Of a stretch of DNA of 64,000 nucleotides, positions 1 through 64,000 are shown piece after piece. Every line of letters starts with the position of its first letter. Positions within the stretch are counted from its first letter, which is position 1. The translations under genes were made by a program, and so were the position numbers. This DNA is from Candidatus Kapaibacterium sp. (GTDB lineage Bacteria; Bacteroidota; Ignavibacteria; Kapaibacteriales; UBA2268), in NCBI GenBank assembly GCA_963665665.1, contig OY762428.1, positions 1,024,001 to 1,088,000 of the forward strand, in the 5' to 3' direction. Under the pieces are notes generated by a model that saw only the letters and a list, made by a program, of their open reading frames with translations, ran no database searches and had not been told where the DNA came from.

Positions 1-981
1 ACTGATGAGGGATGGTTATACGAAGCGGTAAGAATATACGATTTAAAAGGGGAGTATCTCGGTGTTAAAACTTATGATTCTTTGTATTACACTGATTATA
101 GAACTTTAGTTATTCAGGAATTACACAAACTGGAGCAGGGCGGATATTTTGCTCTTGGCGCTTATCAGAAAGAAACAGATTTTAAACATGAGGATAAAAT
201 GTTTTTTTTCGATGATTCTGTAAATATTATTAAAAGAATAGATTTTGAAAGACCTGAAAGAGCTGTTGCAGGTACAATAGAAACTTTGAAAGATAACAAT
301 GTTATACTATTTGGAAGAATAGCTGCCATTCCCTGGGCAATTGGTCAGCCACGCGACACCAACAGGGCTTTTATATGGAAATTTGACCTGACCGGTGAAA
401 CAATATGGCTGAAGGAATACCCTACAACTTTATATTCAGTATTTTCTGCTGCTGTAGAACTTGATAACGGCGATTTGATAGCCGTCGGGAATTCAGTTTC
501 AGAGTTAGATTCAAACGTTGTTGAATTCTATCTTTTAAAAACAGATTCGGAAGGGAATGTTATATATAAAAGAACATGGGGCTATCCTGACCAGGGCGCC
601 CTGTACGATGCGCTTATTAACAGAAACGGGAATCTGGTTGTTCTCGGTAAGTTCAATAGCTATCCTTACCTTGCAGAATTTGATGTTGAAACACTTGATA
701 TTTTAAACAGAGATGATGAAAACAATTGCGCAATTAATATAAGCCCGAATCCGGCAATTAGCCAAACTGATATAAATATTAGTATAGACGATCCCGGCAA
801 CTACAGAATTGATATAGTTGACGAAACCGGGAGAATAGTAGAAAAACTGAAGAATACCTGGCTTGAAGAAGGTATATATCAAGAACAATTGGATGTATCG
901 GGTTACAATTCCGGAAGATATTTTTTGCGGCTGACAAATGATCTGATGACAATTACAAAGCTGTTGTGTATTGTTAAGTAA
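1..981 (+). CDS. Secreted beta-propeller-like protein with T9SS type-A C-terminal sorting domain (5'-partial)
   Basis: Frame is open from base 1. It has repeats like LLKTDSEGNVIYKRTWG and a C-terminal ISPNPA...GRYFLRL...TKLLCIVK T9SS-type tail. Confidence 0.75.
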   Translation, partial: TDEGWLYEAVRIYDLKGEYLGVKTYDSLYYTDYRTLVIQELHKLEQGGYFALGAYQKETDFKHEDKMFFFDDSVNIIKRIDFERPERAVAGTIETLKDNNVILFGRIAAIPWAIGQPRDTNRAFIWKFDLTGETIWLKEYPTTLYSVFSAAVELDNGDLIAVGNSVSELDSNVVEFYLLKTDSEGNVIYKRTWGYPDQGALYDALINRNGNLVVLGKFNSYPYLAEFDVETLDILNRDDENNCAINISPNPAISQTDINISIDDPGNYRIDIVDETGRIVEKLKNTWLEEGIYQEQLDVSGYNSGRYFLRLTNDLMTITKLLCIVK

Positions 982-1004
982 AGAATGCTTCCCGCCGGAA
1001 ATAC

Positions 1005-1028
1005 TCCCTGCCCTATGGCAGGGATTTT
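1005..1028 (+). terminator. Probable intrinsic terminator
   Basis: TCCCTGCC-CTAT-GGCAGGGA hairpin followed by TTTT, just after the stop at 981. Confidence 0.55.
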
Positions 1029-1218
1029 CCCGATAATTCCATTTGTATTATCAATAATAATTTCATAAAAGCTTGCAGCAATGATAATTAAAATCGGCAT
1101 TCTTACTGGTATATAAAACATATTTCATCAAATCAATAGTTCGTTGACAATTGATATACCCTTAGTATATTCCGATGCTCTTTTTCGTGGATAAATGCAC
1201 AAAGCCCCGAAGCAAAAA

Positions 1219-1282
1219 TGTCATTCTGACGGAGCGAAGCGACGAAGAATCCATCTTCCTTCGCAGATATTGTATGAAGAAT
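1219..1282. repeat. REP-like palindromic element (GTCATTCTGA...GAAGAATC family), right arm missing
   Basis: TGTCATTCTGACGGAGCGAAGCGACGAAGAATCC matches the copies at 3251-3342 and 36516-36607. Confidence 0.75.
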
Positions 1283-1529
1283 CCACCCCGTCTCGTTGCG
1301 CTCGCCACCCCTCAACGAGGGGAATTTTCCGGAACTCCACCCCCGCCCTTCGGGCACCCCTCAAGAAGGGAAGTTTTATAAAATCAGCCATCCAGAAAGC
1401 GGCGTAGCCGCGACATTTTTGTAGAAAATCGATCCCGGGATGAACAAGAGCCCCGTCGGGGCGGCATTTATATATCAGATGTCGCTCCTACGGAGCTTTT
1501 TCCCTCCTTCAGAAGGATGTGGCCGGGGG
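1280..1529. repeat. 250-bp direct repeat, copy 1 (cluster of several palindromic REP-like motifs)
   Basis: Aligns by eye to 3428-3677 with ~7 mismatches. Contains CCCCTC-AAC-GAGGGG, GCGGC-GTA-GCCGC, GCCCC-GTC-GGGGC and GCTCC-TAC-GGAGC hairpins. Confidence 0.92.
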
Positions 1530-1571
1530 GAGATAGGAAGGGGCAGAAGCAAAGAAACGATTGTTTTGGAT

Positions 1572-2047
1572 ATTGACGCCTTGGTCGGAGTTATTGATGC
1601 ATTGGTTGAAGTCAATGCACCAATGTTTTGCTTTATTGATGCCTTGGTCGGAGTCATTGCCGCCTTGTTTGAAGATAATGAACTCTTGGTCGAAGTCATT
1701 GACGCCTTGGTCGAAGTCATTGATGCCTTGTTTAGAGGCAAAGTACAGATGTTCGAAGTCATTGATGCCTTGTTTAGAGGCAAAGTACAGATGTTCGAAG
1801 TCATTGCTACCTTGGTCAGAGGCAAAACACCAATGTTTGACGCCATTGCACCAATGTTTGATTTTATTGTTGCCTTGATCGGAGTCATTGACGCCTTGTT
1901 CGGAGTCATTGATGCTTTGTTTAGGGGCAAAGTAATGATATTTGACATTATTGCTGCCTTGTTTTACTTCAAAGCCCTCTCCTTCGGGGAGGGTTTGGGA
2001 GGGGTCGAAGTTATTGCACAGATGTTTTATTCAATTGCTGCCTTGTT
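1572..2047 (-). repeat. Tandem 21/42-bp repeat array (left arm)
   Basis: Units such as ATTGATGCCTTGGTCGAAGTC and ATTGATGCCTTGTTTAGAGGCAAAGTACAGATGTTCGAAGTC. The overlapping ORFs called here are probably products of the repeat periodicity. Confidence 0.85.
1971..2006. repeat. REP-like element (CCCTCTCC-TTCG-GGGAGGG family) embedded in the tandem array
   Basis: AAAGCCCTCTCCTTCGGGGAGGGTTTGGGAGGGGTC. Its reverse complement resembles 33226-33278. Confidence 0.7.
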
Positions 2048-2089
2048 TTGGGGTAATGATTGCTTGTGTAGCGTTGGAATCCGGAATAT

Positions 2090-2595
2090 TTAATTGATTG
2101 TATTATTTATAATATTTGAATAATAAAATATATCATAAGAATTAGTAAATATTTAAGTGTTTGTAGTAAATATATTTATCAGATTATTAAATAATCATAT
2201 AAATTTACAATATTAATAATATAACTAATCAAATAAATAATTCAAACAAGTCATTAATCACTCCATTTTATTATTTATTATTCTTTATTTATAAAATATA
2301 TTAAAGATCTAAGAATATATTTAATTACTCTAACAAATTAGAAATACTGATTAATTAGTAGGTTAATACTAATATTTAATAGTTCATAAAATTAATTTAA
2401 TAAATCATATCAATTATTTAATTATATATATAAAATATTTAGTTATACATATAAAAAGTTTTGTTAGATGAACTATATCAAGGCTTGGATATGTTATATA
2501 TATTATTATAAATACTATATATTTGTTATAATTAGTATAATATTTAATATTTTAGATTGAATATTTAATTATTAGTTTTATTTATATACTATTCT
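2090..2595. other. Extremely AT-rich non-coding core
   Basis: Almost only A/T by eye, and no ORF in the six-frame track. Confidence 0.8.
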
Positions 2596-2622
2596 CATTT
2601 GTATCTTTGGGATTTCAATGCC

Positions 2623-3048
2623 AAACAAGCAAGCAATGAGGCGGAACAAGCAAGCAATGAGGCGGAACAAGCAAGCAATGAGGCAAGACAAGCGTACAAT
2701 AAGGCCAAACAAACATGCAGTAAGGCGGAACAAGCATGCAATGAAGTAGAACACGACAACAGTAAGGCGGAACAAGCATGCAATGAAGTAGAACACGACA
2801 ACAGTAAGGCGGAACAAGCATGCAATGAAGTAGAACACGACAACAGTAAGGCGAAACAAGCATGCAATGAAGCAGAACAAGACATCAGTAAAGCGGAACA
2901 AGCATGCAATGAAGTAGAACACGACAACAGTAAGGCGAAACAAGCATGCAATGAAGCCAAACAAGACATCAGTAATGTGGAACAAGTGAGCAATGAAGCA
3001 GAACAAGACATCAGTAAGGCCAAATTTCACTACATTAAGGCCAAACAG
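2623..3048 (+). repeat. Tandem 21/42-bp repeat array (right arm); could encode a heptad-repeat peptide (ORF 2599-3051)
   Basis: Units CAAGCAAGCAATGAGGCGGAA and CAAGCATGCAATGAAGTAGAACACGACAACAGTAAGGCGGAA, translating as QACNEVEHDNSKAE. Confidence 0.85.
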
Positions 3049-3250
3049 TAGTTCAATACCTCCGGACAAGGCAGTTTAAAGCCCTGCCAACAAAGCAATT
3101 AGCCCAAACATCAGGATTCTGGTTCAAAACAGCGTTGAAATAAGGAAATTATTCGATTCATTGAAACCACAGGATGGGGAATTAAGGCCGGCGGTTGGTT
3201 CATTGGGGTGGAAAAACGGGGGGTAAGGGCCGGAGAAGGAGGTATTATGT

Positions 3251-3342
3251 TGTCTTTCTGAAAGAGCGAAGCGACAGAAGAATCCATCTTTGTTCGCAGA
3301 TAGTGTGTGAAGAATGGATTCTTCGCTGGCGCTCAGAATGAC
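3251..3342. repeat. REP-like palindromic element, complete copy
   Basis: TGTCTTTCTGA...GAAGAATCCAT...ATGGATTCTTC...TCAGAATGAC inverted arms. Confidence 0.8.
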
Positions 3343-3427
3343 CTTCCAGCCTTATAATCGTCAAAATCAATAGCCACGTGCTTTAGCTCGTGGATAATAA
3401 TGCAAGGTTCGGAAACTAAGAAAAAGA

Positions 3428-3677
3428 AATCCACCCCGTCTCGCTGCGCTCGCCACCCCTCAACGAGGGGAATTTTCCGGAACTTCACCCCCGCCCTTCG
3501 GGTACCCCTCAAGAAGGGAAGTTTTATAAAATCAGCCATCCAGAAAGCGGCGTAGCCGCGACATTTTTGTAGAAAATCGATCCCGGGATGAACAACAGCC
3601 CCGTCGGGGCGGCATTTATATATCAGATGTCGCTCCTACGGAGCTTTTTCCCTTCTTCAGAAGGAGGGGGCCGGGGG
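3428..3677. repeat. 250-bp direct repeat, copy 2
   Basis: Near-identical to 1280-1529, offset 2148 bp. Confidence 0.92.
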
Positions 3678-3828
3678 TTACGATGCTAAGTAACATTTTA
3701 ATTCTCCATACCTTATAAAGCAAGATGTAACGTTCTTGTTCCTGATATTAGATATTATACAATACAGTGCAATATATTTTTTTACTTTATAATATTTTTT
3801 TAATTTGCAGAAAGAATTTGGAGATAGG

Positions 3829-4030
3829 ATGAAAAAATTACTTGGAAAAACTTACGTCTCTACACCAGAGATAGCAGAGCAATTAGGATATAACTTTCAG
3901 ACTATCCGTAGGTGGCGTAATGATGAAACCATACCTGCTAAAAATTGGCAAAGAATGTTTAGTTTTGGAAGAAGATTATCAGGCATTTTTAAAGGAAAAA
4001 CTCAGCCAGAATGACAACAAAAAAGGCTGA
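3829..4030 (+). pseudogene. Frameshifted excisionase-like (HTH_17/MerR-type) DNA-binding protein
   Basis: MKKLLGKTYVSTPEIAEQLGYNFQTIRRWRNDETIPAK, then after a frameshift in the A-run at 3940-3944, IGKECLVLEEDYQAFLKEKLSQNDNKKG*. This is the typical Xis-like 'IPA.KIG..W.V...D...FL' pattern. Confidence 0.7.
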
Positions 4031-4163
4031 CAAAATGACATAGAGTCACGAATCGGGCACGAAGCCGCAAAGCAGGAATATTATAATCCCTTTAAATTTT
4101 AGGATTATAGAAATGCACAACACAATTAATTGACAATTGTACAATATAATACGGGTTATATAA

Positions 4164-5252
4164 ATGGCTGGAATAAATGACAGTACGATCAGAGAGGCCC
4201 TGACCAATGTAAACGATCCGGACCTCGGACAAAACATCGTTGACCTGGATTTCATTTCCAATATTGATATAAATAACAATTCGCTTACCGTTGACCTGGA
4301 AATCACAGGCCCGGCGCATATAGCCGCCGAAAAAATCCAGACTGACTGCGTGAATGTTCTGAAAGACTACGCAGCAGATTTGAAAATTACAGTAAACGTA
4401 ACCGAAAAGCCATTCGAGAAAAAAGGTAACGGCCCGCTGGACGGCGTTAAGAATATTATCGCTATAGCTTCCGGCAAGGGCGGGGTTGGTAAATCAGCAG
4501 TGTCTTCCAATCTTGCTGCTGCTTTATCACTAACCGGTGCAAAAGTTGGTATTCTGGACGGAGATATTTACGGCCCGAGCCAACCAACGATGTTTGGCCT
4601 TAATGATGCTTCTCTCCAGGCTATTCAGGACGAAAACGGTAAAAATATTACCTTCCCTGCAGATAAATACGGTATCAAAGTAGCATCAATGGGTTTTATA
4701 ATTAACCGTGATGAAGCTGCTATCGTTCGCGGCCCGATGCTGGCAGGATATTTCTCAATGCTCTTTGAGCAGGTTCACTGGGGAGACCTCGATTATCTGA
4801 TCTTCGACCTGCCTCCCGGCACAGGTGATATTCAGCTGACACTTACACAGAAAATTCCTCTGACCGGTTCGGTAATCGTTACTACACCACAGGAAATTTC
4901 CGTGGCAGATGTCAGGCGCAGCATTGCCATGTTCAAGCGCGTTAACGTTGATATAATGGGCGTAATAGAAAACATGAGTTATTTCGTTCCACCGGATATG
5001 CCCGACAAAAAATACTATATCTTCGGCGAAGGCGGCGGTCGCAAAGAAGCTGATGAGAAAGGCATTAACTTCCTTGGTGAAATACCACTCTTCATGGGCT
5101 TCCGTGAAAGCAATGATAATGGTATGCCATACGTGCTTCGTGAGGATGCAGGGCATCACGGTGAAGTAATTAAAGAAATTGCTGCAAAAATGGTTTCCGA
5201 AACAAGGAAGAAAAACCATGGCGGAGCAGAAGATCTGGATATTGAACTCTAA
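4164..5252 (+). CDS. mrp: Mrp/NBP35 (ApbC) Fe-S cluster carrier ATPase with N-terminal MIP18/DUF59 domain
   Basis: ASGKGGVGKS deviant Walker A, plus DGDIYGPS, DLPPGTGD, VTTPQ and ENMSYF motifs. Confidence 0.93.
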   Translation: MAGINDSTIREALTNVNDPDLGQNIVDLDFISNIDINNNSLTVDLEITGPAHIAAEKIQTDCVNVLKDYAADLKITVNVTEKPFEKKGNGPLDGVKNIIAIASGKGGVGKSAVSSNLAAALSLTGAKVGILDGDIYGPSQPTMFGLNDASLQAIQDENGKNITFPADKYGIKVASMGFIINRDEAAIVRGPMLAGYFSMLFEQVHWGDLDYLIFDLPPGTGDIQLTLTQKIPLTGSVIVTTPQEISVADVRRSIAMFKRVNVDIMGVIENMSYFVPPDMPDKKYYIFGEGGGRKEADEKGINFLGEIPLFMGFRESNDNGMPYVLREDAGHHGEVIKEIAAKMVSETRKKNHGGAEDLDIEL

Positions 5253-5497
5253 TGTCCGATACAGAAAATATTATCGCCCGCATTCATAAGGCTATTGAAG
5301 AAATACGGCCTTATCTTGCCGAGGATGGCGGAAACATCGAGTTTGTCCGCTGGGAAGAAGAAACGGGCGTGGTAGAAATACGATTCCTGGGGCAGTGCAT
5401 TGACTGCCCCATGGCTATTATGACGCTCAGAGCCGGAATTGAAAGAGTCCTTCTGAACCGTGTTCCGGAAGCCAGGCGGATAGAAGCTGTAAAGTGA
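5252..5497 (+). CDS. NifU C-terminal/NfuA-like Fe-S scaffold protein
   Basis: IRPYLAEDGGNIEFV...FLGQCIDCPMAIMTLRAGIE; translationally coupled to mrp. Confidence 0.9.
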   Translation: MSDTENIIARIHKAIEEIRPYLAEDGGNIEFVRWEEETGVVEIRFLGQCIDCPMAIMTLRAGIERVLLNRVPEARRIEAVK

Positions 5498-5526
5498 AAT
5501 ATTTTTTCCAGACTTGAAAAAAAGTG

Positions 5527-5558
5527 TTTGGCAGATTAAAATAATCTCCGTAAATTTG
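5527..5558 (+). promoter_or_regulatory. Putative Bacteroidota-type promoter for the tRNA cluster
   Basis: TTTG (-33), 20 nt, TAAATTTG (TAnnTTTG, -7), ending 13 nt before tRNA-Val. Confidence 0.55.
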
Positions 5559-5571
5559 TATCTCACTTGAG

Positions 5572-5646
5572 GGGCGAGTAGCTCAGTTGGTCTAGAGCAC
5601 CTGCCTTACAAGCAGGGGGTCGGGAGTTCGACTCTCTCCTCGCCCA
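5572..5646 (+). tRNA. tRNA-Val(TAC), copy 1
   Basis: GGGCGAG/CTCGCCC acceptor, GCTC/GAGC D-stem, CCTGC-CTTACAA-GCAGG anticodon arm, GGGAG-TTCGACT-CTCTC T-arm. Confidence 0.96.
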
Positions 5647-5774
5647 CAAGAAACCTCAGTGATTCATTTGCCGGGGTTTTGTTTTTTGAAAAAGGATTTG
5701 GACTGATGATAGGTTCGTGGGTTTTGTGGCCTTGCGCCCATTGTCTATCGCCTCGGGCAGCCAAAAAGTTCTTT

Positions 5775-5859
5775 GCAGAAGTGGCGGAATTGGTAGACGC
5801 GCTAGACTCAAAATCTGGTGGCCTTTACGGTCGTGTGGGTTCGAGTCCCACCTTCTGTA
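5775..5859 (+). tRNA. tRNA-Leu(CAA), copy 1
   Basis: GCAGAAG/CTTCTGT acceptor, CTAGA-CTCAAAA-TCTGG anticodon arm, long variable arm, GTGGG-TTCGAGT-CCCAC T-arm. Confidence 0.95.
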
Positions 5860-5878
5860 CAAATTGAAAATTTATTCC

Positions 5879-5953
5879 GGGCGAGTAGCTCAGTTGGTCT
5901 AGAGCACCTGCCTTACAAGCAGGGGGTCGGGAGTTCGACTCTCTCCTCGCCCA
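5879..5953 (+). tRNA. tRNA-Val(TAC), copy 2
   Basis: Identical to 5572-5646. Confidence 0.96.
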
Positions 5954-6922
5954 CAAGTAAAGAGATATTCTTAATTGAATATCTCTTTTTCTTTTATATA
6001 GCAGCTTGATTTTTTTCATCTTATACAATTAGTGATCTCTCGCCCCGTGTCTTACGCACGATCGGGAGTTCGACTCTCGCCTCGCCCACAAGAAAAACCT
6101 CTGAAACGGGGTTTTGTTTTTTGAAACAGGATTTGGACTGATGATAGGTTCGTGGGTTTTGTGGTCTCTTGCCCCGTGTCTTACGCACGATCGGGAGTTC
6201 GACTATCTCCTCGCCCACAAGAAAACCTCAGTATTTTTATGCTGAGGTTTTTTTATTTTCTCTCGCCCCGTGTCTTAACGCACGGTCGGGAGTTCGACTC
6301 TCTTATCGCCAACCATCAAATAAGCTTCGATACATCGATATCGAGGCTTTTTGCGTTTTAGTATTTCCTCTGGTCCTTCGCCCCGTGTCTTAACGCAGCC
6401 TCGGGTGTTCGACTCTCGCCTCGCCAACCATCAAATAAGCTTCGATACATTGATATCGAGGCTTTTTTGCGTTTTAGTAGATATTATGGTCTCTCGCCCC
6501 GTGTCTTAACGCACGCTCGGGAGTTATCCCTCCTCGCCCACAAGAAACCTCAGTGATTCATTTGTCGGGGTTTTGTTTTTTGAAAAAGGATTTGGACTGA
6601 TGATAGGTTCGTGGGTTTTGTGGTCTCGCGCCCCGTGTCTTAACGCACGATCGGGAGTTCGACTCTCTCCTCGCCCACAAGAAACCTCAGTGATTCATTT
6701 GCCGGGGTTTTGTTTTTTGAAAAAGGATTTGGACTGATGATAGGTTCGTGGGTTTTGTGGTCTCGCGCCCCGTGTCTTAACGCACGATCGGGAGTTCGAC
6801 TCTCTCCTCGCCCACAAGAAAAACCTCTGAAACGGGGTTTTGTTTTTTGAAAAATAATGGTTCTCGCGGGTTTATGGTCTTGCGCCCATTGTCTATCGCC
6901 TCGGGCAGCCAAAAAGTTCTTT

Positions 6923-7007
6923 GCAGAAGTGGCGGAATTGGTAGACGCGCTAGACTCAAAATCTGGTGGCCTTTACGGTCGTGTGGGTTCGAGTCCCACC
7001 TTCTGTA
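6923..7007 (+). tRNA. tRNA-Leu(CAA), copy 2
   Basis: Identical to 5775-5859. Confidence 0.95.
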
Positions 7008-7026
7008 CAAATTGAAAATTTATTCC

Positions 7027-7104
7027 GGGCGAGTAGCTCAGTTGGTCTAGAGCACCTGCCTTACAAGCAGGGGGTCGGGAGTTCGACTCTCTCCTCGCCC
7101 ACCA
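7027..7104 (+). tRNA. tRNA-Val(TAC), copy 3, with genomically encoded CCA
   Basis: Identical body to the other Val copies; ends CTCGCCC-A-CCA. Confidence 0.96.
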
Positions 7105-7982
7105 TCAAATAAGCTTCGATATATCGATATCGAGGCTTTTTGCGTTTTAGTAGATATTATAGTCTCTCGCCCCGTGTCTTACGCACGATCGGGAGTTCGA
7201 CTCTCTCCTCGCCCACAAGAAAACCTCAGTATTTTTATGCTGAGGTTTTTTTATTTTCTCGCGCCCCGTGTCTTAACGCACGATCGGGAGTTCGACTCTC
7301 GCCTCGCCCACAAGAAAAACCTCTGAAACGGGGTTTTGTTTTTTGAAACAGGATTTGGACTGATGATAGGTTCGTGGGTTTTGTGGTCTCTTGCCCCGTG
7401 TCTTACGCACGATCGGGAGTTCGACTCTCTCCTCGCGCACAAGAAAACCTCAGTATTTTTATATGCTGAGGTTTTTTTATTTTCTCTCGCCCCGTGTCTT
7501 AACGCACGGTCGGGTGTTCGACTCTCTCCTCGCCCACAAGAAACCTCAGTGATTCATTTGCCGGGGTTTTGTTTTTTGAAAAAGGATTTGGACTGATGAT
7601 AGGTTCGTGGGTTTTGTGGTCTCGCGCCCCGTGTCTTAACGCACGATCGGGAGTTCGACTCTCGCCTCGCCCACAAGTAAAGAGATATTCTTAATTGAAT
7701 ATCTCTTTTTCTTTTATATAGCAGCTTGATTTTTTTCATCTTATACAATTAGTGATCTCTCGCCCCGTGTCTTAACGCACGATCGGGAGTTCGACTCTCG
7801 CCTCGCCCAGCAAAAATAAGTGAATAAAATTTATCACTTCTAAATTCAAAATGCGATTAAAATATTTACATAATCCCAAGAAAGGTTATTATCGATTTTT
7901 CAGAAATAAAGTTAGAATCTTTATTATTGAATAAATTTTTTGTATATTATTATTTAATGTTTTATCAAATGGAGGAAAGCCC

Positions 7983-8402
7983 ATGAGAGACTTTATTGGC
8001 ATTAGCCGAAAGGAATTAACAGTTTATTTCATTGTTGTAATTGCTTTAGCGATAATTCCACTATTTATTGTTATGAACTACAGTTTTTTTATTGATGATT
8101 ATGGCAAACCAAACATGGTACTAATTGGCTTTTACGATTTTTTTGCAGTATTGGGTAGCCTGCAGCTTTTTGGAATTCGTATCGCCAGCCTTGTGATATT
8201 AATAATAGCCGAAAGAAGGTTGGAAAATCCAAACTACTGGTGGGCAGCAGCCGGGTTAGTATTTGGTTTTATTGCAGTAATTGCATATATGGCCTGGTTT
8301 GTTATCAACCGCCTGAATATTATCTCCAACCCAGAGGACAACAATCAAAGTTTAATTGAAAATATTAAAAATTTTGTTAGAAAGGTAAGATCATGGACCT
8401 GA
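7983..8402 (+). CDS. Hypothetical 3-TM membrane protein
   Basis: GGAGG RBS upstream, three hydrophobic segments, resembles the next ORF. Confidence 0.7.
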   Translation: MRDFIGISRKELTVYFIVVIALAIIPLFIVMNYSFFIDDYGKPNMVLIGFYDFFAVLGSLQLFGIRIASLVILIIAERRLENPNYWWAAAGLVFGFIAVIAYMAWFVINRLNIISNPEDNNQSLIENIKNFVRKVRSWT

Positions 8403-8746
8403 CAAAAAAAGAAATAATGATATACGCTATAATTGTTATTATTTGTACCGCTCTTCCACAAATAATAATGTATTATCCGACAATATTTATGCTGACACAC
8501 AGCACTGGCGAACCTATGAACCATAATATCATAAATTTATATTCCCCGGTAAAATGGACTTGTATGCTGCTGCTTCATCTGTCATCTGCTGTTTTAATTG
8601 TCCTTGCAGAAAAAAGAAAAGGCGGCAAAGTTTCTGCAATTGCTGTTCTGCTTGGGCTTTTCCTGAACTTTCCAGGCTTTATAGCTTATATGATCTGGCA
8701 GGTAATTGATAGAAAAAAACTATTTCTGGATGATATGGAAGCATGA
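8393..8746 (+). CDS. Hypothetical 3-TM membrane protein (paralog of upstream ORF)
   Basis: LTKKEIMIYAIIVII vs ISRKELTVYFIVVIA, and IAYMIWQVIDR vs IAYMAWFVINR. Confidence 0.7.
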   Translation: MDLTKKEIMIYAIIVIICTALPQIIMYYPTIFMLTHSTGEPMNHNIINLYSPVKWTCMLLLHLSSAVLIVLAEKRKGGKVSAIAVLLGLFLNFPGFIAYMIWQVIDRKKLFLDDMEA

Positions 8747-8963
8747 AAATGCGATACAATATAATTTTTGTTATTAATCAATATTTGTATTGACTTGATT
8801 ACAGATCAAAACAATTGTAAAGTGCATTTTTATGACATATCAATTTGAATTGGAATAAAATTCAATCAATTTATTTATAATATTTCTTTCCATTTTTCAA
8901 AATAATTGATAATTTGGTAAGATGTAATCGGGGGTAAATTACCAAAATATACCGGGAAAAATC

Positions 8964-10781
8964 ATGAGAATTGTTCATTTAGTTTTGATTATCACTATCC
9001 TATCATTCTTTTCATGCCAATATGAGCCAACCGGAGTTAACCATCTTGAAGTGGATTCTGAAGCTACGACTCCTGTGATGACGATTGATTTCGATGGAAA
9101 CAATGACACATTAATTATAGACGGGCCTACTTATCTGCGTTTTAAATATTCTACCGGAGATAAGAACCTGAATTTTGCTTATACTTTTATTGACAGCAAT
9201 GAAATTAATTCAAAGCTTATTGACGATGATTACATCGAATGTTATTTAGCTCCACAAAATATCGGATCCGGGTCTTACGAATTTACTGTATTGCTGTTCT
9301 CAAATTCTCAGACAGGCAGCATTGCTGACCTTTTAAAACTCGAAGGATTTTTATTTGCCAGAACATGGACACTCATCGTTATTAACAAATCCGACATGAC
9401 TCCTGAAATTACCGGCTATGAAATTGAAAACGGATTACTTAAACTCAATTTCAACCAAAGCAATCCGGAACTAATATCCGAATATATACTTAATAAAAGA
9501 TTATGGTATGTTGAAAGCAGAGCAGTCGCAACAGAAACGGACCCGGAAAAAAGATTCATTTTCGATGACTCTTATGTTGGGGAAAAGGCTACTTATGTGC
9601 TCATTTCAAAAACAGTTTTCGGCTATGAACTGGAATCTAAAATATTCTCTATAAATAATAATTTACCGAGTGTTACAACGGAAAACTATTCTTCTTTTGA
9701 TGAAATTCATTATCAATGGGAAAAATGTCCATACTACAACGCATTTGAAGCATATAAAATCACTCTTCCCGGTGGTGAAGAAAAAATTATAAACGATATT
9801 GATCAGACCAGCGGGGTTTTTAACTCTATATTTGGTAAAAATGTAAGGTTTAACATCACTTTGATACCAAAGAACAAGCCGGATAATTTCGAAGAAATAT
9901 CAGACAGATATACCGTTGAAACCTATTTGTCTCCTGGTGAAACTCTCCCTCATTCGGGTATTCCATTCAGAATCGGAAATAAACTTTATATCCCACAAAG
10001 TTATAGCTGGATTAAGTATGATCCTGTAAGGAATATTTCATCATCAACAATTTGTTTCCCATCCGGACAAATAAGTTGTTCCTATACACAGAACGGAAAA
10101 TATGCTTTTATTGGGTACGCTCACGACCATCAGTTAATATTTTTCGAACCGGAAACAGCTGTATCAATGAATCCTATCAAAACTGAAAGCCTTGTAGGTG
10201 AAGAAATATTTATCTTGGAATCTGTTTTGTCTGACAATGGAATTGCAGGTTTCGGTCATTCAGATGGTGATCTGTATTTGTATGATTTTCCTAATAATAA
10301 GTTCATTGGAACAGTTGATATTGAATATGATATCAGGGGACTTGCAATATCTTCCGGAGGGAAATATTTACTTGTTGAAGATTTTGCAAGAACAAGATTA
10401 TTCGATATAGGTGATGATATAGTTGAGTCAGACAGATTGCAGGAAATAAAAAGCGGAACTTTTGACGAAATGCAATTCCTGACAACCGATCCGGATCTAT
10501 TTATATTTAAAGAATATGGAAAATTTAGAATTATTAATGCTAAAACTGCCGAGGAGGTTTCTTCTTTTGAAGTTGATAATAATGAAGATATTGTTTATTA
10601 CGACCTGATTAATAACAGATTAGTAACAAACGACCGTAATTATATACGAATATATAACTTTCTGACCGGCGAACAGATTTCAGATGATATCCCTCATGAT
10701 CTCAGATATGACCAAAACGGCTGTGTGCTGATCGGTGATTATCTATATGTTGAAGGCGGAAAAAGAGTGAAGGTGTTTTAA
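8964..10781 (+). CDS. Lipoprotein with C-terminal beta-propeller-like region
   Basis: Lipobox FFSC after a hydrophobic signal; WD/YVTN-like repeats (GLAISSGGKYLLV). Confidence 0.7.
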   Translation: MRIVHLVLIITILSFFSCQYEPTGVNHLEVDSEATTPVMTIDFDGNNDTLIIDGPTYLRFKYSTGDKNLNFAYTFIDSNEINSKLIDDDYIECYLAPQNIGSGSYEFTVLLFSNSQTGSIADLLKLEGFLFARTWTLIVINKSDMTPEITGYEIENGLLKLNFNQSNPELISEYILNKRLWYVESRAVATETDPEKRFIFDDSYVGEKATYVLISKTVFGYELESKIFSINNNLPSVTTENYSSFDEIHYQWEKCPYYNAFEAYKITLPGGEEKIINDIDQTSGVFNSIFGKNVRFNITLIPKNKPDNFEEISDRYTVETYLSPGETLPHSGIPFRIGNKLYIPQSYSWIKYDPVRNISSSTICFPSGQISCSYTQNGKYAFIGYAHDHQLIFFEPETAVSMNPIKTESLVGEEIFILESVLSDNGIAGFGHSDGDLYLYDFPNNKFIGTVDIEYDIRGLAISSGGKYLLVEDFARTRLFDIGDDIVESDRLQEIKSGTFDEMQFLTTDPDLFIFKEYGKFRIINAKTAEEVSSFEVDNNEDIVYYDLINNRLVTNDRNYIRIYNFLTGEQISDDIPHDLRYDQNGCVLIGDYLYVEGGKRVKVF

Positions 10782-10782
10782 A

Positions 10783-11520
10783 ATGAAAAAATTAATTACA
10801 ACATTGCTGTTTATCTGTTTAGGTATTGTTGAAATGCATTCCCAGATAAGCATAAGTTTGCAAACAGGATATAATACGGTTGAAAAACCAAATCTGAATG
10901 AATTGAACCAGTCCTTACTGGAAGCACTTCCCTTTCAGGCAGGAATTGTTGATGATTTTCCTGATTATGTTTACTTCCAGGGAGCTTTTCTGATTTACCT
11001 TCAGAATTTTGATTGGGGTATTAATATGGCATATACATCAACCGGATCCAGAATCAGTTATGAGGATTACTCAGGAAATTACACACAGGACAATTTTGTT
11101 TCGGCCTTCAATATTGGTTTTTTAATTCAAAAGAGATTTAGATTATCCGGTAAGCACCAGGGAATAATATTTCTTGAAGGAGGATCGGTCATATCATTTC
11201 TAACAATAGAAGAGAACATCCTGATAGGGGAAGTAAACGAGAATTACAAATATGATTTTGAAAATACATCTTTTTATATCTCTCCGGGTATTAAATACCA
11301 ATACCCGGTTTATGACTTCCTACGTGTTGGATTAAGCCTGTCATATTTCTTAGATTTGAACAAGGAATATCATTTAAAAAACAATGACAATGCCATATTA
11401 ACATTAGAAAATAGCGGAACAAAAGTAAAAAGCAACTGGGATGGAATAAGATTTGGCATTTTGGCTGAGTTTTATATCAAGTCCATTTTCAAAATCGAAG
11501 AACCAGAGTACGGTATATAG
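10783..11520 (+). CDS. Outer-membrane beta-barrel protein
   Basis: Signal peptide, alternating aromatic strands, C-terminal WDGIRFGILAEFY. Confidence 0.65.
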   Translation: MKKLITTLLFICLGIVEMHSQISISLQTGYNTVEKPNLNELNQSLLEALPFQAGIVDDFPDYVYFQGAFLIYLQNFDWGINMAYTSTGSRISYEDYSGNYTQDNFVSAFNIGFLIQKRFRLSGKHQGIIFLEGGSVISFLTIEENILIGEVNENYKYDFENTSFYISPGIKYQYPVYDFLRVGLSLSYFLDLNKEYHLKNNDNAILTLENSGTKVKSNWDGIRFGILAEFYIKSIFKIEEPEYGI

Positions 11521-11597
11521 TTTTTAAACACTTACTGATTGGCTACTACTAAGCAGAAATGGAAAATATGTCAGATGTTAAAAAAATACCAAAAAAA

Positions 11598-11668
11598 TGT
11601 CACTTTGACCGCAGCGAAAAAACCTAATCAGCATGAATAGTGGATTATTCACTTCTTTCAAAATGACA
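11598..11668. repeat. Degenerate GTCA...TGAC REP-like element
   Basis: TGTCACTTTGA...TCAAAATGACA arms resemble the 3251 and 36516 copies. Confidence 0.5.
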
Positions 11669-11733
11669 ATTCACAAGAATTCAGAACAAAGAGTCTTCTC
11701 GTAAATTAAGAATAAAAAAAAATTTCAAAAAAT

Positions 11734-13458
11734 TTAATCCAGCAACCCAATCTTAATAGATACACGGCGTTTGAATTCATTGTCGCGGGTTTCGCGGGTA
11801 TCTACTCCCATGCCTTCCACTTCCCATACAATATGGTCTTTTACAATCTGGTAGTCGGCGCGCTTTTCAAGTCGGCTCATCAGGAAACGGGCAGTAAAAT
11901 ATGCACGCAATTCTGATAAAACGATATTATCAACCTTTGCACCCCTCTCCACAACAAGGCCTGTGGCGGGATCGTCGATACCCGGGCCGCTGTACCTGGC
12001 AGCCGGGGATATCGGCCTTGGATCGGCAAATCCCCTAATGGTTATACCGAGTTTATCGCCAGAATCGGCGCATTTACCGCCGAAATAATCAAGCCTTTCC
12101 AGGATAAAATTCACAGCGTCTGCAAGAGCTTCGTCAACAACTTTGGCAAAGCCGTCATATTCCTCGCCCGGCCTTTCGATATACGAAGTGGAATCTGCAC
12201 TGCCAACCAGGTTGTATGCAAATTTCAGCCTCAGGTCCTGCAGGTTATCAGTTGTATTAGGCAGGTAATATCCAGACACAAAGAACGGCACATTATACTG
12301 CTCGAACGAAAACTCATTTTGCAATTCCGGTATCCTGAAATTCACATTCATAACCACAACAGAAGTGTCCGAGCATGGTGCTTTTATAATCTGTACAGCT
12401 CTTGATTCCGGCAGACAGTGATTGGAATAAACTATCCTGTATGAATCTCCCGGCACGGCTGTGAAGTTAAAATTACCGAAAAACGTACTTTCACCCTCAA
12501 GTAGCAGGTTATCAGATTTATCAAAGACTTTATAATCACCGGTAAGCATCATTCCCGATGGAGGTTCTTGCAGCTTGCAGCGCACAATTACCGGTCCGCA
12601 AAGTTCCATGGAGTATATATCGAATCCACCACAGCCCTCGTTCCTGTCGGAACTGAAATATATCATTTTCTCGGTCACAAGGGGGTATTTCTCATCACTG
12701 TCGCTGTTTATCGGGAATGTCAGAACCATCGATTCTTCAGGATCCATAAAATTCCTTGCTTTTAGCAGGTCGAAGTCACCTTTATCGGTGAAACCGTTCG
12801 AGGAATAATATAGAACTCCGTTGCGGTCTATAAAGGGTGTCATCTCGTCGCCGGGCGAGTTTACCGATTCGCCAAGGTTTTTCGGCTCGGACCACTTGCC
12901 GGAAGACCTATTATAATGAGATATATACAGGTCGGTTCCGCCAAAGCCGTCCGGCCTTTCGCTGGTAAATACAATATGGGCGCCGTCGGGAGATATTGCC
13001 GGATGAGACTCATACCCAGGCGAATTGATTCCGCTAAGAGGAATAAGCGAGTTGCCGGAAATTTCGAACAGGTCGCTGTGCATCTGTCTGCCCTGCCGAA
13101 CAATCGAAGCGGCATATTTTTTTACATCGTCTCCGGAATTTAAAACCGAACCTATCACGACGCTGCTTCCTTCCACCGGAACCATCGAATTTTCCGGTAT
13201 GGCATTTGAATTGCCATCAGCAAAGAATTTAACTGAATAATATTCGAAATTTCTTTCTTCCATCCTGTCCGACGCAAAAACAAGTTTATTTCCAATCATA
13301 ATCGGTGCAATTTCATCAGCCGGAGAATTCACGGCCTCGCCAAGATTACCGTTGGTGGTATGTTCAGGGCACACCCCCGGCTGCGTTGTTTTGCATGAGG
13401 ATAAAATAATTGTGAGTATGAATATGGCGGCAAATCCGTTTGCGATAAAATTCTTCAT
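11734..13458 (-). CDS. Lipoprotein with PD40 (TolB-like) repeats and OmpA-like C-terminal region
   Basis: Lipobox ILSSC; INSPGYESHPAISPDGAHIVFTSER and GFGGTDLY repeats; C-terminal IRGFAD...LSELRA...RRVSI. Confidence 0.75.
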   Translation of the reverse strand: MKNFIANGFAAIFILTIILSSCKTTQPGVCPEHTTNGNLGEAVNSPADEIAPIMIGNKLVFASDRMEERNFEYYSVKFFADGNSNAIPENSMVPVEGSSVVIGSVLNSGDDVKKYAASIVRQGRQMHSDLFEISGNSLIPLSGINSPGYESHPAISPDGAHIVFTSERPDGFGGTDLYISHYNRSSGKWSEPKNLGESVNSPGDEMTPFIDRNGVLYYSSNGFTDKGDFDLLKARNFMDPEESMVLTFPINSDSDEKYPLVTEKMIYFSSDRNEGCGGFDIYSMELCGPVIVRCKLQEPPSGMMLTGDYKVFDKSDNLLLEGESTFFGNFNFTAVPGDSYRIVYSNHCLPESRAVQIIKAPCSDTSVVVMNVNFRIPELQNEFSFEQYNVPFFVSGYYLPNTTDNLQDLRLKFAYNLVGSADSTSYIERPGEEYDGFAKVVDEALADAVNFILERLDYFGGKCADSGDKLGITIRGFADPRPISPAARYSGPGIDDPATGLVVERGAKVDNIVLSELRAYFTARFLMSRLEKRADYQIVKDHIVWEVEGMGVDTRETRDNEFKRRVSIKIGLLD

Positions 13459-13603
13459 CCTTCAATTCCTGTTCTAGAAAAAAAATTTTAAATTAAAATA
13501 TAAAAAAAATCAATCAGTTCCATACATTTGTAATAATAATAATGTCAGTTTCCGAAAAAACCGGATTTTTTTGATTTATCGGCAGTAAGAGGTAGAAACT
13601 TAA

Positions 13604-14782
13604 ATGAGAGCAACCAGAGCTTTGGTAAACCTGAACAATTTGAAGCACAACCTGGAACAGATTAAAGCAACAGCCCCCGGCAAAAAAATAATTGGTGTGG
13701 TTAAAGCCAATGCTTACGGCCACGGAATTATTGAAATTTCCAGGTTCCTGGAAAAACAGGACGTGGACTTTCTCGGAGTGGGCTACCCCGAAGAAGGGAT
13801 AAAACTTCGCAAAGCCGGGATAACCAAGCCGATTATCGTTCTGGTGGCTGCTCAAAAGGAATCTGCCTACCTTTTCGTTAAATACAATCTGGAAGCGGTA
13901 ATATCCAATTTATCATTCCTGGAATCGATAAATGAGAAAGCCGCCAAATACGGAATAATTATCAGGGCGCACCTGTTTATCAATACAGGTATGAACCGCG
14001 AAGGTATTCAACCGGACCAAGCCCATGAATTCATGAAAAAAGCGGAAAAGCTTAAAAACATTAATCTGGCCGGACTGACTACCCACCTTTCCACATCCGA
14101 CCTCAGGGACGACGATAATATCCGCGACCAGCTTAATATCTTCAATGATACACTGAACCGGCTGAAAAACTCCGGGCACAGTTTTGAATTTGTTCATACT
14201 GCCAACAGCGGAGCGGTTCTGAACTATAAAAACTCCCAGTTCAACACTATCAGGCCGGGGATTGCCATGTATGGTTATGATATATCAATCATCCCAAACC
14301 GGCACATCCCGCTTAAACCGGTAATGGAAATTCAAAGCAAAATTGCCCTGACAAGGGATGTTTCACCCGGAAATTACGTGGGCTATAGCCGCTCTTACGA
14401 AGCAAGAAAGGCGCTGAGAATAGCCGTGATACCGATCGGTTACGGCGACGGCTACCCGTATTCGCTCAGTCATAAGGCTGAATGCATTATCAAAGGCAGG
14501 CGCTGCCCGATAGTCGGCACGGTATGTATGGATCAGTTTATGGTTGATATTGGCGACGCTGATTTCCAGCCCGGAGACAAAGTAACAATTATCGGCCAGA
14601 ATGGTGATGAAGAAATAACAGTTTCGGAACTGGCTGCACGTGCCGGAACATTGAAATACGAGATACTCACATCCATTGCCGAGAGGATTCCCAGGGTCTA
14701 TATCAAACCCAAAATGACGAGGAAATTATCGCAAAACCTAGCCAATTCCGGAAAAGAAGCCCTTGAGCATACTGATTATTGA
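13604..14782 (+). CDS. alr: Alanine racemase
   Basis: VVKANAYGHG (PLP lysine), NTGMNREG, HTANSG, RPGIAMYG, IGYGDGY, GTVCMDQ. Confidence 0.96.
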   Translation: MRATRALVNLNNLKHNLEQIKATAPGKKIIGVVKANAYGHGIIEISRFLEKQDVDFLGVGYPEEGIKLRKAGITKPIIVLVAAQKESAYLFVKYNLEAVISNLSFLESINEKAAKYGIIIRAHLFINTGMNREGIQPDQAHEFMKKAEKLKNINLAGLTTHLSTSDLRDDDNIRDQLNIFNDTLNRLKNSGHSFEFVHTANSGAVLNYKNSQFNTIRPGIAMYGYDISIIPNRHIPLKPVMEIQSKIALTRDVSPGNYVGYSRSYEARKALRIAVIPIGYGDGYPYSLSHKAECIIKGRRCPIVGTVCMDQFMVDIGDADFQPGDKVTIIGQNGDEEITVSELAARAGTLKYEILTSIAERIPRVYIKPKMTRKLSQNLANSGKEALEHTDY

Positions 14783-14822
14783 AATAGATAATGGGATTTT
14801 TTGAATTAGCTGATTGGGAATA

Positions 14823-16775
14823 TCACAATTTATAATTTACTGTCAGGAAGAAATTGGGGATTTCATCACTATCAATTCCATTGATATTTCTGAATTCATA
14901 CCATCCGTCAAAATCAATTCTCGTTCCGCTTTCAAAACTATACCTTAGCATAAATTCGGGACTGTATGATTTGTGGTCAAGCTGGCCGGAAATGTAAGTT
15001 CCGGGGATTTTTTTCAATTGATCCTGCTTTAATCCGTAGAACCTTACACCTATTCCTGTATTAAGATTGCCTCGAAGGTTGCTGTATATCAACATCAATT
15101 TTACAAACTGTTCAGTCTGGCTGCTTTGTGGTGTTTCAGCGAATTTATCCCAGTATAGAATTCCCCTCTCGTTATACCTCAGAATAATTCCGGAGCTCAA
15201 ACTATAATGCTTATCCAGCCTGAATGCCATAGAATCACGATAGGCAAACTGGCGGAAGCTGAAGCTGTTTATTCCGGGGCTGATATCCTCGAAATCATAT
15301 ACAGTATAATTTGCAAGAACTTCAAGTGAGGGATTAATCATCAGCCTGCCAATTCTGTATTCTATTTTCGGGTTAAACCTGAGTATCCTGTTAATATTGT
15401 TCAATGCACTTCTCTGTGCTTTAAGGAAAACAAGGTGAGTAAGCTGAAAATCAAATTGCAGGCTCATTCTCAGGAAAGGAGAAAATATCCTTGAATAATT
15501 TATCCCGGCCAGAATATTCAATTCATCCCTGTCGTCATAGTTTTGTTCACTCGGAGTGTCATATTGCAACAGCGACATGGAATAATCAAAATTTATACTA
15601 TCCTTTAGCCCGAGCGGAATGTTCAAAACAGAAAACAGCCTTGTTTTAAAAGCATTATTATCCCTTTGGTTTTCCCTGTTTCGCAGAATATCTTCCTCAT
15701 CTTCGGATATACCGTATTTGTTATTTATTGTATTTTCTTCAGTTCTTGAAAAAAAGTCCATTCCTATCTTTTGAAAACCAAATCCGTAATCAATATCAGT
15801 AGCAACAGAAAGATCCATATTGAATTCTTTTGATATTCTTTCAATACCTGATATACTAAGGACTTCGTAACTTTTATCATAAGCACGTGCAACCTTTTTG
15901 TCCGATACCGAAAGTTTAAATTCCGCAGGCAGGTTCAAGATATTTAGTCTCAGGTTCAGGTTGGTATTAAAATTATTTTCCAGCCGGTTTTCCACCGAAT
16001 ATAAATAATGGTCATCACCACCAAGTGCATTCAGAAAGTCCCTGCTCAATCGCCGGTATTTAAAATCCATTCCAATATAATTATTTCCCTCGTATGCCCT
16101 GCTGAAACCTGCAAAAACATCCATATCAGAATCTGTTCTGTCCGGTGAAATATTCTTATCCGGCTTCAGGGCAGTATATTCCTGCTTCGCTTTTGCAAAA
16201 ATGTTGTAATTATCAAAATTATAATTTTTCAGCAATCCTTCCATCAAATAAGTCCATCCACGCGCATTAACACCAATTTGGATATTTCTTTCCGGCCCTG
16301 CTAAGGCTTTGAAATACGAATTATCTAAAAATTTATACCCAAGGCCAAACTTACTATTCAGCTTATCCAGTTTGTTAATTCCGATATTTCTTGTATCTGA
16401 TGACAGAAGCCAATCCATAGTGGCATTCAGCCAAAGATAATCAGTAATGGGGTAGCGATATCCGATATTCATCAGCTCGTCATCCCTGAAAGAATTTGTT
16501 GATGTTTCTATTGCCGAGCCCCGGTAATTTTGATATAATGAAATTGAACCGTAGTCGGTTGATAACCAGAGATTCCCGAAACCCCTGAAAAAATATGTGT
16601 TAACAGATTTATCAACCCCAAACCGAATATCATTGACATCAACAGTATCTGTTACAACATCCGGGTATAGACTAATATCCTGTTGCGAAAACAAATATAC
16701 AGGAATAATCTGAAAGCAGGAGATAATCACTCCTGCAATAAGAATCATGAAAAACTTCTCAAAGCCTTTTGACAT
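14823..16775 (-). CDS. Hypothetical outer-membrane beta-barrel-like protein
   Basis: N-terminal signal, aromatic-rich beta pattern, terminal FFLTVNYKL. Confidence 0.6.
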   Translation of the reverse strand: MSKGFEKFFMILIAGVIISCFQIIPVYLFSQQDISLYPDVVTDTVDVNDIRFGVDKSVNTYFFRGFGNLWLSTDYGSISLYQNYRGSAIETSTNSFRDDELMNIGYRYPITDYLWLNATMDWLLSSDTRNIGINKLDKLNSKFGLGYKFLDNSYFKALAGPERNIQIGVNARGWTYLMEGLLKNYNFDNYNIFAKAKQEYTALKPDKNISPDRTDSDMDVFAGFSRAYEGNNYIGMDFKYRRLSRDFLNALGGDDHYLYSVENRLENNFNTNLNLRLNILNLPAEFKLSVSDKKVARAYDKSYEVLSISGIERISKEFNMDLSVATDIDYGFGFQKIGMDFFSRTEENTINNKYGISEDEEDILRNRENQRDNNAFKTRLFSVLNIPLGLKDSINFDYSMSLLQYDTPSEQNYDDRDELNILAGINYSRIFSPFLRMSLQFDFQLTHLVFLKAQRSALNNINRILRFNPKIEYRIGRLMINPSLEVLANYTVYDFEDISPGINSFSFRQFAYRDSMAFRLDKHYSLSSGIILRYNERGILYWDKFAETPQSSQTEQFVKLMLIYSNLRGNLNTGIGVRFYGLKQDQLKKIPGTYISGQLDHKSYSPEFMLRYSFESGTRIDFDGWYEFRNINGIDSDEIPNFFLTVNYKL

Positions 16776-16776
16776 T

Positions 16777-17001
16777 TCAGTCCCGGCCTGTTATTTCCGG
16801 CAATTTAGCAAACGCTTCTGTAAAGCATTTCCTTTTGAATGCCACAACCATTTCAGTTATTGCACCGGCACTTTCCCTTACAATTATTTTTTTCCCGCTT
16901 TTCAGGCTGACAGTAGTATCATGCGAGCTTTCAATAGTCTCTATCTCGTCAGCATTGATAGTAATGGGGCGCCCGTCAATTCTTGATAAATTAATCATCA
17001 C
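16777..17001 (-). CDS. flbD: Flagellar FlbD (SwrD) family protein
   Basis: MINLSRIDGRPITINADEIETIESSHDTTVSLKSGKKIIVRES matches the FlbD pattern. Confidence 0.85.
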   Translation of the reverse strand: MMINLSRIDGRPITINADEIETIESSHDTTVSLKSGKKIIVRESAGAITEMVVAFKRKCFTEAFAKLPEITGRD

Positions 17002-17313
17002 TGATATTCAGATATTGCAACAGAATATTTTCAGCCCAAAATAAATAAATCAATCCTTAAAACCAAGATACTATTAGTTAGCAAATTGAATTTCAGCAGA
17101 AAATTTTTCGGACTTTAACTCCGGCTTTATATCAAATTAACATAAGGGAAGTAAATTGTCTTGCAAGAAATATGGACTTTCTTATTCATTTTATCTCGAT
17201 TCATCGCCCTACCGGTTCCATCGGAGCCGGTATTTTTTTTTGTTTTTTCAAAAATTTTCATCAAATTATACGATTCGAAAAATTCATTGTTATACAAATT
17301 ACCGGACAAACTA

Positions 17314-20300
17314 ATGCACCTAATTTCCATACTACTAATAAGCATTTTTCTAACATTACCATCCCTTGTTTCAGCTGAAGAAAATGAAAAAAAAGACAGC
17401 GGCCCAATGAAAAGTTCAACCTTTAATGGTTTGAAATTCAGGGGTATCGGGCCCGGCATAGCATCGGGTAGAATAATTGATTTTGCGGTTCATCCCTGCA
17501 ATAATGATATAATTTATGCTGCAATTGCCTCCGGTGGCGTTTGGAAAACCACAAATCACGGTACTACATGGATTCCCATCTTTGACTCACAGGGATCTTA
17601 TTCGATCGGATGTGTTACTATTGATCCGAACAACCACCACACAGTTTGGGTGGGAAGTGGCGAGAATAACAGCCAGCGCTCTGTTTCGCACGGCGATGGT
17701 ATTTACCGCTCGGATGACGGTGGAAAAACATGGCGAAATATGGGATTAAAAAAATCTGAACATATTGGTAAGATTATTGTTCGTCCGGGAAATTCTAATG
17801 AAGTTTGGGTAGCTGCACAGGGCCCGCTCTGGAACGCAGGAGGCGACCGCGGACTTTATAAAACAACCGATGGTGGTAAAACATGGGATAAATCTTTATA
17901 TATCAGTGAGAATACAGGCGTATCCGACCTGGTAATGGATCCACGCGATCCTGATGTATTGTATGCATCATCCTATCAGCGCCGCCGCCATGTATGGACA
18001 TTGATTAACGGCGGCCCGGAAGCTGCGATATACAAAACCACTGATAATGGTAAAACATGGAACAAACTTTCAGGCGGACTTCCCGGTGGCGAGCTGGGCA
18101 GGATCGGGCTTGGAATATCACCTGTAAACCCGGATTATATTTATGCCCTTATTGAAGCAGTTGGTAATAAAGGCGGTTTCTTCCGTTCAACTGACCGCGG
18201 GGCATCCTGGAAAGAAATGTACGATATGAAATCAAGCAGCGCACAGTACTACCAGGAAGTATTCTGCGACCCGGTTGATGTCGATAAAGTTTATCTTGTT
18301 GATACATACAGTAAATATACCGAAGACGGAGGCAAAACATGGAAAAATATGGGCCTGAAGGAAAGGCACGTTGACGACCATGCCCTGTGGATCAATCCAA
18401 AGAATACCCTTCACTGGATTATCGGCGGTGACGGCGGCATTTATGAAACTCACGATCATGGTAAAACATGGAAATTTTATGAAAATCTCCCTGTAACTCA
18501 GTTTTACCGTATAGGTATTGATAATACCGAACCTTTCTACTATGTTTACGGAGGAACGCAGGATAATGCAACAATAGGCGGGCCTGTACGCACAGTAAAT
18601 GCACACGGCCTGATGAACCAGGACTTTTATTTCACCAAGGGCGGCGATGGTTTTCAGACCCGTGTTGACCCTGAAAATCCTGACATTGTATATTCACAGG
18701 CACAATATGGCAGCCTTGTAAGGTTCGACCGGAAAAGCGGGCAGAGAACGGATATCCAGCCAATGCCTGACAAAGACGGAGAATTAAGATGGAACTGGGA
18801 CTCTCCGCTGATTATCAGCCCTCATTCCAACACAAGGCTTTATTTCGCTGCAAATGTTTTATTCCGTTCCGATGACCGCGGAGATTCATGGGAACAGATA
18901 AGCCCTGACCTGACAAAACAGATCGACAGAAATCAACTTGAAATAATGGGCAAAGTATGGGGCCCCGAGACAGTTGCCAAAAATGCATCAACTTCTTTGT
19001 ATGGAAATATTGTTGCCCTGACTGAATCACCGCTTAAAGAAAATCTGATTTATGCCGGAACTGACGACGGCCTGATACAGGTTAGCGAGGATGCAAAAAC
19101 CTGGAAGAAAATTGATAAATTCCCCGGTATCCCCGAGCTTAGCTATGTAAGCGACCTGATGGCTTCAAAGCATGATGCCAATACTATATACGCCTGTTTT
19201 GATAACCACAAGATGGGTGATTTCAAACCTTATATATTAAAGAGTACCGACAAAGGCACTTCCTGGAAATCAATTTCTTCCAATTTGCCGGATAATGGCA
19301 TGGCATGGACAATACTTGAAGACCATGTTGATAAGAACCTGCTATTTGTAGGAACTGAATTCGGGATTTTCTTTAGCAATGACGGCGGAAAAAAATGGAT
19401 TCAGCTTAAATCCGGTATTCCGACTATTGCAGTAAGGGATGCGGAAATTCAGCAAAGGGAGAATGACCTGGCGCTTGCTACTTTTGGCAGGGGATTCTAT
19501 ATACTTGATAATTATGCTCCGCTCCGTGAAGTAAATGATGAAATGCTGAATAAAAAAGCACACCTGTTTGCTGTGAAAGATGCCCTCCTATATGTTCCGA
19601 ATACTGCTCCCGGCAGGAGAAATCTTGGCGAAACATTCTTCCGCGCAGAGAATCCGTTTGGAACAGATTTCACTTATTACCTGAAGGAAACACCGAAATC
19701 ATCGAAGAAGATCAGGCAGGAAAAAGCAAAAAAATTGGAGAAGGAAGGGAAAACTCCTCCTTACCCGACTTTTGACGAACTAAGGAAGGAAGACCTTGAA
19801 GAAAGTCCATACCTGATATTTACCGTGAAAAACAGCGATGGCGTGCCGGTCAGAAAACTGTATGCGCCTGCTGCAGCCGGTATTCACAGAATTAACTGGG
19901 ATCTGGACTACCCGGAAATATCACCTGTAGATAAGAATATGAAGGTTAACAAACGTTCAGGATATCCGGTTCTTCCGGGTCAGTACAGCGTAACAATGGA
20001 AATGTTTGACAATGGTAAAATTGAAATGCTTGCCGGACCCGTGAAATTTAACTGCAAACTTCTTAAAAACGAAACTCTTCCTCCAAAGGACAGAAAACAA
20101 CTTGAAAAATTCCAGCAGGACATTGCCAATATGCTAAATACTGCTTACGGAGCTGACAAATATATGAAAGCTCTTAACAACAGGATTGATTTTATTAAAA
20201 AATCTGTCAAACTTTCTGCGAAAGCAGATAATAACATGCTGACAAAGATAAGGGACATAGAACTGAAACTTGCAGACCTGAATATTATTCTGCATGGCAA

Positions 20301-20562
20301 CAGTTCAATCAGCAGCAGGAATGCCAACCAGCCGCCCAACCTAATGGACAGGCTTAACCAGACAGCATGGTATATGTGGAGTAATTCCTCAGCGCCTACA
20401 AAGACCAATATTGATTCCTATAATATTATGGTTGAACAGATGCAAAAGCTGATCAGCGGACTGAAAGAGGTCAGTGAGAAAGACCTTGCCCCAATCGAAA
20501 AACAGCTTGATGCAATAAATGCACCGCTTACACCGGGCAGGCTGCCGGTATTGAAAAAATAG
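17314..20562 (+). CDS. BNR/Asp-box (VPS10/sortilin-like) glycosyl hydrolase-family secreted protein
   Basis: Many S/T-x-D-x-G-x-T/S-W Asp-boxes and FRGIGPGIASGRI. ATG 17314 gives a clean signal peptide. Confidence 0.85.
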   Translation: MHLISILLISIFLTLPSLVSAEENEKKDSGPMKSSTFNGLKFRGIGPGIASGRIIDFAVHPCNNDIIYAAIASGGVWKTTNHGTTWIPIFDSQGSYSIGCVTIDPNNHHTVWVGSGENNSQRSVSHGDGIYRSDDGGKTWRNMGLKKSEHIGKIIVRPGNSNEVWVAAQGPLWNAGGDRGLYKTTDGGKTWDKSLYISENTGVSDLVMDPRDPDVLYASSYQRRRHVWTLINGGPEAAIYKTTDNGKTWNKLSGGLPGGELGRIGLGISPVNPDYIYALIEAVGNKGGFFRSTDRGASWKEMYDMKSSSAQYYQEVFCDPVDVDKVYLVDTYSKYTEDGGKTWKNMGLKERHVDDHALWINPKNTLHWIIGGDGGIYETHDHGKTWKFYENLPVTQFYRIGIDNTEPFYYVYGGTQDNATIGGPVRTVNAHGLMNQDFYFTKGGDGFQTRVDPENPDIVYSQAQYGSLVRFDRKSGQRTDIQPMPDKDGELRWNWDSPLIISPHSNTRLYFAANVLFRSDDRGDSWEQISPDLTKQIDRNQLEIMGKVWGPETVAKNASTSLYGNIVALTESPLKENLIYAGTDDGLIQVSEDAKTWKKIDKFPGIPELSYVSDLMASKHDANTIYACFDNHKMGDFKPYILKSTDKGTSWKSISSNLPDNGMAWTILEDHVDKNLLFVGTEFGIFFSNDGGKKWIQLKSGIPTIAVRDAEIQQRENDLALATFGRGFYILDNYAPLREVNDEMLNKKAHLFAVKDALLYVPNTAPGRRNLGETFFRAENPFGTDFTYYLKETPKSSKKIRQEKAKKLEKEGKTPPYPTFDELRKEDLEESPYLIFTVKNSDGVPVRKLYAPAAAGIHRINWDLDYPEISPVDKNMKVNKRSGYPVLPGQYSVTMEMFDNGKIEMLAGPVKFNCKLLKNETLPPKDRKQLEKFQQDIANMLNTAYGADKYMKALNNRIDFIKKSVKLSAKADNNMLTKIRDIELKLADLNIILHGNSSISSRNANQPPNLMDRLNQTAWYMWSNSSAPTKTNIDSYNIMVEQMQKLISGLKEVSEKDLAPIEKQLDAINAPLTPGRLPVLKK

Positions 20563-20575
20563 GATAATGTTATTA

Positions 20576-20608
20576 GTTCATCCGATCACTCGAAGTGATC
20601 GGATGAAC
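20576..20608. terminator. Perfect 15-bp palindrome (terminator or REP-like)
   Basis: GTTCATCCGATCACT-CGA-AGTGATCGGATGAAC, just after the stop at 20562. Confidence 0.6.
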
Positions 20609-20796
20609 ATTTCATTTTTATACCCAAAAAATGATAAACAATATCATTAATGAATGAAATTTCCATTAAAAATCAACAACTAATAAATCACACCTACTTA
20701 AGCGGGCTGAATATTTCCCGAAGATTTTGAATAATAGCTATAAATGTATTATATTGAACAAATTAAATACATTTTGATATTACTCCCGGAAATATT

Positions 20797-21195
20797 ATGA
20801 TATTATACAAAAAAAGAAGGAAGTATAAATACAACCTGCATTCAGACGAAACCTGCGAAACCGGTATTGTTCCTGAAAAACCGGCAGACCTGCATTTCCT
20901 GGCTATTGATGCAGCAGGAAAACTGACTATCCGCAAGGGATACTCCTGGGACGGCCCGAGCGGACCGACTATCGATACAAAAACTTTTATGCGCGGCTCG
21001 CTCATCCATGACGCTCTGTACCAGTTAATACGCGAAAAAGTACTTCCATTCTCAGCCAGGAAAAGAGCCGATGAGATTCTGAAGGAAGTATGCCTTGAAG
21101 ACGGGATGTGTCCGTTCAGGGCATGGTATGTTCACCTCGGTGTGAAATGGTTCGGCTGCAGCTCGGCCAAACCGGACATGAAGCAGGCACCTTAA
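20797..21195 (+). CDS. DUF1353-like protein
   Basis: GYSWDGPSGPTIDT...SLIHDALYQ...RKRADEIL...V..FG pattern. Confidence 0.7.
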   Translation: MILYKKRRKYKYNLHSDETCETGIVPEKPADLHFLAIDAAGKLTIRKGYSWDGPSGPTIDTKTFMRGSLIHDALYQLIREKVLPFSARKRADEILKEVCLEDGMCPFRAWYVHLGVKWFGCSSAKPDMKQAP

Positions 21196-21202
21196 ATCAC
21201 TA

Positions 21203-21238
21203 TGGCTGATCCGATGATTTTACTTTTCGGATCAGTCA
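21203..21238. terminator. Hairpin between convergent genes
   Basis: TGGCTGATCCGA...TCGGATCAGTCA. Confidence 0.55.
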
Positions 21239-21247
21239 TTCATTATT

Positions 21248-22351
21248 TTACCATTTTTCAACATCCTTATAATAATTAATATCTGCTTCAATCTCTTCAA
21301 TAGTCGGTAATGACCCTTTCAAATCATCAGGTAATATTTCAGTAAGAGTAAAATCACTAACTCCCATAGGTTTATTAATTCCCCTGAGCGCAAATTCTGT
21401 CTCAATTTTATTCTTTCCACGACATAACAGAATACCTATCGTCTGATTTTCATTTTCAGTTTTCAGCAGACTGTCAACAGCTGAAAGATAGAAGTTAAGT
21501 TTTCCGGCATACTCCGGAATAAATCTGGTATTCTTTAATTCAATAACTACATAGCATTTTAGTTTTATATGATAAAAGAGCAAATCGATATAGTAATCAG
21601 AATCACCTATATGGATATGGTACTGACGCCCGATAAAAGCAAACCCTTTTCCCAATTCGAGCATAAAATTGCTAATATGATCTATCAATTTATTTTCAAT
21701 TTCACGTTCGTTAAATGGCTTTGTTATTGAAAGAAAATCAAATGTATATGGGTCTTTAAGGGTTTGTTCGGCAAGGTCTGACTGTGGTAAGTCAAGTGTA
21801 TCTTTAAAATTTGTTATCGCCGCTCCCTGCCTTGCAAACAGGCTTGTTTGTATCTGTAATGCAAGCACATTCCTGCTCCACCCATGTTCAATAGCTTTAT
21901 TTACATAAAAAATCAGTTCAGGCAATTCTTTAACTTTACCTGTCAACAATTTAATATGGCCCCATGGCAGCTTCCTGATTGACTTATATAAATCAGTTTG
22001 TTTAATAATCGTAAATTTGTCCCCAGTTTGGGGACTAATTGAAACCTGACTTTCGTCCCCGGTTTGGGGACTATTTGCCAGATATTTGTAAAACAATCTG
22101 CAATATTTCAGGTTAGTAAGCGAAAAGCCCTGTATATCAGGAAATTCCTTTCTCAGATCTGATGATAATTGATCAAGAAACTTGCTGCCCCATTCTGCAT
22201 CTTTCTCTGCTATCATCCGCCCAATATCGAAATAAAAATCAATAAGCACGCTGTTTGCTGACAAAGCAGCTTTTAACCTTGCCGACCGAATCGCAGATTT
22301 TATTTCTTTAATCCAGATTTTATAATTTTCTGTTTTTATAAATTTCTTCAT
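21248..22351 (-). CDS. YhcG/DUF1016 PD-(D/E)XK nuclease family protein
   Basis: KDPYTFDFL, ELGKGFAFIGRQ, IDLLFYH..LKCYVVIELK, GKLNFYLSAVD. Confidence 0.92.
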   Translation of the reverse strand: MKKFIKTENYKIWIKEIKSAIRSARLKAALSANSVLIDFYFDIGRMIAEKDAEWGSKFLDQLSSDLRKEFPDIQGFSLTNLKYCRLFYKYLANSPQTGDESQVSISPQTGDKFTIIKQTDLYKSIRKLPWGHIKLLTGKVKELPELIFYVNKAIEHGWSRNVLALQIQTSLFARQGAAITNFKDTLDLPQSDLAEQTLKDPYTFDFLSITKPFNEREIENKLIDHISNFMLELGKGFAFIGRQYHIHIGDSDYYIDLLFYHIKLKCYVVIELKNTRFIPEYAGKLNFYLSAVDSLLKTENENQTIGILLCRGKNKIETEFALRGINKPMGVSDFTLTEILPDDLKGSLPTIEEIEADINYYKDVEKW

Positions 22352-22430
22352 AAATTTGATCCTGGTATATTCCGGTTTCCCAATAGCATTATATATTTTC
22401 GATTACAATTTGACAGCATTTAATAAAACC

Positions 22431-22946
22431 CTACTTTTCAACCACAAGCAACTCATTTACTTTCACTCCATAGGTAATCAGTTGAATATTGTATATGCCG
22501 CTTGCAAGGCTGCCTGCATCGAAAGATAGCTGATGTTGCCCCGAAGTGGCCTCCCCTTCTGAAATTGTTTGCACAAGCTGCCCGGCAATTTTATATATTT
22601 TCAGAGAAACATAAGCTGCTTTTGGCATGTAATATTCAATATTAGTATTTTCAGAAACCGGATTGGGAGTGCATTTCAGGGATGTATCATCTACAAAATT
22701 CCGATTTTCATTAACCGAATTCAGGCCGTTTGAAATTGCTATTGTATGGAAAGAACCTGCAGCAACGCTAATCCATTTTTTATCTTTTACAATCTGTGTG
22801 GGAATATAATTATCTTCAAAAGTCACGTCGCCAGGTTCGCCATACCCATTACTTCCCCAAGTCCAAAGGATTCCGCTTTCCTGAGCTGATAAATTAATCT
22901 GAATTGATAGAAAGCTTACAATTAGCAAAGTAGAAATCTTTTTCAT
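22431..22946 (-). CDS. Short T9SS-sorted protein with a single RCC1-like repeat (possibly collapsed or degenerate)
   Basis: LWTWGSNGYGEPGD...SVAAGSFHTIAI followed directly by a TPNP...SGIYNIQL CTD. Confidence 0.65.
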   Translation of the reverse strand: MKKISTLLIVSFLSIQINLSAQESGILWTWGSNGYGEPGDVTFEDNYIPTQIVKDKKWISVAAGSFHTIAISNGLNSVNENRNFVDDTSLKCTPNPVSENTNIEYYMPKAAYVSLKIYKIAGQLVQTISEGEATSGQHQLSFDAGSLASGIYNIQLITYGVKVNELLVVEK

Positions 22947-23131
22947 AACACTCTCTCCAACATTTTATATATACTTTTATTACAAGGAAATACCTCCGGG
23001 AGTATTCATTTATAATATCGTAAATTTATTTGAAAAAGGCAAGTTGAACTATTAACAATTATATTATCTGAAAATATTACCCGGATATTTCCGGGTAATA
23101 TAACTGGAAATATTTATAATATTCTTGAAAA

Positions 23132-24226
23132 TCAGCCAGCTACAGGAAGATATATCGTAGCTTCAGTATATTTTCCAAATTCGCTGTCAATCTTAAAAAC
23201 CCCGCCATAAACTTCAGCAATTCTTTTCAGGCTAACAAGTCCAAGGCCCGGGCCCTGCTGTTCATATACCCTTCTGTCGAACTGTACGAATGCTCCGATT
23301 TTCCTTATTTGATCGGCGCTCATCCCTCTGCCATAGTCTTTTATTGATAATCTATATAAATTTCCTTCAACCGAGGATGTGATCTCTAACGGAGTACCCT
23401 TATCAGAGAATTTAAACGCATTATTTGAAAGCTCTTCGCAAATCTTTAGTAGATGTTCCTGCATAATTCGCACAGGAGTATCATCAAGTTCATAATGCAA
23501 ATCATCAACCCGTTCAAATTCGGAAGCTTCTTTTTCGAATGCCGAAGTAATTATGTCCACAGGATTGGATGTAACATATCCTGTTAATTTTTCTAACTGT
23601 TCCCGGTCTTTGCTGAGTATCTCGATATCAGCATAAAACAGGTAATTCAGAATCAGCCTGTGAAGCCTTTGGGCAGAAGTATAGATATTTTTATGAAGCT
23701 GAACAACCTCCTCGGATTCCAGAGAATCAAAATATTCGATCAAAAATTGAGATGAAGCCATAATTCCGTTAAGCGGAGTTCTGAATTCGTGAGGCAGGGA
23801 CGTAGTAAGGTTTTGCCTGAGTTCATCAAGATTCTTTTCAGAATCCTTGCGTAGATTATCCGTTTTTTTCATCCTTACTTCAATAGCCTTATAGAGCTGA
23901 TCAGGTGTAAACGGCTTGGTTAGATAGTCGTCAGCTCCAAGATTCATACCTTCTCGAAGGTCATCCTTATCGGCCTTGGCAGTTAGGAAAATAAACGGTA
24001 CGGAACTTGTTGATTCATTATCCTGAAGAGCTTTAAGTACACCGAAGCCATCTAATTCAGGCATCATAATATCACAGACTATCAAATCCGGTAAGTGCTT
24101 TCTGGCTAACTCAATTCCTTTAATTCCGTTATTTGCTCCGATAACATCATAATCCAATTCTTCAATTATCTCCATGATATTTTCAAGAACTGCATCTTCA
24201 TCTTCAATTACTAATACTTTTTTCAT
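23132..24226 (-). CDS. Cytoplasmic hybrid response regulator-histidine kinase (REC-HisKA-HATPase)
   Basis: VLVIEDE...DIMMP...DDYLTKPF; HEFRTPL; NNAFKFS, DYGRGM, GLGL. Confidence 0.9.
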   Translation of the reverse strand: MKKVLVIEDEDAVLENIMEIIEELDYDVIGANNGIKGIELARKHLPDLIVCDIMMPELDGFGVLKALQDNESTSSVPFIFLTAKADKDDLREGMNLGADDYLTKPFTPDQLYKAIEVRMKKTDNLRKDSEKNLDELRQNLTTSLPHEFRTPLNGIMASSQFLIEYFDSLESEEVVQLHKNIYTSAQRLHRLILNYLFYADIEILSKDREQLEKLTGYVTSNPVDIITSAFEKEASEFERVDDLHYELDDTPVRIMQEHLLKICEELSNNAFKFSDKGTPLEITSSVEGNLYRLSIKDYGRGMSADQIRKIGAFVQFDRRVYEQQGPGLGLVSLKRIAEVYGGVFKIDSEFGKYTEATIYLPVAG

Positions 24227-24476
24227 AAGGCCATATAATATAAAATATAATTTTTTTATAATTTACAAAATTTTTCATGAATATCAAGGGAAATTATATA
24301 TCACTTCCGGGCAACATAGCAAATCTGATCAAATTATTCAAAATTATTATATTTGTCCGACAGCAATTAAATAGTTTCAACCACTAACACAATAAAAAAT
24401 ATTCAGCAGAACAATTGTCTGCTGAATAATAGATCATAGCTTTGCTTATTGTATCAGAGGCTTCTGAATAAAAAAA

Positions 24477-24830
24477 CTACGGGGTAACTGCTTTGGGATC
24501 AGGCCCGTATTGATTATCACCGGTTGTACCTTCCCCAACCATTAAAACAATAAGCCAGATTCCGCCAATGATCGGAATAAGTGATACTAATATCCAGATA
24601 CCACTTTTATCAGTATCGTGCAGCCTTCGGATTGAAACAGCAATACCCGGAATTAACACAGCCAGCCCGTACAAAAGCTGAATAACGAAATATGTTCCGA
24701 TTATCATGTCCAGAATACTGGCGGCTATTGCAAAAATGATGTTGAACAGAACAAACATCCAGTATTCTTTTCTTCTCGCTCTGCCGTCAAATCCGACGTA
24801 ATTCTTAATTACTTTCAAATACCAGTCCAT
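24477..24830 (-). CDS. DUF805 (YhaH-like) membrane protein
   Basis: YVGFDGRARRKEYWMF...RRLHDTDKSG...GDNQYGPDPK. Confidence 0.92.
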   Translation of the reverse strand: MDWYLKVIKNYVGFDGRARRKEYWMFVLFNIIFAIAASILDMIIGTYFVIQLLYGLAVLIPGIAVSIRRLHDTDKSGIWILVSLIPIIGGIWLIVLMVGEGTTGDNQYGPDPKAVTP

Positions 24831-25183
24831 TGTAAAACCTTTAATAATTTTTAAAAATGTGGAAACAAGAATTAAACATATTTCTAATTTATTTAATATC
24901 GTCAGTTACTGCTTAAATATCCTGTATCTTGCCTGTTTCATTCTGCGAGTCATTCCCAGAAACAAATTACTAATTTCCTTATCATCAACAAAAATATATT
25001 TCTCATTTTCAAATAAGAATAAAATCTCTATTTTATTTATCACTCATTAACTTTAATTGGAAAAATATGGCTAAATTGCATATTTTGTTTCAGCGAAGTT
25101 GAAAAAATGAAAAACATCGCTGTTACGTCAATGAATTTGATAAAACTTGAACTGAATAAATTTTGGAACGGAGGTTCGAATTA

Positions 25184-27190
25184 ATGAGCGATTCACCCGG
25201 AAAAAAGGATGATAACAATAACGATTTTAAGAAAATGAATCCTTTTGGTGATTTTGGAAAAAACGGTAATAACCAGCAGAACAAATTCTTCAGAAATATG
25301 CTGCTTTGGGTTGTTATCGCAGCCGGATTATTCTCGGTGTACGTTTTCACCCAGGGCAACCAGCGCGGAGAATGGCCGGTAAATTACACCCAATATCAGG
25401 ATTTGCTGGAACAGGACCTGATCAGAGAGGCCACGATAACAAAAACCCAATTGAATGATTTTGAATTCCACGGAGAACTTAAAGAGAAAATAACTATTAC
25501 CATTGAAGGGAAACCGAGAGAAGTAAAATATTTCGTTACCAAACTCGGAGTTCTGGATACTGACACCGAAAAAAGATGGGCAGAAAAGGGAATTACATGG
25601 AAATATGAGGAAGGCGAAAGCCCGTTCTGGGGAACGATAATTTCTATCCTGCCTCTTCTATTACTTGTAGTTTTCTTCGTGGTGATAATGCGAAGGATGC
25701 AATCAGGCGGTTCGAAGGGAATATTCACTTTTGGTAAGGCCCGAGTGAAACTTCATTCAGAAAGCCAGGTAAAAATTACTTTCGATGACGTTGCCGGAGC
25801 TGACGAAGCCAAGGTAGAACTTGAAGAGGTAATTGAATTCCTGAAAGAGCCCAAAAAATTCCAGAAACTGGGCGGAAAAATTCCACGCGGTGTACTGCTG
25901 GTGGGCCCTCCCGGTACTGGTAAAACACTACTTGCAAGAGCAGTTGCCGGTGAAGCTGACGTGCCTTTCTTCTCTATATCCGGCGCTGATTTCGTGGAAA
26001 TGTTCGTTGGTGTGGGTGCAAGCCGTGTACGTGATCTTTTTGACCAGGCAAAGAAAAATCATCCCTGCCTTGTATTTATTGACGAGCTTGATGCTGTAGG
26101 ACGACATCGCGGTGCCGGACTTGGCGGAGGACATGACGAAAGAGAGCAGACACTTAACCAGCTGCTTGTTGAAATGGACGGCTTTGAACAGAACAGCGGT
26201 GTTATTATTATTGCAGCAACAAACAGGCCGGATGTTCTTGATCCTGCCCTGCTCAGGCCCGGACGTTTCGACCGCCAGGTAGTTGTGGACAGGCCCGACG
26301 TGAAAGGACGCGAAGCAATATTTAAAGTTCATACCAAAAACATACCAATGAGTGACGATATCAAATTGGACGTTCTTGCTAAAGGTACTCCGGGACTTTC
26401 AGGAGCCGATATTGCTAACATTGTTAACGAGGCCGCTCTTCTTGCAGCACGCAGGGACAGCGACAAAGTTACGATGTATGATTTTGAAAATGCTAAAGAC
26501 AAAGTTTTGATGGGCGTTGAACGCCGGAGCATGGTGATTTCCGATAAGGAAAAGGAAATGACAGCATACCATGAAATGGGTCATGCCCTTGTTGGCAAGC
26601 TGCTTCCTGACGGAGACCCCGTACACAAAATCACAATTATCCCAAGAGGCAGAGCTCTGGGTGTAACTTCGTATTTGCCAAACGAAGAATTCCATTCCTG
26701 GTCTCAACCATATATTGAAGCTCACATTATTACTCTTCTGGCCGGCCGGGCAGCAGAAAAAATAGTATTCAAAAAGCTTTCAACCGGAGCTGCCAATGAT
26801 TTGCAAAGGGCTACAAAACTTGCCCGCAAGATGGTTTGCGACTGGGGCATGAGCGAGGCCGTAGGACCAATTACATTTGCCCACGAGCAGGAAGAAGTTT
26901 TCCTTGGTAAGGAACTTTCTCAACCAAGAGACCATAGCGAGCAAACAGCCCAGCTTATTGATACTGAAGTTCGTAAAATATTGCTGACCGCTGCCGATAG
27001 AGCTGAAACTTTACTAACCGATAATATTGATATCTTGCATCGGGCATCGAAAATCCTTCTTGAAAGAGAAAATATCGACGCTGTGGAACTTGATTTGATT
27101 ATCAAAGGGGATGAACTACCGCCGGTAAGTATGGCACAGATTTCAGCCTTGAAGAATATGAATTTCGATGATAAAGAAAAGAAGAACTGA
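25184..27190 (+). CDS. ftsH: ATP-dependent zinc metalloprotease FtsH
   Basis: Two TM segments, [42 protein letters not shown]; GGAGG upstream of ATG 25184. Confidence 0.97.
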
Positions 27191-27212
27191 GAAAAGATAA
27201 ATCTTTAATCAC

Positions 27213-27240
27213 AAAAGCCGTCTTTCCGGACGGCTTTTTT
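27213..27240. terminator. Bidirectional intrinsic terminator
   Basis: AAAAGCCGTC-TTTCCG-GACGGCTTTTTT between convergent genes. Confidence 0.8.
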
Positions 27241-27761
27241 TATTTTAACAAATCATTATAGAGCCTGTAGTTTTCCTCCTCGAAGCAGCAAAATGTTATC
27301 TCCATACCGCTTTTTGTTTCAGTTAGATAATCAATTACAGATTTGACGGCAACCATGGCGGCCTTCTCCAACGGGTAACCGTAAATTCCCGTGCTGATAT
27401 TCGGGAAAGCAATTGACCGGCAGCCATTTTCTTCAGCGAGCTGTAATGAATTAGTATAGCAGTTTGCCAGCAGCTCCGGCTCATTATTCATTCCTCCTCG
27501 CCATACAGGCCCCACAGTATGAATAACGTATTTAGACGGCATAAGCCCTGCCTCTGTAATCACCGCCTCGCCCGCAGGCAGCCTGCCGATCTTTGCAATA
27601 ATATCCATACACTCCATGTGTATTTCCGGGCCTGCAGCACGGTGTATTGCTCCGTCCACTCCGCCACCGCCGCCAAGCCCGCTGTTTGCTGCGTTTACAA
27701 TGGCATCCACATTCAATTTTGTAATATCTGCTTTTATCAGGATTATATTATTCATTATCAT
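27240..27761 (-). CDS. Macrodomain O-acetyl-ADP-ribose deacetylase (YmdB-like)
   Basis: DITK...DAIVNAANSGLGGGGGVDGAIHRAAG, HTVGPVW, AFPNISTGIYGYP. Confidence 0.93.
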   Translation of the reverse strand: MIMNNIILIKADITKLNVDAIVNAANSGLGGGGGVDGAIHRAAGPEIHMECMDIIAKIGRLPAGEAVITEAGLMPSKYVIHTVGPVWRGGMNNEPELLANCYTNSLQLAEENGCRSIAFPNISTGIYGYPLEKAAMVAVKSVIDYLTETKSGMEITFCCFEEENYRLYNDLLK

Positions 27762-28080
27762 TGTGAAATATTTTTTATAAAATTAAAATATTCTTTGGAA
27801 TATGTTTCTTTTTTTTTACATTGTGTATAAATAAAATTGTACATTTTCTAACTAAGGTTGGGGGCCTTAATGACCAAAATACCCTGCTAAAATTTATATT
27901 AGTGCATATTATAAATACAGATATGCCGGTGCTTGCCAACATATCCGGGTTATTATTATTCAATGCCATCGAGTAACATAACCATGGCATAATATAGTGA
28001 TTTCACAACAAATATCGAAATAATTTCACGCTTTCCCTTACAGGATTGTTGTAGTTTTTATAATAAAATGCGGGTTAAAC

Positions 28081-29430
28081 ATGAAAAAGATGCTATCCTT
28101 ACTTTTCGCGTTTTTACTTTTCTCTTCGACTTTATTTTCGGAACAATGGAAAATTTTAGACAGCCTGAACTCTGTTAAATATCACGACAGATGGATGGAA
28201 TGGGCGGACAGCCTGCACGGGGCCTGGCTTGCAACTACACTTTATTACGAGCACGGTGGAATTATCCGGCTGACAAGCAACGGAGGCAACTCGTGGGAAA
28301 CAGTTCTTGCAGATACTATAAACCCTAACAATCTGATTTTTTTTCCACGTTTCAACAGTTTTTGTTTCAGAGATAAGAACCTGCTGCTTCTTGCCTGCGA
28401 TTCAGGGCAGGTAAGGCGCAGCAGCGATCTCGGGAAAAACTGGGAAACGATTACAATTAGGGATGGGTGGTTCGTGGATGTGATTGACATGTATGACGAA
28501 ACAAGCGGATACCTGAGAATATTCGATGAAAATGACAATATACATTTCTTTACAACAGCGGACGGGGGAATAAACTGGGAGGAAAAAGAAATACCACAGG
28601 AATTCAGGTTTCTATGGTATAATCGTAATTCAATAACTGCTTATAACAATTTTTTCCTGGGTTCTGATGAAAACGGGCCTGCACTTATTAAAATTGCCCG
28701 TGATTTTTCTTTATGGGAAAAATTTGCACTGCCCGTACTAAGCAACGACCTGAAAATGTACCAGTATAGCGACATACATTTCTTTGACGAAAACAGGGGT
28801 TGCCTTATCGGCTATACAGCTAAATTCAATGGCAAGTTTGATAATTATACCTTTACAACAAATGACGGCGGAGAAAGTTGGAAAATTGTTAAAACAGGCG
28901 ATGAAACGCCTATGCATATCAAAAATTTCAGCTTTATAGATAATAATATTGCTTTTGCATCTACCAACGAGCATTCTTTATTATCAACTTCAAACGGAGG
29001 AAACAGTTGGAAAGAAATGAATTTAACCGAACTTTATAATTCTCGCGGATATTTTAGTTTTTCTTTTTTAAAGGCCTTCAAAACTTCAATAAAGCTATTG
29101 AGCGGGAAAAATCATATCATCGAGGTCATTCCCGAACCTACAGGAATAGACGATCACTATGATAATGCAAAGAAATGCATAAATGTATGCCCTGAATTTT
29201 CCGGAAATCCGGATAATATTATTTTGGAATATCAATCAATAAAGCCCGGAAGCCAATTTCTGATAACTGATATTTCAGGCAGGACAATAGCTGAAAAAAT
29301 AATTACAAATGAAAGCGGCAGCATTAGTATTGGCAGTATCATCAGAAACATACTGCCGGCAGGTATATATATTATCAGAATTGAAAATATTAATGAGTCT
29401 GACTATGAAAAATTTATGATAATAAGATAA
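28081..29430 (+). CDS. BNR/YCF48-like beta-propeller protein with T9SS CTD
   Basis: TSNGGNSW, SSDLGKNW, TNDGGESW; C-terminal LPAGIYIIRI...EKFMIIR. Confidence 0.8.
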   Translation: MKKMLSLLFAFLLFSSTLFSEQWKILDSLNSVKYHDRWMEWADSLHGAWLATTLYYEHGGIIRLTSNGGNSWETVLADTINPNNLIFFPRFNSFCFRDKNLLLLACDSGQVRRSSDLGKNWETITIRDGWFVDVIDMYDETSGYLRIFDENDNIHFFTTADGGINWEEKEIPQEFRFLWYNRNSITAYNNFFLGSDENGPALIKIARDFSLWEKFALPVLSNDLKMYQYSDIHFFDENRGCLIGYTAKFNGKFDNYTFTTNDGGESWKIVKTGDETPMHIKNFSFIDNNIAFASTNEHSLLSTSNGGNSWKEMNLTELYNSRGYFSFSFLKAFKTSIKLLSGKNHIIEVIPEPTGIDDHYDNAKKCINVCPEFSGNPDNIILEYQSIKPGSQFLITDISGRTIAEKIITNESGSISIGSIIRNILPAGIYIIRIENINESDYEKFMIIR

Positions 29431-29467
29431 TATTGCCCTACTTAATTTTATCAACCAGGAATTAATC

Positions 29468-30784
29468 ATGAGAACAATTTTTATTACTATAATATCAATG
29501 ATAATTTTACCCAACGTACTACTGTCATTACCCAATATAAACTGGGAAATTGTTTATATTAAAAATACAAGCTATTCTTTTTCGGATTTTGCCATTGAAG
29601 ATGGTATTATTTATGCTGTAAACTCTTATAGTACTATCGGTAAACCGCAGGTAACGATCAGTTCGGACAGGGGAAAAAACTGGACTGATATCCTCCCCGA
29701 TTCCATTGCCTTCCTCAACCCGGAAAATCATTCGGGAGAAGTATGGCCCCGGGCAATTTCGGTGTCAGGGCCACGCATTCTGGCCTCGTGTACCAGCAAA
29801 TCAGACGGCTACTACATTTATTCTTCTGACTATGGCAAAACATGGGTCAGGGACAAACTGAAACACGAATCTAACGGAATTGGTTTTGCCCTTACATCCG
29901 AAGACGGATTCTCTATTGTCGGCGGATATTTTGGATTTTCAATATTTACCGATTACATGCAAAACAGAAGGGATATTGATAAAATAGATACTAACCGCCT
30001 GAATATTTTTGGGTTTTCATCGGTCGGGCCTGACTATTTGCTTATGCTCGCATACCTTGAACACGAGGGATTCAAGTTCCTTGTTTCCACCGACAGGGGG
30101 CAAAGCTGGGAAAAACATGACTATCCGTACAATGGCGCAGGCGCTGTTTTTTGCCTTAACAAGGATAATTGGTGGGGAATTCCCGCAAAATTAATCGGCA
30201 ATAAAACTGTCGATATGATAGTACATACAAGCAACGCCGGTGACTCATGGGAAACAAGCCTGCTTGAAGAAAGAATTAATAAATCCCGTCAATTTGATAT
30301 TTTTTTCGCAGATTCACTGAATGGTATATCTGTTGGAAGGTTCGGAAGAATGTACCTGACCCATGACGGAGGAAAAACCTGGAGCAGGGAGTACATGCTT
30401 GATTCAACTGACTGGTCTCTCGATTTGAACTGTGTGATAATTGACGATAACGGGGAAATATACGTTGGCACTAACAGAGGAATGATTTTCAAAGGGTCTT
30501 CAATTCTTGGTATCGAGGAAAAGCAGGAAGAACAATATAGAATTTACCCAAACCCCGCCGGAAAAGGCGAAACAATTACAATCCTTATAGAGGACGATAA
30601 ATTTATTGCTTCATCCTGGTCTCTTTTCGATATTGAAGGGAAACTAACGGCTCAGGGGCAGATTATTAGTTCCGGTAAAAAAATATCAGTTCAACTCCCG
30701 GGAGATATTCCCGCCGGCAACTATTTTATTAAATTATTTAATAAACTGGGTACTGAAAAATATATACAGTTTCAAATAGAATAA
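29468..30784 (+). CDS. BNR/YCF48-like beta-propeller protein with T9SS CTD
   Basis: SSDRGKNW, SSDYGKTW, THDGGKTW; IYPNPA...PAGNYFIKL. Confidence 0.8.
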   Translation: MRTIFITIISMIILPNVLLSLPNINWEIVYIKNTSYSFSDFAIEDGIIYAVNSYSTIGKPQVTISSDRGKNWTDILPDSIAFLNPENHSGEVWPRAISVSGPRILASCTSKSDGYYIYSSDYGKTWVRDKLKHESNGIGFALTSEDGFSIVGGYFGFSIFTDYMQNRRDIDKIDTNRLNIFGFSSVGPDYLLMLAYLEHEGFKFLVSTDRGQSWEKHDYPYNGAGAVFCLNKDNWWGIPAKLIGNKTVDMIVHTSNAGDSWETSLLEERINKSRQFDIFFADSLNGISVGRFGRMYLTHDGGKTWSREYMLDSTDWSLDLNCVIIDDNGEIYVGTNRGMIFKGSSILGIEEKQEEQYRIYPNPAGKGETITILIEDDKFIASSWSLFDIEGKLTAQGQIISSGKKISVQLPGDIPAGNYFIKLFNKLGTEKYIQFQIE

Positions 30785-31175
30785 TATTCACCTGATACAC
30801 ATAGAAATATTGAATTTACGAATTTTTTGAAATCGCAGTTTCAATTATTCAAATACTGTTTCCGCTCCCTAAAGCGCGAAGTGTGAAACCTTCTTATGGA
30901 ATCATGCATCAAATTGGAATTCATCTCTCCGAAAGTCCAATCAGGGGTACGCAGAAAAAGCAATTTAGGATATCATTCAAATCGCAACAAATAACCTGCA
31001 ACCCGCATGAATACCGGATTACTCACTCCATTCAGTCTGCCCTACACCTGCACACTCTTACAATTAAATATCTGATAAACTCCGGAAAGCTATTAAGAAA
31101 AGTTTTAGTTCGATTATGGAACATCGTATAAGTTAAAACAAATTTTTAGTAAATTGTGAATAAAACATAATTCTA

Positions 31176-33083
31176 ATGACAGAAAATATAAATATTGAAA
31201 CTGAAAGTAAGGGTCAGGAAGGCATTGCCAGCCTGGAGCAGAAACTGGCAAACCTACCCGTAAAGCCGGGAGTATATCAGTTTAAGAATAAATCCGGAAA
31301 AGTGATCTACGTTGGAAAAGCAAAGATACTTCGCAACCGCGTCAGGCAGTATTTCCAGAACAAACGCCCGGTTGATGCTAAAACTGTAGCTATGGTCAGC
31401 AAAATAGCCGACCTGGAAGTAATTGTGGTTGATTCGGAGGCAGAAGCCCTGATACTTGAAGACACCCTGATAAAAAAGCTGAAACCTCGATATAATGTTC
31501 TGCTCAGGGACGACAAATCATATCCTTATATCAGGATAACCAATGAGGAATACCCGAGGATATTCTATACAAGAAAAGTGATAAGGGACGGATCGAAATA
31601 TTTCGGGCCTTTCACGGATGTGGGGCAGATGAAATCTGTGCTGAAGATCAGCCGCAACCTGTTCAAGATCAGAAGCTGCGACCTGAAACTCACGGAAGCC
31701 GCTATCCGGGACAAAAAATTCAAGATATGCCTGGATTATCATATTGAGAAATGCAAGGGGCCATGCGAAGGTTTTATCACTAAAGCTGAGTATAACGAAG
31801 ACGTCTCCCGTGCAGTCAAGATAATTACCGGAAAAACCAGGGAGCTTGAAAAGTCCATGGAAGAGGAGATGAAGGAGCTATCGGAAAAAATGGAGTTCGA
31901 AGCTGCTGCCGAAGTCAGGAACAAACTGCTTATGCTGAAAGATTTCACATCGAAACAAAAGATTATCACAACAGAAATGATTGACCGCGATATGTTTGCA
32001 CTTGCCCGCGTTGATGATTCGGCATGTGCTATTGTATTTAAAATCCGGGAAGGCAAGCTGATAGGAAAACGTCATTTTATAATAACAAAAGCTGACGAAC
32101 AATCCGACGATGATATTATACGACGAACAGTTGAAAAATGGTATATAGAAACAGATTTTATTCCTCCCGAGATACTTCTGCAAAGCGAGCCGGCAGAACT
32201 TGAATACCTGACCGACTGGCTGGGGCAGCGCAGGGGCAGGCCGATTCATATTCATATACCTCAGCGCGGCGACAAGAAAAGCCTGCTGAACATGGCCAGG
32301 GCAAACGCAGAATTCGTACTCAGGGAATATCACCTGGCAATAGCAAAACGCGAACAGTCAGTTCCCCATGCCGTAACAGCATTACAGCGGGACCTGAGAA
32401 TGAAAAAACCGCCTCGCCGGATTGAGTGCTTCGACAACTCGCATATACAGGGAACCGACCTTGTATCATCGCTCGTGGTATTCGAGGACGGCAAACCCAA
32501 AAAATCTGATTACAGGAAGTTTAAAAATAAGACTGTATTGAAAAATGATGATTTTGCCGCTATGAGAGAAGTGGTTCAAAGACGCTATACCCGGCTTGTA
32601 AATGAAGAAACCGTGTTGCCCGACCTGATTATTATTGATGGAGGTAAAGGGCAGCTTTCATCAGCATACAGAATATTGACAGACCTGGGAATTCAGGATA
32701 AGATAACTATTGTAGGACTTGCTAAGAAACTGGAGGAAGTTTTCTTTCCGGGTGAATCCGAACCGCTGATCCTGCCCAGAACATCCAACAGCCTGAAACT
32801 GATTCAGCAGCTCAGGGATGAGGCACACAGGTTTGCGATTACTTTCCACCGCCAACTTAGAAGTAAAAGAACTTTTCAGACAATACTTACAAACATTCCG
32901 GGCATTGGAGAAAAGACTGCCACCAAATTACTAAGTGAATTCGGCTCGGTTGAAAATATTCGTAAGGCTGATGATGAAAAATTGAAAAATATCGTGAATG
33001 ATAAAATTTTCAAAGCGATAAGAGAATTTGATTTCGAACAGGCAGAAAAGGAAGACGATGAAAGAACTGAAGAAATTATCTGA
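31176..33083 (+). CDS. uvrC: Excinuclease ABC subunit C
   Basis: GIY-YIG (PGVYQF...YVGKAK), RIECFDNSH, DGGKGQ, RDEAHRFA, HhH IPGIGEK. Confidence 0.97.
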   Translation: MTENINIETESKGQEGIASLEQKLANLPVKPGVYQFKNKSGKVIYVGKAKILRNRVRQYFQNKRPVDAKTVAMVSKIADLEVIVVDSEAEALILEDTLIKKLKPRYNVLLRDDKSYPYIRITNEEYPRIFYTRKVIRDGSKYFGPFTDVGQMKSVLKISRNLFKIRSCDLKLTEAAIRDKKFKICLDYHIEKCKGPCEGFITKAEYNEDVSRAVKIITGKTRELEKSMEEEMKELSEKMEFEAAAEVRNKLLMLKDFTSKQKIITTEMIDRDMFALARVDDSACAIVFKIREGKLIGKRHFIITKADEQSDDDIIRRTVEKWYIETDFIPPEILLQSEPAELEYLTDWLGQRRGRPIHIHIPQRGDKKSLLNMARANAEFVLREYHLAIAKREQSVPHAVTALQRDLRMKKPPRRIECFDNSHIQGTDLVSSLVVFEDGKPKKSDYRKFKNKTVLKNDDFAAMREVVQRRYTRLVNEETVLPDLIIIDGGKGQLSSAYRILTDLGIQDKITIVGLAKKLEEVFFPGESEPLILPRTSNSLKLIQQLRDEAHRFAITFHRQLRSKRTFQTILTNIPGIGEKTATKLLSEFGSVENIRKADDEKLKNIVNDKIFKAIREFDFEQAEKEDDERTEEII

Positions 33084-35046
33084 AGCCCTGAAAAATACAA
33101 AGCTGATGGAAGGGAATTACAGGATCAGGCAATTCCCTGAAATGTTTGTTTATAAGAGTATAAAGAATGGTGATAAATTCAGTTCTACATCCGACCGAAT
33201 AAAAAATTTGCGAAATTCAGGAAATGACCTCCCCAAACCTACCTTGTCCCGACCTGTCGGGATCCAAAGGAGGGGCTTAAATTTAGTAGACCTCCCCTTG
33301 CGGGATGGATCGGAAGTCGAAAATTTTCCAAACCCAAATGAATTTTATTCAATGATCATTGATAATATTATCAACAATGATTTTGATTACAGGCAGACAG
33401 ATATTATTTATAACCTGTTTATTCGATATGCATGTGCTTTCGATCATGACGGCGACGGGATCCTGGAAGATAAGCCGGGATTATTAAAAGAAAACGGGAC
33501 CTTCCTGAAAGCTATTGCCATGCTGCCCTATATAAAATATCTCGGCGCCGATACTGTCAGCCTTCTGCCGGTCTGCAAAAGGGGCAAGTCCGGTATGAAG
33601 GGCAACCTTGGATCTCCCTATGCCGTAAGCAACCCTCTGGAAATTGATATTGATCTTGCAGATAATATACACGGCATTTCAGTTGATGAACAGTTCAAGG
33701 CATTTGTTCAGGCTGCACATAAAATGAATATCAGGGTAACAATGGAATTTGTATTCCGCACTGCTTCCCGGGATAGTATTCTGGCTCTTGATCATCCGGA
33801 ATGGTTTTACTGGATATGGGACGATGAAGATATTATTGAGAATTACAGACCGCCAAATTTTGAAAATGAAGTTGTTGATAGAATAATTAAAAAGGCAGAA
33901 TCAGGAAATCTGGAATATCTGCCTGAACCCGATGAAAAATATAAAGGAATATTTGCACCGGTTCCGGATAAATTAAAAATCGAAGACGGAAAAATTATTG
34001 GTTATTCGAAATGTAAGAGATGTATCATACCCGGCGCATTTGCAGACTGGCCGCCTAACGACCCTCAGCCGCCCTGGGATGACGTTACTTACCTGCGCTT
34101 ATACAATCATCCGGATTTTAATTATATCGCCTACAACACCATACGTATGTATGATAACAAACTGAAAAATGATGGGCGAAAAGTCGATGATCTTTGGTAT
34201 TATATTTCAAATATAATACCTCATTATATCAAAAATTTTGATATCGACGGCGTGATGATAGATATGGGGCACGCGATACCATCGGAACTAATGAAAGAAA
34301 TAGTAAAAAAAGCCAGAAGTATAAAACCTGATTTTATATTTTTCGAGGAAAACTTCAATCCCGACGCGCATTCTGTCAGATCAGGATATAATGCATCGCT
34401 CGGCCGTTTGTTTTTTGATATTTATAATACTGATGATTTTAAAAACCTGCTCAGGAAAATATCAACAAAGAAACTATCCCTGCCAATATTTCTCGCTCCG
34501 GAAACACATAATACCCCACGAATTGCTGCCAGGTATAATGATGATAAATTTATGTGCCGTATTGCAGCTTCCCTCCTTTTGCCGGGCCTGCCATATATTC
34601 ATTCCGGGGTTGAAACCGGCGAGAAACGCCCTGTAAATACAGGCCTGAATTTCTTTCCTGAAGAATCAGCCCAATATCCGGAGGAAGAACTGCCACTATT
34701 CTCGGCTCATTACATGAATCCGGGGCAGAATGAATTATTCAGAATAAATTTATTAAAAGAATTATTCTCAATCCGGGAGGAATTCGGAATTGATAAAAAT
34801 TCTGAATTAGTATTGCCTGAAGTTTCAAATAAAAATATAATAGCTTTTATTATTACTGGAAATAAAAAGAACCTTTTATTTGTATCAAATTTTTGTGAAG
34901 TAAAGGAGATTTATTTCAACCTGAAAATCAATAGCGCCAAAACCTTTTATAATTATCAGGATAAAAGGATCATCAATTTTATCAACTCCTCTTTAATTTT
35001 AAATCTAAAATCAAATAAATATTACTATGGCGAATTAGTATTTTGA
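33058..35046 (+). CDS. GH13 alpha-amylase family protein, maltosyltransferase-like
   Basis: GTFLKAIAMLPYIKYLG, GSPYAV, EQFKAFVQAAHK, NDPQPPWDDVTYLRLY, IDMGHA, ETHNTPR resemble Thermotoga maltosyltransferase (from memory). Likely start MKELKK at 33058, overlapping uvrC. Confidence 0.8.
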   Translation: MKELKKLSEALKNTKLMEGNYRIRQFPEMFVYKSIKNGDKFSSTSDRIKNLRNSGNDLPKPTLSRPVGIQRRGLNLVDLPLRDGSEVENFPNPNEFYSMIIDNIINNDFDYRQTDIIYNLFIRYACAFDHDGDGILEDKPGLLKENGTFLKAIAMLPYIKYLGADTVSLLPVCKRGKSGMKGNLGSPYAVSNPLEIDIDLADNIHGISVDEQFKAFVQAAHKMNIRVTMEFVFRTASRDSILALDHPEWFYWIWDDEDIIENYRPPNFENEVVDRIIKKAESGNLEYLPEPDEKYKGIFAPVPDKLKIEDGKIIGYSKCKRCIIPGAFADWPPNDPQPPWDDVTYLRLYNHPDFNYIAYNTIRMYDNKLKNDGRKVDDLWYYISNIIPHYIKNFDIDGVMIDMGHAIPSELMKEIVKKARSIKPDFIFFEENFNPDAHSVRSGYNASLGRLFFDIYNTDDFKNLLRKISTKKLSLPIFLAPETHNTPRIAARYNDDKFMCRIAASLLLPGLPYIHSGVETGEKRPVNTGLNFFPEESAQYPEEELPLFSAHYMNPGQNELFRINLLKELFSIREEFGIDKNSELVLPEVSNKNIIAFIITGNKKNLLFVSNFCEVKEIYFNLKINSAKTFYNYQDKRIINFINSSLILNLKSNKYYYGELVF

Positions 35047-35101
35047 TTTTAATTTAGAATAATATACATTACCCGATGTTAAATATTGCACAGGGCTGGC
35101 T

Positions 35102-36346
35102 ATGACAATAGATTTTATTACTTTTTTTCGAACATTATGCAGAAACAGACGGCAAAAATCAGTATTAATCAAACAATTACCAATATCAATAGTGATAATT
35201 TTAATTTCTGTTTCAATTTCTTACTCTCAATCTTCGTTTTCATTAAAAGACGGCATTAATTTACAGGCTTCTGACAGCAGCGTCGCTTGTAAAATAGTTG
35301 TCAGTATGCAGCCGCGAATTGAAGGAGTATGGGGAAAAAATGCGAACGAAGACCTGACGCTGAATTCATATATAAGGCGTTCTCGATTAAAATTCAACGG
35401 TTTCATGTTTACACCAAAATTAACATACCTTATACAGTTTGGGTTCACAAACAGGGATATGGTTTCGAACAGGGATCCGGAAAAAGATAATCCGGGGCCT
35501 CTTTTTGATGCTATGATATACTGGGAATTCATGAAGGGTACAAAACTTGTATTCGGACAAGGTAAGCTTCCCGGCAATTTATCCAGGCTTATGTCATTTG
35601 CTACATTAAGTTTCCCCGAACGCTCATACGCCGAGAAAGTTTTTACAACATACAGGGATAACGGCCTGCAGATTCATCACGAGTCAGGTATTAATAACTT
35701 TAACTGGCGTTTTTACGCGGCTATGACAACAGGCGAAGGCAGGAATATGGAATCGAACGGAAACGGCTATTGCTATACAGGCAGATTAGAATTGCTTCCA
35801 CTCGGGAAATTTGATAAGAAAAATGACAGGTCGGCTTTTGATTCGAACTTTGAGAAAAGCCCGAAATTATTACTTGGCGCTTCATATTCTCTAAACCAGG
35901 ATGCAGTCTGGAACAGGGCTACACTTGGTACGGCATTATTATACCCGGAAGACATCAAATCTCTTTTTGCTGATTTATTATTTAAGTATAATGGGTTTTC
36001 AATCTTTGGCGAATACTATTCGAGGACAGCAGACAATATACTACAAACTAATACTGAAACCGGAGAAAGCACTTATATTTTTGCAGGAAGAGGTGGGTCT
36101 GCCCAAATAAATTATATGATTAGCAATAAATCAAATATTGCCTTTCGTTTTGGATTAGTAGAACCCGATAGCAAAATAAGCAATAAAGTAAGTAAACGAA
36201 AAGATTACGCAATCGGCTATAGTTATTTCCTTTTTAAGAATAAAGTTAAGATCCAGTCTGATATTAGTATGATAAGTGAGAAAAAACAAGGCACGGATAA
36301 GGACGAATGGTTCAACGCAAGGTTCAATGTAATACTTAGCCTGTAA
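35102..36346 (+). CDS. Phosphate-selective porin OprO/OprP-like protein
   Basis: IRRSRLKFNG, FGQGKLPGN, RDNGLQ, TTGEGRN, YTGRLELLPLG. True start uncertain. Confidence 0.75.
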   Translation: MTIDFITFFRTLCRNRRQKSVLIKQLPISIVIILISVSISYSQSSFSLKDGINLQASDSSVACKIVVSMQPRIEGVWGKNANEDLTLNSYIRRSRLKFNGFMFTPKLTYLIQFGFTNRDMVSNRDPEKDNPGPLFDAMIYWEFMKGTKLVFGQGKLPGNLSRLMSFATLSFPERSYAEKVFTTYRDNGLQIHHESGINNFNWRFYAAMTTGEGRNMESNGNGYCYTGRLELLPLGKFDKKNDRSAFDSNFEKSPKLLLGASYSLNQDAVWNRATLGTALLYPEDIKSLFADLLFKYNGFSIFGEYYSRTADNILQTNTETGESTYIFAGRGGSAQINYMISNKSNIAFRFGLVEPDSKISNKVSKRKDYAIGYSYFLFKNKVKIQSDISMISEKKQGTDKDEWFNARFNVILSL

Positions 36347-36515
36347 CAGAACAGTATTCCTGCTTCGAGGATATTCAATTTACCAAACCATCTCCTGCTG
36401 TCACAGAAGATGGTTTGTTTTTTAGTTTGCAATCTTAATTTATTTCAAAATAATATTTTCGTTTCTACTCAGGTTGGTAAATATATTGCTGTTATTGAAG
36501 AAAAATATCGAGAAA

Positions 36516-36607
36516 TGTCATTCTGACCGAGAGCAGCGAGGGAAGAATCCACGTAATATAGCAGAATATGTAGAAGAATGGATACTTCGCTGACGCTCAG
36601 TATGACA
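36516..36607. repeat. REP-like palindromic element
   Basis: TGTCATTCTGA...GAAGAATCC...GGATACTTCGCTGACGCTCAGTATGACA. Confidence 0.8.
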
Positions 36608-36705
36608 GCTTCCTGCAATTTTATCGAATTTTCATTGTTCAGCTAAATAGTAATATATTTTCTTTATATTTGAAAAATGTATTTTCTGAATCGACGGATT
36701 GAATT

Positions 36706-38220
36706 ATGAAACGTATTATATTACTTTTGGCGATCATTTTGACTTTTTCTTCATCGCTTAAATCTGCTGAAATTAACGGACGGATGGAAGATTTTAACGG
36801 TATAAAAACTCTATACGTTTGGGGAACTCACCAGGAAAGAGGATTTGCAATTGGTTATTACTGTGCAGAAGACTTTTACACTGTTTTCAAAGATTATTTC
36901 TTTGCTGAGTTATTCAGTGGGAACACTATTCTTTATAACAACTTAAAAGCTCAGGCCAAATTTCTTATTGGCGTGGAAGATTATTACATAGAAGAAGCTC
37001 AGGGCATTCTGGATGGTATAAAAGAAGCCGGCTGGGACGATGAGTTTTATGAAATTTTCGGTAGGGATTTCGATACTTTTGATATTATTATAGCAAATTC
37101 AGTTCCCGACCTCGCAGCAAGATTTGGTTGCTCAAGTGTTTCAAGCTGGGGAGAATCAACAAAAGACGATCCGGAATTACAGGGTGAACTTGTTATTACA
37201 AGGCTTCTGGACTGGAGCTCAAGCACAGTTCTTGTAAACAGCCAGTTAATGATTGTTCATATTCCTGCAAGCCGTTCTGAACAGGCATGGGTTAACTTTA
37301 CATTCAGCGGGCTGATGGGTTCTGTTTCTGGTATTAATGCCGGTGGTGTATGCGCTTTTCACCACATGGGCAACGATCATGGAAATATTCCATCACAGCA
37401 GGCACACCCAAGTATGCTTACACTAAGAAACGGTTTGGAAATTTGGGATGCCAACGGCGACAACGAAGTAAAATCCTCTGATGTTTATTATGCTTTCAAT
37501 GAAAAAGTTCAGGCCGGTGGTTTTATTATCCATACTGCTTCGGCTCTTGCTAACCAGGACAGTGCAATAATCCTGGAATGTAATCCTGATCACGGCGTTG
37601 TTGTCAGAACAATTGATGACAATACTGAAATTGAAGGAACAAACCTTGTAACAACAAACCATTTCCGGAAAATGATTGCCCCGGAAGATTGTGACCGCTT
37701 CGACCGACTTATGGATTCACTTAGTTCGGATTCCGATATGACCGTTGAAAGAAGCTGGAATATGCTTGGGCAGGCTTGTGGTGCTGACGGAACTTACTGG
37801 TCATATACAATTCATGAAGTGGAATATATCCCCTACCTGAGAAAAGTGAAGTTAGGAATGGCCACCCCGGAACTTCCCGGATGTATGGTTACTCCTATAG
37901 AATTCAACTTGGACGACCTTTTTAATGTAAACGGAATTGAAGACCAGGAAACCAGTGATATCAATGGTATATTGATAAGTCCTAATCCGGTTGATAACCT
38001 GGCCATTATCAGCCTGTCAGAAGAAATAAACGGGACTTGCAGCATGAATATTTTCAATATTAACGGAGAAAAAGTTTATTCTTCTGATTCATACTATTCA
38101 GGCAATAATATAATTGCAGACCTGTCAAACCTGACAAGCGGCGTTTATATCTGCAATATCCTGATCAGTAACAACAATGGAAAAACAACTTCATTCAGCA
38201 GGAAACTGATCAAAAACTGA
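36706..38220 (+). CDS. Ntn-hydrolase (peptidase C45/acyltransferase-like) with T9SS CTD
   Basis: WGTHQERGFAIG, autoproteolytic-type GCSS, RLLDW, SGINAGG, TNHF; ISPNP...SGVYIC CTD. Confidence 0.75.
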   Translation: MKRIILLLAIILTFSSSLKSAEINGRMEDFNGIKTLYVWGTHQERGFAIGYYCAEDFYTVFKDYFFAELFSGNTILYNNLKAQAKFLIGVEDYYIEEAQGILDGIKEAGWDDEFYEIFGRDFDTFDIIIANSVPDLAARFGCSSVSSWGESTKDDPELQGELVITRLLDWSSSTVLVNSQLMIVHIPASRSEQAWVNFTFSGLMGSVSGINAGGVCAFHHMGNDHGNIPSQQAHPSMLTLRNGLEIWDANGDNEVKSSDVYYAFNEKVQAGGFIIHTASALANQDSAIILECNPDHGVVVRTIDDNTEIEGTNLVTTNHFRKMIAPEDCDRFDRLMDSLSSDSDMTVERSWNMLGQACGADGTYWSYTIHEVEYIPYLRKVKLGMATPELPGCMVTPIEFNLDDLFNVNGIEDQETSDINGILISPNPVDNLAIISLSEEINGTCSMNIFNINGEKVYSSDSYYSGNNIIADLSNLTSGVYICNILISNNNGKTTSFSRKLIKN

Positions 38221-38241
38221 TGCCATCAAAATATTTTCTTC

Positions 38242-38274
38242 AAGCCCGCTATCTTCCGGATAACGGGCTTTTTT
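38242..38274. terminator. Intrinsic terminator
   Basis: AAGCCCG...CGGGCTTTTTT between convergent genes. Confidence 0.75.
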
Positions 38275-38302
38275 AATATTAAATGACATTCCTGAAAGCA
38301 AG

Positions 38303-41300
38303 TCATTTTCCTATAAGAATTTTTTTTGTGAAATATTGATTTCTTGTCATTAAAACAATATAATACACACCGCTGGCAACATCTCGAATATCAGTTTCAA
38401 CACTTCTGATTACGATCTGATCGTTCAAGCCACTATCAATGCTCTTAACTCTCTGGCCATAAATATTGTATATGCATAATTCATAAATCCCATTTTCAAC
38501 CAGGCCGATTTCAATTTTCAGTTTATCCTCTGCCGGATTTGGCGAAATATTTATAATTCCTGATTCCGCAAAAGGATTAACAAGCCGTGCGCCTCCTTCC
38601 CTACAAATATTTGATAAAGTAAATTTACCGTCAATAAAAATAATACTGGCGCTATTTAAATCGTAGATTGGATTGGAAAGAATCAGAGGACACTCTGGGC
38701 TGTTCCCCAAACCTGTAATAAAACGTACACGACTAAGCGTATCGCCCGGCACACCATCGATTATGAGGCTATCTAAGGTTATAGAAGCTTTATAATTATC
38801 AATTAATACCTGTTCATAATCAATTGGGTATAATAAAGAAGGATTATATTCCAGATCAACAGATTCCAATTTGATACCTTCCGGCAATTGGTTTTCTATG
38901 TTTTCAAGAAATATTGGAACACTAATTATCTCGCCGGTTTCTGCCTTTTTATCTGGTATTTTAAGTTGAGCCACAGCTAATGGTATTTCTTCTTTTACTA
39001 TTTCTAAGAGAATTCGAATATTACTTTTCCTTTTGCAAATTGAATCAATTAAATTTAAATTTTCATCAATAATACTTTCGTATGCAATGCCCGGGAAAGA
39101 TATTTTTAAATTCCCAAAGTCCTCTGCCGCAATTACAAATCTGTCCGAATTAAAATCAAAAACTCCGGATCCATCTACAAAGGCTGTGTTTCTTATTGTA
39201 CCATTATTAATCAATTGTATGGTAGTATCAATGGTTTCACCGGTATTGACTGTTCCAAGATCAATAATATCATCTTTCCAATGTATATTAACACTATCTT
39301 TTCTGCCGGTAATTGGAATATTCAATATTGAATCAATGTATGAATTTGAATAAATTGATAGTTCTGCTTCTTTTTCTCCTGTTGTTGATGGCCTAAAAAG
39401 AATATTTACATTTTTAGAACTATCAGGTTCAATTTTAAATGGGAATATCTCGTTAACTACAAAATCCTCTTCATTAATACCTGAAATATTGATATCTTTA
39501 ACAACCAATGTATCCTGTCCAATATTTTCTATATAGATATTAGAATAAATGGCTGGCTCGCATAATAAATTCCCGAAACCGGCAAAAGTGGCGGAAATCT
39601 TCGGAACAACAATGCCCTCACCAAACAATTGTAATTTTGCAGGACTGCCTAAGCCGTCAAAATAAAATTCCAACAAACCGCTTTTTCTTCCTGATCTTAC
39701 CGGAGAAAACCTAATGTCCATCAGCCATTCCTGACCCGGGTTTATTACAAACGGGCCGCCTCCGGAAATTGTTGAGTACTCCTCCTCATTTTGTAATGCA
39801 TATTTAGTCTTAGTAATTCGAACCGGCGAATCGCCAATATTTTTAATAGTTGTTATCTGCAAAGTATCTTTATTTTCTCCGACTACTACCTGGCCGAAAT
39901 CAATCAAATTGTTCAGGATCTCAAGTTTAGGTTCGATTCCTTCCCCGAATATTTTATGACGCAAGGTGTCCGATTGGCTAATAATTATCATCTCAGCCTC
40001 GTATAAAATAGCTTTTTTAGGAGAGAATCTAATTTCACAAAAATGAGAAGCTCCGACCCCTACAGTATATTTTGGGAATCCTGAAACAACAGAAAAAATA
40101 CCCCCACCGATTTTGAAATAAATTGAATCCATTCTACAGGGCCATTCCCCGGTATTAATAACAAAATCAGTAATCAGCGAATCTTTATTACTGCCAACCA
40201 AAACCTGCTTCATATCTATATCAATACTCTCTACAACCGGAGTAACAATTGAAAATAGTGAATCAGAAACATCCATCTGTCCTGGCAATTCCTCAGGATA
40301 TAATTTTGCAACCCAGAAAGAATATCTGCCGTGAGCTTTAACATCTCCGTAATAGGATGAGCTGGGGCCACCGGCAATTATACCTCCGTCCTGTAAAATC
40401 CCTATTGCTGTAAGCCTGTCCCATTTCGGCCCACCAAGATTCTTCTCCCAAAGAATATTACCATCTTTATCAATGTTTACAATCCAAAAATCATAATAAC
40501 CCCAATTATTCTGTACATCGCCATCATTGGAATAAGTATATCCTCCTAAGGTACAACCGTCGTTATATGAATTTACTAATGAATAAGCACAATCATCTTC
40601 GCTTCCACCAAAATTCTTTTTAAATAATATTTTTCCGTTTGAATTTAATTTTATCAGGAAAAAATCTCTGCTTTTTATACCACATAAATAGATATTACCA
40701 AAATCATTAACTTTGATATCGTGTATTTCATTATAATTATCCTTATCAATTAATTTATTCCAGACCAGCTGTCCACTATAGTCAACCTTTATTATCCAGA
40801 ATTTTGAACTTTCAATTTTATTTCCTATATCTCCATCTTCCGAAGAAGTGACTCCTGCAATAATAAAACCACCGTCGATAGTAAGATCAATACAAGAAAT
40901 TTTATCATCCTTACTCCCGCCATAATTCTTTACCCACTGAACATTCATATTCTCATCAGTTTTTATCAGGTAGTAATCATATCCGCCTTTATTTTGTCGA
41001 AAAATGCCATCCGATGAGCTTGATGATATGGCAATAATATTTCCACCGTCATAAGTGTTTTTAATATCAATAAAATCATTAGAACCATTTCCACTAAAGT
41101 TTTTCATTTCAACCACTCTGCCGTCATCTAAAGCATGAGCAATTTCAACAACTCCTTTGTTTGATCTTCCAAAATTAAAGCTACCGTCATTTTTCTCAAT
41201 GCCTCGATAATAGTAAATATCTCTGACCCACAGAGTATTACCATTCTTGTCCAGTTTAAATATACCTTTACCAGAGAGTATTAAACAATTGCCATCAGCG

Positions 41301-42853
41301 AGAGTGATAAATTGATTACAGTTAGCCTCCCCCCCAGAACCTAAACATCTTTGCCATTGAATCTCAGGATTATATTTGTCCTGAATAGGTTTTAGTTCAG
41401 TAATCCTTATTAAGCATTCCTTACTCGGAGCTGACTGAATTTTGTTCCAGTCAAACTTTAGGCCATTAGTTTCTTTTGCAATTATTGACCAGGAGATGCC
41501 ATTGTCGGTACTAAGTTCTATATCAACGCTATCCTGTTCCATCAAACCTTCCCAGGTTACCAATGTATCAGCTCCTGCAAGAAAAACCTCCCCTCCGTTA
41601 GGATGAACAACCTTTAGCACATAGCCATTGGAATTTAAAGTTCTTTCCCCGCCAATAGCATAATAATTAAAATTGCACGGAGCGGCAATAAATTGGAATT
41701 CAACATAAGACAGGCCGGATTTCTCAGGTGTAAAAGTTATTGTAAGCTCTTTGCTTTTTCCCGAATCAAGTAAGAAACTTTTGGGATTTATATCGAAATC
41801 AGGATTGCTGCTTATAATATCTGTAATATTAAACGAACTGTTAATAGCAGTAATAACTAAGCTTGTATCAATCGATTGTCCGGGTTCAATGTTTCCAATT
41901 CTAATAATAGAATATTTATAGGCAATCTTTGCAATCAATTCATCAGGTACGGAATAAACATTTGTTTCAACTTTATTTATCGGCAGACATTCAATTCTGA
42001 GATTTCTATCCTCTTGGCATGATATATCACTTTTCCATGTTATTTCACAGGGTTCTGATGAATAAGCAAACCGAATTATACGATTTACCAAATCATCGAT
42101 CGCCTCTGATTCTGTAATACCGTCATAAAGCATACCATAGGTTGAGTCAGCAATTGTCTTTAAGGAAGATTTTACACCAATATCAGAAGAATTAGATTCT
42201 GAATATATTATTGCAAAAAATTGAATACTATTATTTCTACATAATTCAATGCATTCCTTTACATTATTATCCATATTGCTCCAGTAACCATCTGTATAGA
42301 TAATCGCAACTTTTTTATATTTACCTCTTTTTGCAACATGTATCAAACCTGTATTTGAATTTAGCAACTGTTCATAAATATTTGTTCCCCCACTGGATTC
42401 AAATAACAGCAAGCCATTACGTATTAATTTTCTATCCGTCGTAAAATCCTGAATTATTGATGAATGCGAATCACAAATCAAAAGAGCAGCTTCATTTGGT
42501 GGCATAGGAATTTGATCACATAATCTATTAATAGTTGTTTTTCCTAAATTAATTGGGCTTATATCACTTCTCCCACCCATTGAACCTGAAATATCAATAC
42601 TCATTGTTATTGATAATTTATCAACTTTTGTTTCGGTACAAGTTACATCAATGACTTCCCTCTGAATCCCATCTTCGTAAATGTTAAAATCATCAATAGA
42701 AAAATCTGTCATCTGATTACCAAGAGAATCAAAGGCCCAAAATTTAGCTTTTACAATTGGGAACTCATCTGTATTAATATTAAAAACACTGAATGTTTGA
42801 CCCAAAACCGAATAGGATAGCAGGAAAAAAACAGTAAAAACAATCCTCATCAT
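38303..42853 (-). CDS. Large secreted VWA + Ig-like (choice-of-anchor D) + beta-propeller protein with T9SS CTD
   Basis: MIDAS DISGSM and YTDG; repeated IDFGQV...IKNIG...FSP modules; YGGSKDD repeats; ISPNPA...SGVYYI CTD. Confidence 0.8.
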   Translation of the reverse strand: MMRIVFTVFFLLSYSVLGQTFSVFNINTDEFPIVKAKFWAFDSLGNQMTDFSIDDFNIYEDGIQREVIDVTCTETKVDKLSITMSIDISGSMGGRSDISPINLGKTTINRLCDQIPMPPNEAALLICDSHSSIIQDFTTDRKLIRNGLLLFESSGGTNIYEQLLNSNTGLIHVAKRGKYKKVAIIYTDGYWSNMDNNVKECIELCRNNSIQFFAIIYSESNSSDIGVKSSLKTIADSTYGMLYDGITESEAIDDLVNRIIRFAYSSEPCEITWKSDISCQEDRNLRIECLPINKVETNVYSVPDELIAKIAYKYSIIRIGNIEPGQSIDTSLVITAINSSFNITDIISSNPDFDINPKSFLLDSGKSKELTITFTPEKSGLSYVEFQFIAAPCNFNYYAIGGERTLNSNGYVLKVVHPNGGEVFLAGADTLVTWEGLMEQDSVDIELSTDNGISWSIIAKETNGLKFDWNKIQSAPSKECLIRITELKPIQDKYNPEIQWQRCLGSGGEANCNQFITLADGNCLILSGKGIFKLDKNGNTLWVRDIYYYRGIEKNDGSFNFGRSNKGVVEIAHALDDGRVVEMKNFSGNGSNDFIDIKNTYDGGNIIAISSSSSDGIFRQNKGGYDYYLIKTDENMNVQWVKNYGGSKDDKISCIDLTIDGGFIIAGVTSSEDGDIGNKIESSKFWIIKVDYSGQLVWNKLIDKDNYNEIHDIKVNDFGNIYLCGIKSRDFFLIKLNSNGKILFKKNFGGSEDDCAYSLVNSYNDGCTLGGYTYSNDGDVQNNWGYYDFWIVNIDKDGNILWEKNLGGPKWDRLTAIGILQDGGIIAGGPSSSYYGDVKAHGRYSFWVAKLYPEELPGQMDVSDSLFSIVTPVVESIDIDMKQVLVGSNKDSLITDFVINTGEWPCRMDSIYFKIGGGIFSVVSGFPKYTVGVGASHFCEIRFSPKKAILYEAEMIIISQSDTLRHKIFGEGIEPKLEILNNLIDFGQVVVGENKDTLQITTIKNIGDSPVRITKTKYALQNEEEYSTISGGGPFVINPGQEWLMDIRFSPVRSGRKSGLLEFYFDGLGSPAKLQLFGEGIVVPKISATFAGFGNLLCEPAIYSNIYIENIGQDTLVVKDINISGINEEDFVVNEIFPFKIEPDSSKNVNILFRPSTTGEKEAELSIYSNSYIDSILNIPITGRKDSVNIHWKDDIIDLGTVNTGETIDTTIQLINNGTIRNTAFVDGSGVFDFNSDRFVIAAEDFGNLKISFPGIAYESIIDENLNLIDSICKRKSNIRILLEIVKEEIPLAVAQLKIPDKKAETGEIISVPIFLENIENQLPEGIKLESVDLEYNPSLLYPIDYEQVLIDNYKASITLDSLIIDGVPGDTLSRVRFITGLGNSPECPLILSNPIYDLNSASIIFIDGKFTLSNICREGGARLVNPFAESGIINISPNPAEDKLKIEIGLVENGIYELCIYNIYGQRVKSIDSGLNDQIVIRSVETDIRDVASGVYYIVLMTRNQYFTKKILIGK

Positions 42854-43050
42854 AAACCCTCCACCGGTAATATAAATTACGTTATAATTTTACAACAAAT
42901 TAAAATCATTAAAGTTTCAATTTTTAATATTTTTTTAATACTATAACAATGAACAACTGATATTTCCAAGATTTGAAAAATATCCAAAACACTAACCATC
43001 ATTGAATCTCGTATTCAATTATGGGAGTATTTCATTATGTGGTGTGTATT

Positions 43051-44151
43051 ATGAAGTTTCATTTCTTTATTTTTTTTCTTTTGATTAGCTCATATGCAAA
43101 AGCATCCGACAGCACTGGTATTATACATATTGCCGATAAGATTTTTAAACCGATAAATGAAGATAACACTAAACTGGAATGGATGCCTCTTGCCAATTAT
43201 GATTCGGATCTTGGATTCGGATTTGGCACAAAGGGATTTTATTTAAATCCTTTTGATCATGATGAATCATTTGATCTGATACTATTTGCAAGTACCGGAG
43301 GCGAAAGGCTCATACGGTTCACGTTTTCTTATCCGGATATTGAAACAAGGCAGGGCACAGAATACCCGCTGGCCGTTGATTTCCTAATAGATATCAACCC
43401 GCTGACTATTACTTATGCCTATTCGACAAATATGCTCCAAAGCAAAGATTATGATGCAAAATACAGGGATATACCAATATTATTAAGCCTTGTTTTCAGC
43501 CGGGGTTTTTCCGAAGAATTTGTTGGAAGTGCTGCCCTCAGATATAATTATCTGAGCTATGACAAATTCAATCCAAGACATGATGCAGTCGCGCTTTATG
43601 ATGATGATGTATATTCAGCACCTTCAATTTTTCTAAACCTGTTTCTCGATAAAAGAGACAGCCATATCAGGCCTACAGAAGGATATAAACTCAGCGCCGA
43701 GACGGAATTATACCTGACTGATTTCGATCCTTCTGAAAGATTCACCCGTATAATGACCGAAGCCGCCTATTATAAAAAATTTCTAAACTACTTTATTTTT
43801 GCAACAAGAATTCAGTACAATACTTATTTGGAATCATCGCCGCCATTTCAGCTGCAACACAAACTGGGTGGCAATAAAACTCTCAGAGGCTATCCCAGGT
43901 ATTATTTCCGCGGGCGCTCTACACTTCTATCAAATACTGAAATCCGGGTAACTCTCCCCTATAATTTAGGTTTAATTATGGGGGCCGACGCCGGAAAGGC
44001 ATGGGATACTACTCCGGACAACCTGAAGGACGCTGCATCGAATTTTATTTCAGGGTTGCGTTACTTTTTTAAAACATTTGTTGTAGGCTTTGATTTGGGA
44101 TTCAGTGAAAATCACATAGGTGCATACTTTAGCTTCGGGCATCTATTTTAA
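43051..44151 (+). CDS. Omp85/BamA-type surface-antigen barrel lacking POTRA domains
   Basis: PLANYDSDLGFGFG, LGGNKTLRGY, terminal YFSFGHLF. Confidence 0.75.
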   Translation: MKFHFFIFFLLISSYAKASDSTGIIHIADKIFKPINEDNTKLEWMPLANYDSDLGFGFGTKGFYLNPFDHDESFDLILFASTGGERLIRFTFSYPDIETRQGTEYPLAVDFLIDINPLTITYAYSTNMLQSKDYDAKYRDIPILLSLVFSRGFSEEFVGSAALRYNYLSYDKFNPRHDAVALYDDDVYSAPSIFLNLFLDKRDSHIRPTEGYKLSAETELYLTDFDPSERFTRIMTEAAYYKKFLNYFIFATRIQYNTYLESSPPFQLQHKLGGNKTLRGYPRYYFRGRSTLLSNTEIRVTLPYNLGLIMGADAGKAWDTTPDNLKDAASNFISGLRYFFKTFVVGFDLGFSENHIGAYFSFGHLF

Positions 44152-44200
44152 AAAAAGTTCACCGGTTATAATAAAATACCCGGTGAACTTTGAAAACAAA

Positions 44201-46117
44201 TTACTCTGCTGATGGGAGGTTCTTATTATCCTTCTGTGTTGCAAGTGAAACAATTATCAGAACAACAAGAGCCAGCGTAAATGATATAATTGCAGGATTG
44301 TCCAGCATGTGCGGAGCGTTTGCACTATCAAGCCCATAACGGTCCCACATCGTTGGTGATGTAAGAATAATGCCGAGAGCTGAAACGATACCAGTCAGAA
44401 TGGACCAGGCAATGCCTTTTGCAGTTGTTTTCTTCCAGAACAACAACATCAATATTGCCGGCAGGTTAGCTGAAGCAGCAACAGCAAATGCCCACCCGAC
44501 AAGGAAAGACACATTCATCCCCTTGAAAGCAATACCAAGAACAATAGCAACAATACCAACGGAAAATGCAGCTATCTTACCTGCTTTTACTTTCTTGTCG
44601 TCACTAAGGTTTTTACCCATGTATTTATCGATTATATCGTGGGCAATGGCACCGGATGAAGCAACAATCAAACCGCTGACAGTTCCGAGGATTGTGGCAA
44701 ACGCTATTGCCGAAATGATAGAAAACAATCCCACCCCGAAGGCTTTAGCAAGCAACGGAGCAGACATATTACTGGATTCCACGTCAAGAACCCCGTTTAC
44801 AGCAGCACCAAGGCCCATGAACATAGTCAGTACATAAAAACCGCCAATAGCAGCAATTGCAATAATTGTAGATTTACGGGCATCTTTTGCACTTGGAACA
44901 GTATAATACCTGATAAGGATATGCGGCAATGAAGCCGTACCGAGGAAGAGTGCAAGCATAAGTGATACGAAATTCCATTTCGACCAGGAGTTGGCTCCTT
45001 CGCCGATTTTAAATTTCAGGCCGGGAATCATCATCGCTTTACCGGATGTTATATTCTGATACCATACCGTTATATTGTTCCCTTCATCATCAAATTTTAC
45101 TTTTGAGAACCTTACAATTTCACTATTCTCAATTGTTTCCAGAAATTCAAACGGCCCCAAAGGTCCGGTCTCTGAAACTTCCTCGCCATCAACAATGATT
45201 TTGCTCATATGCCCGACAGGAAAGAATTTTCTTGCTTCTTTATCTTCCCCATTATAAAGCTTTCTACCGTCAGCCATATCGCTTATTGAAAGCATTTCTT
45301 TCAAAGTTGGTTTTCCTTCTACATCTACGAGATTAAACCACCTTATTACTCCTGCTTTCTCAAGCTTTACAAATTGATGGCCTTTAATTTCTTTTGTCCC
45401 AAGAACTTTATATCCGTCAACACTTATTGTGTTGCTTTCAATAACCGCTGTCAGGCTGATAAATTCATGATATTTCTGCTCTTCATTATCAGGCTGTAAA
45501 CTGAAACCGTTATTAAAAATGTAAAAAGACAATATAGTTGAGAAAATCAACAGAAGGCCGCCTTTGATAAACTGCACGTAAGTTGTGGAGGTCATACCGG
45601 CTGTAGCTACTATGAAAATAACAATAGCCCCGACAATAACAACACCAACCCAGTGTGGCAGTCCAAGCAGCGGAGTTACGAGTGCCCCGGCACCAACCAT
45701 CTGTGGAATAAGATAAAATATTGAAACTATCAAAGTGCTGATAGCCGCAGTTATCTGAATTGCTTTTGAATTGAATTTTGAATCCAAAGCATCTGTAAAA
45801 GTGAACTTCCCAAGTCGTTTCAAAGGTTCCGCTACCAGGAATAAAGCCACAATCCAGCCTGCAAGATAGCCAATGGAATAAAGAAAACCGTCATAACCCA
45901 TAAATGCGATCATACCGCAAATACCAAGGAATGATGCAGCAGACAAATAATCTCCTGCAAAAGCAATACCGTTCACTGCCCAGTGAATGGTTCCCCCGGC
46001 TGCAAAATAATTTTGAGCTGATTTTGTTTTACGGGCGAAATAAAAAGATAGGCCCAGAACAAAAGCTACAAAAATTACAAATAAAATTACTGCAAAGGGT
46101 GAAGCTTCATAAATCAT
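44201..46117 (-). CDS. actP: Cation/acetate symporter ActP (SSS family)
   Basis: NGIAFAGDYLSAASFLGI, YLIPQMVGAG, GTASLPHILIRYYTVP, AFAVAASANLP. Confidence 0.92.
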   Translation of the reverse strand: MIYEASPFAVILFVIFVAFVLGLSFYFARKTKSAQNYFAAGGTIHWAVNGIAFAGDYLSAASFLGICGMIAFMGYDGFLYSIGYLAGWIVALFLVAEPLKRLGKFTFTDALDSKFNSKAIQITAAISTLIVSIFYLIPQMVGAGALVTPLLGLPHWVGVVIVGAIVIFIVATAGMTSTTYVQFIKGGLLLIFSTILSFYIFNNGFSLQPDNEEQKYHEFISLTAVIESNTISVDGYKVLGTKEIKGHQFVKLEKAGVIRWFNLVDVEGKPTLKEMLSISDMADGRKLYNGEDKEARKFFPVGHMSKIIVDGEEVSETGPLGPFEFLETIENSEIVRFSKVKFDDEGNNITVWYQNITSGKAMMIPGLKFKIGEGANSWSKWNFVSLMLALFLGTASLPHILIRYYTVPSAKDARKSTIIAIAAIGGFYVLTMFMGLGAAVNGVLDVESSNMSAPLLAKAFGVGLFSIISAIAFATILGTVSGLIVASSGAIAHDIIDKYMGKNLSDDKKVKAGKIAAFSVGIVAIVLGIAFKGMNVSFLVGWAFAVAASANLPAILMLLFWKKTTAKGIAWSILTGIVSALGIILTSPTMWDRYGLDSANAPHMLDNPAIISFTLALVVLIIVSLATQKDNKNLPSAE

Positions 46118-46395
46118 AATTCTTCCTCTTTGTTCATTCGATCTTCATATTTCGTACATATCATGTTGTAAACAACTCCAAGAATTATTGCCAGGATGAT
46201 CAGGCCGAAACCATAAGTAACAGCAAGGTTTTGTCCCATAAATACGATTTCACTCATTGCCTCGAAATTGATAACAGCAATTGCAACGAAAATGGAATAC
46301 ACGATAAAATAAAGGATAAAAAGCCAAACCCCCAATTTTGCCTTCTTTTCCGCAGCATTGTCCTTACCCATTTGAACTGCCGGACCATGTTGCAT
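46114..46395 (-). CDS. DUF485 (YjcH-like) membrane protein
   Basis: 2 TM segments, NLAVTYGFGLI; overlaps the actP start, as in the canonical yjcH-actP pair. Confidence 0.85.
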   Translation of the reverse strand: MQHGPAVQMGKDNAAEKKAKLGVWLFILYFIVYSIFVAIAVINFEAMSEIVFMGQNLAVTYGFGLIILAIILGVVYNMICTKYEDRMNKEEEL

Positions 46396-46639
46396 GTTGA
46401 CCTCCGAAAAAAATTAATAAATGAACGTCTGCGACGCTAAAAAATAAGTTCCGAAGATAAGTCTTTCGGCTGATTGCTAACTGCATTATTTTTATTCTAT
46501 GTACTGCGTGTTGCTAAATGCTATTATCCGATATAAATATTTTGAAATAATTCCCATACTTCAATTTCAGGTGGATAGTTATTAATTTTTTCCCTAATTT
46601 TAAATGATAAGCAAATATTTTCCAATATTGGATCATTAG

Positions 46640-49435
46640 ATGAAAATATCCGAACATGCAGCCAGCAGTGAAAAACAAACAGGTATAAGAGGTGAAGATA
46701 TCCATAAATGGATTGACGGATTCTTTGATTACCAGGGCCTGAAACAATTCCTGAAAGCCGAGAATAACAGGAAATACGATCCATACGGGCATCGAAAATA
46801 CCGTCACTGCTATGAAGCATTGGAAGAAGCTTATATTGAGTTCGAACACAAATATACCCGCGAACAGATAAAATCAGTTTTCGAATGTCATATCAAAGAT
46901 GACTATGACGGCTATCTGCCAACCAGGGATGATTTTATTAATGGGACTTTTAAGGAAAAATATCATGAGGAAGAGAGGGTGGGGCAGGATGATTCCATTT
47001 TAAGCCCTGAGGAACTGAATCAATACTTCAAAGGAAAAAGATATTCAAAATTCAGGTCGCCAAATAGAAAAATTTCTTCTTTTTTCAGGTTGAAGATTGT
47101 AATGCCGACAGTAGTAGCAATTGTTCTTTTTGTTAGTTCTGTTTTTGCAATTATCATCCCGGTGTTCAGAACAAACATCATGGATAAGAAAAAAGAAATG
47201 ATTAAAGAACTAACAGTTGCGGCTATAAGTATTATTGATGAAAAAGTGAAGCTCTATCAATCCGGCAAACTAACTCTGGCTGAAGCTCAGAACCTTGCTC
47301 TTAAGGAAATTGACGGCATGAGATACGGGGATGAGATGAAAGATTATTTCTGGATTACAGATATGCATCCAACCATGCTGATGCACCCCTACAGAACCGA
47401 ACTGACTGGCAAAGATCTTTCAAATTATAAGGATCGGGAAAACAAAAGCGGCAAACGATTATTTGTTGAATTTGTTAATATCGTTAAGAAAGACGGCGAG
47501 GGCTACCTTCAGTACCTGTGGCAATGGAAGGATGATTCCACAAGGATTGCCCCAAAGTTGTCCTATGTCAGGGGGATTAAAGAATGGGGATGGATTATCG
47601 GCACGGGTATATATATTAACGATGTAACTGATGAAATAAATGATCTTTCCTTTAATCTTTTTATGGTTTTCCTTCTGATTTCAATAGTTCTTATCGGGCT
47701 TCTGACCTATGTTATCATGCAGAGCTTTAAAATTGACAGGGAATTGATCAAAGCCGAATCAGGACTGCGTGAAGCTAAAAATCGTTACAGGGCTTTAGTG
47801 GAAGCTTCCAACGAAGGGCATGTTCTTGTTATGGATGGAAGAAATGTTTATTCAAATCATACATTCAAGAAATTATTCGGGCTGTCAGAAAGTGAAATAA
47901 TATCAAAAAACATTTCAGAAATAATACCCGGGGATATTGGATCAAATAAAAAAGCAATTGAAAAACTCAGAGAAATTGCTAATGGCAATATTTCTGAAAC
48001 TGAATTTGAAGCTCAGATAAAATCGCCTGATAAAAAAATCATTAATGTAATATTTTCAACTTCGAAAATTTTCTTCTCTCAGAAAAAAGGCTGCATTATT
48101 TCAGTCAGGCCGATTGTAAGGAAAAAAATAAACTTCCTTTTGGAATCTTATGGGAATACCAAATACCATCCCGGCTCTTTATTTGTTTCTAAAAAGGCAG
48201 GAGAGCTTTGCAGGCCGTTTACATCAGACAGCTCTTTGGATAGCAATCCTGTTAAAGTAGGTTCAAATACAACTGTCTTTGAAGTACTGGCAATTATGAA
48301 CCACAAGAAGAAAGATAGGCTTTACGTTGTGGACAGCGAGGAAAAAATTACAGGAATTATTGGCTACTATGATATTGCCATGATGTATGCCGGTTTGCCT
48401 ACAGGTATCTTATACGAAATTCGTCACAGCAGCAATATGGGCAACATAGTCAAAACTTTGGAGCGAATGCCTGAAATGGTTCTGGAATTCACGCGCCAGG
48501 GAGCTTCATCTGAAGTAATAAGGGATAGTGTTGGTAAAGTCTATGAAACAGCAATTAGAAAAATAATAATATTATCACTTAAGGAAGTAGAACTTCCGGA
48601 TGTTAAATTTACATTTTTATCGCTTGGAAGCACTGCCCGTCACGAGATGACACTGTTTTCCGATCAGGATAATGCTCTGATTTTTGAGGATGTTGATAAT
48701 AAAGACCTTCAGATAGTAAGAATGCAGTTCCTTAACTTTGCTGACAAAGTATGTTCGAAAATGCAAAAAGCCGGATATCCCTATTGCCCCGGAGGAATAA
48801 TGGCGGTTAACCCGAAATGGTGTTTATCATTATCTGAATGGAAACAGCAATTTAAAAGATGGATTTATGCAGCTACCCCCGAATCGCTCCTGGGAATACA
48901 TGTTTTCTTTGATATTGAACCTGTTTATGGCGATATGAAACTGATGGACAGTTTGAATGATAATATTAAGGTACTGATAAGGGACAGGCCGGAATTCTTT
49001 GTTCACTATGCCCGAAATTGCCTGTCATACAGGGAACCACTATCGTTTCTCGGGAACATTAGCACTAAAACAAAGGACGGAGTTAAAACCATCAACCTGA
49101 AAGAATGCCTGATGCCGATTGTAAATTTTGCAAGGATATACGCTCTTCGATATCATTTTACCGTACCAGGAACAAAATCCAGGCTTGAGGAACTGCTGAA
49201 ACATAGCATCCTTCAGGAAAAATCATTTCACGAGCTGATTTATCTTTTCAATCATTTATGGCATCTTCGATTTTACAACCAAATGGTGGCACATGAAGGT
49301 TTAAGAGCTGTCAATGACGAACTTGATATCAATTATCTAACGGAAATTGAAAAATCAAACCTTAAAAATATTTTATCAGAAATTTCAAAATTTCAGTCGA
49401 AAATCAATTACGATTTTCTTGGAGGATCAGTATAA
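46640..49435 (+). CDS. Membrane multidomain protein: His-rich N-domain, TM, Cache_2, TM, PAS, CBS, DUF294 nucleotidyltransferase + DUF294_C
   Basis: MRYG...DYFWITD...MLMHP...GYLQYLW..PKLSYV...WGWIIGTGIY (sCache_2); RYRALVEAS (PAS); LGSTARHEMTLFSDQDNAL and CPGGIMAVNPKW (DUF294). Confidence 0.85.
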   Translation: MKISEHAASSEKQTGIRGEDIHKWIDGFFDYQGLKQFLKAENNRKYDPYGHRKYRHCYEALEEAYIEFEHKYTREQIKSVFECHIKDDYDGYLPTRDDFINGTFKEKYHEEERVGQDDSILSPEELNQYFKGKRYSKFRSPNRKISSFFRLKIVMPTVVAIVLFVSSVFAIIIPVFRTNIMDKKKEMIKELTVAAISIIDEKVKLYQSGKLTLAEAQNLALKEIDGMRYGDEMKDYFWITDMHPTMLMHPYRTELTGKDLSNYKDRENKSGKRLFVEFVNIVKKDGEGYLQYLWQWKDDSTRIAPKLSYVRGIKEWGWIIGTGIYINDVTDEINDLSFNLFMVFLLISIVLIGLLTYVIMQSFKIDRELIKAESGLREAKNRYRALVEASNEGHVLVMDGRNVYSNHTFKKLFGLSESEIISKNISEIIPGDIGSNKKAIEKLREIANGNISETEFEAQIKSPDKKIINVIFSTSKIFFSQKKGCIISVRPIVRKKINFLLESYGNTKYHPGSLFVSKKAGELCRPFTSDSSLDSNPVKVGSNTTVFEVLAIMNHKKKDRLYVVDSEEKITGIIGYYDIAMMYAGLPTGILYEIRHSSNMGNIVKTLERMPEMVLEFTRQGASSEVIRDSVGKVYETAIRKIIILSLKEVELPDVKFTFLSLGSTARHEMTLFSDQDNALIFEDVDNKDLQIVRMQFLNFADKVCSKMQKAGYPYCPGGIMAVNPKWCLSLSEWKQQFKRWIYAATPESLLGIHVFFDIEPVYGDMKLMDSLNDNIKVLIRDRPEFFVHYARNCLSYREPLSFLGNISTKTKDGVKTINLKECLMPIVNFARIYALRYHFTVPGTKSRLEELLKHSILQEKSFHELIYLFNHLWHLRFYNQMVAHEGLRAVNDELDINYLTEIEKSNLKNILSEISKFQSKINYDFLGGSV

Positions 49436-49672
49436 ATTATGAAAAAATATATATATGAAGTTCAATTTTATTATAATATTCTGATTTGCCGGTTCTGACA
49501 ACAATATTGAAATTCGATAAATGCCTAAAGCAGCAAATGTTTCTTTACACTATGGCGGCAAAGTGTTATTTGCGTAACAATCCATTGTTGTCTGGTCCAT
49601 GAAATTTTAGTCTCACGGAAAAATGCAAATTGCAAAAAATCAGACTGATTTTAAGTTTCAACTTAAAATAAT

Positions 49673-51196
49673 TTATACCAAAACACTCCCTGTCATTTCT
49701 TCGGGAACAGGAAGGCCCATAATAGCCAATGCAGTTGGAGCTACATCAGCAAGAATGCCTTCTTTTATCTTAGAATAATCATCGGATATAAGAATAAGCG
49801 GCACCGGATTGAGCGAGTGAGCAGTATTGGGGCTCCCGTCCTGATTCACAGCATTGTCCGCATTTCCGTGATCGGCAATAATAATTGCGTCGTATCCGTT
49901 TTCACGGCACGCTTTAATAACATCGCCCACGCAAGTATCCACTGTTTCCACAGCTTTGATTATTGCTTCGTAAATTCCCGTGTGGCCTACCATATCGCCA
50001 TTGGCAAAGTTCAGGCAAACAAAATCAACTTCCTGCTTTTTCAATTCTTCAACAATTGCATCCTTAACAATCGGGGCGCTCATTTCCGGCTGCAGATCAT
50101 AAGTTGCCACTTTCGGCGATGGAATAAGAATTCTTTTCTCGCCGGGGAATTCCGCTTCTCTGCCGCCTGAAAAGAAAAATGTTACATGAGCATATTTCTC
50201 TGTTTCGGCAATTCTTATCTGCTTTTTATTATTTAACGACAGGTATTCGCCCATTGTCATTTTCACATTCTCTTTGTCATATACTATATGGACATTTTTA
50301 AAAGTATCATCGTACCTGGTCATTGTTAGATAATACAATTGCATTGTTTTCATTTCATACTCGGGGATATCTTTCTGGCTCAGTGCAATGGAAATTTCCC
50401 GAAGCCTGTCGGTTCTGAAATTGAAGCAAAGAACAACATCACCATCTTTGATAGTCGATAAAGGCACTCCGTTTTCGTCAACAATTGAAACAGGCTTGAT
50501 GAATTCATCAGTTACACCATTCTCATAAGACGTTTTTATAGCATCGAGAGAATTTGTAAATTTTTCACCTTTGCCGGAAACAAGCAGGTCGTATCCCTGT
50601 TTAACTCTTTCCCAGCGCTTATCCCTGTCCATGGTGTAATATCTGCCGCATACGCTGGCTACTTTTGCATTCAAAGGTTGGATGTGTTTTTCAAGATTTT
50701 CAACAAATCCAAGTCCGCTGCGTGGATCAGTATCCCTACCGTCCATCAGGGCATGAATAAAGACTTTTTTAAGTCCCCGGGTTTCAGCCATATCACATAA
50801 TTTATAAAGATGTTTATCTGAAGAATGCACTCCCCCATCGGATACCAAACCGAGAAAATGCACCTGTTTGTTATTGGTTTTTGCATAATCAAAAGCATTA
50901 TTAAGGATTTCGTTTTCTTCAATCGAATTATCCTCAATAGCCTTGTTGATTTTTACAAGGTCCTGATATACAACCCTGCCGGCTCCGATATTCAGGTGTC
51001 CAACTTCAGAATTTCCCATTTGTCCGTCCGGCAGCCCCACTTTTTCGCCTGAAGTAAAAAGCCTTGCAGTTGGATATTTTTCCATCAGAGCGTCAATATT
51101 TGGAGTATTCCCGGTGAAAATGGCATCCGAATTATCATGTTTTCCAATTCCCCACCCGTCAAGTATCATCAAGAGAAGTTTTTTATTATTTTTCAT
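49673..51196 (-). CDS. gpmI: 2,3-bisphosphoglycerate-independent phosphoglycerate mutase
   Basis: [46 protein letters not shown]. Confidence 0.97.
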
Positions 51197-51599
51197 TTTC
51201 AATATCAATTTATGTTAAAAATTATTTCCGTAAATAGTCAATCAATCAATAGACATTTCAAAATCATTTAGATTTTAACAGATACAAAATTAAAGAATAT
51301 TATTATACCCGAAACAGAATTATTCTCCGGAATAAAATTTCGATTATAATCGGAATAAATAAGCTACGCCTTGCTTTTTTATTACGAAACAATGAACTAT
51401 TGAATTTTTTCAGATGCGGCATATACCAGCAGTACGTCTTATTCCAAATAGCTTCGGAAGGGCGTTAACAGAAGCGGACCGGTTATAATCGTAAACAGAA
51501 GTGCAGTAAAATACCAGGGGCAAGGAGAAGTTTTTAAAATTTGTACTCTTTGAAATAATTTCCTATTTTATTCCAAATACTTGTGCAAAGGGAAAAAAG

Positions 51600-52715
51600 A
51601 TGAGGGAATTTTCGTATATATTTGTCTTTCTTGTTATTCTGTATTCCTGTGATAATTCCTCCGGAAATAATATTGACAAGTTTTCAGACCTTGAAATTCA
51701 GGTTATCAGTTATGCCGATTCCCTGATTGAAACCAACAATATACCCGGAATATATATATCCTATTCCGAATCAGGCGATAGAAAATGGAGCTGCAGAAGA
51801 GGCAAGGCGAATATATCAGGCAACGCAGCTATTGATCCTGATAACTACTTCAGAATTGGTTCTATTACTAAAACATTCACTGCTTCATTGATCTGGATGC
51901 TGATTGAAGAAGGCAGGATAAGCCCTGACGACTGTCTCCCGGATTTTCAACTTGATAATATAGATACAAACCGGATACTTCATTCAAAATTCATCACCGT
52001 CAGGCAATTGCTGAACATGACAAGCGGCCTGTACAATTATTCAGAAAACGAGGAAATTCAAACCTTGTTTAATCATCCGGAAAAGAGCTATACTCCGCAG
52101 GAATTAATACAAATGGCTTATGATAAAAGCCCGACAGATTTTCCAGGGCAGTCTTATTATTACAATAATACATCCTATGTTCTGCTGGGTTTAATAATTG
52201 AAAAGATAACCGGGAAAAAGATAGAAGATTATCAGAAAGAAAAAATCCTTGCCCCCTATTCACTGAATAATACATTCTATCCTGAAAGCTCTGAACTGCC
52301 CGAACCATTTACATGCGGATATATTCATTATAATGGTAAAAATATTGATTTTACGGTTCAGTATCCCAGTTGGGCATGGTCTGCCGGAGCAATGGTCTCA
52401 ACCTTATCTGATATGGAAAAATGGAGCCTGATCCTTGCCGGTGGAAAGTTCCTTCAGCAGGAAACCATCAAGGAAAGAAATAAGTGGATTGAAGCTATTC
52501 ACGGGATTGATACGGTTTATTACGGCGGGGGTATTTTCAAATTTATGGACTATTACGGCCATTCGGGGGATATTCCCGGCTATATGAGTATAATCATGAG
52601 TAATCCCGACAATAAAAGAACGATAGTTATATCAATGAATAATAACAATGCAAGTATTATCACTGTATTTAAAAATGTACTAACCCTGATCGAAAGGCAT
52701 TACAATGAAAATTAA
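51600..52715 (+). CDS. Serine hydrolase (beta-lactamase/D-Ala-D-Ala carboxypeptidase family) lipoprotein
   Basis: Lipobox LYSC, FRIGSITK (SxxK), YNN, GHSG. Confidence 0.88.
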   Translation: MREFSYIFVFLVILYSCDNSSGNNIDKFSDLEIQVISYADSLIETNNIPGIYISYSESGDRKWSCRRGKANISGNAAIDPDNYFRIGSITKTFTASLIWMLIEEGRISPDDCLPDFQLDNIDTNRILHSKFITVRQLLNMTSGLYNYSENEEIQTLFNHPEKSYTPQELIQMAYDKSPTDFPGQSYYYNNTSYVLLGLIIEKITGKKIEDYQKEKILAPYSLNNTFYPESSELPEPFTCGYIHYNGKNIDFTVQYPSWAWSAGAMVSTLSDMEKWSLILAGGKFLQQETIKERNKWIEAIHGIDTVYYGGGIFKFMDYYGHSGDIPGYMSIIMSNPDNKRTIVISMNNNNASIITVFKNVLTLIERHYNEN

Positions 52716-53847
52716 ATATTTTCTGATTTTGGTGATTTTATTAATTAGCAGCTGCAGCGACGACGATAGTTCAGATAAAAATGTATTTACTGAAGAAACT
52801 CAGGAAAAGATAAAATTCATTGTCGACTCCATAGTTGCCGAAAAAGATATCCCAGGAGCCATAATGGCTGTATGGTATGGCGATAAGGGAAGCATGATAT
52901 ATACTACCGGATACTCCGACCTGGAAAACGAAACGCCAATGGAATCAGGATTGAAATTCAGAATTGGAAGCGTAACGAAAACATTCACGGCATCGGTTGT
53001 TTTTCAATTGGTTGAGGAAGGCAAACTCTCGCTTGATGATAAACTGAACAGCTTCCAACTTGATAATATCGAGATGGATTCTATTCCATATTCCAATATT
53101 ATTACTATCGACCAACTGCTGAAAATGACGAGCGGCCTGTATGATTATGCGGATTCGTCCCAGATGTATATTCTTGCAACCGAACCAACGAGACACTGGA
53201 CTGAATCAGAACTAATCCAATATATCTATGGAAAAGAGCCTTATGCCCTGCCCGGTGTGATGTACCACTATACAAATACTGCTTACGACCTGCTCGGGCT
53301 TATTGTTGAAAAGATCACCGGTAATACAATAAAGGAAGAAATTGAAAGTAGGTTTATCTCGAAATTAAATCTGCAAAATACGAGTTTCCCTGATCCGAAT
53401 GACGCATATCTTCTTGAACCCCATGCCGAAGGGTATTATTACTTCCCGGAGGAAAGCAGGCAAATTAACTTCACGGTGCAGGATGTTGGCTGGGCAGGAG
53501 CTGCCGGAGCAATGATATCCAATATCAACGACCTTAGAATTTGGGTTAAGGCGCTTAACGACTGCAGCCTTATTTCAAAGGAGATGACAGATAAACGCTA
53601 TGACTGGCGAACAATGGATACTGATTATGCATTCTATGGCGGCGGATTGATGAAAGTTCTCGGATTTGTAGGCCACTCCGGTGGTATTCCCGGTTTCACA
53701 AATATCACTATGAGAAATGAAAGCGCCGACCTTACAATTATTGTAATGACAAACTATTATGATATCAGGCCGGAACGCATTGGCGGGCCAGAGCATACAT
53801 TCATGAGAATTGTTGAAACAATTGCTCCTGAACTTATTAACAAATAA
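52705..53847 (+). CDS. Serine hydrolase (beta-lactamase family) lipoprotein, tandem paralog
   Basis: Lipobox ISSC, FRIGSVTK, YTN, GHSGG. Confidence 0.88.
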   Translation: MKIKYFLILVILLISSCSDDDSSDKNVFTEETQEKIKFIVDSIVAEKDIPGAIMAVWYGDKGSMIYTTGYSDLENETPMESGLKFRIGSVTKTFTASVVFQLVEEGKLSLDDKLNSFQLDNIEMDSIPYSNIITIDQLLKMTSGLYDYADSSQMYILATEPTRHWTESELIQYIYGKEPYALPGVMYHYTNTAYDLLGLIVEKITGNTIKEEIESRFISKLNLQNTSFPDPNDAYLLEPHAEGYYYFPEESRQINFTVQDVGWAGAAGAMISNINDLRIWVKALNDCSLISKEMTDKRYDWRTMDTDYAFYGGGLMKVLGFVGHSGGIPGFTNITMRNESADLTIIVMTNYYDIRPERIGGPEHTFMRIVETIAPELINK

Positions 53848-54095
53848 TTTGTATTATAATACTGTACAAATCTCAATTTTTCGATTAAATTAATTCATTC
53901 TAAGGTTCGGTATAATTTGATTATTTTGATATTTAATCAATGAAATTATACCGGAAATTTTATATGGCAAGGCCTTTAATTGTATAGTCAATCCCAAGCG
54001 AAACCTGGGATTGATTTCATTTGTATTAGAATAGTCAAACACTGCGATTTGAAAAAATTATTTGATTCAGGATTTCTGAAATTGCATATATTCTT

Positions 54096-55544
54096 TTAAA
54101 AATCCGGTCCCTGATCGTCATCATTCGACCTAAGCCCCGGGGGTTCTTCATATTGAAGCGTAAGATTTTCGAAACGGGCAAAATCTTTCAGGTATGCCAG
54201 GCGAACAACACCCGTAGGGCCGTTTCTTTGCTTACCGATAATTATCTCGGCTGTGTTTTCAGTAGGTGTTTTATCATCATAGGTCATAATTCCGTAATAT
54301 TCAGGCCTGTTCACGAACATAACAACATCAGCATCCTGCTCGATAGACCCTGATTCCCTGAGGTCCGAAAGCATGGGGCGCTTGTCCGAACGGCTTTCAA
54401 CTGTACGATTAAGCTGTGCCAGTGCAACTACCGGTATATTCAGCTCTTTAGCAATCTGCTTAAGGGTCCGGGATATTATCGATATTTCACGTTCACGACT
54501 TTCAGCTTTTGGCGGTGACATTATCTGAAGGTAATCCACAAGGATCATCTGTATATTGTGTTCTTTCATCAATCGGCGGGCTTTGGCCCTGAGTTCCATA
54601 ACCGAAAGCGAGGGAGTGTCATCAATAATCAGAGGTGCTTTGGCCAGCATACCCATCGATTTAACAATTTTATCCATTTCCGGCTGAGTTATCTGCCCGT
54701 TTCTGATTTTTTGCTGGTTAATTTTTGCTTCAGCGCTGATAAGGCGCACAACCAGCTGAACGGCGGCCATTTCAATTGAAAAAAATGCTATCGGGCGATT
54801 ATATTCCTTAGCAGTATTTCGTGCAACAGACAGAGCAAAAGCAGTTTTTCCCATCGAAGGCCTTCCGGCAATAATTATTAAGTCGGAATTCTGAAAACCA
54901 CCAAGCTTATCATCTATTTCATTGTATCCTGTGGGAACACCGGTTGTAACCCCTTTTTTTCTTTCGCGGGCTTTGCCGATAGCTTCGATAGCATCATGAG
55001 CAAGTTTGCTGATTGGCATATAGGATTTATGAATCCTTTTCTCTGCAATAGTGAATATCTTGTTTTCAGCTGTATCAACTTCTTCAAGAGCATCGCTAGT
55101 GTCATCGTATGCACTTTCAATAATTTCAGAAGCTGTAGTTATCATCAGGCGCTTCAGGTATTTCTCCTGAACGATATGAGCAAAATAATCAATATTGGCG
55201 GCTGTTGGTACTTTAGAGCTAATATCAGACAAGTAAAGCGAGCCCCCGGCCTTTTCAAGCAAACCTGTTTTATGTAATTCCTCAGCCACAACCATCAGGT
55301 TCGGTGTTGATCCTTTTTCGGCAATATCTATTGCCGCCTTAAATATCAGCTGGTGCGATTCATTGTAAAAAGCCTCCGGCTGAAGAAGCTCCTGAGCTTT
55401 GGTAACAGCTATCCTGTCAAGCATCATCGAGCCAAGTACATTAATTTCTGCATCAATGGAATGAGGTGGTATCCTGCCTCCCGGATATATATTTTTGGAT
55501 ATATTAGCACCGTTCTTCATATTTCTATTGTAATTTTCTGTCAT
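54096..55544 (-). CDS. dnaB: Replicative DNA helicase
   Basis: PPHSIDAE, AGRPSMGKT, FSIEM, VDYLQ, LAQLNR, DLRESGSIEQDAD, KQRNGPTG. No intein. Start approximate. Confidence 0.97.
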   Translation of the reverse strand: MTENYNRNMKNGANISKNIYPGGRIPPHSIDAEINVLGSMMLDRIAVTKAQELLQPEAFYNESHQLIFKAAIDIAEKGSTPNLMVVAEELHKTGLLEKAGGSLYLSDISSKVPTAANIDYFAHIVQEKYLKRLMITTASEIIESAYDDTSDALEEVDTAENKIFTIAEKRIHKSYMPISKLAHDAIEAIGKARERKKGVTTGVPTGYNEIDDKLGGFQNSDLIIIAGRPSMGKTAFALSVARNTAKEYNRPIAFFSIEMAAVQLVVRLISAEAKINQQKIRNGQITQPEMDKIVKSMGMLAKAPLIIDDTPSLSVMELRAKARRLMKEHNIQMILVDYLQIMSPPKAESREREISIISRTLKQIAKELNIPVVALAQLNRTVESRSDKRPMLSDLRESGSIEQDADVVMFVNRPEYYGIMTYDDKTPTENTAEIIIGKQRNGPTGVVRLAYLKDFARFENLTLQYEEPPGLRSNDDDQGPDF

Positions 55545-55790
55545 AATATCAATCAATTTTTCAATTATTAGAATTGTATTTATCACCATTGTAAAATTGC
55601 AGAAATAATTTATGCCATTTTCAACATTTACTACACATACAGTAAAAAAAATGTGGAAAATTTTGTTGAAATCTATTAAAAAACTTGATTTATTAAATTT
55701 TTATGCTAATATTGTGTCTGAATTAATATAATTTTAATATATTTGTTTGGGAAATATGGTGGATGGATTTTTCAGTTTCATGGAGAATGG

Positions 55791-56903
55791 ATGAAAAAGG
55801 TTTTAGTAATTGATGACGCGGATTTTATACTTGAAAGTACATCTACGCTTTTACAATTCGAAGGTTATGACGTTTTCACGGCAGAAGATGGATTAAAGGG
55901 CGTATCGGCGGTTGAAGAACATAAGCCGGATTTAATTTTGTGCGATATATCTATGCCCGGGCTTGACGGCTATGGAGTTTTAGAGAAAATCAGGTCAACA
56001 TCGGAATTTGCAACTACACCGTTTATTTTTCTTACAGCTTTTACAGAAAAATCAAATATGCGTCAGGGCATGGAAAAAGGTGCTGATGACTTCCTCGTAA
56101 AGCCTTTTACAAGGGACGAGTTGATTGCTGCTATCAATGCTCAGTGGAAAAGGCATTCCCTGATAGCACAGCAGGTACAGGAAAAAGTGGAAGAAGTGGG
56201 AAGGAATGTTACTTACGCATTACCTCATGAATTCAGGACTGTTCTGAACCAAGTGGTCGGGTCTGCTAAATATCTTAGCAACAACTCCGACAATGTTTCA
56301 CCGGATGAAATTCTTGAATTGTCCGATGATATTATGTCATCATCTCAGAGACTGCTGAAAATTACAGAAAACTTCCTGATTTACACAAGGATAGAATCAT
56401 TTGTAGCCAATCCGGAAAAACGTCGTCAGTTAAGAACATACAGAACCGATGAACCTTCTGCTATGATTACTGATATTGTTTACCTGCTTGCTGATAATTA
56501 CCAGAGAACCGATGACCTCAGCGTTGGTGAAACTGTAAATCAGATTGCACTCGAAATATCAACCGAGTCAATTCATAAAATTGTACACGAACTTATTGAT
56601 AATGCATTCAGGTTTTCTGAAATCGGTGCTAAGATCAAGCTTGATATGAAAGCCAGGGATAATTTCCTTTATATATCAATATCAGATGAAGGCAGGGGAA
56701 TGTCCAAGGATCAGATTAATAAAGTAGGAGCTTACATTCAGTTCGAAAGAACAATTTACGAACAGCAGGGTGTCGGGCTCGGGCTTGTAATTGCTAAGCG
56801 CCTGGTAGAACTTCATGACGGTATTTTCCAGATTGAAAGCGAAGAAGGAATTGGAACAACAATTACTTTTTCACTTCCTTATGTTGAAAGGCATTACGAT
56901 TAG
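55791..56903 (+). CDS. Cytoplasmic hybrid response regulator-histidine kinase (paralog of 23132-24226)
   Basis: VLVIDD...DISMP...KPF; HEFRTVL; DNAFRFS, DEGRGM, YEQQGVGLGL. Confidence 0.9.
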   Translation: MKKVLVIDDADFILESTSTLLQFEGYDVFTAEDGLKGVSAVEEHKPDLILCDISMPGLDGYGVLEKIRSTSEFATTPFIFLTAFTEKSNMRQGMEKGADDFLVKPFTRDELIAAINAQWKRHSLIAQQVQEKVEEVGRNVTYALPHEFRTVLNQVVGSAKYLSNNSDNVSPDEILELSDDIMSSSQRLLKITENFLIYTRIESFVANPEKRRQLRTYRTDEPSAMITDIVYLLADNYQRTDDLSVGETVNQIALEISTESIHKIVHELIDNAFRFSEIGAKIKLDMKARDNFLYISISDEGRGMSKDQINKVGAYIQFERTIYEQQGVGLGLVIAKRLVELHDGIFQIESEEGIGTTITFSLPYVERHYD

Positions 56904-56914
56904 TTCTGATTAAA

Positions 56915-57643
56915 TCAGAATTTGATTGAAAAATTTACTATTGGCAGGCTGACAGGTTCAGCCTGCTTTTTTAATGATTGCAGTTCATCTTCCTCATTAA
57001 GGTATAGAACCAGAAGTCCTGAAGCAGTTCCCATAACTGCCCCGAGAAAGGTATCGGAAAGCCAGTGCTTATCGTAATAAATCCTCGACATCATAGTCAT
57101 ACCTGCTAATGTATAGGATATGATATATGCGGGGGTTTTATTTATCTGGTGAGAAATGATCGTTGCCATTGAAAATGCAAGCCCGGAATGGCCTGACGGA
57201 AAAGATAAGTGTGAATCATCAAACTGAAAAAAATTGAATTTCATGTTGCCTTCATTCAAATAGGGCCTGCTTCTTCCGAAAATTGACTTGACGGCTGATA
57301 TGCTAAGAGTAGTAACAAGTGTTGATTCAATAAGATAAAGTCCGGTTTTCCGGATTTTATCATCCCTTGCAGCAGCCCCTCCGATATATAGCACACCGGC
57401 AAGTCCTAGATTATTATGTATTTCTCCAAGTTGATTTGTTGCCAGGAAAATTCTGTCTCCCCATTTGCCCTTGTTAGCCTGGAAATAGTCCCGAACTGGT
57501 TCATCAGCCAGGAACAATAAGGGAGCGGCAATTCCTGCGGAAATGCTGCTTCCTGCCTTAATATCGAAATCAGAGCAAATCAGCTTGCTAATATTCAGGG
57601 TAAAGATAATTAGAAGAAGTGTTAACTTTTTCATTTGTTCCAT
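56915..57643 (-). CDS. PAP2 family phosphatase
   Basis: KSIFGRSRP, SFPSGHS, SRIYYDKHWLSD. Start approximate. Confidence 0.9.
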   Translation of the reverse strand: MEQMKKLTLLLIIFTLNISKLICSDFDIKAGSSISAGIAAPLLFLADEPVRDYFQANKGKWGDRIFLATNQLGEIHNNLGLAGVLYIGGAAARDDKIRKTGLYLIESTLVTTLSISAVKSIFGRSRPYLNEGNMKFNFFQFDDSHLSFPSGHSGLAFSMATIISHQINKTPAYIISYTLAGMTMMSRIYYDKHWLSDTFLGAVMGTASGLLVLYLNEEDELQSLKKQAEPVSLPIVNFSIKF

Positions 57644-57926
57644 ATTTATAAATCCGATAACATCACATTCAAAATTAAACGTTTTTAAAATAATATCATT
57701 GGAATATCTGACATCCGATCTGTAAAAAGGTTTATTTAATCGATTTTTTTGCAAATATATTTTTCAAAAATTATTATTATTATTCAATTTCCCGGATATT
57801 TATGAATATCTGTAAGGAATTCAAACCTGAAATTTTATACAATTTTCACATTTTCATCCTTGAATATTTATTATTAATTATTATATTATTCCACAGATAC
57901 ACTTGTGTAATTATTCCCGGTGAAAA

Positions 57927-60900
57927 ATGTCTGATTTTAAATCAATCCTAAACGGCCTTATTGTGAGATGGAATATTTCTACCTTGGATTCTTCTGAAAG
58001 AAATACTTTGGTAAGTGAAATTTTCAATGTAACATCAATTATTATTGATAAAAACAGCCTTTCGGAGATTCCTGATTCAATCTGGCATGAATGGCTGAAT
58101 ATTAGCGGGAATACATTTTTTTTGAGACATTTATCATCAATGAATCAGGAAAATCAATGGTCTGAACAGGCTTTTAAAATTATTGAGCATAGTAATTATA
58201 CATTGTTAAGGATGTTCAGACAAAGAGTTGAAAAATTTCAGGATAAAACACTTTTCAGGGATATGGGTGGAGACATCCCGGCCGAATGGTCTTATGGCGT
58301 CATTTTCCGAAAAGTAAAAGAAATTGCCGCTGTATTGCACAGGCTCAGGGAAAACGAAACTCCAAGAGTAGCAATTTTATGTGATAATTCAGTAAGCAGC
58401 GCCTGTGCCGACTTAGCCTGCCTCTGCTATGATATTCTTGATACTCCTCTCAGTACACACTTCGAACCGGAAGTAATTCAACACATTATTGAAACTTTAA
58501 AAGTAAATATTGTGATAACCGACAGCCGGGAAAGAGCCTTAAAACTTGCAAAAATCGAATCAAAATGCAATTCTGACTTTACAATTATAACTACAGTTAA
58601 TATTGCTGACTCGGAATTCATGCATTTAGACAGCCTCTGTGCCAAATTGGGCTCCGAGGAAATTGATGATATAATTGAATCAAGGAAAAGGTTCAGAATT
58701 GATGAGGTTGCTACTGTTATGTTCACTTCCGGGAGTACCGGCCTGCCCAAGGGAGTATCTTTTTCCGTATATAACCTGGTTACAAAACGTTTTGCAAGAA
58801 GTGCGGCATTACCATTTATTGGCGATAATGAGACTTTACTGTGCTTTCTGCCATTGTTTCATACTTTCGGACGATACCTTGAGATGTTGGGAACGATCTA
58901 TTGGGGAGGAACTTACGTCTTTGCCGGAAATCCTTCGGCTGATACTTTGCTTGCTCTTTTTCCACGCGTAAACCCATCAATTTTTATCAGTATACCTTTA
59001 AGATGGTTTCAGCTTCATGAAAAGTGCCTTTCTGAAATGGATAAATACAGCGACAGCAGGTATCATATTAAAGCTTTTCGTGCTGTTGTTGGTGAAAGGC
59101 TGCGCTGGGGACTTTCAGCTGCCGGTTATCTGGATCCGAAAGTATTCCGCTTTTTCCATAGAAATGGTGTGGAATTGTGTTCAGGTTTTGGTATGACGGA
59201 AGCAACAGGCGGCATTACCATGACTTCTCCCGGCGGATATGTTGAAGGTTCTGTCGGAAAAGCCTTACCGGGAGTTTATACAAAATTATCAGATAAAGGC
59301 GAGCTGCTGATCTCGGGGCATTATATCGCTTCATACCTGGAAAACGCCAGGCCCGGAGAAAGGATCGAGATACCTGAAGATAATTCCAAATGGCCTGACA
59401 TGCCCACGGGAGATATTTTTCGTGTAGACAGTAGCGGCCATTATGAAATAATTGACAGGCTGAAGGATATATATAAAAATATTAAAGGCCAGACAATAGC
59501 TCCCAAGAAGATAGAAAAGAAATTTGAATCCGTCCCGGGAATTAAAAATACTTTTCTTGTCGGTGACGGTAGAGCTTACAACAACCTGCTGATTGTTCCT
59601 GATAATATGGATCCGGTATTTGTAAATATGCCAGATGAAGAAAACAAGCTTGAATATTTTCATAATATTGTTACAAAAGCAAATGCCGACCTGCCATTTT
59701 ATGAAAGAGTTGTAAATTTTAAACTTTTAGAAAATGATTTTGATGCCGAAAAAGGTGAACTCACGCCTAAGGGATCATTTAATAGAAAAAATATTATTAA
59801 AAATTATTCTAAACTGATTGAAAATTTATACGCAAAAGATCATATTCATTTCTTTATTGATGGAATTAATCTTAAAGTACCATTGTGGTTCTTCAGGGAT
59901 ATTGGAATTCTCGAAGATGATATTCAGGTAATTAATGAAGGATTGATCAATAAAAGAAACAACCAGAAAATCAGAATTGAACAAACTGGTACAAATAGAT
60001 ATATAATTGGTGATTATGAGTATATTTCCAACGATTTAATAATTGATTTTGGCATTTTCTTCCGCCATCCATTTTTATGGGCAGGTAATACAGGCATAAT
60101 GAATTTCGGCAAATGCAAAGAAGGATGGGAAACGAACCTGAAAGGAATTCAAAAAGTAATATTGAGGCCCTATGGAATTCCATCAGGTGTACATCATGAC
60201 GAAGAAGAGCTTATCGGAATAAAATCAGTAAAAATACGCCAGTTACATCATTATTTCCGGGATTCACTTTTTGGTGAAAAATCTGAAGCACTCAATGCAA
60301 TTACTGAGCTCTCCGGATTTCTTGACGAGGGTGACCTAAGGATTTCAGGCCTTGTCCGTTCAAGGATGGAAGCTCTTGCAAGGCATCCCGAAGAAGATGT
60401 TCGCGCAAAAGCATACATGGCACTTTTAATGGCAAAACCCAATATGGATTACAGCAAGGCTTTCCCGGCGTTCCTGGAATCTGGAATGGCCTTTCTTACC
60501 AAGAAAACAATTTATGAACTTGCTGATTCGGATTTCGGTAAAAGAAGGCTTGAACAGCTTCGTCAAAGGCTTTTCAATTACAGAACACAACTAAAATGGC
60601 CAGCCAACGAAATCAGAAGGAAACAATTTAGCCAGATATTCCAGCTTCTTACTTCTTTTGTTTCGCGAAACGAAGAATATTATGCATCTGTCAGGGCTGA
60701 ACTTGCAAGCTGGATACTATTAAAGCATGACAAAGAACTATCAAAAATTGCCATTAAATTCTTCGACCTTCTTTCTGAAGAGTATGAAATGAATCTTCTT
60801 GAAAAGAAAAAATCATATCCGTTTAAATATTGGGAAGATAGAATAATTTTCGAGGACGGCCTTTCTGATTTTGAAATCAAAAATATAAAAAATGTTCTGG

Positions 60901-62549
60901 TGGATACAACTTTTCTTAAGCAATCAGTAATACTTGCATTTGAAGAAGAAGAATTTGAAATATCAGATGTACCGGAACGTGGGATATGGATAAGCAGAAT
61001 AATTGCCCTGCATCATTATATCCGCTATAGAATCTCCATAAATACTATCAGTGGCAAACATTTCGATCTCCAGCTTATCATTCAGGACAGTCTAGGTATG
61101 GATAATGTACCCGAGTTTGTATACTGGTACGCAGCCCTTGGCGGCTATCCTTTCAATCCCCAGGTACTCCCCAGGCTGGGATGTTGCCGTCCGGAACTGA
61201 AGGCCTTTTCTCTTGAATTTAATGGTAATCTTTCAGTATGGGAAAAAATAAGAGAATTTTCCAGCGCAAGGCTGCCAGGCAAGAATATGGAAGATATCAA
61301 ACAGTGGAAAAAACTGTTTATTGAATCGATTGCAGCTTTTTTCCGGGTTTGGATCTATAGTGGAAAACAGGTTGTTCCCGGAATTTCTCCGGGAAATGTT
61401 GTTATTTCAGAACTTGATTTCCGTCCGGGTGCATCAATTATGTCCATGACAGGATTGAAAAGATATATGAACACCATGTCAATAATAAAACCTGTAATTA
61501 ACAATTTTTATATGAAGACGTTCGCCCATTATCCATGGAGCGGAAAGTTTTTGAAAGCAGAATGGATTTTCGATGCCTGTATCGAGGCAATGGGAAGAAA
61601 AGATGCTTCTCATTTCTTTGAATTGCTAAAGCACGACCTTGACTATAAAGACATAAAGTGCATTAAAAATATTTCCCTTTCCCGGCATCTTAACAAGTAT
61701 ATCGAAAAATTCGAAAGATGCTGTTACAGGCCATTAGCATTGCAAAATGCTATCGACAGGTATAGATCCTGGCTGGAACTGAACCACGAAGCAACAACCC
61801 CGGCGAGGGAACAGAATATTATCGAAATAATTAAACTTTATGAACTCAACAATTATCCTGAAATTGTAAGGTATTTATTATATAAAGAAACATATTTTGT
61901 TGATTTTCCGATTCAGGTTCACCAGGCTTTTGATAACCTGATCTCCAAACTCGGTATTGACGAAAACTCACAGGCTGTAAGGCTGCTGGAACTTTCCGAA
62001 CTACAATCCATGATAAAGGACAAAAGAGACAGGGCTGTTTTCAGCAGGCTGGTATTCCCTAAAGTTAAAAATCCAATAAAAATGGAAGTTACCAATCTTG
62101 GCAGCAGAAAGGAAAACCGCCTGGTGGTAAGTTCCGAAATTATGGACAAACAGAAGAAAATATTTACTGTACGTGAACCTGTCAGCCCGGCTGAAGTAGG
62201 CCATGTATACAGGCTGTTCTATACTGAAAAATATCCAAAAACTGTTTCAAAATCAGATAATTTCTTTGTTGTTTTGGACGAACAGGACAGAATTGTAAGC
62301 GGAATCTGTTACAAATACATTGACGAGCAAACGGTACATATTGACGGAACGGTTGTTGTTTCTCAATTGAAAGGACGGGGAATAGGAACAGCATTAGTCG
62401 AGGATTTCTTCAACAGAATGCTTTCAAAAGGCATTGAAGCGGTAACTACTTATTTCTTCCTCAGAGCATTCTACAACCGCCTTGGTTTCAGGCTGGATAA
62501 AAAATGGGGAGCGCTGGTAAAATTTTTAGAAAAAGAAGAAGTTGAGTGA
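57927..62549 (+). CDS. Large fusion: long-chain acyl-CoA synthetase-like adenylation domain + central region + C-terminal GNAT
   Basis: TVMFTSGSTGLPKGV, FLPLFH, GFGMTE, TGDI, IIDRLKDIYK; C-terminal VVSQLKGRGIGTALV...AFYNRLGF. Confidence 0.85.
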   Translation: MSDFKSILNGLIVRWNISTLDSSERNTLVSEIFNVTSIIIDKNSLSEIPDSIWHEWLNISGNTFFLRHLSSMNQENQWSEQAFKIIEHSNYTLLRMFRQRVEKFQDKTLFRDMGGDIPAEWSYGVIFRKVKEIAAVLHRLRENETPRVAILCDNSVSSACADLACLCYDILDTPLSTHFEPEVIQHIIETLKVNIVITDSRERALKLAKIESKCNSDFTIITTVNIADSEFMHLDSLCAKLGSEEIDDIIESRKRFRIDEVATVMFTSGSTGLPKGVSFSVYNLVTKRFARSAALPFIGDNETLLCFLPLFHTFGRYLEMLGTIYWGGTYVFAGNPSADTLLALFPRVNPSIFISIPLRWFQLHEKCLSEMDKYSDSRYHIKAFRAVVGERLRWGLSAAGYLDPKVFRFFHRNGVELCSGFGMTEATGGITMTSPGGYVEGSVGKALPGVYTKLSDKGELLISGHYIASYLENARPGERIEIPEDNSKWPDMPTGDIFRVDSSGHYEIIDRLKDIYKNIKGQTIAPKKIEKKFESVPGIKNTFLVGDGRAYNNLLIVPDNMDPVFVNMPDEENKLEYFHNIVTKANADLPFYERVVNFKLLENDFDAEKGELTPKGSFNRKNIIKNYSKLIENLYAKDHIHFFIDGINLKVPLWFFRDIGILEDDIQVINEGLINKRNNQKIRIEQTGTNRYIIGDYEYISNDLIIDFGIFFRHPFLWAGNTGIMNFGKCKEGWETNLKGIQKVILRPYGIPSGVHHDEEELIGIKSVKIRQLHHYFRDSLFGEKSEALNAITELSGFLDEGDLRISGLVRSRMEALARHPEEDVRAKAYMALLMAKPNMDYSKAFPAFLESGMAFLTKKTIYELADSDFGKRRLEQLRQRLFNYRTQLKWPANEIRRKQFSQIFQLLTSFVSRNEEYYASVRAELASWILLKHDKELSKIAIKFFDLLSEEYEMNLLEKKKSYPFKYWEDRIIFEDGLSDFEIKNIKNVLVDTTFLKQSVILAFEEEEFEISDVPERGIWISRIIALHHYIRYRISINTISGKHFDLQLIIQDSLGMDNVPEFVYWYAALGGYPFNPQVLPRLGCCRPELKAFSLEFNGNLSVWEKIREFSSARLPGKNMEDIKQWKKLFIESIAAFFRVWIYSGKQVVPGISPGNVVISELDFRPGASIMSMTGLKRYMNTMSIIKPVINNFYMKTFAHYPWSGKFLKAEWIFDACIEAMGRKDASHFFELLKHDLDYKDIKCIKNISLSRHLNKYIEKFERCCYRPLALQNAIDRYRSWLELNHEATTPAREQNIIEIIKLYELNNYPEIVRYLLYKETYFVDFPIQVHQAFDNLISKLGIDENSQAVRLLELSELQSMIKDKRDRAVFSRLVFPKVKNPIKMEVTNLGSRKENRLVVSSEIMDKQKKIFTVREPVSPAEVGHVYRLFYTEKYPKTVSKSDNFFVVLDEQDRIVSGICYKYIDEQTVHIDGTVVVSQLKGRGIGTALVEDFFNRMLSKGIEAVTTYFFLRAFYNRLGFRLDKKWGALVKFLEKEEVE

Positions 62550-62704
62550 TTCATATATTTGATCAAAATATTTTGGATTAAAAGAAAAATTCTCAAATAG
62601 ATTCGCCCCGCCATATATATAAAACCAATGGGCACAAAACAGACAAAAAACCCGGAGACTCTTCATCTCCGGGCTGTCGCATCGTTAAATATTTTCCTTA
62701 TGCA

Positions 62705-63952
62705 TCAGAATTTAATAAATTCCACACGCCTGTTGTTGGCTTTTGCTTCAGGTGTTGAATTATCGGTAACCGGTTTTGTTTCTCCCCAACCCTTTGTTTT
62801 AAGCCTTTCAGCGGCAATACCTAATTCAATGAATTTAGTTTTTACGGCTGCAGCTCTTTGCTCTGACAAAGTCTGGTTCATGGCATCATCGCCATCGCTG
62901 TCCGTGTGGCCCTCTATTGAAAAGTTGATTGAAGCGTCATCCTTCATAATTTTTACAATTTTCTTGATAACGCCCATTGAAATCGGAAGAATTTCGGCTT
63001 TTCCGGATTCGAATTTAATACCTGTAGTAACAATCTTACCGTCAGTTTTAACTCTTTTATATAGCTTCTGGCCGCCCTCAGCTATCCTGATATTCTTAAT
63101 TACAGCAGGATGATTATTATCAAAACCATTGCTATTTTCAATTGTAAAGCCAGTGGGATTGAATTCCATGTTTGGAATATTTAATATTCTTGCTTCGTCA
63201 ATATATACTTTCAAAGATCGCTTGTTAAATGATATTGAAATATGACGCCAGGTATTTTTATCTATTCTATTGGATCTTTCAGCGCCCGGATACATACCTT
63301 CGAATTCTCCGCATTCTGCCATACTAACAAAGAATTCTACATATTTATGTCCATTAGGATGCCTTTGTTTTTTAGCATCGAAGAAATGTACATAATACCG
63401 TTGGTTGTACTCGTCTTTTTGAAAATATGCATCAAATTCAATTGTAAATTTTTCAGGCATGTAGTCGGATTCACGATTCTTCATCAAAGGCATAATATAG
63501 GTGTTGTTAGCTTTAAATCCAATAACTTCCTGGCCATCGAAATACATCATCTCGCAATTCCCGGATTTAATATCCCATCTGGACGGAAATTCACCGACTT
63601 CTTCATCAATAAAATAATCCTGGAAAATAACCTTATCGCCGGGAACAAAATCATAATTGCCCCATTTCATTTCAGGATTATAATCTTCTGTTTCTTCAGT
63701 TTTATTATCAGCTGATTGTTTTGAAACATTTTTGCCACCTTTGTTCACAGGCCTTTCTGATTCCTCCTCTTCACTCTCTCCTTCAATAGCTTCCTCAATT
63801 CCTTCTTCTACTTCCTCTTCCACCTTTTCTTCAGCTTTCTTTTTTAGCTTTTTCATAAAACCAAACTGCGCATCAGATTCCTGATATGCCAAAAAAGTAA
63901 AGATCACCAAAAGAGCTGTAAGTATTCTAAAATTCATTTTAACATCCGTCAA
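62705..63952 (-). CDS. OmpA-family peptidoglycan-binding protein with N-terminal lectin-like region
   Basis: IEGHTDSDGDDAMNQTLSEQRAAAVK...GWGETKP...NRRVEF; YDFVPGDKVIF...GEFPSRW. Confidence 0.88.
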   Translation of the reverse strand: MTDVKMNFRILTALLVIFTFLAYQESDAQFGFMKKLKKKAEEKVEEEVEEGIEEAIEGESEEEESERPVNKGGKNVSKQSADNKTEETEDYNPEMKWGNYDFVPGDKVIFQDYFIDEEVGEFPSRWDIKSGNCEMMYFDGQEVIGFKANNTYIMPLMKNRESDYMPEKFTIEFDAYFQKDEYNQRYYVHFFDAKKQRHPNGHKYVEFFVSMAECGEFEGMYPGAERSNRIDKNTWRHISISFNKRSLKVYIDEARILNIPNMEFNPTGFTIENSNGFDNNHPAVIKNIRIAEGGQKLYKRVKTDGKIVTTGIKFESGKAEILPISMGVIKKIVKIMKDDASINFSIEGHTDSDGDDAMNQTLSEQRAAAVKTKFIELGIAAERLKTKGWGETKPVTDNSTPEAKANNRRVEFIKF

Positions 63953-64000
63953 TTTGTTAAATATCCCCTTATTTTATTAACAAAATTAATTGAAATTTTC

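What the first reader, a model, noticed from the sequence alone, without database searches (positions are those of the whole stretch)
6041..6088. The truncated repeat is a tRNA mimic with a rebuilt anticodon-like hairpin
Seen: in place of the native anticodon arm CCTGC-CTTACAA-GCAGG-GGGTC, the repeats carry CGTGT-CTTAC/CTTAAC-GCACG-ATC before an intact T-arm and 3' acceptor strand. The stem sequence differs but pairing is kept. The loop is 5-6 nt, there is no D-arm or 5' acceptor strand, and a second CTCGCCC-like motif precedes the hairpin. The Leu leader (GCCC-ATTGTCT-AT-CGCCTCGGG) resembles this 5' part, most closely copy 4 (GCCC-CGTGTCT-TAA-CGCAGCCTCGGG). Inference: either a selected tRNA-like RNA module (processing signal or decoy for tRNA-targeting nucleases/enzymes), or a small CCCG..CGGG palindrome fused at the T-arm boundary.
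Basis: partly seen in the sequence, partly recalled or inferred. Interest (0 to 1): 0.7.

Follow-up and report, generated by a model that had tools for sequence, protein, structure and literature searches.

The report
Decayed tRNA-Val fragment repeat array
The feature is one of 13 tandem, broken copies of the back half of a valine tRNA gene in which a different hairpin sits where the anticodon arm should be; it looks like a DNA-level by-product of recombination at tRNA genes, not a working tRNA mimic, but the same odd design recurs beside small nuclease genes across this bacterial phylum.

Summary
Window 5572-7809 carries 3 intact tRNA-Val(TAC), 2 tRNA-Leu(CAA) and 13 truncated units. Each unit has a D-loop remnant, a 15-16 nt hairpin in the anticodon-arm position, the T arm and the 3' acceptor strand. 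Twelve of 13 are followed by a terminator-bearing spacer.

The tRNA-mimic reading found no support:
- There is no 5' acceptor strand or D arm, and ARAGORN and Rfam tRNA do not hit the units.
- None of 10 tested pairs covaries, and T-stem changes only break pairs.
- Only 3 of 13 copies keep the native T-arm/acceptor sequence.
- Folding energy is no better than shuffles.
- The array has one promoter motif, before the first tRNA.

The hairpin aligns better with the tRNA-Leu leader than with the anticodon arm. It is absent elsewhere in this genome and in the relatives searched. Contigs from two other samples show the array rearranged.

The layout is not unique, however. tRNA fragments with one arm swapped for a hairpin also flank tRNA-Ser and tRNA-Ala in this genome. 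Across the phylum they flank small single-domain GIY-YIG nuclease genes, including two tRNA-Val(TAC) loci.

Best reading: an ORF-less, decaying member of this recombination-driven repeat class.

The parts
5551..7809 (+). Whole array: one promoter motif, 3 tRNA-Val(TAC), 2 tRNA-Leu(CAA), 13 truncated Val units, and five types of terminator-bearing spacer
5551..5558 (+). TAAATTTG, the only exact TAnnTTTG (-7 promoter-type) motif in 5400-8000, 21 nt before tRNA-Val 1
   Evidence: The motif lies within 80 nt upstream of 31 of 52 tRNA genes in the genome, against 0.04 expected per gene.
5572..5647 (+). tRNA-Val(TAC) 1, intact
   Evidence: 72.1 bits
5728..5757 (+). tRNA-Leu leader 1: homologue of the unit's 5' half (GGCCTTGCGCCC..TCGGG), ending where the T arm would start
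5775..5860 (+). tRNA-Leu(CAA) 1
5879..5954 (+). tRNA-Val(TAC) 2, intact
6033..6088 (+). Truncated unit 1 (the finding): loop CTTAC; T-stem 3' strand CTCGC gives a G-G mismatch
6162..6217 (+). Truncated unit 2: loop CTTAC; a C>A change breaks a T-stem pair
6257..6312 (+). Truncated unit 3: GCACGG variant; acceptor end changed to ATCGCCAA
6372..6427 (+). Truncated unit 4: most like the Leu leader; hairpin broken (GCAGC); GGGTG; acceptor TCGCCAA
6485..6540 (+). Truncated unit 5: T-loop deletion
6622..6677 (+). Truncated unit 6: T arm and acceptor identical to the native gene
6759..6814 (+). Truncated unit 7: identical to unit 6
6876..6905 (+). tRNA-Leu leader 2: homologue of the unit's 5' half
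6923..7008 (+). tRNA-Leu(CAA) 2
7027..7104 (+). tRNA-Val(TAC) 3, intact, with encoded CCA
7160..7215 (+). Truncated unit 8: loop CTTAC; native T arm and acceptor
7255..7310 (+). Truncated unit 9: CTCGC variant
7384..7439 (+). Truncated unit 10: loop CTTAC; acceptor TCGCGCA
7481..7536 (+). Truncated unit 11: GCACGG and GGGTG variants
7618..7673 (+). Truncated unit 12: CTCGC variant
7754..7809 (+). Truncated unit 13: last copy, followed by a unique AT-rich flank

Best explanation
The 48-nt feature is one of 13 tandem copies of a decayed 3' fragment of the tRNA-Val(TAC) gene. The copies have no ORF and no promoter motif of their own. Each unit is a D-loop remnant (GGTCT..), a substitute hairpin in the anticodon-arm position, a shortened variable loop, the T arm and the 3' acceptor strand. 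In 12 of 13 units a terminator-bearing spacer follows, of a type that also follows the intact Val genes. It is a DNA-level repeat, not a working tRNA mimic. A partial tRNA-gene copy arose in the Val-Leu cluster, and unequal homologous recombination between units amplified and reshuffled it; this step is inferred. In layout it belongs to a class of arm-for-hairpin tRNA-gene fragments. That class flanks tRNA-Ser and tRNA-Ala in this genome and, across the phylum, flanks small single-domain GIY-YIG nuclease genes placed next to a tRNA gene, usually just 3' of it. I infer that breaks made by such nucleases at hairpin or tRNA DNA drive the duplications, as shown for phage T6 SegB, and that this array is an old copy that lost its ORF. 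Confidence is tiered: about 0.8 that it is a non-functional DNA-level partial-gene repeat, and about 0.5 for the full statement including membership of the GIY-YIG-linked class.
For: Shown:
- The units lack a 5' acceptor strand and D arm. ARAGORN calls none of the 13. Rfam's tRNA model hits only the 5 real genes at E<=10.
- None of 10 pairs has compensatory change. T-stem cells are 85% paired, and every departure but one G-U is a broken pair.
- Only 3 of 13 copies keep the native T-arm/acceptor sequence, while the 3 intact genes are identical to each other.
- Unit folding energy equals shuffles (z -0.18, -0.66, +0.38). In 10 of 13 MFE folds the T-stem 5' strand pairs with upstream sequence.
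- There is one TAnnTTTG motif in the array, before Val 1; the motif precedes 31 of 52 tRNA genes genome-wide. Eleven distinct terminator-like sites lie in series.
- The spacers are mosaic and of five repeated types, and unit lengths are not multiples of 3.
- Contigs of two other samples join 6507>7775 and 6531>7801. One of them (X6) also changes the acceptor ends at 6309-6311 and 7806-7807.
- The hairpin occurs nowhere else in the 5.46-Mb genome.

Class membership:
- The same genome has 4 upstream and 2 downstream tRNA-Ser(GCT) fragments with the anticodon arm replaced by TCCCGA-TGCAA-TCGGGA, next to 2 copies of an 81-aa GIY-YIG ORF.
- It also has 2 and 4 units of 41 nt after tRNA-Ala(TGC) in the two rRNA operons, with the T arm replaced by TCCCGATTCATCGGGA.
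- Homologues of the ORF occur in 150 of 301 phylum genomes. In 24 of the 29 best loci a tRNA gene lies on the same strand within about 250 nt, upstream in 21.
- 15 of 33 loci scanned by script, plus 4 more read by eye, carry tRNA fragments with a hairpin in place of an arm.
- Two of these loci are tRNA-Val(TAC). In both, 3' fragments start in the D loop and have a hairpin for the anticodon arm. One is an ORF-less terminator-plus-fragment unit directly after the gene.

Literature:
- T6 SegB (GIY-YIG) cuts inside tRNA genes and drives recombination-dependent tandem amplification (PMC13096335, sections 7, 9, 10, 12 read).
- Single-domain GIY-YIG Ssn nucleases are flanked by hairpin repeats that they cut as ssDNA (PMC11893778, sections 7 and 12 and passages read).
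Against: - No GIY-YIG ORF or remnant lies in or near the Val array. The six genome-wide PF01541 hits at E<=0.01 are all elsewhere.
- The Val hairpin is not the TCCCGA..TCGGGA type and is not dispersed in the genome.
- The D-loop homology is weak: 10 of 13 by eye, and the inner alignment to the native D/anticodon region gives p 0.08-0.39.
- There are no 5' fragments upstream, unlike the Ser and G314 Val loci.
- The hairpin stem is kept in 12 of 13 copies while the T arm decays, which could reflect selection on the hairpin or merely recent amplification of one variant.
- Nuclease involvement is wholly inferred. No enzyme of this phylum has been tested, and the ORF's membership of the Ssn family could not be tested here.
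- No RNA data exist, so expression of the units is not excluded.
Confidence: 0.5

Rival explanations
1. Ordinary unequal-crossover relic with no link to GIY-YIG or hairpin elements. A microhomology (TCGGG) junction between the tRNA-Leu leader and the next tRNA-Val T arm deleted Leu and the 5' two-thirds of Val. The chimera was then amplified, as with the 178-bp repeats downstream of E. coli tyrV in the tyrT operon. The hairpin is leader sequence that happens to pair.
For: The unit's 5' half aligns with the Leu leader (inner region p 0.008-0.013 against shuffles) and diverges exactly after TCGGG. Copy 4 is intermediate, sharing CCTT and GCCTCGGG with the leader. Val-Leu adjacency is ancestral: 6 of 8 relative loci, plus G008 read by eye. 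E. coli K-12 carries the 19-nt tRNA-Tyr 3' end 6 times, 3 of them at 178-nt spacing downstream of tyrV.
Against: It does not explain why the same layout recurs at two other tRNA loci of this genome and at tRNA-Val(TAC) loci of two other families. That layout starts in the D loop, has a hairpin exactly in the anticodon-arm slot, and keeps the variable loop and T arm. The leader may itself be a truncated unit, so the direction of descent is unresolved.
Confidence: 0.2
2. Selected RNA module. The units are transcribed and act as tRNA-like processing signals, small RNAs like E. coli RttR, or decoys for tRNA-targeting enzymes.
For: The hairpin stem is kept in 12 of 13 copies, with variation in its loop. 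A hairpin of about the size of the replaced arm recurs in many loci and genomes. The tRNA-Ala units lie inside rRNA operons and so are presumably transcribed. The E. coli tyrT repeats are annotated as the small RNA RttR.
Against: There is no acceptor stem, so no minihelix for RNase P, RNase Z, the CCA-adding enzyme or synthetases; this follows from established knowledge of those enzymes. There is no covariation, the T stems are broken, and the acceptor ends change between strains. Folding is no better than shuffles. The units have no promoter motif of their own, and terminators lie in series. The anticodon loop, the target of anticodon nucleases, is the part that is missing.
Confidence: 0.12
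3. Remnants of attachment sites of an integrase-type element that used the T loop of tRNA-Val. The hairpin-bearing 5' half would be the element's arm, later amplified.
For: Identity to the tRNA starts at the T stem and runs to the 3' end (27-28 nt), like T-loop-type att sites; this classification is recalled from Williams 2002 and was not read here. The genome has three classical island duplicates at tRNA-Asn, tRNA-Thr and tRNA-Arg. Low-GC ORFs without family hits follow the array.
Against: No integrase was found among the 11 ORFs tested in window 82-14782. The 13 copies are spaced 95-137 nt apart, instead of one copy at the far end of an island. No copy of the unit's arm exists elsewhere in the genome. 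The three real islands duplicate positions 30/33 to the 3' end, a different pattern.
Confidence: 0.08

Closest known systems
E. coli tyrT-tyrV operon distal repeats (rttR/tpr region)
   Same: Tandem units downstream of a tRNA gene each contain the gene's 3' end. In K-12 the 19-nt tRNA-Tyr 3' end occurs 6 times, 3 of them at 178-nt spacing. They are classically ascribed to unequal recombination (recalled, not read here).
   Different: The units here carry 27-28 nt of tRNA plus a hairpin in the anticodon-arm slot and a D-loop remnant. There are 13 copies interleaved with intact genes, each but the last followed by a terminator-bearing spacer. The E. coli units are annotated as an sRNA and a small ORF; nothing of the kind is shown here.
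Partial tRNA genes left by integrating mobile elements (PMC9897764, outline and section 12 read)
   Same: Non-canonical partial copies of the 3' part of a tRNA gene lie near the intact gene. This genome has three such cases.
   Different: Those are single copies at the far end of islands 9-23 kb (in the paper) or 16-26 kb (here). The present units are tandem, 95-137 nt apart, have no integrase, and have an internal arm replaced.
Phage T6 SegB (GIY-YIG) segmental amplification of tRNA loci (PMC13096335, sections 7, 9, 10, 12 read)
   Same: A GIY-YIG nuclease gene sits beside tRNA genes. Cleavage within tRNA genes, followed by homologous recombination, gives unstable tandem repeats with a microhomology junction between the tRNA and the nuclease gene's 3' end. 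The tRNA-Ser locus of this genome has exactly that junction style.
   Different: That system is in a phage and amplifies full-length functional tRNA as an anti-defence dosage response. Here the setting is chromosomal, the copies are truncated with an arm swapped for a hairpin, and the Val array has no nuclease gene.
Ssn single-domain GIY-YIG ssDNA nucleases with flanking hairpin repeats (NTS/SRM) (PMC11893778, sections 7 and 12 and passages read)
   Same: Small single-domain GIY-YIG genes are flanked on both sides by 20-50 nt hairpin repeats that are also dispersed in the genome. This genome has 56 TCCCGA..TCGGGA hairpins. The NTS core, as printed in the paper, contains TCCCG..CGGGA.
   Different: The paper's main text never mentions tRNA (0 occurrences). 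Hairpins embedded in tRNA-gene fragments in place of an arm, and nuclease genes placed next to tRNA genes, usually directly 3' of them, are not described there. Family membership of the ORFs here was not testable. The best solved relatives are the UPF0213 proteins BH0048 and EF2693.
REP elements and their RAYT transposases (PMC3733652, passages read)
   Same: Short dispersed palindromes are often clustered and are sometimes flanked around a cognate enzyme gene.
   Different: RAYTs are HUH tyrosine transposases, not GIY-YIG enzymes. No replacement of tRNA arms is described in the passages seen.

Membership tests
tRNA / tRNA-like mimic (Rfam RF00005 type) | Acceptor stem formed by 5' and 3' strands | tested here: not met
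   The upstream sequence is C-rich like the 3' strand and not complementary to it. There is no ARAGORN call and no RF00005 match at E<=10.
tRNA / tRNA-like mimic (Rfam RF00005 type) | D arm and a 7-nt anticodon loop with U33 | tested here: not met
   Only a GGTCT remnant of the D loop is left. The hairpin loop is 5 nt (4 copies) or 6 nt (9 copies).
tRNA / tRNA-like mimic (Rfam RF00005 type) | T arm maintained (5 bp stem, 7-nt loop) | tested here: inconclusive
   The native sequence is kept in 3 of 13 copies. Elsewhere there are G-G, U-U and G-A mismatches or a loop deletion. 85% of cells are paired, with no compensatory change.
Structured RNA under selection | Covariation, or folding energy beyond shuffles | tested here: not met
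   No pair changes on both sides in either tested structure. z-scores range from -0.66 to +0.38. No diverged homologues were available.
Integrase att-site remnant | Integrase gene or island between the intact and partial copy | tested here: not met
   No integrase domain was found in the 11 ORFs tested in window 82-14782. The copies are tandem at 95-137 nt.
Integrase att-site remnant | Block of identity with the 3' end of the tRNA gene | tested here: met
   The block is 27-28 nt, from TCGGG to the discriminator.
tyrT-type tandem 3'-end repeats | Tandem units after a tRNA gene, each with the gene's 3' end | tested here: met
   for the window; for E. coli K-12.
Ssn/SRM (GIY-YIG plus hairpin repeat) element | Single-domain GIY-YIG gene adjacent to the hairpins | tested here: not met
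   There is none at the Val array. The feature is met at the tRNA-Ser locus of the same genome and at 2 tRNA-Val loci elsewhere.
Ssn/SRM (GIY-YIG plus hairpin repeat) element | Hairpin repeat of 20-50 nt that is also dispersed in the genome | tested here: not met
   The Val hairpin is 15-16 nt (about 25 nt with the outer CCC/GGG) and occurs only in the array. The TCCCGA..TCGGGA type is dispersed, with 56 hits.
Ssn/SRM (GIY-YIG plus hairpin repeat) element | Nuclease binds and cuts the hairpin as ssDNA | not testable with these tools
   This needs biochemistry.
Arm-substituted tRNA-gene fragment repeats (class defined here) | Fragment starts in the D loop, has a hairpin in the slot of one arm, keeps the rest collinear with the neighbouring tRNA, and is tandem | tested here: met
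   The alignment of units with the Val genes and with the G314 and G264 fragments is collinear. The D-loop part is weak, 10 of 13 by eye.
SegB-type nuclease-driven accordion | Copy number or arrangement varies between close strains | tested here: inconclusive
   Contig joints 6507>7775, 6531>7801 and 7478>6035 appear in two other samples. These are short-read contigs, and none spans the array.

The most novel reading that the evidence does not exclude
This phylum harbours an undescribed kind of selfish or domesticated element. It is a minimal single-domain GIY-YIG (Ssn/UPF0213-like) nuclease gene that lives next to tRNA genes, usually immediately 3' of them. It multiplies by break-induced duplication of tRNA-gene segments. 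The duplicated tRNA pieces carry the nuclease's hairpin in place of one tRNA arm, which makes them inert and possibly immune to re-cutting. The ORF often starts 2-4 nt after a tRNA 3' end, so tRNA 3' processing could release a nearly leaderless mRNA. The 13-unit Val array would be the largest ORF-less fossil of such an element in this genome.
Probability: 0.3. Interest if true: 0.8.

Novelty: new variant of a known kind. Interest (0 to 1): 0.55.

Why it matters
Taken alone, the array is a curiosity and a trap for annotation. ARAGORN already miscalls sister fragments as tRNA-Cys(GCA) and tRNA-Pro(AGG).

Its value is as a lead. Homologues of the small GIY-YIG ORF occur in half of the sampled genomes of the phylum, and nearly all of the best loci sit beside tRNA genes. 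Those tRNA genes are flanked by partial copies in which an arm has been swapped for a hairpin.

If nuclease-driven, this would extend two recent findings to bacterial chromosomes and to tRNA and rRNA loci: SegB accordion amplification in phages and Ssn hairpin-specific ssDNA nucleases. It would explain a source of tRNA-locus instability. It would also offer many natural nuclease-hairpin pairs for testing.

Tried and rejected
- RNA evidence: the look-up of sequencing runs listed no RNA holder, so expression is untested.
- Read laying gave only short contigs, none spanning the array, so the copy number of 13 rests on the single-contig assembly. Contigs of the probable source sample match 5400-5601, 5792-5908, 6261-6559, 6823-6965, 7073-7192, 7526-7612 and 7780-8000 with no differences, and 5928-6065 with one.
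- Homologues for covariation: a 121-nt unit query matched only the T-arm/acceptor part of the relatives' own tRNA-Val, in 9 of 40 other genomes. Exact hairpin-plus-T-arm patterns gave 0 hits in genome contigs and in metagenome contigs.
- The hairpin alone with GCCC gave 32 and 53 single hits; the 32 with titles are from unrelated taxa, the 53 metagenome contigs carry no taxon. I took these as chance and did not inspect them one by one. Records of this genome or near relatives may be left out of those scans.
- Foreign-allele idea: the module stem CGTGY/GCACG equals the native anticodon stem of tRNA-Val(TAC) in G314. That allele was found in only 1 of 301 phylum genomes, so this stays an unproven lead.
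- A CRISPR-like or coding reading is rejected. The spacers are five repeated types and unit lengths are not in frame.
- No defence-system model was hit at E<=1e-5 by the 10 ORFs tested within about 12 kb of the array; the nearest hit is a PDC-S02 candidate at 21248-22351.
- Downstream ORFs 7983-11520 have no PHROG hit and no convincing NCBIfam or Pfam hit.
- The sigma-70 promoter scan was uninformative: 5 found against 3.8 expected.
- The search of earlier findings was not open.
- Five literature searches for GIY-YIG beside tRNA genes or arm-substituted tRNA fragments found no description. Searches (truncated tRNA tandem repeats; tyrT repeats) found nothing useful. The Ssn paper's supplementary lists of homologues and motifs, and the SegB paper's neighbourhood tables, could bear on novelty.
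Full report
**Observation**

A T-arm pattern matches 15 times in the window, against a mean of 2.2 and at most 6 in shuffles. Three matches are the intact tRNA-Val(TAC) genes and 12 are truncated copies. A 13th truncated copy with a T-loop deletion was found through its acceptor end. ARAGORN and Rfam find only five tRNA genes: Val(TAC) at 5572, 5879 and 7027, and Leu(CAA) at 5775 and 6923.

The hairpin CGTGT/GCACG has a 5-nt loop in 4 copies and a 6-nt loop in 9. It is intact in 12 of 13 copies. Only 3 of 13 copies equal the native sequence from TCGGG to the discriminator, whereas the three real genes are identical to each other.

**Anatomy**

Each unit is followed by a spacer of one of five recurring types, and the same types follow the intact Val genes. 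The last unit is followed instead by a unique flank.
- Eleven distinct terminator-like sites were scanned; 9 follow truncated units and 2 follow Val genes.
- The type-A spacer escaped the scan but folds as a hairpin plus a U run.
- Unit-to-unit distances are 95-137 nt and are not in a common reading frame.
- Higher-order duplications are visible. The A'-unit-B-unit block at 6089-6312 recurs at 7311-7536 with the same unit variants.
- The promoter -7 motif of this organism, TAnnTTTG, lies within 80 nt upstream of 31 of 52 tRNA genes in the genome. It occurs exactly once in the array, before Val 1.

**Tests of the tRNA-mimic reading**

- There is no strand that could pair with the 3' acceptor strand and no D arm. 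The covariance model for tRNA does not match the units even at E<=10.
- On the alignment of the 13 copies, neither the tRNA-like structure nor the alternative long hairpin shows a single pair with changes on both sides. T-stem variation consists of one G-U and nine broken cells.
- In minimum-energy folds the 5' strand of the T stem is paired with upstream CUCUCG or CCC in 10 of 13 copies.
- The energies are ordinary for the composition, with z between -0.66 and +0.38.
- Contigs from two other samples carry the units in a different order, and one of them also changes the acceptor end from CC to AA in two units.
- No RNA run was listed, so expression remains untested.

**Where the hairpin comes from**

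The unit's 5' half continues the homology with the tRNA-Leu leader up to TCGGG and then switches to the Val T arm.
- The inner part aligns with the leader at p about 0.01 against shuffles. It aligns with the organism's own D/anticodon region at only p 0.08-0.39.
- Copy 4 is intermediate between the two. The direction of descent, leader from unit or unit from leader, is open.
- All three sequences begin with GGTCT, as in the D loop, and end with TCGGG.
That allele is rare, found in 1 of 301 genomes.

**Distribution**

The hairpin occurs nowhere else in the 5.46-Mb genome. It was not found in 40 relatives, nor by exact pattern in the genome and metagenome collections. A relative keeps the NifU-Val-Leu synteny with several full Val copies and no truncated ones.

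**The same design elsewhere in this genome**

At tRNA-Ser(GCT), four identical 84-bp units lie upstream. Each carries the 5' 27 nt of the tRNA, then TCCCGA-TGCAA-TCGGGA in place of the anticodon arm, then 7 nt of the variable arm. Downstream, two 369-bp units each hold an 81-aa GIY-YIG ORF running into a 3' fragment. That fragment starts in the D loop and has the same hairpin in place of the anticodon arm.

After tRNA-Ala(TGC) in the two rRNA operons lie 2 and 4 units of 41 nt, in which the T arm is replaced by TCCCGATTCATCGGGA. TCCCGA..TCGGGA hairpins occur 56 times in the genome, 26 of them inside a longer dispersed repeat.

**Across the phylum**

- The Ser design, with the same stem and different loops, is present in 3 of 5 genomes of one other genus.
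- Homologues of the ORF occur in 150 of 301 sampled genomes, often in tandem, with at least 14 copies in one genome.
- In 24 of the 29 best loci a tRNA gene lies on the same strand within about 250 nt. It is upstream in 21 and just downstream in 3. The 5 loci without a tRNA call are array interiors or contig ends.
- A script found extra 5' or 3' tRNA pieces with a hairpin in 15 of 33 loci, and four more were seen by eye.
- Two loci are tRNA-Val(TAC). G314 has two 5' units, the gene, the ORF and a 3' fragment. G264 has the gene, a terminator and an ORF-less 3' fragment, then the ORF.
- The window's units align collinearly with these fragments.
- Rfam has no family for them.

**What is known**

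- Tandem units carrying a tRNA 3' end are classical in the E. coli tyrT operon, downstream of tyrV, which I verified on K-12.
- Partial tRNA genes from integrating elements are reviewed in PMC9897764 (section 12 read).
- Phage T6 SegB, a GIY-YIG enzyme, cuts inside tRNA genes and drives recombination-dependent tandem amplification with a tRNA/ORF microhomology junction (PMC13096335, sections 7, 9, 10, 12 read).
- Single-domain GIY-YIG Ssn nucleases are flanked by hairpin repeats that they cut as ssDNA (PMC11893778, sections 7 and 12 and passages read). That paper's main text does not mention tRNA.
- The ORF's closest solved relatives are the UPF0213 proteins; SLX1 is a weaker match.
- Five searches found no description of nuclease genes beside tRNA genes with arm-substituted fragments. 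Supplements were closed.

**Mechanism**

Shown: the units are non-coding, are not tRNAs, are decaying, have no promoter motif of their own, and are rearranged between strains. Their layout is shared with fragments that flank GIY-YIG genes.

Inferred: a partial Val copy with a hairpin in the anticodon slot arose by break repair or illegitimate recombination. It lost or never had the ORF, and it was amplified by unequal recombination. Nucleases of this family supply the breaks.

Rivals:
- a plain tyrT-like relic (0.2);
- a selected RNA (0.12);
- an att remnant (0.08).

**Limits**

- The copy number rests on one assembly.
- The D-loop homology is weak.
- The Val hairpin differs from the common hairpin type.
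- No enzyme activity or RNA data exist.

Noticed in passing
G000:C1:1891309-1892458 (minus strand; loci L110, L119), outside the window: tRNA-Ser(GCT) is preceded by 4 identical 84-bp units: the tRNA 5' half plus TCCCGA-TGCAA-TCGGGA in place of the anticodon arm. It is followed by 2 units of 369 bp, each an 81-aa GIY-YIG ORF running into a 3' tRNA fragment with the same hairpin. ARAGORN miscalls the two 3' fragments as tRNA-Cys(GCA).
   Followed up: yes
G000:C1:2679068-2679149 and 3515054-3515217, outside the window: In both rRNA operons tRNA-Ala(TGC) is followed by tandem 41-nt units, 2 in one operon and 4 in the other. Each unit is CTGGATGTCG + TCCCGATTCATCGGGA + TCAGATCCA + CAAGTT, that is, a 3' tRNA fragment with the T arm replaced by a hairpin.
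   Followed up: partly
G000 genome-wide (the one hit inside the window is at 33247-33262): There are 56 TCCCGA..TCGGGA hairpins. The 16-mer TCCCGACACGTCGGGA, counted on both strands, occurs 26 times inside a longer, well conserved dispersed repeat of at least about 100 nt, which looks REP- or MITE-like.
   Followed up: partly
Loci L111-L118, L121, L123 and L133-L161 from other genomes of the phylum: Small GIY-YIG ORFs homologous to the Ser-locus ORF occur in 150 of 301 genomes. They lie directly beside tRNA genes of many isotypes (24 of the 29 best loci) and form tandem arrays: at least 14 copies at about 299 bp in G277, 5 at 382 bp in G246, and 8 at about 343 bp in G436. Each unit read in G277 and G246 carries a tRNA 3' fragment with a hairpin in place of an arm; G436 was not read.
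   Followed up: partly
L159 (G277), L135 (G314), L111 (G128): The GIY-YIG ORF starts 2-4 nt after the 3' end of the tRNA or tRNA fragment, so tRNA 3' processing could release an almost leaderless mRNA. This is an idea only and was not tested.
   Followed up: no
L135 (G314:C27), tRNA-Val(TAC): This cassette-associated tRNA-Val has the anticodon stem CGTGC/GCACG, found in 1 of 301 phylum genomes. It is the same stem as the hairpin of the window's truncated units, apart from one C>T change.
   Followed up: partly
G000:C1 1404484/1430561, 1535831/1519324, 4020921/4044865: Three classical island signatures: tRNA-Asn(GTT), tRNA-Thr(CGT) and tRNA-Arg(ACG) each have one exact 43-45 nt duplicate of positions 30/33 to the 3' end, 16-26 kb away. 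A lone tRNA-Pro(TGG) 3' fragment lies at 2198967.
   Followed up: no
window 5551-5558 and genome-wide: The Bacteroidetes-type -7 promoter motif TAnnTTTG lies within 80 nt upstream of 31 of 52 tRNA genes. Together with a T9SS sorting domain at window 82-981, this places the organism in the FCB group. The link from this motif and the T9SS domain to that group is recalled knowledge.
   Followed up: partly
window 7983-11520: Four ORFs (139, 117, 605 and 245 aa) in a low-GC stretch (32-35%) directly after the array have no Pfam, PHROG or convincing NCBIfam hit, apart from a weak outer-membrane beta-barrel match for the last. This may be an old insertion at the tRNA locus.
   Followed up: partly
window 21248-22351 (minus strand): This ORF matches PADLOC candidate defence family PDC-S02 at E 1e-137. 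It lies 13 kb from the array, and no link to it was seen.
   Followed up: no
L150 (G229): ARAGORN calls two arm-substituted tRNA-Ala fragments 'tRNA-Pro(AGG)'. This is another example of these fragments contaminating tRNA gene sets.
   Followed up: no
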